From the IMG/VR virus record IMGVR_UViG_3300037493_005562: DNA of 29,576 nucleotides; one strand, given 5' to 3'. A program made the position numbers and the translations under genes. The stretch comes from an uncultured virus (IMG/VR IMGVR_UViG_3300037493_005562) (lineage: Duplodnaviria; Heunggongvirae; Uroviricota; Caudoviricetes). Below, piece by piece: positions 1-29,576 of the stretch. The stretch's first letter is position 1; the number at the start of each line of letters is the position of its first letter. The notes below the pieces were generated by a model that was not told the origin of the DNA, ran no database searches, and saw only the letters and a list, made by a program, of their open reading frames with translations.

Positions 1-2
1 GA

Positions 3-2909
3 GAGCGTCCAACTTCCAAGGGGTTTGGTGGCGTTCAGGCTTGGGACATGTGGTACAAGTGCCGCGACATCCAGACTCGTCGCGGTGGGAACATCCTGTT
101 GCTCACGGCAACGCCTGTTAAGAACAGTCCTCTTGAAGCCTTTAACTTGGCGCAGCTCATCTCGTACGGGACCTGGGAGCGGCGCTACTTGCGCTCCAGC
201 GAAGAGTTCATCGATCGATTCATCGTGCTCGCTGCTGAGGAAGGCACGAAGATCACGTTCGAGGTCGTCGAGAAGTTGACCGTGAAGGCGTTTAGCAACG
301 ACGGCCAGGAGCTTCGCGCAGCGTTGCTGTATCTCACGGACCGGATCACGACGGACGATCTCCTCGCGTACTGGGCGCGTATTGGGTACACCAAGGGAAA
401 AATCCCCCTTCAAGTTCCTTCGCAGCTCTTCGTAGACATGGATCCGATCCAGAACTTTATCTACGACAAGCTCGGCGTTCTTGTCGAGCAGCAGGAGGAT
501 AAAGACGACGACGACGAGGAGGCGGAGCGCAAGAAGAGGTTCGTGATCCTCGAAATCGACGGCGAAAAGGTAAAGATCCCCAAGTCGATGGTCAACGCAC
601 TGATGCTCGACATCGGAACGAAGGCGGCGATCGATCCACGACTGCTCACGCTCAATATCGCCGACTGCGAAGTCGCGATCCAGGCGGACGACGTTCGGGT
701 GGAAGCCTGGGACCGGTGGGAAGAGGGAAAACGCCAGGGTCGAGGGGGCTCTGCGCCCAAGAAGCGCCCCCTCAGCGCAAAAGCTCGCGACTTCCTCGAA
801 AAGAAGTACCTGTTACTGGTCCACTGGCTCGGCGCTGGAGAGTACCCTTCACCCAAGCACTACGGTGACTCGGTGCTGCCGAAGTACGCGAAGGTTGCGG
901 AGTATATCCGTGGTCGGGGCGACTGCGGGCACGTGATTTTCTCAGACTTCAATGAAACCCACGACGCAATCAAAGACGCGATCGTACGCATCGCAGGCGT
1001 CCCCGCAGAGCGTATTGGGATCATCGTTGCACAGACTCCCGCGCGAACCGTGTTGCGAATGGTTTCCCAGCCTGTGCACGTGGTCAAGCCTTCTGTTCGA
1101 CAGCTAGTCGCCGACGGATTCAACGGGACATGGGACGAGACCCTGGAGAAGCCTACGCTTCTGGTCGAGCCGATCTACGACGTCGTGATCGGTAACTCCC
1201 AAGCAATGGCTGAGGGCCTGAACCTTCAGAAGCGCACCTGTGCGATCCACCATCTCACGTTCACGTGGGAGCCCGCCACGATCACGCAGCGCAACGGGCG
1301 TGGTGTGCGTCAGGGCAACAAGTTCGACCGCGTTGACGTGCGTTACTACATCGCAGGTAACGACCCTCGGGAGTTCCCGCTCCCGGATGTCAGTGAGCCT
1401 TGCGTTGCGCCCGAGGAAGGTTCCGAAACGCCAAACCCAAGCTACGACTTCTACAGGTTCGATAAGACGGTGGGCAAGTCGGGGTGGCAAGAGACGCTGT
1501 TTTCGTCGGACACGCGGTCGTCAGGCAACCCGTTTGCCGAGGCGAAGGGTATCTCGAAGGAAGACCTTCAGTACATGATGCTCGCGCGTAAGGACCCGAT
1601 GAAAGCGTGTGAGATCCGCCGTATCCATAAGATCCGGGCGAAGTCTCGCGCACGCACTGAGTTGATCAATAAGATTTCTGGGAAGGTCGGGGATCTCGTT
1701 CGCGACTGGCGCATGATTCGCAAGACGGACCCGGGTGCGCAACAGGACGTGCAGTTGGCTCGGGCGTATCGAGACGAGGCGGGGTTGCGGGAGATCCTTG
1801 AGTCTCACCCAGACCTGCCGTCGGCTTCAGGTATTTGGGCCGCTGTGGAAGCTGCTCGCAAACATTCCGTCTACGTTGACGCCCATACGGGTTTCTACGT
1901 GATTGAAGGGGAGCGGGTGTGTCTCCGTGCGTTGAATCCGTCCTACGGGGACCTGTTCTACACTCCCCGTAAGATCGAAATCGAGGAGTTGATTCCTGCG
2001 GGCAACGCGTTCCACGTGCGTGACTTCGGGAGCCCTTTCCGACGTAACGTTCTGATGCAAAACCTGCTTGATCAGACGGCTCAGGCGAAGGAGATGGTGC
2101 GTCTCGACATGGAGAGTTGTGGTGGGTGGGATGAAGAGGAGGACAAACGGCAGATCCTCGCGCGGTCTCTTCTCACAGGCTCTTCGATTACCGAGATGGT
2201 TCCGAGCGTGCTCTTGGCACTGCTCCCGGTGATCTGGAAGCGCATCGTGAATCTCGCGTATGCTGTGGGGCAGACTCCCCCTCGCAAAGACGCTGAGGAG
2301 CGGGCTGCTGCGGTGCTTGTTGACCACCGCGGAATGGGCTTACTCCCTCTCGTCAACGTCAACGACAAGAACGAGATCGTGCTTCTCTCGGCATCTGCCG
2401 CGACGGCGATTGCATCTCTGACGGCGGGAGTAGGCAAGGAGTTTGCGGATCTCCTCACTCATAAGTACGTACCTCTTCTCCCCGCAAACGCAGATCCAGC
2501 TAGTCGTGCGCGCGTCATGCAGGCGATTATCACGGATACGATCCGTGTCGTGGAGCGGGCTCCCGGGCAAACTGCGGGCGTGCGTCTATCCCACCTCGAC
2601 CCAAACCCCACGGTTCACGGGGATCTGCTGAAAGCGCTCGATAAGAAATGGCTATTCAATCCTCGGTTCGCTCGGAGCGGCATCGCGAAGAGCGTCTTTG
2701 AGAGAATGGAGCGGTCCCGTCGTGCGCGTGCGCGAGGGGAGCAGATCGAGCTTGCGGAAGAGACGGAGTCGCTGCCGCTGGTCGCAGGGCGTGGGGGCCG
2801 TTCCTGGGGCTTGTCTAAGGGCCCGGTCATCCCTCCTGAAGACGCCGACCGCGACGATCCGAAGTGGAGCGGGGTCGGTGGTATTCCGGACTTGACCCGG
2901 TCGTTCTAG
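3..2909 (+). CDS. DarB-like SNF2/SF2 helicase, 5'-truncated by the window edge
   Basis: Frame open from nt 3 (ERPTSKGFGGVQAWDMWYK). Motif III LLTATPVKNSPLE, motif IV HVIFSD, motif V MAEGLNLQ..AIHHL..WEP, motif VI QRNGRGVRQGN, the pattern of DarB/methylase-helicase SNF2 proteins. Walker A/B must lie upstream of the window. Confidence 0.85.
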   Translation, partial: ERPTSKGFGGVQAWDMWYKCRDIQTRRGGNILLLTATPVKNSPLEAFNLAQLISYGTWERRYLRSSEEFIDRFIVLAAEEGTKITFEVVEKLTVKAFSNDGQELRAALLYLTDRITTDDLLAYWARIGYTKGKIPLQVPSQLFVDMDPIQNFIYDKLGVLVEQQEDKDDDDEEAERKKRFVILEIDGEKVKIPKSMVNALMLDIGTKAAIDPRLLTLNIADCEVAIQADDVRVEAWDRWEEGKRQGRGGSAPKKRPLSAKARDFLEKKYLLLVHWLGAGEYPSPKHYGDSVLPKYAKVAEYIRGRGDCGHVIFSDFNETHDAIKDAIVRIAGVPAERIGIIVAQTPARTVLRMVSQPVHVVKPSVRQLVADGFNGTWDETLEKPTLLVEPIYDVVIGNSQAMAEGLNLQKRTCAIHHLTFTWEPATITQRNGRGVRQGNKFDRVDVRYYIAGNDPREFPLPDVSEPCVAPEEGSETPNPSYDFYRFDKTVGKSGWQETLFSSDTRSSGNPFAEAKGISKEDLQYMMLARKDPMKACEIRRIHKIRAKSRARTELINKISGKVGDLVRDWRMIRKTDPGAQQDVQLARAYRDEAGLREILESHPDLPSASGIWAAVEAARKHSVYVDAHTGFYVIEGERVCLRALNPSYGDLFYTPRKIEIEELIPAGNAFHVRDFGSPFRRNVLMQNLLDQTAQAKEMVRLDMESCGGWDEEEDKRQILARSLLTGSSITEMVPSVLLALLPVIWKRIVNLAYAVGQTPPRKDAEERAAAVLVDHRGMGLLPLVNVNDKNEIVLLSASAATAIASLTAGVGKEFADLLTHKYVPLLPANADPASRARVMQAIITDTIRVVERAPGQTAGVRLSHLDPNPTVHGDLLKALDKKWLFNPRFARSGIAKSVFERMERSRRARARGEQIELAEETESLPLVAGRGGRSWGLSKGPVIPPEDADRDDPKWSGVGGIPDLTRSF

Positions 2910-3139
2910 GCAGGCGGCTCGGCGACGGATCCCGGGACCAGGACGGCGGTACGTCGGAAGGTGTCGAGCCGCGCCCGCGCGTGCCCGCTGAATCCAGGCA
3001 TGACGTACTCGACTTCCCCGGGGAAGATCCAGGAAGCCCACCAAGGCCATTGTTGGACCACCAGAACCGTCGCGATCCCTTCAACTCCTGGGATCCGAAA
3101 ACGCTGCCCTGGGAGGGTGTCGGGGATCTGGCCGATCAC
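2906..3139 (-). CDS. hypothetical protein (77 aa)
   Basis: GTG start overlaps the TGA of the upstream gene (GTGA coupling); its stop overlaps the helicase stop at CTAG, filling the gap exactly. Confidence 0.55.
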   Translation of the reverse strand: MIGQIPDTLPGQRFRIPGVEGIATVLVVQQWPWWASWIFPGEVEYVMPGFSGHARARLDTFRRTAVLVPGSVAEPPA

Positions 3140-3519
3140 GAAGGGTCTTCCGAGGGATCGGGATCCGACCCGTCGTTCTCTTCGTCGTCGCCAGCGTCCG
3201 GCGCGTCCGGCTTCTCGAACGTTCCCTCGAAGGCCGCGACTTCAGGAGACTCGAACTCGGCGCCGCTGCCGTTCCAGACGGGGTGGCGAGTGTTGATCAA
3301 AACGCCATGCCCACTCCGGTCGCGAACAGTAACACCGATGGTGCCATCCGTGTTGGGAGTCACGCGCAGGCGATCGATGATCTTCTGGGCGATCTCGTCG
3401 CAGTCGTTGTCGAGGTCAAGATTGCCGAATGTCGCGGTCCAGGCTTCCTTATCTTCGATCTCGATGTCGATCTCGACTCCGATGATCAAGGTCGCGCCGA
3501 TGGTGAGGGTCTTACTCAT
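3136..3519 (-). CDS. hypothetical acidic protein (127 aa)
   Basis: AGGAG RBS before the ATG; overlaps the end of the GATase gene by 8 nt; D/E/P-rich tail. Confidence 0.75.
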   Translation of the reverse strand: MSKTLTIGATLIIGVEIDIEIEDKEAWTATFGNLDLDNDCDEIAQKIIDRLRVTPNTDGTIGVTVRDRSGHGVLINTRHPVWNGSGAEFESPEVAAFEGTFEKPDAPDAGDDEENDGSDPDPSEDPS

Positions 3520-4726
3520 AGCTGCTCCTGTGTGTGTCGTAGTCCTCGTCGCCGTCGCGAGCGATCTTCACGTTGAATTTCGCCAAGTTGGCCTCCCACT
3601 GCGCGTCGGTCAGGTACTCGCCGTCGAGCCCGACGTCCGCCTCCATGTCGACGGTCCACTCGTCGTCGGTAACGATACCGTTTTCGATCATCATGTCCGA
3701 AACAGCGTCGTACAGCTCGTCTCGGAACACTCCGGATTCGTCCAGGTAGAATTCATCTTCGATGCTGAACGGGTCGAAGTCGGCGGCGAGAGCCCTGGCC
3801 GCGTCGGTCTGCGTCAGCCCGTATTCCAGAGCGAGGTTGACGCAATCCTCGCGGTCGAGGTCGTCCAGCTCGACCCGGCCCTCGTCGCGTGTGTTCGACA
3901 GCAGGGCCCGTGAAGGTGTACCCTTGAGGTCCTTCTCGTTCGCCGCTGCGAGACGTCGGGCGAGATCCACGTCGGCACCGACCGGGGTGGCCGCGACAAC
4001 CGTCGTCGTCTTGGTTGCGTTCCACGCAACGATCTTGCGCTTCTGGCAGGTGAAGAAGTTCTTTTGCTCTTCGTAAATCTCGCCGCCCTCGATGTAGTAG
4101 AGCGTCCCTTCCACGATGTCGACCTGCGAGGTCACATCACTCTCATCCAGCCCCACCGAGGCGAGAGCGTACCCCAGGTGCGCCTTGTCGGACGAGAAGA
4201 TGACCCCGATCGCGGTACGGTACACGGCAAGTTCGCCGTCGTTCCAGAACCCCAGGTAAATTCTTCCGGGCTCGTTCTGCTTCACGAAGATCAGCGTGCC
4301 GTAGCTTGCGATCTCGCTGAGATCCTTCGCTTCGTCCACATGGGCGACGAGGTGCATCGAGTCTACCGCAAACGTGCGGTCATGCCGCTCGTTCAGCTCG
4401 CGATGGTTCGACAACGTCCCGTTGTGCATTCCGATCGTGTTGCCGATCAGGTAGGGGTGGGCGTTTTCCCTGGTGACGGCTCCCGTGGTTGCCCATCGGG
4501 TGTGCCCCGCCATCATCGCGTATTTCGTCCAGGCCACCGTTTTGGCGAAGAGAATGGATCCCCGTGCCTTGTCGATCTCCCACGGGGAGGTGGCGTCTAC
4601 GGACCCGAACACGCCCCACGACATATCGCCGCGCGAGTCGTTCTGGTGTGCAAGGGCCGTCAACAGGACAGCGCGCTGCACTTGTGTCGCGTCCGCGTTG
4701 AATTGGGCACCGAATACGCCGCACAT
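3512..4726 (-). CDS. class-II (Ntn-hydrolase) glutamine amidotransferase with acidic C-terminal extension
   Basis: Start placed at ATG 4726 (GGAG RBS) gives M-C-G-V-F-G with the catalytic Cys at the N-terminus. Motifs SRG.MSWG, GHTRWATTG, ENAHPY, MHNGTLSN, VDS. Confidence 0.92.
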   Translation of the reverse strand: MCGVFGAQFNADATQVQRAVLLTALAHQNDSRGDMSWGVFGSVDATSPWEIDKARGSILFAKTVAWTKYAMMAGHTRWATTGAVTRENAHPYLIGNTIGMHNGTLSNHRELNERHDRTFAVDSMHLVAHVDEAKDLSEIASYGTLIFVKQNEPGRIYLGFWNDGELAVYRTAIGVIFSSDKAHLGYALASVGLDESDVTSQVDIVEGTLYYIEGGEIYEEQKNFFTCQKRKIVAWNATKTTTVVAATPVGADVDLARRLAAANEKDLKGTPSRALLSNTRDEGRVELDDLDREDCVNLALEYGLTQTDAARALAADFDPFSIEDEFYLDESGVFRDELYDAVSDMMIENGIVTDDEWTVDMEADVGLDGEYLTDAQWEANLAKFNVKIARDGDEDYDTHRSSYE

Positions 4727-4765
4727 GAAGGCTCCGAGAGAACGGGAGAGGGGTGTTTGAGGCAT

Positions 4766-4791
4766 GTAACCGATGTGGTTACTTTAGGCAA
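4766..4791 (-). promoter_or_regulatory. putative promoter/operator (TTGCCT-aaa-GTAACC-acatc-GGTTAC)
   Basis: Perfect GTAACC-N5-GGTTAC inverted repeat at 4766-4782 between the amidoligase stop and the GATase start; matches the copy at 6074-6099. Confidence 0.65.
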
Positions 4792-6037
4792 ACTTCTTGA
4801 CGCGCCACTGGAGCCACTTTCGGGCCGCGTCGGTCGGGGCAAACCCCTTCCAGGCGTCCATCGGTTCCATCGCGAGGACCGCCGCGACGTCGGCGTCGGT
4901 CATGTTCTTGCACCGCTCGACAAGGTTCGCCAGCGTGATGCTCCAGTTGTGGATCTTCACGAAGTCGGTCGTGCCGGAATGCAGCCGGAATTCGACGGTG
5001 CCGTGGACCCACCACGCCTGGATATTCATGGCGTAGTACCGACTGCCAGGAACGTCGTGTTTGTCGCGACGATTCTCAGGTTTGCGGACCGGGGACGCCA
5101 TGTTGCGGTCATGGGTCTTCAAGTCGCTTGCCGCGGGCATCGAATCGTCCCGAATGGCGAGGATCCTCGCCTTCGCTTCGGTGTGCTTGTCCTTAATGGA
5201 CAGGTAGCGTCGCACCTGCTCCGCGAGCGGGCGACAGTAGACGTTGCTTCTGCGATCCTTCGGCACCGTCGCGAACACGGCGGGCTCGATGTGTGCCCAC
5301 ACGAGCAGCAGACGGCGCATTCCGATCCACGTCATGTCCTGAGCGTTGACGTGAACATGCAGGCCACACGAATCGTTGACCGTCGTGTCCGACGTGTTCA
5401 GCGCCGTGCAAAGCTCCCGAAGTTGATTCGTAAACATATGGCCGCTCGCCGGGGCCGTATTCAGCTCGACACCCTCGATCGAGCCGTCCTCGACGACGGC
5501 GATGTCCCATCGGTCGCAAATGACGCTGACGCCGCCGTCGCCGCCGCCGTGCGTCTCGATCTCGCAGGCGATCAAGCGCGTGGTCGGGTTTTCGCCCGTG
5601 GCCCATCCGACATGGGTTTTGCCGTAGGAGTCGCGGTAGTCGATACCACTGTTGGAATTGGAATGACCCGAACAGCAGTCGTAGCAGTTGTCGCAATCCT
5701 CGCACGTACCTTCGACGCGGTTGCCGCAGTCGGAGCAGGTGAGGTGATCGTTGCAACAGCGCACGCAGATGGGTCCATGCGTACAGCTAAGGCAGCGCTC
5801 ACCGCTGTCGCGGGTTTCGGAGCACCCGTCGCAGCCAAAGTGTTCATCGCAGCAGCCCTGACAGTACGTGCAGGTGCCCCGCCGGGGGTCGCAAGCGACG
5901 ACGCCTTCGTCGGCATCGTCGGGGGCGTCGTCGCCCACGGCGTCACCCAAGGGGCACGAACAGCCTTCACACGTTTCGCGGGGATCTTCCCACGACGGAG
6001 TTTCGGGCGTAGGGGTAGGGGGGGTCAGGGGGGCCAT
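4784..6037 (-). CDS. putative amidoligase (Amidoligase_2 / glutamine-synthetase-fold COOH-NH2 ligase) with Cys-rich N-terminus
   Basis: Motifs ACEIE, EDGSI, VELNT, NDSCGLHVHV, SRYYAMN, GTVEFRLHSGT; adjacent class-II GATase is the known gene context. Confidence 0.9.
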   Translation of the reverse strand: MAPLTPPTPTPETPSWEDPRETCEGCSCPLGDAVGDDAPDDADEGVVACDPRRGTCTYCQGCCDEHFGCDGCSETRDSGERCLSCTHGPICVRCCNDHLTCSDCGNRVEGTCEDCDNCYDCCSGHSNSNSGIDYRDSYGKTHVGWATGENPTTRLIACEIETHGGGDGGVSVICDRWDIAVVEDGSIEGVELNTAPASGHMFTNQLRELCTALNTSDTTVNDSCGLHVHVNAQDMTWIGMRRLLLVWAHIEPAVFATVPKDRRSNVYCRPLAEQVRRYLSIKDKHTEAKARILAIRDDSMPAASDLKTHDRNMASPVRKPENRRDKHDVPGSRYYAMNIQAWWVHGTVEFRLHSGTTDFVKIHNWSITLANLVERCKNMTDADVAAVLAMEPMDAWKGFAPTDAARKWLQWRVKKFA

Positions 6038-6070
6038 CGAGACTCTCTTGCGAGGGTTGGTTATACCCTA

Positions 6071-6099
6071 TATGTAACCGATAAGGTTACACCTGTCAA
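6071..6099 (-). promoter_or_regulatory. sigma70-like promoter with an operator-like palindrome in the spacer
   Basis: Minus strand reads TTGACA-17 nt-TACATA; TGTAACC-N5-GGTTACA palindrome at 6073-6091; AT-rich island upstream of the amidoligase. Confidence 0.75.
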
Positions 6100-6189
6100 G
6101 GGGAAACTTCGAGGCAGTCCGCCCTTTGGACAGACGACCCCCCCCCAGGGGGGCCCCCCCCTCGCCTTAAAACCTGTTACCGTACCTGT

Positions 6190-6417
6190 ATGAATCTCGT
6201 ACGCAGGTTGCAGTTTACGATCGGAGCCCCTCTCGGTCCCGAACACGGTGAGACGCTCGTGCTCACGGGAACGCTCGACGGTCTTCTGGAGCTGCGAAAG
6301 GCGATCGATTCCGCCCTAAACGGAAACGGCGAGCCCGGGATCATCACTCGGGAGCGCACAGGAGCCGAAATCTTCGTGCGGCGAATCGACGCGACAACGC
6401 ACTGGAAAACGCTCTAG
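6190..6417 (+). CDS. hypothetical protein (75 aa)
   Basis: ATG ORF divergent from the amidoligase with protein-like composition; weak RBS. Confidence 0.55.
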   Translation: MNLVRRLQFTIGAPLGPEHGETLVLTGTLDGLLELRKAIDSALNGNGEPGIITRERTGAEIFVRRIDATTHWKTL

Positions 6418-6620
6418 CTCGCCCTTGCGAGCGAGCGGCTCGTACCGTCGGTGTCCGAAAGGAGCCCCTGCTGTAGTCGCTGTACGAGAACGGTCACTTT
6501 GTCGGCAGCCACCGAAGCGAGGCGTCGCCGCATCTCCCGGGTGGCGTGTTCTGGAACCGCCAAGGTTATGAATTCTGTGCCCGTTTGCGGAGCGACGCCC
6601 TCGGCTTCGAGGAAAAGCAT
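6414..6620 (-). CDS. hypothetical protein (68 aa)
   Basis: GGAGACACCAC-ATG RBS, similar to that of the upstream gene; stop overlaps the convergent gene at CTAG. Confidence 0.55.
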   Translation of the reverse strand: MLFLEAEGVAPQTGTEFITLAVPEHATREMRRRLASVAADKVTVLVQRLQQGLLSDTDGTSRSLARAS

Positions 6621-6701
6621 GTGGTGTCTCCGAGATGCGGGAATGACTACTTGACAGTATCACGAGAGTAGGAGTTGTCGCTACCGCCCACCCCCGGTGG
6701 T

Positions 6702-7244
6702 TTAAGGTGCGAGTGCTGGCGCGGGAGGGTCAGACGAGATCGTCAAGGGGCTCTGTGGGGGGCTAGCTGGCAGCAGGCGGTTCACGAGATACCCGAAGCC
6801 CAAAAGTTGAAAAAAGCCCATCACGAGTCCGAGCATCAACATCTGAAACGCCTGTGACTCCCAGATCCGCTTTTTCCAGTCTTCGCGAACTTTCCGATCT
6901 TCGCGGTCCTGCTTGACGCGCACCTCGCGCTCCTCTTTTTCTCGCTCCTTGCGTTCGGTTCGGTCCTCTTTCTCGAACGTGAGACGTTCCTCTTCGGTTC
7001 GCGCCATGCGTTCCAACGCTTCTGCGGCACGTCGGGAATTACCTAGCTCTTCCCGGATCTCGGTTGCGAGTTTATCCGTAGATTTCTCGACAGCCCGCTG
7101 GCCCTCTCGGATCCCGACGAGGATGGTTTGTTGGCTCTCTCGCATCGCGATGAGCCCTGAGGTCATTTCTGACATCCAGTTGCTCGTAGCATCGACCGAC
7201 GAGTCTTCCGTTGGAATTTCTGTTCGTGTACGGCTGGTCGGCAT
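6702..7244 (-). CDS. coiled-coil protein with a C-terminal transmembrane helix
   Basis: Start placed at ATG 7244 (GGAGAG RBS); E/R/K-rich helix followed by hydrophobic AFQMLMLGLVMGFFQLLGFGYLV. Confidence 0.75.
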   Translation of the reverse strand: MPTSRTRTEIPTEDSSVDATSNWMSEMTSGLIAMRESQQTILVGIREGQRAVEKSTDKLATEIREELGNSRRAAEALERMARTEEERLTFEKEDRTERKEREKEEREVRVKQDREDRKVREDWKKRIWESQAFQMLMLGLVMGFFQLLGFGYLVNRLLPASPPQSPLTISSDPPAPALAP

Positions 7245-7285
7245 CGGTGGTGTCTCTCCGTGGTTCCCGAGTATATCGAGAAACC

Positions 7286-10039
7286 CTACGTGCCGCGCGG
7301 CCCCAGGAACACATCGGCAGCGATTTTCGGGTACGTGTCCAGTGCTAAGAGAAGTTGATCGACAGACGTACCGGGTGGAAGAAACAGAGAGCCCTGTCCG
7401 GACGTCAGGAAGCCGCGAAACTCGTGATACTCCTGCGCGCGAAGGAGTTTTTGTGCGAAGGCCCACCCTTCGCGCATCGTGTCGACGATCGCTCGGTAGC
7501 GGTCTCGATCGGATTTCACGAGAACGACTTCACTTTCCAGTCGTTGAATCTGCATCGCGTACTTCATGGCAGACTCTTCGACGCGCCGCGTACGCCCTTG
7601 TTTCCGCTCGGCCTCAAGCGCCGCGTCCACGCGCTTCCGATGAACAGGCGAGAGCGTCTCCTTCACGCCGAACGCCTTGAGGAGCTTCACAACCAATTGC
7701 TCGATCGCAGGGAGCAGGTGCGCGGTCGAGAACCCGAGGTCCTCGCGCTGCACGGCCCAGGGCTCGTTGTGTCCTTGTCCCATGAACGGGAGATGGGCGA
7801 CTTCGTGCGATGCAACGCCGTGGAGGTATCCTGCAATGGCCCACGGCTTTTCCTTGAACGCGTCGATCACTTCCTCGAACTTGTCAGGCTGGAGCAATAC
7901 GAAGTTCTTGAACGACCGCGTGCCGATATCGCCGTCCGAGGTGGTGAGTCCTCGTACCGTTGAATCGAGCACGAACCCTGGCTTGAAAGGGATCGTGACC
8001 TTTAGTACACGCCCTGTTTCCTTCTGCGTTCCGAACGACCCTTCGCCTGCGATCATCCGAAGGGTCATGTCCCACAACACGAGCATCGGAATGTACTTCT
8101 TGGCGTTGCGCATGAACTTGCGCGCGGCGTCCTTGTCGTAGGTCTCCGTGTTCACCTTCACGGCCCCCGCTGCACCGAAGGGGTTTACGTCCTCAGCGCG
8201 CTTGCGAGCTTTTGCGACGGTCTCGGGTGTTGCAGCGGGGTGTACTTCGGAGGATGCGACGATCATCCGGTTCAGTTGCGCGAGGATCACGGAGAGGGTG
8301 GTCGTGTCCTGGGCCACGGTTTCACCCGAGGCTGAGCGTGAACCACGTTCACGAGTCACTTGGATCGCGTCGATGAGTCGTCGCGCGTCATCCGGAGTGA
8401 TGGCTTCGCCCCGTTGGAGAGTCGATGCGAGATCCACGGCCCACTCGGCAGGCTCGCCCCCTTCCGCAACGTGGCGCACGACGTCGAGTACAACGGTGCC
8501 GAGCTTCTTTCGGCCTTCTTCGGTTTGCGCTTCTCCCGTTGACCGAGGCATCACACCCGACCAGGATCGGAAATTGTCGTAGGGGTCTGCGGGTCCTTGC
8601 GGCGGCTCTGGGGTTCCGGGGTCGCGCGGAGCAGGTTGGCCCCTCGTGCTGCGCTGCTGTGTCTCAGGTTTCTGCTTCTCGTAGAAGTCCACCATTCCCG
8701 AAGCAAGCTCGTTGAGCGTCGCTACGAAGTCGGGATCTTCTGCGACTTCGCGGAACTGCGACGCGAATTCTGCGGCGCCTTCTCGTTCTCGCTCGTCAGA
8801 CGAGTCGGGGAGGTACGTCGTCCACTGTTTCCGCTGTGCCGCTGACGCTGCCTCGTTCGACACGTTCTTCTTGATCTGCGCGTATGACGCAGCGGAAGGG
8901 CTGTTGGGGTTCCAGTCCTCACGAGAAGCGTTGAGGGGGTACTCACGCTTGGTCGGTTTGTTCGTGGTCTCGACGTCGAGCACGATGTCACTTGGAAGCG
9001 CGACGTTTCCATCGGGACGTTCCGAAAACTGGAACAGACCGTTCAGGCGAATGTAGAGGAGCCCACTTCCGGTTCCGACTCCCCGGCGGTACCCGCGGAT
9101 CTCGGTGGCGTTCCCCTCGCCCCAGGGGATAGGGAACGAGAATTCGAGTTTGGATCCCCGACGTCCTGAGAAGAACGGCGTCACCATGTCGCCATTGAAC
9201 ATCAAGCTCACGTCCGGCGTGTCGCTGTACGCGAGGATGTTCTTCACGCGTGTCTGCGCGTTGAGCCCTGATTCAAACAGATGGCTCCACTCGTCACGAA
9301 TGATCACGTCACGCACGGTGATTTTGGTTCCCCGTCGAGGCTCTACGCCTTCGGTCACCTCGTAGTCGTACGTGCCAGGAATTGTGATGAGGTGCGTGTT
9401 CCGAGTGTGAATCTCTACGTTATCCGTTGTAGACACTCCGAAGATGACCGCTTTCGCCATGCCAAAGCCACCTGCCGACGCGGGAGAGCCGCGTTCCGCG
9501 GGAATTTCCTCGCCCCCTTCTCCGATCCCCGAAGGCTTCGACGTAGCTCCGAGGTTCATGAGCTTCTCTTCGAGAGTCTTGACATCCATGCCGATGCCGT
9601 TGTCCTCGAACACGATCTCGCCGATGTTCCGACCTTCGGCGTTCGTCCCCGTCGTACGAAGCGTAACGGAAAAGTACCCTTCGCCCTTCGGCACGTGGAG
9701 TGCCCCTCGCGAACGGTATGACGCGCGGATAGCGTCGACCGAGTTCTGCATCGCTTCACGTGTGGCGAGGGCAAGCAGATCGCCGCTCTTGTACAGCTTT
9801 TCCGCTGCGATTTTCCATACGGCTGCGACGTCCACGCCTCGCTGCCCCCGCCGCGCAACGGGTGCTGGAACTCCAGACGCGCCGGAGCGTGAGTCCTCGA
9901 TGTTCTCGTACAGGGCCGCGCGCCGCAACGAGTCTCCGACTTCTCGGAGGTACTCACGGGTCTCAGGGGAGCGCGTCACAAGCATCATCCCGTAAACGAG
10001 ATCCGGCGAGACGGTGCGCTGCTTGATACGAGTCACCAT
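7286..10039 (-). CDS. GHKL (HATPase_c/Hsp90-like) ATPase with a C-terminal HExxH zincin-like motif and coiled coil
   Basis: N-box REAMQNSVDA, G1 FEDNGIGMD, G2 GGFGMAK, motif IV GTKITV; SHEVAHLPFMGQGHNEPW near the C-terminus; GGAGAGG RBS. Confidence 0.88.
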   Translation of the reverse strand: MVTRIKQRTVSPDLVYGMMLVTRSPETREYLREVGDSLRRAALYENIEDSRSGASGVPAPVARRGQRGVDVAAVWKIAAEKLYKSGDLLALATREAMQNSVDAIRASYRSRGALHVPKGEGYFSVTLRTTGTNAEGRNIGEIVFEDNGIGMDVKTLEEKLMNLGATSKPSGIGEGGEEIPAERGSPASAGGFGMAKAVIFGVSTTDNVEIHTRNTHLITIPGTYDYEVTEGVEPRRGTKITVRDVIIRDEWSHLFESGLNAQTRVKNILAYSDTPDVSLMFNGDMVTPFFSGRRGSKLEFSFPIPWGEGNATEIRGYRRGVGTGSGLLYIRLNGLFQFSERPDGNVALPSDIVLDVETTNKPTKREYPLNASREDWNPNSPSAASYAQIKKNVSNEAASAAQRKQWTTYLPDSSDEREREGAAEFASQFREVAEDPDFVATLNELASGMVDFYEKQKPETQQRSTRGQPAPRDPGTPEPPQGPADPYDNFRSWSGVMPRSTGEAQTEEGRKKLGTVVLDVVRHVAEGGEPAEWAVDLASTLQRGEAITPDDARRLIDAIQVTRERGSRSASGETVAQDTTTLSVILAQLNRMIVASSEVHPAATPETVAKARKRAEDVNPFGAAGAVKVNTETYDKDAARKFMRNAKKYIPMLVLWDMTLRMIAGEGSFGTQKETGRVLKVTIPFKPGFVLDSTVRGLTTSDGDIGTRSFKNFVLLQPDKFEEVIDAFKEKPWAIAGYLHGVASHEVAHLPFMGQGHNEPWAVQREDLGFSTAHLLPAIEQLVVKLLKAFGVKETLSPVHRKRVDAALEAERKQGRTRRVEESAMKYAMQIQRLESEVVLVKSDRDRYRAIVDTMREGWAFAQKLLRAQEYHEFRGFLTSGQGSLFLPPGTSVDQLLLALDTYPKIAADVFLGPRGT

Positions 10040-10117
10040 TTGGTACGTTCCTCTCCGAGGCAGACCGGGTTATCATGCCACGACACCACGTATCGTACTG
10101 CACCGACGGGAGCCTCT

Positions 10118-11848
10118 GTGGCTGTATCTGACTACGACAAGTTTGCTTCTTGGGTCGCCCGGGGCATGCGGGATCAGACGTTCGCGCAGAACTTCGACGA
10201 TGTTGACTTCGTAGTCATCAACAAGCTTCTGGGCGTCACGACACATCGGAGCTTCGTCGCGGATATCCTGCGCCCCACCCTGAGAGGGGAGGTGGCTCCG
10301 GTGCGTCGAGGGCGTAGCGGTCCGGATCGGTCTACGGACCGGACGGTTCGACCGAACCCCCTCGATAAGATCGAAGGTCGGATTTCTCCGGGCCTCTTGA
10401 AGGCAGTCCAAGAGACTCCGTGGGGCGCCCCCGAGAGCACGAGCGCGGCCGAGATCGTGTGGCGGGATCCTGAAGGTTCAGGGCGTGTTGTACGGATCTT
10501 TCGGGAAGGAGCGCGTTGGCGCGCGGCGGCGGACGGTGTGCGTATCCCCCCGCGTAAGAAGCGTCTCCAGGGGGGAGAACTAGGGACGGAAGACAAGGTG
10601 TCGCCGCTCGACGCCATCAAGCTCGCTATCGAGGCCATGGCTCCCCACCGGACACTCGTACCTGTGGAAATCGTTCCGCCTGCGCCCGACGAGACGCTTC
10701 GTATTTTGATTGTGGGGGCCACGCCGGAAAACTGGACGTATCAAGCCTCCGAGTCCTACCCCGAGAGCGGGCTCATTATCTGGACGCACCTCGACGACCG
10801 GGTCATTCTGCGGGACCTCGGGGTGGAGGCAAAGAAGGGCTCCCTGGAGTCCGTTGAAGGAGAGTCTTCCTGGCGTCTTGATACACCCGGGGGGCAGTTC
10901 CCCGAACGGTGGGACGACATCCTTACGGCGCTCGACGCGGCACGGGTCTTTATGGAGGGCTACCGACCGGCTGCGGTGCCTCCGGCACGCATCGCGTTCA
11001 GCGGTCCTGAGTGGGCGGTGGCGATCGTGGATCACGTACAGGATCTCGGAGTCTCCCGATGGCTTACGGACCTCGGTTTCGAGGGGTACGTTCTCCAGCC
11101 TCCGAGCATGCAGGGTCGCTTGTTGCAGGTCGAGTGGTTGAAAGCCGACCCCGCGGACTCCAACAAGGCACGCGCAGGCTTCATCCTCGAAGCGTCGGAA
11201 CTTTCTCCGGATGGGAAGATCAAGCTCAAGAGGTCGTTTAAGTCATCCCGCGCTCACGTGATGGCACCGCAGATGGCGGTCTCGTCGGCCGACGAGATCG
11301 AGATCGACAAGTTCATTCCAGAAGAATGGGTCATTGACATTGTGCTTCCGCGGGTTCCGGCCACGCACGAACGGCTGGCGGACGGTCGCGAGACCATTGA
11401 GAAAAACGAGGTGGGCGACGAGACGCTCGCGTGGATCTACACCGTCATTGCCCGGGCGATCGAATCGTTGCTTGAAGACACCGTCGAGGCTCTTTGCGCT
11501 CCCGGTGGTGTGGACCGCGCTGTCGCCGCACTCTGTACGGAGGAAGGCAAGATCGCTATCTCGACCTCGCTGGCTGTGGCTAGCTACGGCGGGTCATACC
11601 TCGGAGAGATGGCCGCTAAGAGGTTCAGTCGCGCGTCGGTCACGGACGCCCTGCACGCGCGTCTTTGCTCGCCGGGGGGCCGTCAGATCGTGCAACGTGT
11701 GATCACGTCGGCCTGCTCGATGCCCCGCCCTGAGATTCGGGGGATGCTCTCGGGCGGTTCGGATTCCGCGACGGCGCGCACAGATGTTGATCCTGCGCGG
11801 GCTCGCACCAGCGTAGACTATGCGAGTGCCCGCACGGTTAGGTTCTAG
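10118..11848 (+). CDS. large hypothetical protein (~576 aa)
   Basis: Long ORF; GTG at 10118 follows GGGAG. The ORF-track start at 10040 would abut the divergent gene and overlie its RBS. Confidence 0.8.
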   Translation: MAVSDYDKFASWVARGMRDQTFAQNFDDVDFVVINKLLGVTTHRSFVADILRPTLRGEVAPVRRGRSGPDRSTDRTVRPNPLDKIEGRISPGLLKAVQETPWGAPESTSAAEIVWRDPEGSGRVVRIFREGARWRAAADGVRIPPRKKRLQGGELGTEDKVSPLDAIKLAIEAMAPHRTLVPVEIVPPAPDETLRILIVGATPENWTYQASESYPESGLIIWTHLDDRVILRDLGVEAKKGSLESVEGESSWRLDTPGGQFPERWDDILTALDAARVFMEGYRPAAVPPARIAFSGPEWAVAIVDHVQDLGVSRWLTDLGFEGYVLQPPSMQGRLLQVEWLKADPADSNKARAGFILEASELSPDGKIKLKRSFKSSRAHVMAPQMAVSSADEIEIDKFIPEEWVIDIVLPRVPATHERLADGRETIEKNEVGDETLAWIYTVIARAIESLLEDTVEALCAPGGVDRAVAALCTEEGKIAISTSLAVASYGGSYLGEMAAKRFSRASVTDALHARLCSPGGRQIVQRVITSACSMPRPEIRGMLSGGSDSATARTDVDPARARTSVDYASARTVRF

Positions 11849-11851
11849 CTC

Positions 11852-13090
11852 ATGTCACTCGACGTCGGAGCGTCCATCCCGATCTCAGCGGGGCTCGTGA
11901 TTTGGAAGCGAGATGCTTCGGGTCAGGTCTCCCTGCTTCTCGTGCATCCTACGAACGCGAAGTGGCAGGGCACGTACTCGATCCCGAAGGGGCACTTGGA
12001 TCCCGAAGAGCTAGTTGCGGAGAAGCGCAGCTTCTTGACAGGCGCGCTTCCTGCGGCGCTTCGAGAGACATCCGAAGAAATTGGATGGGATTTTCAGCCA
12101 AACGAGGTCACCTTCGGCGGGATCCTCGAAAACGTAAAGGGCGGGGTGGTCAAGAAGCTCGTTTACTTCTTCTTCGCGGACGGTAGTGCGTTGCCGAACG
12201 TGCTTCCCAAAGGCGGCCTCCAGCTTGATGAGGTTGATTGGGCGGGGTTCGTGCCTGTGTCCGACGCGCCCTCGAAGATGACGAGCTACCTCGCTCCGAT
12301 CGTGGGGTACCTGCTGAAATATTTGGAAGCTCGACAGGCGCCCACTGTCGCGCGTACAACCCTTCCACGCACGCACCCTGAGCCTACGACGGTTCGTGAG
12401 TGGCTCGAACGCGGAGCGAGCGACCGAGGGTTCGCGTCGCGCTTCTCGTCCGTTGATTTTCCGAAGTCGCGGCGCGCGGCACACGAGCACCCCGATGTTC
12501 TTCGGGATCTTGGGGTCTCGATTTATCCCGAGGGGATCGTGTACTCGTCCCTCGCCTCGGGTACGGACACGTACTTCACCCATCGATGGGACCTGCCTGA
12601 TGGCTCTACCGTAGGCATCTATCCCTGGACGTGGTTCGGCAGCTCTGCGGATGGCTACTACCTTCCGCCGGGATCCTTTACGGTCGCGATGTGGTTCGAT
12701 CGCGCAAGGGCTTCAGACCCTGACGAGATTGAACAATTCGCGCAGTGGAAAGGTCTAGGTGAGGGCGACGCGCTCATGTACGCGTACAGGAAGTACGGCG
12801 TGGCAATCCCCGGGATGGAAGCGACCCCCGGCGAAGACGTGGTTGCCCAACGGTCGATCGGGGATGAGCCGGACGACGGAGACGAACCCGAATTTGAGCC
12901 CGAGCCGGAACCCGTCCCCGTTTCAGCGAGCGGCAAGACCGTTGACTTCCAGGGCGTGCAGGTGCTCGGCAGCAAGGGACGCCCGAAGGTGTTCCGCAGC
13001 GAGCAGGACGCAGATGACGAGGCCGACATGCTCGGGAGGCGCTGGCGCGTGTACGAGTTCTCGGGTCGGTACTACGTTGGCCGCGCGTAG
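11852..13090 (+). CDS. Nudix hydrolase domain fused to an unknown C-terminal region
   Basis: ISAGLVIW..LLLVH..YSIPKGHLDPEE...AALRETSEEIG..EVDWAGF; starts 3 nt after the previous stop. Confidence 0.85.
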   Translation: MSLDVGASIPISAGLVIWKRDASGQVSLLLVHPTNAKWQGTYSIPKGHLDPEELVAEKRSFLTGALPAALRETSEEIGWDFQPNEVTFGGILENVKGGVVKKLVYFFFADGSALPNVLPKGGLQLDEVDWAGFVPVSDAPSKMTSYLAPIVGYLLKYLEARQAPTVARTTLPRTHPEPTTVREWLERGASDRGFASRFSSVDFPKSRRAAHEHPDVLRDLGVSIYPEGIVYSSLASGTDTYFTHRWDLPDGSTVGIYPWTWFGSSADGYYLPPGSFTVAMWFDRARASDPDEIEQFAQWKGLGEGDALMYAYRKYGVAIPGMEATPGEDVVAQRSIGDEPDDGDEPEFEPEPEPVPVSASGKTVDFQGVQVLGSKGRPKVFRSEQDADDEADMLGRRWRVYEFSGRYYVGRA

Positions 13091-13092
13091 AA

Positions 13093-14592
13093 ATGGGCGA
13101 CGTCGTCCGACTCACCGTGGATCTTCAAGCCTGGACGTTGTTGCCGCCCGAAGTGTCGGGCGCTGCTCGAACCGTCAGGCAGAAGACGAACGAGTACGGG
13201 ACTGTCGAGGTCGTCGTAGAAGCAGACTTGGAGGCGTTCGCCGCGCTCCTGAGCTGGCTGAACGAGAACGTCGAGCGGCTCGTTCCTGGACGGATCGGAG
13301 ACAGCACCCCCCCGCACCCGCTCCGTTGGCAGTTGTTCGATGTGCGTGAAAAGATCGACCGCGCCGTCACGCGGCTGACAAAGGCCGCTGCACAGGCAGC
13401 TCGTGAGCCCGGTGTTCTGGACGAGACAGAAAAGGAGACGCTGCGCAAGGTGCTGAAAGGCACCACGACGGGCATGACTCAGCGCAAGATCGACAACGCG
13501 GCCAAGACGATTGGGTTCTCTCCGGCTCCGACGGTAGGTCGTTTTGGGCAAGTGGTCGATCCTGGTGTGAAGATGGACGACTACGGACGCCCCCTCGGGC
13601 CCAACAACCGTTTCCGTCTCGCCGCGGCGAGGGCGCTCGGCGTTGAACTGCCCGAGGTTCAAGCCGAACGTGAGGCTTGGGAGACCGAGAACGGCTTCCG
13701 TGCTCCGAAGGTCGACCCGAAGCAGTGGGACCGGCGCACGTGCGCGGCCTGTTGGGGCGCCTACGCGATGTTGCCGCGTGGCGGGGGGCTCACCCATCAC
13801 GGGTACACGCGCCCCGGGTGGGGGCACATCGTCGGGGATTGTGCCGGGGTTCGGACAGAGCCTTGGGAAGTCTCGCCGAATGTTGCGCGGGCGACCCTTC
13901 GCGGCCAGGAAGATCGGGCAGCGCGTCTTCGAGAGATCGATGAAGGCAGGGTCAAGATCACGAAGGCTCCGGCACCTGCAACCAAGATCGAGATTTTTCG
14001 AACCCACGATTACTTCAAGACGCGTATCGTCGCGAACGCCGCGCGTGAGGCCAAGACGCGCGGACCTATCCAAATTTGGTGGAACACCGAGCAGGAGGTT
14101 TGGGGGTTGATGAGCGCCGTAGATCAGCCTTTGCGATGGGACGTCTTCGGGGTTGTCCCCTCGGACGGAAAATTCCTACCCGGCGTGAAGTACGATGCTG
14201 CGTTTCTGAACGACGACGTGCGCGACGGTAAAATCCTGGTCGGGCCCGGAGACTCGCGCTGGGAGAAGGCTCTTCGTAACGCACTGGACGACGTTCACCG
14301 TACGCTCAGGTACCTGTGGCGTCCCGGCTTCGGGAGCGTTCCCTGGCTCCGGGCTGCGATCCGCTTGTGGAAGCCGTCCGAAACCGGACCCGTGGGTGCT
14401 CCGAACCTCAATTACCCCGAGGACTACGCACACAGCGACTTCGAGGGTCGTTCGAGGATCGACGGCACGTTCGACTGGTGGATCACGAGCGAACACGCGG
14501 ACGAGGTACTCGGAGCCGAAGTGGACACCGCTCGAAGCACCGTGACCTCACACCCCGCCGCCCTGCACGAGATTCTGGTTCCGGGGGAGTAG
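13093..14592 (+). CDS. hypothetical phage protein with a CxxC...HHGY.RPG...C putative Zn-binding motif
   Basis: 499-aa ORF; TCAACWG...LTHHGYTRPGWGHIVGDCAG. Confidence 0.8.
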   Translation: MGDVVRLTVDLQAWTLLPPEVSGAARTVRQKTNEYGTVEVVVEADLEAFAALLSWLNENVERLVPGRIGDSTPPHPLRWQLFDVREKIDRAVTRLTKAAAQAAREPGVLDETEKETLRKVLKGTTTGMTQRKIDNAAKTIGFSPAPTVGRFGQVVDPGVKMDDYGRPLGPNNRFRLAAARALGVELPEVQAEREAWETENGFRAPKVDPKQWDRRTCAACWGAYAMLPRGGGLTHHGYTRPGWGHIVGDCAGVRTEPWEVSPNVARATLRGQEDRAARLREIDEGRVKITKAPAPATKIEIFRTHDYFKTRIVANAAREAKTRGPIQIWWNTEQEVWGLMSAVDQPLRWDVFGVVPSDGKFLPGVKYDAAFLNDDVRDGKILVGPGDSRWEKALRNALDDVHRTLRYLWRPGFGSVPWLRAAIRLWKPSETGPVGAPNLNYPEDYAHSDFEGRSRIDGTFDWWITSEHADEVLGAEVDTARSTVTSHPAALHEILVPGE

Positions 14593-14636
14593 CGGTTCGT
14601 GGCCGGACTGGTTACGTAGCCAGCCTGGAGTCCGAG

Positions 14637-14867
14637 ATGGGCGTTGAAACACAGGCTGACCGACTTCATCGCGACGCGGCGAACAACCTTGAGAAGTGTC
14701 TTCCTTTTTTGAAGAACGCACTGGACGCGCTTGACGAGATGCAGGAGCCCGATTGCTGGGGCTACGACGAGTACACCGACGCGTTTCGGGCAACCATCGA
14801 GGAGTCTCAGGAAGATTTGTTCTTGATCCGGAAAAAGCTTCGGTCCATCATCTCGGCCCTGGATTAG
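14637..14867 (+). CDS. hypothetical helical protein (76 aa)
   Basis: GGAG RBS before ATG 14637; amphipathic helical pattern. Confidence 0.65.
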   Translation: MGVETQADRLHRDAANNLEKCLPFLKNALDALDEMQEPDCWGYDEYTDAFRATIEESQEDLFLIRKKLRSIISALD

Positions 14868-14870
14868 CCC

Positions 14871-15143
14871 TTGAAACCTGAAACATGGGACCTCCTTGCG
14901 AAGGCACTCGTGGCGTACCAGAACACGGACGCCGCGGTGATCAAGAAGATCGACATCCTGAAAGACCCGAGTGGCGGTCTGGACCCGACACTCGGAGTGA
15001 TTGCGATGTCGGAAATCGCATTTGCGGGCGGGAATCTCGCGGACACTCTCCGCACCGTGCTCTTGATGGATCGACCCGAAGGTAGGGGCGTACTGGCCGC
15101 CGCCGATCACGTGGACCTCGAACCCGACGAGCTGAAGCTTTGA
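14871..15143 (+). CDS. hypothetical protein (90 aa)
   Basis: Fills the operon gap; overlaps the next ORF. Confidence 0.6.
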   Translation: MKPETWDLLAKALVAYQNTDAAVIKKIDILKDPSGGLDPTLGVIAMSEIAFAGGNLADTLRTVLLMDRPEGRGVLAAADHVDLEPDELKL

Positions 15144-15361
15144 GCGAGGTCGACATGACAGATCCCGACCCCATGGACCCGCCCGAGGACTCGCTTCGGT
15201 TGTACCGCATCGCGGTGTTTGCCTACCGCGACGCCTTCAAGGCTGGAAAGGTTACGTCGGCCGAACGCGTGGCGATGGGCAAGGCGTACAGAGCGCTATC
15301 TCGGGAGGATCAGCTCAAAGCGGATGCGTTCTGGGAACAGGCGCAGAAGGAATGGCCTTGA
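15140..15361 (+). CDS. hypothetical protein (~70 aa; start may be ATG 15155)
   Basis: Coupled ORF; GAGG precedes the second Met. Confidence 0.6.
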   Translation: MSEVDMTDPDPMDPPEDSLRLYRIAVFAYRDAFKAGKVTSAERVAMGKAYRALSREDQLKADAFWEQAQKEWP

Positions 15362-15624
15362 TCTACTGCACGAACTGTCACGGCAGCTTCTTCCGCCCCT
15401 GTCCCAAGTGCCACCCGGACCTTTCGGACTTTGTCTGCGACCGCTGCGGCCAGTCTTCCTGGGCGGAAGGACGAGGCCCGCCGACATCCTGGCGAAACGT
15501 CTTCACCTCAGCGCTCGGTGCGGTCTTCGGAGGTTGCCTTGCAGGTCCTCCAGGCGCGCTGGTCGGCGGACTCCTTGGTTTTTTCGCCGGATCTGCGCCT
15601 GGGTTTTTTCGAGGACAGAAATGA
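15352..15624 (+). CDS. small Zn-ribbon protein with a glycine-zipper membrane segment
   Basis: Three CxxC pairs (CTNC, CPKC, CDRC) then GAVFGGCLAGPPGALVGGLLGFFAG; AAGGA RBS. Confidence 0.7.
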   Translation: MALIYCTNCHGSFFRPCPKCHPDLSDFVCDRCGQSSWAEGRGPPTSWRNVFTSALGAVFGGCLAGPPGALVGGLLGFFAGSAPGFFRGQK

Positions 15625-15655
15625 GAATCCACACACCAGAACCCGTCAAAGGCCG
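15622..15655 (+). repeat. 34-bp direct repeat, copy 1 (truncated 5' end of the phosphoesterase gene, MRIHTPEPVKGRS*)
   Basis: tgagaatccacacaccagaacccgtcaaaggccg; 32/34 identical to 16342-16375. Confidence 0.95.
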
Positions 15656-15711
15656 ATCCTGAATGAGATCGACGACGTCTGGAACTATGACTGAGATACC
15701 GAGGAGCGCCT

Positions 15712-16344
15712 TTGCCCGTCCGCACCGTTTTCCGCCCCGTCGTGAAGGTCGAACCCGAGGTCGTCGCGTTGCAGTGCAACGTCTGTGGCGAGGAGGGCTT
15801 GAAGACAGGCATGTCCTGGCCGGAGGATATGCACGTCTTCGAGGTGGCAGGTGGTTACGCCGATAGTTTCCCGTCCGACCTGGAGACGCTCACGTTCGTC
15901 GTTCACGGGAAGTGTCTCAAAGCGTGGGCGGACACGTTCAAGGTACCTGTGGACTCTCGGCATTCAATGAGCCCAAGGTCTGTCCCAGCCACGCACAGCG
16001 AGACCGGAAAGGCTGTCATCTTTGAGTATGGCTGGCTACGTGACGCTGAGCAGCCGTTCGTGTTCTCGGAAGTAGCAAATCCCTACGACTTTCCGGGCAG
16101 CGACTCTCTTCCGCCCGTTGGCATCTACAAGCACTTCAAAGGACTCCTGTACGAAGTGCTGGACCACGGCTGGGACGTGAACGCACCGCATGACGCTTAC
16201 GTGATCTACCGGGCACTTTACGGTGAGTCGAAAGTGTGGGCCCGACCGGCACGTATGTGGGTGGAAGATATACGGAGCGTAGAGGATAAAACGACGTACC
16301 CTGAAGATGCTCCTCGGCCCCGGTTCGTGAGGTACGCGCCGTGA
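15712..16344 (+). CDS. DUF1653-like domain protein with an N-terminal Cys/His metal-binding region
   Basis: GIYKHFKG..YEVL...VIYRALYGE..VWARP..MW.E...PRF; N-terminal CNVC...HGKC; GAGGAG RBS before TTG. Confidence 0.8.
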   Translation: MPVRTVFRPVVKVEPEVVALQCNVCGEEGLKTGMSWPEDMHVFEVAGGYADSFPSDLETLTFVVHGKCLKAWADTFKVPVDSRHSMSPRSVPATHSETGKAVIFEYGWLRDAEQPFVFSEVANPYDFPGSDSLPPVGIYKHFKGLLYEVLDHGWDVNAPHDAYVIYRALYGESKVWARPARMWVEDIRSVEDKTTYPEDAPRPRFVRYAP

Positions 16345-17093
16345 GAATCCACACACCGGAACCCGTCAAAGGTCGCACGATCTGCATCGGGGATCTGCAC
16401 GGCTGTTACGACGAAGCCGTCGCTCTGCTCGACAAGCTCGCGGTCACGAACGACGACCGCGTGATTTTCGTGGGGGATCTCGTGGACCGGGGACCGAAGC
16501 CTCGCGAGTGTGTCGATCTCGTTCGTGAGAACGGATACCTGTGTGTGTTGGGCAACCATGAAGAACGCACGTTGCAACAACGCCACTCGCCCGACGAGAA
16601 GCTGAAGCCTACGCACCTTTACACGCGGCGTGCGTTGGAAGGGCACCACTACCGCTGGTTCGAGACGCTGCCTTTGGCAATCGTCCTACCCGAGTACAAC
16701 GCGATCGTCGTTCACGCGGGCATGTACCCGAACATCCCCCTTCAAGGGCAGCAGAATCGACACCTGCTCCACATCCAGCACATCAACCCAGGCAACGACC
16801 CCCTGAACACGAAGAAGAGCTACTGGCCCTCGAAGGCGCCCCCCGAGTGCTCGTTCTGGACTAACTTCTGGACCGGCCCCGAACGTGTGATTTTCGGGCA
16901 CACCGTGACGGACCGCCCACTCGTGACCGAGTTCGCCGTCGGCATCGATACCGGAGCGTGTTTCGGCGGGAACCTCACCGCGGTCGTTCTTCCAAGTTGG
17001 GAGATCGTTTCGGTTCCAGGGACGGATCACTCGAACGGTCGAAAGACGGAAGCGAAGTACGTCGTTCACGGGGATGTGAGGACGTACTCGTGA
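16341..17093 (+). CDS. calcineurin-like metallophosphoesterase (PPP family; PrpE/ApaH/phage Ser-Thr phosphatase-like)
   Basis: GDLHG, GDLVDRGP, LGNHE, VHAG, FGHT, IDTGA motifs. Confidence 0.93.
   Translation: MRIHTPEPVKGRTICIGDLHGCYDEAVALLDKLAVTNDDRVIFVGDLVDRGPKPRECVDLVRENGYLCVLGNHEERTLQQRHSPDEKLKPTHLYTRRALEGHHYRWFETLPLAIVLPEYNAIVVHAGMYPNIPLQGQQNRHLLHIQHINPGNDPLNTKKSYWPSKAPPECSFWTNFWTGPERVIFGHTVTDRPLVTEFAVGIDTGACFGGNLTAVVLPSWEIVSVPGTDHSNGRKTEAKYVVHGDVRTYS
16342..16375 (+). repeat. 34-bp direct repeat, copy 2 (5' end of the intact phosphoesterase gene)
   Basis: tgagaatccacacaccggaacccgtcaaaggtcg; exactly 720 bp after copy 1. Confidence 0.95.
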
Positions 17094-17704
17094 TCGATCC
17101 TGAAGGCGTTTTCGGTCCGCATTACGATGTCGTACTGATGGACCCCCCGTGGATGATGTGGGGGGATCCGAATAAGAACGCCGCGGCGGGCAAGTTCTAC
17201 GACCTCATGTCTGAAGAAGACCTTGCTGCTCTTCCGGTTCGTTCTCTTCTGCGGGATCCCAAACACGGCGCGTTCTTTATCTGGGCGACCTGCCCGCGTC
17301 TCGATCTCGCGCTACGCACAATCGCTGCTTGGAAGTTGAATTACCGCGGGGTAGCCTTCAATTGGGTGAAAACCCGAAAAGACGGCAAGGTCATCGGCGC
17401 GCAGGGAATTCCGCCTACGGGAACGAAACCCACGTCAGAGCTTTGCCTGTTAGCGACCGTTCAAAAGGTCGGGCGTCCGTTCAAGCTCTTGGACGCGGGT
17501 GTGCCTCAAGTCGTGCTCGCACCGCGCGGAGGCCACTCGGAGAAGCCGCCCGAGGTTCGCGACCGAATCGTACGTCTCTATGGAGACAGACCACGCATCG
17601 AATTGTTCGCGCGTGCTAGGGTTTCGGGTTGGAACGCCTGGGGGCAGGAGGCCCCCCCTCCCGAAACCTTTATCCTTGACAACGTGCCCGGTTCGGTTAC
17701 ATAG
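17090..17704 (+). CDS. MT-A70 family N6-adenine methyltransferase
   Basis: YDVVLMDPPW, FIWAT, FNWVK, HSEKP, RIELFAR, GWNAWG; GTG start coupled to the phosphoesterase TGA. Confidence 0.92.
   Translation: MIDPEGVFGPHYDVVLMDPPWMMWGDPNKNAAAGKFYDLMSEEDLAALPVRSLLRDPKHGAFFIWATCPRLDLALRTIAAWKLNYRGVAFNWVKTRKDGKVIGAQGIPPTGTKPTSELCLLATVQKVGRPFKLLDAGVPQVVLAPRGGHSEKPPEVRDRIVRLYGDRPRIELFARARVSGWNAWGQEAPPPETFILDNVPGSVT
17676..17703 (+). promoter_or_regulatory. sigma70-like promoter with a degenerate operator, upstream of the subtilase
   Basis: TTGACA-ac-GTGCCC-ggttc-GGTTAC-ATA; same architecture as 6071-6099. Confidence 0.65.
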
Positions 17705-17759
17705 ACAGTGTGAGCGAACGAAATCTCCCCCCCGAAATGCCCGAAACCCAGGAGTTCCG

Positions 17760-19733
17760 ATGCGCCGTACCTTGCGTACTGCCTTCACGTTGATCGCCCT
17801 ACTCGTGCTGTACAGCGCGGTTCGGTCGTACTTCTCTTCCGTCGAGTCGTCGGGGGCAGATACCCCTCTTCGGGCCAAGGGTTCGGGGCCGGGTACCCTC
17901 GTCGTGAACCTCGTGGACTCCGACTGGCGCTGGACCGACGCCGATCTGCGTCACATCGAAGACGTGACCGGCGCCGACTTCGCGTGGTCGAGCCCCGACA
18001 GCGTTGACGACGGCATCATCGTAGGGCAGGTCTCTGACCTCGAATACGCGATGGGCCTTCTCCAAAACGACCCGCTTGTCGAGACCGTCGAGCCCCAGGC
18101 GTTGTACGCCATCCCCGAAGGCGACGAATTCCTCGGAACCGGCGGCACGTTCCCGTTCGACGTGAGCCCGGTCGACACGCTCGCCAAGCCGGGAAAGCAC
18201 GAGAAGTGCTTCGACCTCATTACCGGGGTCTCCATCTGCATCCCCTGGTGGAATCCAGGCGGCGACGACTCCGCGAGCTTCGCGTTCCCCGGTGACGCGC
18301 CCAACGACCCGTTGTATGCGAAGCAGTGGCACATGAAGGCGATGGGCGCTCCGGCCGGGTGGAAGGATTCGCCTCGGGGCAAGGGCATCGTCGTCGCCGT
18401 GATCGACACGGGTGTCGCAAAGGTGGAAGACCTTGGGGGTACGAAGCTCCTCGCAGGCAAGTCGTTCGTTCCCGGTACCAAGGACGCGACGGACGACAAC
18501 GGGCATGGCACACACTGCGCCGGAACCATCGCGCAGACCACGAACAACGGCGTGGGCTTGACCGGCGTGGCTCCTGAAGCGTCGATCCTCCCTATCAAGG
18601 TGTTGTCCGGTGGCGGCTCGGGGCAGTCCGATTGGATCGCTTCCGGCATCGACTGGGCGACCGACAACGGGGCCGACGTGATCAGCATGTCCCTCGGCGG
18701 AGGCTACTCAGCGGTCATCGACGACGCGGTGAAGAAGGCTCGCGCCAAGGGCGTGATCGTCGTCGCGGCGACCGGCAACAGCGGACGTGAAGGGGTCTCG
18801 TATCCGGGGGCTCTCAAGGAAGCGATCGGCGTGTCTGCGACGGGTCCGACCGGCGCGATGGCTCCCTACTCCTCGTGGGGCAAGGGTACCGACATCGCGG
18901 CCCCGGGCGGGGACAAGACGCAGCCCGGTGGTGGTGTGTGGCAGGACACGATCGACGGCAAGGGCGGGCACGTCTACGCTGAGTACCAGGGCACGTCGAT
19001 GGCGACCCCCCACGTGGCAGGCGCAGCGGCGATCCTCCTCTCGACGGGCATGGAGCCGTCTGCGGTCGAACAGGCGCTCTACTCGTCAGGCAAGGGCTCC
19101 GCATGGGATCCCAAGTTTGGGTGGGGCAAGCTCGACCTCGCGACCGCTTTGCAGTACACGGGAGGTGGCGGCGGCCGTACGTGGTTCACGGGCCCCCGTG
19201 TCCTGGCCGGGTTCACGGCGATCTCGACGGGCCTCGTGACGCGGGAAGCGCCTTCGCGCTTCATGACCGTGGCAGTCCTTACGGCGCTGTTCGTGGTCGT
19301 CGGGTTCCTGCCTCTCGCGTACGTCCCATCGTTCGTGTGGTTGCTCGTACCCTACATCGGTCCGGTCCTCGCGATTGGGGCGCAGATCCTCGCGGCACCG
19401 TTGATCCACTGGCCCGACGTGTTCAACCCGTTCAGCGAGTGGATCCGATTCGGAGGCTTCCCCCTCTGGCTCTCGGCCATCCTTCCGGCGCTCGTGTCGT
19501 TCACGCTCGGCGCGTCCAAGCGCACCCGGTCGATCGCCACGGGCCTCGTCGCGGGTTTCGGCGCGAACCTGCTCTACGGGGCCATGTCGGGGACTTTGAA
19601 CCCCTGGTTCCTCGGAGAGTCGTACGGCGCGCTCTGGCTCTCAGGCAACGCCGTCGCGTGCCTCCTGCTGGCCCTGGCCCTCGTCGGCACCGACAAGCTG
19701 GAGCGCGAGCACGGTTCAGTCGAGGAGGGGTAA
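17760..19733 (+). CDS. S8 (subtilisin-like) serine peptidase with N-terminal signal/anchor, prodomain and C-terminal multi-pass membrane domain
   Basis: Triad VIDTG / HGTHCAG / GTSMATPHVAG; oxyanion AATGN; CAGGAG RBS before ATG 17760; several hydrophobic C-terminal helices. Confidence 0.95.
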   Translation: MRRTLRTAFTLIALLVLYSAVRSYFSSVESSGADTPLRAKGSGPGTLVVNLVDSDWRWTDADLRHIEDVTGADFAWSSPDSVDDGIIVGQVSDLEYAMGLLQNDPLVETVEPQALYAIPEGDEFLGTGGTFPFDVSPVDTLAKPGKHEKCFDLITGVSICIPWWNPGGDDSASFAFPGDAPNDPLYAKQWHMKAMGAPAGWKDSPRGKGIVVAVIDTGVAKVEDLGGTKLLAGKSFVPGTKDATDDNGHGTHCAGTIAQTTNNGVGLTGVAPEASILPIKVLSGGGSGQSDWIASGIDWATDNGADVISMSLGGGYSAVIDDAVKKARAKGVIVVAATGNSGREGVSYPGALKEAIGVSATGPTGAMAPYSSWGKGTDIAAPGGDKTQPGGGVWQDTIDGKGGHVYAEYQGTSMATPHVAGAAAILLSTGMEPSAVEQALYSSGKGSAWDPKFGWGKLDLATALQYTGGGGGRTWFTGPRVLAGFTAISTGLVTREAPSRFMTVAVLTALFVVVGFLPLAYVPSFVWLLVPYIGPVLAIGAQILAAPLIHWPDVFNPFSEWIRFGGFPLWLSAILPALVSFTLGASKRTRSIATGLVAGFGANLLYGAMSGTLNPWFLGESYGALWLSGNAVACLLLALALVGTDKLEREHGSVEEG

Positions 19734-20102
19734 ATGCCCGAACACACTTTCCAAGGCGAAACCGAAGAGGCGTGGCAGAGTGCTGCTTCGCGGCAGGCTG
19801 AACGCAAAGCTGCGCAGGCACGAGTCGCAGCGCGCTTCGACGTCGAGCGAGCGTGGTTCGTCTGTCCGCAACGGGTGGTCCCAGGGGAGCCCATCCCAGG
19901 CTCGATGGACGGGGGCGGGGACCGTTTCAACGGCGTCGAGGGCCACATCGTTGATCTCACGCTCGGCCCGTTCCTCGACGTGAACAAAGCCGTCGAGGCG
20001 GCACAAGGATGGAGAGCCGCAGGAAAGCGTTCTCCGCTCTGGCTTATCCTCGTTGAGCGAAACAGAATCACGCACTGCAACAAGTACCAGGAGACAACAT
20101 GA
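19734..20102 (+). CDS. hypothetical protein (122 aa)
   Basis: GAGGAGG RBS; abuts the subtilase stop and is coupled to the next gene (ATGA). Confidence 0.7.
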   Translation: MPEHTFQGETEEAWQSAASRQAERKAAQARVAARFDVERAWFVCPQRVVPGEPIPGSMDGGGDRFNGVEGHIVDLTLGPFLDVNKAVEAAQGWRAAGKRSPLWLILVERNRITHCNKYQETT

Positions 20103-20308
20103 ACATCGAAGGCGTTCTCACCAAGCTCGATCTCGGACCCGGCGTGTGGGTCGTCCGCGACGACCGTGGCGTCGAGTTCACCATCGACGGCAACGTACCC
20201 GAGGGCCTCGACGGGAAGCGCGTGAAGGTCGAAGGCAAGGCCGCCGACGTCATGGGCATCGGCATGGTCGGGGTCACGATCTCGACCACGTCCATCGTGC
20301 GGGCGTAG
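20099..20308 (+). CDS. small beta-barrel (OB-fold-like, possibly DUF5818-like) protein
   Basis: AGGAG RBS; IEG....D...GVWVVRDDRG.....G...DGKRVKVEG......IGMVG pattern recalled from a small bacterial family. Confidence 0.65.
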   Translation: MNIEGVLTKLDLGPGVWVVRDDRGVEFTIDGNVPEGLDGKRVKVEGKAADVMGIGMVGVTISTTSIVRA

Positions 20309-20310
20309 CC

Positions 20311-20604
20311 GTGGCAAATTTCACAGCGGAAGAGGCAGCGCTGCACAAGGTAAACACCGCCGAGACGAATTACCTCGAAGCGGCTGCCAAAACGGACCGC
20401 TGCGTTCACCAGCGTAACGCCTCGACAGCGCTGCGCGACCGGGTGGAGGCGGTGGACGCTCTTTACTACTCCACGGATCTCGAACGGCAAGCAATCGGCC
20501 GGTTGAGCATCGCAAGGCGCGAGTTGGGGATCGTCCGTGCAGAGGCGGGCACCCTCCTGCTCAATGGGGCAGGTCTCGCCGATCTCGACGACCAGGAGAA
20601 GTAG
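20311..20604 (+). CDS. hypothetical helical protein (~97 aa)
   Basis: GTG 2 nt after the previous stop; stop overlaps the next start. Confidence 0.6.
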   Translation: MANFTAEEAALHKVNTAETNYLEAAAKTDRCVHQRNASTALRDRVEAVDALYYSTDLERQAIGRLSIARRELGIVRAEAGTLLLNGAGLADLDDQEK

Positions 20605-20972
20605 TGGCACCTCGACGACCGAGTCTGCCCCCGTGGTGGCCGGATCAGGACGGGGGCGTGCTCGTCACGGTTCTGATCCTGCTGGCTGCCGCAACGGCGT
20701 CGTTCGTCGTGGCCGCTCTCGCTGCAAGCAGCGGAGCTGTCTTCTACTCGTGGGCTACGACCCCGAGTCCCTCGTCGGGAACGAACACCTACGTCCTTGT
20801 CCCCCTCGCTTTTGGCCCTATCGGTTCGGGATTACGCGCCTTGTTCGGCTGGGTCACGCGGCGCACGGAGCCCCCTTCAACCCCTGACGATCTCGCCCGT
20901 AACGTCCGAGACCTTGACGCGCGCGTGCGCGCGATCATGGAAATCGAAGACACTGAGAGGCAAGTACCATGA
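20604..20972 (+). CDS. hypothetical membrane protein
   Basis: Two hydrophobic segments and a C-terminal coiled coil; AGGAG RBS. Confidence 0.65.
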   Translation: MAPRRPSLPPWWPDQDGGVLVTVLILLAAATASFVVAALAASSGAVFYSWATTPSPSSGTNTYVLVPLAFGPIGSGLRALFGWVTRRTEPPSTPDDLARNVRDLDARVRAIMEIEDTERQVP

Positions 20973-21331
20973 GGGCCCGCAGGCACAACGCACCAACCAA
21001 CCCGAGGACGTCCGTGAGTCGACCGAAGACCGCTTTTGAGAAGTTGCGTAGCGGCGTGCAGAGTGTCTTCTCGTTTGCTGCGGGAGGACACACCGAGAGT
21101 TCTGACACCTCGCGCGCTTCGCGCGTGGGGAATCCGAAGGCGTGGGCCCCTTCTCCGGCATCGACTGCTGTAACGGTTCCGGCACCTACGCCCCGGGTGC
21201 TACACGCTTCCGCAACCCCCGTGCGTACGCGTGCGGAAATCGATTTCGATACGGAGATCGACGGTATCTCGGCGCGGACATTGAAGGCGTCTTCGACAGC
21301 GGATACGTGGCTTGAAGAGGAAAAAACGTGA
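20969..21331 (+). CDS. hypothetical low-complexity protein
   Basis: ATGA and GTGA coupling at both ends. Confidence 0.55.
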   Translation: MRARRHNAPTNPRTSVSRPKTAFEKLRSGVQSVFSFAAGGHTESSDTSRASRVGNPKAWAPSPASTAVTVPAPTPRVLHASATPVRTRAEIDFDTEIDGISARTLKASSTADTWLEEEKT

Positions 21332-21792
21332 GCGAGAAGGTCCGAATCCCCGTCCCGAAGATGCTCCCTGCTCAGTTCGCGCAGGCGGAACCTCGGGACT
21401 TCCACACCGATCTCGCACGGCGCTACGTCGAAATGATGGGCGGCGGTGCGAAACAAGTCGAGGCGATGCTTGGCGCAATCGTGTCGGCTTCCTTCTCGAC
21501 AAAGTCGTCGTCCGTGACGGGGACGACTCGGGGCGATGTTGAAGCGGCTCTTGGTGCGGCGTTGGACGTACACCGACAGGAGATCGAAGACGCCTCTATC
21601 GCCGAGACGAGGTCGAGGTTCACGTCTGGGGATCTCCAGTTTTTGCTCGCCTTCTACACGTCGCCGGACGGACAGCGTGTGCTGGAGCTGATGTCTCGTT
21701 CGACACAGAGCCCGCAGTTCGGGCAGGTCATGGATCGCCTGTTGGGGCTTGCGCAGCGACTCGTGCGCGGGGCTGGAGACGTAGAGTCATGA
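21328..21792 (+). CDS. DUF2059-like protein
   Basis: RFTSGDLQFLLAFYTSPDGQRVL matches the F-T-x-x-(E/D)-L-x-x-L-x-x-F-Y-x-S-P-x-G pattern; no signal peptide visible. Confidence 0.7.
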   Translation: MSEKVRIPVPKMLPAQFAQAEPRDFHTDLARRYVEMMGGGAKQVEAMLGAIVSASFSTKSSSVTGTTRGDVEAALGAALDVHRQEIEDASIAETRSRFTSGDLQFLLAFYTSPDGQRVLELMSRSTQSPQFGQVMDRLLGLAQRLVRGAGDVES

Positions 21793-22100
21793 TTCGTATC
21801 CAGGTGGATCTACATCCTTACGGCAGCGACATCGCCGCTAAGAGGCTTGCGTTGATGGAGATCGAGAACATCACCCCTGACTCGGACGGTCCCGCGGACT
21901 ACCGCGTGAAGTGGGTGGACGGCACGAAGATTCGCGAGGCGATGGTTCGGAGGCATCGACGGGGGGATGGTGTCTGGGCCATCGTCGCACGGGCGTTGGC
22001 TACGGCCGACCCGGATCGCGTTGCAGGGTCCGAGATCACGCTCGACGAGGAATACGAGGTGACGTGCGAGGCACCCCGGCTGAGCGTCGGGTCACGGTAG
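21789..22100 (+). CDS. hypothetical phage protein (103 aa)
   Basis: ATGA-coupled; last gene of the plus-strand run. Confidence 0.7.
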   Translation: MIRIQVDLHPYGSDIAAKRLALMEIENITPDSDGPADYRVKWVDGTKIREAMVRRHRRGDGVWAIVARALATADPDRVAGSEITLDEEYEVTCEAPRLSVGSR

Positions 22101-22116
22101 ACCGCCACGCAGCCTC

Positions 22117-22344
22117 TTATGTCGGCAAGGTGACGTGTCTCTTGTGTGGATAGTACGCCTCGTCGGCGAGACCCACCACAAGAAGGACAGCCCCTCGATC
22201 CTCGGGGGTGCCGTCAGAGGAATCGATCGCAAGAGCAACAGCGCGGGAGGAGGGGCTGCGGTCCTCGGTCGCGCCATGAATGATTTGCCGCAACGCCATG
22301 ATGGCCTCGGGAGACAGGAGAACGCTGTGCTTGGGCTTCTCCAT
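22117..22344 (-). CDS. hypothetical protein (75 aa)
   Basis: ATG 22344 with GGGGAG RBS, 1 nt after the stop of the LamG gene. Confidence 0.6.
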   Translation of the reverse strand: MEKPKHSVLLSPEAIMALRQIIHGATEDRSPSSRAVALAIDSSDGTPEDRGAVLLVVGLADEAYYPHKRHVTLPT

Positions 22345-22345
22345 G

Positions 22346-23548
22346 TCAGCTCCCCTGTGTGCGTGAGCCCTGCGTACTGAACGAGTTACCCTGCGGTACA
22401 GCGTTCCCGTTTTGATCTTCGGAGCCCTGGTTCGTATCCCCTTGGAAGGGCGGAATGCCCGCCGCGACGACGACCGCGTTGGCGAGGTCCGTGTACGTGC
22501 CACCTACCTTGGAGTCACCTTGGCTGTACTGGATCGTGTACGTGCCCGTGACGTCCGGCGTGAACCCGAATGTCGTACCAGCGCCCGCGTAGCCCCCGAT
22601 TTGGTTGAGCCAAAGTGCGCTAATCTCGGCAGCGGACAGGGCGCGCGTCCAGATGGCGTACTCGTCGATGCGATCTGCAAAGCGTTCAGGGTTGGCGGGG
22701 GTTGAGTTGCCCACGTACTTCAGACTTCCGGTATCGACGCCTGCCGCCGTCCCAACGTAGAGGCCGTCGATGTAAAACAGGGTGGAGCCACCGCTTGAGA
22801 CGGCAGCCATATGATGCCAACCCGTGTAGTTAGCGGGGTCCATAATGAAGCCCGTACCTACGATACCGCCGCCAAGCCATACGCCAAGCTCGTTGGAATT
22901 CTGCCAAACGATGATCGAAGTACCGTTGTTGGTAGAATTGCGATCAGCCGACTTATAGCTTCCCGTCGGGCCGAGGTTGTAGAACCAAAACGCGATGGTG
23001 TGGGTCGCCGTCAAGGGGACAGGCGTTATCGTTGCTACAGCCGTCGTGGCGTTGTAAGACCAAGCAAAGCTACCAACCTTACCTACGGCCCCTGTCGTGA
23101 CGTTGGTTAGGACGGCGGTATTTCCGTTTCCGCTGCTGTCCAGCGCGCTGCCCTCGCAATGGTACAGGACAGCGTTGCTCGCCATCGAGACGAAGCCTGC
23201 GCCGCCGTTGTCCGGCATCGGGGTCGGCGTGATGTTCGCGATGGCGCTTCCACCAGGAACGGACGTCCACGACCAGAGTCGGTTCGTGACGGATGCGACT
23301 GTGCCGTCACCACCTGTGGATGCGGACGAGTCGAAGGTCGCCGACACACCTGGGCTCCCAGAAATGTCGGGTACAAAGGGGACGGGGGCGGCCCATTGCC
23401 AGATCACCGCAAGGTTGAGGGCACCAACACGCCCCCGACCAACTGCCTCAGTCACGAGAGCCGAATCGAGAGCAGCAACACGGCCGCGCCCTGTTGACTC
23501 GGTTACGACGCCGATGTCAAGGGCCGCTACACGCCCATAGTCAGCCAT
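22346..23548 (-). CDS. virion protein with LamG/concanavalin-A-like domain and PKD-like segments
   Basis: YHCEGSALDSSGNGN, GKVG, TIAFWF, WHHMAAV..TLFYIDG, RIDEYAIWTRALSAAEI (LamG_3 pattern); FTPDVTGTYTIQ. Confidence 0.88.
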   Translation of the reverse strand: MADYGRVAALDIGVVTESTGRGRVAALDSALVTEAVGRGRVGALNLAVIWQWAAPVPFVPDISGSPGVSATFDSSASTGGDGTVASVTNRLWSWTSVPGGSAIANITPTPMPDNGGAGFVSMASNAVLYHCEGSALDSSGNGNTAVLTNVTTGAVGKVGSFAWSYNATTAVATITPVPLTATHTIAFWFYNLGPTGSYKSADRNSTNNGTSIIVWQNSNELGVWLGGGIVGTGFIMDPANYTGWHHMAAVSSGGSTLFYIDGLYVGTAAGVDTGSLKYVGNSTPANPERFADRIDEYAIWTRALSAAEISALWLNQIGGYAGAGTTFGFTPDVTGTYTIQYSQGDSKVGGTYTDLANAVVVAAGIPPFQGDTNQGSEDQNGNAVPQGNSFSTQGSRTQGS

Positions 23549-23551
23549 AGG

Positions 23552-24979
23552 CTAAACCGCTGTCTGGGTTTGGATTCCAGGCCGCGCCGCGATGGCCGCT
23601 GCATACGTCCAAGGAATATCGCCGTTTGGATTCTGTGCGAAAATCCATTGACCGAGCGAATAAACACCGGATGCGCCACCCGTCTTCGACGGGAGATAAG
23701 CATTGGTGTATTCGGCAAAGGTGAGGGGCGTCGCGTCAACGGTGATCGGATCTGCCGTCGTGAGGCGGAACGTCTTACCCGTGTTCGCGGAGCCCGCAAG
23801 GATGTAGGTGACGTCGCCCGTGTCGACTTCCGTCCCATCATCGAAGTCGGTCGCGCGGGTGAGGACGAAAGCGACACCCCCCGTTCCCTCGGTTGTACAC
23901 TTGTAAATGCCGTTGTTGACGTCCGTTCCGCCTCCCTCGTCTTTCACGAGGACACGGTTATTGAGAACAACCGCGACACTGTCGACCATCAGGATCCCTG
24001 TCGCGCTCGCTGTGAGCGTGTTTCCAGGACCACCCGAAGCGGTATAGGATGGGAGGGCCGCAGTCGTCGCGAGGTTGCATGACTGCTTAACCGTAATGGT
24101 TGTGGCACCGCTTACCAGAATTCCGCCAGCCTGATTGATCACGCCGTCACGACCATAGGACGCCTGCACCACGACTGCGCGAACCACCGGAGGCGTCCAC
24201 GCCAAGCCCGTGACCGCGCAGACCAGCTCTTGCCCAGCCGTAAGCGACTCGGCAAAAGTAAGCGACGACCACGGAGTCTCATTAACGGCCGTATATGCGC
24301 CGGGTATTGGACTCACGGGTGAGTTGAATGAGCTGAACACGTCCGAAGTCACGGTCACGTTGGAAGCGAACAGCTCAGGGTAGACTCCGTTCGCGAACGC
24401 GATTTTCTCGGCGTTGCTAAACGTCATAATGTCATCGAAGTAAATCTGGTTGTCTCCATTCCAGGCGAGTTGGTCCCACCCGTCTGAAGCTGCGTTCGTG
24501 GTGTCTCCTGCGAATGTAACGATTGGGGTGGTATTTCCGTTCAAGTAGACAGAAATTGATCCCCCTACGTTCTTGCAGTCGAAGCTGAGCCACCAGTAGT
24601 ACCAGACATTCGCGAACGCGACACCCGCGCTGGTGGCTATCAGCGTGCCATCTCCTCGATAAATCTTCACGACGCCGTCAAATCGTCTCCAGGTGATGTA
24701 GGCCGCGTTTACCCCGCCCCTGCGAGGGATCATGACCGCAACGTCGGTATTCAGTACGTTATTGCCACCCCTTGCGGCCATGTAGATCCACTGGTCCCCT
24801 AGTCCAAACACGTTGGTTTGGGTGCCGTCGCCAAAGAAGCCAGAGTAAGTCGACCCGTTCCCGTCAAGGTCAACGTGCTTGAATCCGGCACTGTTGGCTA
24901 CAGTGTAGTTGATACTAACCCAAACGCCAGCTTCGTAGTTACTGACGCCGTGATCCCCATTCCAGAAAAATCGACCCAT
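23552..24979 (-). CDS. virion structural/minor tail protein with a tail-fibre-associated module
   Basis: Lectin-like N-terminal half (YFDDI); RVLVKDE..NNGIY..TRATDFD module; AGGAGG RBS. Confidence 0.8.
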   Translation of the reverse strand: MGRFFWNGDHGVSNYEAGVWVSINYTVANSAGFKHVDLDGNGSTYSGFFGDGTQTNVFGLGDQWIYMAARGGNNVLNTDVAVMIPRRGGVNAAYITWRRFDGVVKIYRGDGTLIATSAGVAFANVWYYWWLSFDCKNVGGSISVYLNGNTTPIVTFAGDTTNAASDGWDQLAWNGDNQIYFDDIMTFSNAEKIAFANGVYPELFASNVTVTSDVFSSFNSPVSPIPGAYTAVNETPWSSLTFAESLTAGQELVCAVTGLAWTPPVVRAVVVQASYGRDGVINQAGGILVSGATTITVKQSCNLATTAALPSYTASGGPGNTLTASATGILMVDSVAVVLNNRVLVKDEGGGTDVNNGIYKCTTEGTGGVAFVLTRATDFDDGTEVDTGDVTYILAGSANTGKTFRLTTADPITVDATPLTFAEYTNAYLPSKTGGASGVYSLGQWIFAQNPNGDIPWTYAAAIAARPGIQTQTAV

Positions 24980-24988
24980 GGTCGCCTC

Positions 24989-25252
24989 CTACTTTTCGTT
25001 ATCCAGAGGAAGACGCCCAAACAGAGTCAAGAACTGTGCGTCAAAATCATCCTGGGGTATCCGCACCCAATCGTCCGCAGGAGTCGCGGTTTTGATTAAA
25101 CACAGCGTTGGAACAGGCACGTCCGTAGCTCGGCCGATGTGAGCCATGGAGGACAGAGGGAAGTGCTCTACGCCGTGGCTTGCGACCTGGGAAGCGTTTT
25201 GCCCAGTGAAGCTACTCTCTGTCACGATTACCGGGGCGAGATACCAGTTCAC
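24989..25252 (-). CDS. hypothetical protein (87 aa), possibly a tail-associated chaperone
   Basis: GTG 25252 overlaps the upstream TGA; GGAGG RBS. Confidence 0.65.
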   Translation of the reverse strand: MNWYLAPVIVTESSFTGQNASQVASHGVEHFPLSSMAHIGRATDVPVPTLCLIKTATPADDWVRIPQDDFDAQFLTLFGRLPLDNEK

Positions 25253-25677
25253 GAGATCCTCCGAAGCGCCGAAAGTGCGATTACCGAGGTCGCCGGAACG
25301 CCAACACCGGCCTTCACCAGAATTCGCATCCAGCGACCCTTGACGCCGGTTGTCCATCCGCGCGTCCAGGGAGCGGCGGGAACCGGCTGCTGAACCTCGT
25401 ACGAGGAGGGCGTGGACACACCCGCGGTGATTGCTTCGGTCTGGAGTGGTGTCCAGTCCGTCGCCACGGGCACGGCCGTCTCGGCAAACTCCCACTGGAC
25501 ATCAACGCGGGTGACGGGACCGGTGCCGCCGTCACTACAGGCCATGCTCCAGTCGACTTGGTAGAAGTTCCGAACATCAATCACAGCCGACGCAACGAGC
25601 GACGCCGTCAGGGTTGTCGGCGTCGCGATCGACTGCGCCGAGGCGTCGGATTGTTGGCCTGGAAGGGGGAATCCCAT
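25249..25677 (-). CDS. small beta-rich virion protein
   Basis: AGGA RBS; T/V/A-rich beta-sandwich-like composition within the structural module. Confidence 0.75.
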   Translation of the reverse strand: MGFPLPGQQSDASAQSIATPTTLTASLVASAVIDVRNFYQVDWSMACSDGGTGPVTRVDVQWEFAETAVPVATDWTPLQTEAITAGVSTPSSYEVQQPVPAAPWTRGWTTGVKGRWMRILVKAGVGVPATSVIALSALRRIS

Positions 25678-25689
25678 GGTTACGTCCTG

Positions 25690-28581
25690 TTAGGCTTTGA
25701 GCCAGTTTCCTGAAGGGTTCGCGATGAGGTCGATGCTGCCGACGCCCGCCGTGGTGAGGCTGAACGCGCCCAGGGCCATGCCAACGGTCTGCCCCAGAGA
25801 GGGGGTGAGCGTCACGTCTCGCCCGCCGACGCCTGCACCAACCTCGAAGTTCACGGTCCATCGTGCGCCGGGGGTGATCTGCGTAACGTCAGGCAGCGGG
25901 ATGTTGATGACCGGTGTCCCGCCGCTCGTCTGAACGCCGAGGGTTTGATCAGTCAGGGGATCGAGTGGGGAATCTCCGAGGACCGCCCGGTAGGTGAACC
26001 CCGCAGGACCCGGAGTTGGCGTGCCGCCCGTGATGCGCGTCCCGTCGACTGCCGACGAACAAGCTGTCGCTCCACCGTCTGCACTGACGGGGTTGGTGTC
26101 CGGGCCGATCACGATGTTGGACAAGTCACCGAGGCGGACCTGTGCGCCGCCGGTTGCCGTGATCGCCTTGATGGTGACGCCTGTGAGGCCCGCCGTCGTG
26201 GCGCAGCGGGGCAGGTAGTAGCTCCCGCCGAGCGCGAGGCGGTACTCGGCCGCCGCGTTGACACGAAGCACGTAGGGGCAGTCGATCACGCGGAGCAGAC
26301 GAATGGGGGCGCCCGTGTACTCCGACACGTCGTTGACACCGACGCCGACGATCGCTGCTTTGGTAATGCGCGCGAACGCCGTTACGCCCGTGAAGATCAG
26401 CAGGCCGCCCTCGACGTAGGCACCGTAGGTGCTGTCGAGGAACGTCGAGCCGTCGCCAACCCAAGCATTGCCACCCGACTTGACGCTGATCGAGTTGGTG
26501 AAGGTACAGGTCTGCCACACGATTTGGAGCGTGTCCGAAACCGTGACCCCACCCATCTTCGCGCGGAAGAAGTTGCAGCCGAAGCCGCCTTGAAACTCCA
26601 GCGAGCAAGCGGTGAAGTCGCCACCCGTCCAGAAAAACGCGCCCACGATGTCGGAGCCGCTGAACACCGTGCCGGACGTGGGCTGCGTAAACACCGTGTT
26701 CTGCGCCAGGAAGCGCACAACCGCCGTGACGGGGATCACGGGGTTGATCGTCGACGCGTCGTCCGTCTCGAAGTAGATCGTATTACCGACGTTTTCCTGC
26801 ACGGTGCCGTAGGCAATGTGTACGAGCCCAGCCGTCAGGAACTCCACGATCTCACCGCGCCACGCACCATTGGCAACGACGGCCCCATTGAGCGTGACCG
26901 CGTTCCCGCCGTTCGGCGTGTTCTGCACGACAGCCGTGACGCTGCGCGTGTCGCTCACCGTAACGTTGGTTACGACCGAGGTGATACCCGCCCAACCTGG
27001 AAGGGCTGCGGGAAGCGGGAACACCCCTGCACCATAGTTCAACTCGTAGTAGCCCGCGCTGTAGCCACCAAGCGTTGGTGCCTGAGCGACGAAGCGCAGC
27101 GCGCCTTCGGTCGTGTGAAACGGTCGCGCGACGTTGTCAGGGACGCCTGTGTCGTCGTTTCCGGTCGTTCGGATGTACAGGACGACTTTGACGCCCGGCA
27201 CTTCGTTTGGATTGAAGAAGCTACGTTTTCTGGCTGCGGCCTGATCAAGTCCCTCCTGCGCCGTCGTAGGCGCGACCGACCAATTCGTCGATACGGCAGG
27301 CGTGTACGCTACGCGGCTCGCGTCGTCGCGAAGCGTGAAAGAGAGGAAGCCGAGAACTGTGGGTTGAGTTTGGCTGACTGTCGAGCTTGCGTCGTAGTAG
27401 ACGTCGACTCCCGAGCCAGCATCACTGCTCAACATGCCCGAGGGCAGGCCGCCGCCGTCGTACAGAGAGAGACTTACGCTGCCTGCGTTGATGGTGTCGA
27501 CAGCGATCGACGCGCCAGCTTTGATTCGGGAGTCGCGAACGAACCATAGTTCCAGCCCTCCACCATCGATCTGGAAGAAAGGGAGGCTTCCGCCAAGCAT
27601 TTCGATGAAGGAGTAATTGAAAACAGTGCGGTTGCGGAACGTCGTCACGGTGACGGTGGGAACCAGCGTGTTTCGCCCGAAGAAGTTGCATCCCGTCGCT
27701 TCGCAGAAGAACGGATCGAACGTCACACCGTCGGCAATGTCGACGTTCAGTGTGTCCGTAGCGACTGTGACGGCAGATACGTCGCGCATGTTGTAGGCGC
27801 CGCCCCCCGCTCGCACAGGGATCCCGACGGGAGCGAACGCTTCGTCAAACTGGATGATCTTGGGGCCCGCGTACATGAGCGAGGCCGCGTACAGGTTGTT
27901 GAAGTCGGTAAAAACGTTCCCGACAGCCACGCCCCCGGGCCGGAACACGAACGTCGTCGCGCCAACCACGGCGGTCGTCGGGTAGACGCTCCAGAGGATC
28001 GGGTCCACGCCGATCACAATCACGCCATCGCTCGTGACGAACCAGAACGTGTCCGCGTTGCCTCCGGGGAACGGGGTACCCTCCTGTACTCCTACCTGTA
28101 CGGTGCCAACGACTTCTGCGCTGGCATCGAAGTCGGTTGCGCGGGTCCAGGTTCCGTTTGCGCCGCCGCCCAGGACGCTTACGACGTAGATGCCGTTCTG
28201 TGCGGGAAGCGTCTGGTTCTTGACGAGAATCCGATCTGTGGCAACAAGAGCTACACCGTCGAGGGTATTAGGGGCCCCTCCAGCAAGCGTGATGTTCCCG
28301 CCCGCAGTCGTGGTCCCGACCCTACAGGGGTCCTTGATGGCTACGGTCCCTGAAGCCACCGCAGTCTTTATCGCGTCGATCGCGTCTTGAACGTTATCCG
28401 CTCCGATAAGGGGAGCGGTGTCCAGGTACCCCGACATCGCCGCGCCAGAGACAGGGGCCGACGGAGCGCTCGTCATAGGCAGCGCTATATTGTCGGTAAG
28501 AACTACTTTTCTGGCCCCCATACCTCCGGGAAGATCATCGATGCCTATGTTGATCGGCCGGGTCGGGGTAGGGTTTGCCAT
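25690..28581 (-). CDS. tail fibre/tailspike-like protein
   Basis: GGAG RBS before ATG 28581; NVQDAID and TAQEGLDQ fibre-type motifs; DRILVKNQ..QNGIY..WTRATDFD module; LYIRTTGNDDTG...PFHT (DUF1565-like) preceding a G/T/V-rich beta-helix-like region. Confidence 0.85.
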   Translation of the reverse strand: MANPTPTRPINIGIDDLPGGMGARKVVLTDNIALPMTSAPSAPVSGAAMSGYLDTAPLIGADNVQDAIDAIKTAVASGTVAIKDPCRVGTTTAGGNITLAGGAPNTLDGVALVATDRILVKNQTLPAQNGIYVVSVLGGGANGTWTRATDFDASAEVVGTVQVGVQEGTPFPGGNADTFWFVTSDGVIVIGVDPILWSVYPTTAVVGATTFVFRPGGVAVGNVFTDFNNLYAASLMYAGPKIIQFDEAFAPVGIPVRAGGGAYNMRDVSAVTVATDTLNVDIADGVTFDPFFCEATGCNFFGRNTLVPTVTVTTFRNRTVFNYSFIEMLGGSLPFFQIDGGGLELWFVRDSRIKAGASIAVDTINAGSVSLSLYDGGGLPSGMLSSDAGSGVDVYYDASSTVSQTQPTVLGFLSFTLRDDASRVAYTPAVSTNWSVAPTTAQEGLDQAAARKRSFFNPNEVPGVKVVLYIRTTGNDDTGVPDNVARPFHTTEGALRFVAQAPTLGGYSAGYYELNYGAGVFPLPAALPGWAGITSVVTNVTVSDTRSVTAVVQNTPNGGNAVTLNGAVVANGAWRGEIVEFLTAGLVHIAYGTVQENVGNTIYFETDDASTINPVIPVTAVVRFLAQNTVFTQPTSGTVFSGSDIVGAFFWTGGDFTACSLEFQGGFGCNFFRAKMGGVTVSDTLQIVWQTCTFTNSISVKSGGNAWVGDGSTFLDSTYGAYVEGGLLIFTGVTAFARITKAAIVGVGVNDVSEYTGAPIRLLRVIDCPYVLRVNAAAEYRLALGGSYYLPRCATTAGLTGVTIKAITATGGAQVRLGDLSNIVIGPDTNPVSADGGATACSSAVDGTRITGGTPTPGPAGFTYRAVLGDSPLDPLTDQTLGVQTSGGTPVINIPLPDVTQITPGARWTVNFEVGAGVGGRDVTLTPSLGQTVGMALGAFSLTTAGVGSIDLIANPSGNWLKA

Positions 28582-28735
28582 TTCGGCACTCCGCGAGTGG
28601 TGGTGCAAAGCATAGCAAGCCTAGCGTCGAACGGGAAGACGAGGTTGGAGATAAGCGGCGTGTTTACTACGTAGTCAACCGAGTGTACGGCTGGTCTCCG
28701 GACACGCAGCCGGTCTCTGGACTGAGGGCCAACCT

Positions 28736-29575
28736 CTAGTTTACAACTCGGAACGTTGCGTTCCAAGTGCTGTTATTGCCGTAAGTGCCCTGGTCGCACA
28801 GGAACTGTACGCCCTCGCCGTTCACGCTGCTGATGAAGCACCGGTACTGGCCCCCCGACGTGTCGTAGTCAGGTACGCCGACGTCGCCCGCGACGAGGGT
28901 GTAGACGCCGCCGGAAATGGTCAGGGTCGCCTCGACGTAGAAGTGTGCCCCGCCACCGAACGGCGAGGTGTGCATGACCACGATCTCACCAGCAATGTGC
29001 ATGATGAAAGCGTTTGAATCTGACGGCACCACCGGCTGCTGGTCGAGCAACGACGTGAGCGCCATCGTGGGGGCGGCTGCCGTCGTGTAGGCCCGCATCG
29101 GGTACACCCGCCCTGGGAGAGCCCAGGCGCCGCCCGTGCAACTTGCGTTCGAGTCGAAGTACGCATCACCGTAGGGCGTGACAGCGTGATCGACTACATC
29201 ACTGTAAGGCGGCAGCGGGAACCCAAAGCCATCGATCTGCACGTCACCGACACGCAGGATTGTTGACCCCAACCCCTGCCCGCTCCGGTTCCAGACGAGC
29301 GTGCTTGTGGTCGCATCGTTGATGACAGGCGAATCGTAGTAGGACACGTTGGTCGCTGTGCTCAACGCCCCCATCACGGCGTTTCCGGTGCCTGCGTAGG
29401 TGATCGGCGTGTTGTTGAACACGACCCGCATTTCGGACACTTCGGCGTCCGTCTGCGTCGTCTCGAACACGGGGATTCCCCCAGCGATGGTCGGTCGGAA
29501 GATGCAGTCGTTGAAGGTCCACGAACTGTCGACCTCGGTGGGGTCGTGGACGAACCGCGCCCCGTCCGTCTTCCC
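28736..29575 (-). CDS. virion structural protein, 5'-truncated by the window edge
   Basis: Frame stays open from 29575; beta-rich composition; same strand as the tail module. Confidence 0.75.
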   Translation of the reverse strand, partial: GKTDGARFVHDPTEVDSSWTFNDCIFRPTIAGGIPVFETTQTDAEVSEMRVVFNNTPITYAGTGNAVMGALSTATNVSYYDSPVINDATTSTLVWNRSGQGLGSTILRVGDVQIDGFGFPLPPYSDVVDHAVTPYGDAYFDSNASCTGGAWALPGRVYPMRAYTTAAAPTMALTSLLDQQPVVPSDSNAFIMHIAGEIVVMHTSPFGGGAHFYVEATLTISGGVYTLVAGDVGVPDYDTSGGQYRCFISSVNGEGVQFLCDQGTYGNNSTWNATFRVVN

Positions 29576-29576
29576 G

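Follow-up and report, generated by a model that had tools for sequence, protein, structure and literature searches.

The window, by which we mean the whole 29.6-kb stretch of DNA that was analysed, carries two groups of accessory genes with a common sequence design at their upstream ends. Operon 1, on the minus strand, consists of an amidoligase as first gene, a glutamine amidotransferase (GATase) and two small ORFs. The amidoligase (4784..6037) is an Amidoligase_2 protein of 417 aa with a Cys-rich N-terminal third (Pfam PF12224, E 1.9e-22; phrog_2443), and the next gene (3512..4726, minus strand) encodes a class-II (N-terminal Cys) GATase of 404 aa (Pfam GATase_6). This length is counted from MCGVFG, whose methionine (ATG 4726-4724) is most likely the start, and not the ATG right after GGTTAC; in the longer ORF, the PHROG profile alignments begin at residue 14. 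With the start at MCGVFG, the second of the sites described below therefore lies in a 57-nt gap behind the amidoligase stop codon (4786-4784). The two small ORFs that end the operon (127 and 77 aa; 2906..3519, minus strand; GC3-based gene calls) have no Pfam or PHROG match. Operon 2, on the plus strand, is headed by an S8 subtilase of 657 aa (17760..19733; Pfam PF00082, E 5e-53), which bears a signal or anchor at its N-terminus and ends in a hydrophobic region of ~200 aa, and whose gene starts at ATG 17760 with an AGGAG ribosome-binding site. Co-directional small ORFs, including DUF5818 and DUF2059 proteins (19734..22380, plus strand), are the probable rest of this operon, which would then reach from the protease to 22380 and take in some seven small ORFs or more. 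An earlier note on this DNA had treated the controlled units as three single genes; they are rather predicted to be operons.

Three promoter-operator sites were predicted from sequence, each on the coding strand and 30-60 nt upstream of the amidoligase, the GATase and the S8 protease, respectively. Site 1 (6071..6099, minus strand) reads TTGACA-ggt-GTAACC-ttatc-GGTTAC-ATA, with its -35 TTGACA at 6099-6094, the palindrome GTAACC-ttatc-GGTTAC at 6090-6074 and the -10 TACATA at 6076-6071; transcription is predicted to start at ~6064, and the amidoligase ATG (6037) is 27 nt further on. Site 2 (4763..4791, minus strand), internal to operon 1, reads TTGCCT-aaa-GTAACC-acatc-GGTTAC-ATG and is made up of a -35-like TTGCCT (4791-4786) that overlaps the amidoligase stop codon, the palindrome GTAACC-acatc-GGTTAC (4782-4766) and a -10-like TACATG (4768-4763), with a predicted start at ~4756 and the GATase ATG (4726) 30 nt further on. 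Site 3 (17676..17703, plus strand) reads TTGACA-ac-GTGCCC-ggttc-GGTTAC-ATA; its -35 TTGACA (17676-17681) and -10 TACATA (17698-17703) enclose an imperfect palindrome, GTGCCC-ggttc-GGTTAC (17684-17700), with two mismatches among the six left-arm positions and an intact right arm, and the S8 ATG (17760) is 50 nt past the predicted start at ~17710. These three strings are exactly those reported in the earlier note, at the same coordinates and on the same strands.

The -35 elements of sites 1, 2 and 3 match TTGACA at 6/6, 4/6 and 6/6 positions, and the -35/-10 spacers are 17, 17 and 16 bp. The -10 hexamers (TACATA, TACATG and TACATA) have the TA but end in A or G and not in the usual T, and a stricter consensus promoter scanner made no call at sites 1-3. 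Between -35 and -10 lies an inverted repeat of the form 6-5-6, and its right arm runs into the -10, covering the first three bases. About one helical turn between half-site centres is the expectation for HTH dimers, and in sites 1-3 these centres are 11 bp apart.

This shared architecture is real and non-random. The window holds two perfect copies of GTAACC-N5-GGTTAC (4766-4782 and 6074-6090), well above a background of 0.002 in dinucleotide-preserving shuffles, none of which (0/1000) reached two. With up to two mismatches allowed, five palindromes were observed against a mean of 0.63 (1/1000 shuffles reach five), and with up to three, 13 against 7.2 expected by the motif tool's own control. 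The enrichment is confined to the palindromic arrangement, GGTTAC alone not being enriched in the window. When the window was scanned for the full design, with 21 specified positions of TTGACA-N2/3-GTAACC-N5-GGTTACATA, site 1 had no mismatch, site 3 had two and site 2 three; apart from the opposite-strand reading of site 2 (four mismatches) and the one-base-shifted, spacer-2 readings of sites 1 and 2 (five each), nothing scored below seven. A possible weak fourth site, GTGGCC-ggact-GGTTAC followed by GTA (14599..14615, plus strand), has seven mismatches to the full consensus and no TTGACA-like -35 upstream. The stop codon of ORF 13093-14592 is 7 nt upstream of it, and 21 nt downstream a 76-aa ORF (14637-14867) with a GGAG ribosome-binding site begins. 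This site is uncertain because ~0.6 two-mismatch palindromes are expected by chance.

A blastn search with 6.7 kb of the window against phage records gave no match, tblastn with the amidoligase returned only distant amidoligases (25-32% identity), and tblastn with a 917-aa window protein returned nothing. Related loci were found neither in viral contigs, by the amidoligase, the S8 protease or the 917-aa protein, nor in metagenome contigs, by a 953-aa helicase-like protein. In four sediment runs, contigs match the window almost without difference, and none of the listed differences falls within sites 1-3; this comparison is uninformative. Literature searches on operators, on HigA and antitoxin palindromes and on Mesorhizobium phage repressors yielded no description of the palindrome.

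A regulator was sought within the window. No HTH family was found there by Pfam in 43 ORFs, and no HTH was recognised in the window ORFs by Pfam, PHROGs or eye. HigA and HigB profiles gave nothing better than E=2 against the six-frame translation. The 29.6 kb contain no divergent cI/cro genes, no tandem operators and no cognate regulator gene with its own copy of the site, and behind sites 1-3 stand the amidoligase, GATase and S8 protease instead of a toxin or antitoxin gene. The natural reading is therefore of a regulator whose gene lies beyond the window. The suggestion in the earlier note of an unseen regulator agrees with these searches, and its proposal of a dimeric HTH protein gains support from the contexts in which the same sequence is found elsewhere. 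Its further idea, that the genes might serve to remodel the host envelope or to exclude superinfection, draws no support from these results.

The design recurs at regulator genes. In metagenome contigs, 34 of 40 exact matches lie directly before higB-higA operons (HigB signature) and three before Rrf2 regulator genes, while nine of 13 viral matches precede HTH-regulator operons (seven higB-higA, one RelE-XRE and one cro-like). The distance to higB-higA is 5-43 nt, with higB usually beginning 5-15 nt past the motif, and one such higBA promoter (L169) is identical to site 1 at 28 of 29 bases. With the -10 left unconstrained in the viral set, TACnnT was found in seven of nine regulator-linked promoters. 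The left arm is kept at HTH-encoding loci of 35-66% GC in the viral set and 37-63% GC in the metagenome set. All 26 distinct HigA proteins of the higBA class behind the design carry an [ST]-R-[KQ] recognition-helix signature, which is not diagnostic because it is also present in L210, a HigA with another operator. Since the palindrome fronts Rrf2 genes as well as higBA operons, these contexts do not fix the regulator family.

The palindrome also recurs in prophages and phages. In three whole Mesorhizobium genomes, all 15 perfect copies lie inside one prophage, within one 27-46 kb stretch on the contig that bears a cI-like gene, and a reversed control pattern has no copies. A host regulon was rejected on this distribution, and the palindrome is a phage cis-element in these genomes. 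Among viral records, G004 has seven perfect copies, G003 six, G001 four and G005 one (control, none); in these four and the window together, 18 of 20 perfect copies are intergenic by crude gene calls in DNA that is ~90% coding. Clustering of the proteins of the four records gave three families common to all: a CI-like repressor of ~200 aa (HTH_3, with or without Peptidase_S24) flanked by palindromes, and proteins of ~380 and ~500 aa. An apparent 'amidoligase' beside a site in G004 (weak phrog_2443 match) is not related to the enzyme of the window and proved to be DAM-like/GNAT-phage instead. In G015, two copies lie between divergent cro-like and cI-like genes, and a downstream gene is preceded by another pair, of which one copy (GTAACC-ttatc-GGTTAC) equals that of site 1 down to the spacer. 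A cI-like gene (HTH_3 with or without S24) adjoins the sites in eight of eight multi-site prophage or phage records. The window has three weak protein matches to the CI-linked phages among 31 ORFs, and with almost no proteins shared the link is therefore by motif only. Besides G015, a tandem-operator scan of viral contigs returned one promoter-like pair and two kinds of unrelated setting in which the palindrome also occurs, namely coding repeats and an iteron-like array; no window-like or CI-like protein is encoded by any of these.

From sequence, we infer promoter activity, repressor binding and the regulator family at sites 1-3, and we consider it probable that the sites are sigma-70-type promoters whose operator is bound by a dimeric HTH repressor. 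This repressor, most likely one of the XRE CI/Cro type, would act from outside the window on both accessory operons. In each promoter, the spacer would hold the 6-5-6 repeat overlapping the -10, so that a repressor dimer bound there would block RNA polymerase. The repressor would most likely be an XRE-family CI/Cro-type phage protein with its gene beyond the 29.6 kb, and would co-repress the amidoligase, the GATase and their two ORFs together with the S8 protease and the ORFs downstream of it. Operon 1 would have a second operator before the GATase, and site 3 with its degenerate left arm and site 2 with its weak -35 would be weaker members.

Among the closest known systems are the lambdoid CI/Cro operators, which in the Mesorhizobium prophages and in the IMG/VR records G001, G003, G004, G005 and G015 have the same GTAACC-N5-GGTTAC. 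As in those operators, a palindrome suited to an XRE HTH dimer appears to overlap the core promoter, and as in those prophage systems there are several copies per genome, intergenic and phage-specific. Unlike in CI/Cro systems, the window sites are single and not tandem, enzymes and not cI or cro follow them, the window is without a repressor gene, and it has almost no proteins in common with those phages, whereas divergent cI/cro genes with tandem operators are present in G015 and the Mesorhizobium prophages. In mycobacteriophage L5, one repressor, gp71, serves many sites scattered over the genome; unlike the symmetric, promoter-placed sites of the window, those of gp71 are asymmetric 13-mers and in many cases lie within transcription units.

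A different regulator, the HigA-type antitoxin of a higBA module carried elsewhere on the phage or by the host, would make the three promoters copies of a higBA promoter that fire upon antitoxin depletion, a possibility that we regard as unlikely. Autoregulated higBA promoters (HigB-like toxin PF05015, HigA XRE antitoxin) have the same TTGACA-N3-GTAACC-N5-GGTTAC-ATA, and both the frequency with which the design precedes higB-higA (34/40 metagenome and 7/13 viral matches) and the near-identity of the L169 promoter to site 1 favour it. An antitoxin acting on other promoters also has a precedent in Pseudomonas aeruginosa HigA, an XRE antitoxin repressor that represses the mvfR and pel promoters via its own palindrome (PMC6987408). 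That palindrome, TTAAC-GTTAA, with chromosomal targets and two dimers per site, differs from the one in the window, and the likeness would lie in the use of an XRE antitoxin repressor at promoters other than its own (PMC6987408). Against HigA, the palindrome is single in 7/7 virus records whose copy precedes higBA, compared with three copies in the window, and only CI-like repressors were seen to go with several sites. The window encodes neither HigA nor HigB, the genes behind its sites are not those of a toxin or antitoxin, its leaders are 27-50 nt long, and other HigA subfamilies use other palindromes, while binding of HigA to GTAACC-N5-GGTTAC is suggested by position only. It is improbable that the phage copied the promoter-operator of a widespread higBA class onto its accessory operons and that a HigA-type antitoxin, of host or phage, represses them; should the antitoxin be lost, which is what sets off toxin-antitoxin-based abortive defence, the amidoligase/GATase and protease cassettes would then come on in a sensing or counter-defence role.

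We give comparably little credence to another dimeric winged-helix/HTH protein, for example of the Rrf2 family, or to a small DNA-binding protein that goes unrecognised among the window ORFs. The three Rrf2 contexts and some 19 small window ORFs without a family match speak for such a protein, but the Rrf2 contexts are a small minority and the window ORFs showed no HTH. Still less probable is that no protein binds and that the repeat is a promoter-intrinsic element or an RNA/DNA hairpin (processing site, attenuator or hairpin-type promoter). The perfect copies do fold as 6-8 bp stems (-9.7 and -7.2 kcal/mol, z-scores -2.2 and -1.8), and read-through from site 1 would transcribe site 2. However, site 3 does not fold (-3.8 kcal/mol, worse than shuffles), the -35 is just 2-3 nt upstream of the repeat, which places the repeat before the predicted start, and no T-run follows it, with no intrinsic terminator call and no Rfam match at sites 1-3. 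The left arm, moreover, has no sigma-70 recognition role and is still conserved at HTH-encoding loci across the GC range. A hairpin-type phage-polymerase promoter was set aside on the -35/-10-like hexamers of the sites and on their tracking of HTH genes elsewhere. Chance resemblance is effectively refuted: there are only three sites, one of them imperfect, and the motif was picked after inspection of the sequence, but the shuffles did not yield two perfect copies and the motif recurs independently in other records.

Repression of both operons by a CI/Cro-type protein would offer a testable wiring diagram for two accessory operons in a sediment phage that cannot otherwise be related to others, and predicts that the missing regulator is an XRE-type HTH gene with the same palindrome at its own promoter. 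The finding is real, yet its kind is familiar, as toxin-antitoxin operons and the immunity switches of prophages have the same design, and the shared sites reveal no new regulatory principle. One 29-bp promoter-operator design is common to higBA modules, Rrf2 regulators and prophage immunity at very different GC, and the motif is therefore a handy marker for repressor-controlled cassettes in metagenomic phage contigs.

Two further structures flank the sites. A G/C homopolymer block (C9-A-G6-C8 on the plus strand; 6138..6161), 39 nt upstream of the site 1 -35, has a folding energy no better than shuffles and is possibly a boundary or terminator-like hairpin. On the plus strand, 17 nt before the site 3 -35, a hairpin GGGGGC-aggag-GCCCCC followed by CCTTTATCC (17640..17658), at -19.7 kcal/mol likewise no better than shuffles, is a possible terminator of the upstream operon.

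The three upstream strings that the earlier note had singled out are present letter for letter in the window sequence. Perfect copies of the palindrome GTAACC-N5-GGTTAC lie at 4766-4782 and 6074-6090, within site 2 (4763-4791, minus strand) and site 1 (6071-6099, minus strand), and the copy at 17684-17700 in site 3 (17676-17703, plus strand) carries 2 mismatches, both in its left arm. In 1000 dinucleotide-preserving shuffles of the window, perfect copies averaged 0.002 against the 2 observed and no shuffle held 2 or more (0/1000), so the motif exceeds background frequency; when up to 2 mismatches were allowed, the shuffles had a mean of 0.63 copies and the window had 5, a level met by 1/1000 shuffles. 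The GGTTAC hexamer alone is not enriched in the window. In a window-wide scan over the 21 defined bases of the full design, TTGACA-N2/3-GTAACC-N5-GGTTACATA, site 1 had 0 mismatches, site 3 had 2 and site 2 had 3; the spacer-2 (one-base-shifted) readings of sites 1 and 2 had 5 each, the opposite-strand reading of site 2 had 4, and all other positions had at least 7. A two-mismatch palindrome at 14599-14615, ahead of a 76-aa ORF, has no -35 and is uncertain as a further site. Population contigs from sediment hardly differ from the window, and nucleotide and protein searches of viral/phage and metagenome contigs found no relatives of it for footprinting.

At all three sites the left arm begins 2-3 nt after the -35, and the right arm provides the first three bases of the -10 hexamer, TACATA or TACATG. 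The -35/-10 spacers at sites 1, 2 and 3 are 17, 17 and 16 bp, with 11 bp between half-site centres. A strict promoter-consensus scanner called none of the three because the final base of the -10 is not T. In the mechanism we propose, each site would be a sigma-70-type promoter with a dimeric HTH repressor sitting on the spacer and the -10 edge, where it would keep RNA polymerase out. The opposite strand of site 2 (4757-4785, plus) reads TTGAGG-cat-GTAACC-gatgt-GGT-TACTTT, a -35/-10-like pair with a TAnnnT -10 that would send antisense transcripts into the amidoligase gene. Site 1 has a third half-site-like element, ATAACC, 9 nt beyond its palindrome on the downstream side (6058-6079). Several palindromes in G001, G003 and G004, three of the virus records considered below, are followed at about 15-16 nt by a third GGTTAC. 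Runs of G and C stand close upstream of the -35 at site 1 (C9-A-G6-C8, 6138-6161) and site 3 (G5...C7, 17640-17658); these hairpin-like blocks fold no better than shuffles and may mark unit boundaries, act as terminators or be tracts prone to slippage.

Scanning IMG/VR for the palindrome gave four records of multi-copy type with 62-63% GC, namely G004, G003, G001 and G005, which hold 7, 6, 4 and 1 perfect copies, respectively, against 0 for the reversed control pattern. Of the 20 perfect copies in the four records and the window, crude gene calling puts 18 between genes, in DNA that is about 90% coding. The four records have few proteins in common, and almost none in common with the window. 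Only three protein families occur in all four: one protein of about 380 aa, one of about 500 aa and a CI-like repressor of about 200 aa with an HTH_3 domain, in which Peptidase_S24 was detected in 2/4. Palindromes flank the gene of this repressor. In the alignment, the G005 repressor retains the Ser of the S24-type G-D-S-M motif, and the repressors of G001 (L136:15985-16581), G003 (L144:9117-9716) and G004 (L142:9769-10365) lack it; these three may not cleave themselves and could require an antirepressor to be induced. In G003 and G004 the sites are followed by genes of accessory or early type (ParB-like, DUF4942/methyltransferase-like, DAM-like/GNAT-phage, DUF2786/DUF7168 and unknowns).

Relatives of the repressor in the genome collection belong to three Mesorhizobium prophages, and here too the gene has sites next to it. 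In the three whole genomes (6.2-7.5 Mb), 15/15 perfect palindromes are confined to a single 27-46 kb stretch of the contig that carries the repressor gene, with none outside that stretch and 0 for the control pattern; the motif is therefore a phage element and not part of a host regulon. A 15-kb fragment of 64% GC (G015) encodes a cI-like homologue of the Mesorhizobium-phage repressors and has four copies, two between divergent cro-like and cI-like genes and two ahead of a downstream gene. One of the latter, GTAACC-ttatc-GGTTAC, is the site 1 sequence, spacer included; the other follows TTGACG-N4 and has a TACAAC -10, a leader and a ribosome-binding site, as the window sites do. A cI-like gene adjoins the sites in 8/8 multi-site records examined. 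At least 7 GTAACC-N5-GGTTAC units spaced by about 23-57 bp also occur in a viral contig of 33% GC (L213:5361-5634), an array more in keeping with iterons or a partition site than with promoters.

The same promoter-operator also precedes other regulators. The pattern TTGACA-N1-5-GTAACC-N5-GGTTAC matched 13 viral loci, 7 of them upstream of higB (PF05015)-higA (HTH_3) with the ATG 9 nt past the palindrome, and one each before a RelE-XRE pair, a 68-aa cro-like XRE gene, a Ros/MucR gene (in G003) and an unknown 86-aa ORF; the other 2 are apparently unrelated. A stricter, window-type pattern ending in ATA matched 40 metagenome loci (37-63% GC), with a HigB signature directly downstream in 34, a contig edge in one further locus, Rrf2 regulators in 3 and other genes in 2; one higBA promoter (L169) is identical to site 1 at 28/29 positions. 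A HigA-type antitoxin as the binder is nevertheless unlikely, for the higBA-type virus records have a single palindrome copy (7/7) and a HigA/HigB profile detected nothing in the six-frame translation of the window. Other palindromes serve the HigBA modules of known plasmids, the Rts1 type among them, and Pseudomonas aeruginosa HigA binds TTAAC-GTTAA (PMC6987408), which makes GTAACC-N5-GGTTAC one of several specificity classes. A binder from a different family (Rrf2, for example) or a small protein that escaped recognition is somewhat less probable still. In three metagenome contigs with 58-63% GC (L177, L196 and L206), an identical TTGACA-N3-GTAACC-N5-GGTTACATA promoter stands before Rrf2-family genes, and thus unrelated regulator families use one operator design.

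The inverted repeat could also act protein-free, as a hairpin or promoter element, which we consider improbable, as site 3 does not fold, the predicted start comes only after the repeat, there is no T-run behind the repeat and Rfam gives no match. Chance resemblance, judged against the shuffles, is negligible. The palindrome stands at three promoters in the window, 0/3 of them ahead of a regulator gene, and the window therefore resembles the multi-site prophage case. We favour a role as repressor operators, most likely bound by a CI/Cro-type XRE protein whose gene lies beyond the window; the link to CI-like repressors is based on the shared motif and its occurrence alongside them in other phages and not on homology of the window to those phages. 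The proposal that one external regulator co-controls the amidoligase, GATase and S8 protease holds as far as the promoter/operator design is real and is supported in kind as to regulation; no HTH was found by Pfam among 43 window ORFs, by PHROGs among 37, or by eye in the small ORFs, roughly 19 of which are unassigned. The suggested programme of envelope remodelling or superinfection exclusion is unsupported.

GC3-based gene calling and family scans place the sites ahead of two operons. On the minus strand, site 1 is followed by an Amidoligase_2 gene (6037-4784), site 2 in the 57-nt gap to the next gene, a class-II GATase and two small ORFs to 2906; such amidoligase-GATase pairs are reported from several phage genomes. 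About 125 N-terminal residues of the amidoligase, outside its domain, are dense in CxxC-type Cys pairs. The longest GATase ORF begins at an ATG abutting the palindrome (4724-4765), and family profiles align from residue 14, at MCGVFG, whose methionine is preceded by a GGAG ribosome-binding site. An N-terminal Cys is the nucleophile of class-II amidotransferases, and 4726 is probably the genuine start. On the plus strand, site 3 precedes an S8 subtilase gene (17760-19733), after which small ORFs run in the same direction as far as 22380. The protein has a signal or anchor, its subtilase domain spans residues 207-456, and the C-terminal 200 aa or so hold several hydrophobic segments, so the protease is probably membrane-embedded. 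A 349-aa plus-strand ORF with coding-like GC3 (2864-3913) overlaps the GATase (3512-4726) and the small ORFs (2906-3519) and was set aside as incompatible with these minus-strand genes, which were retained. The ORF at 1-2909, truncated at its 5' end and over 950 aa long, belongs to a gene that runs past the window start and matches the central part of very large helicase/methyltransferase (DarB-like) protein families of phages.
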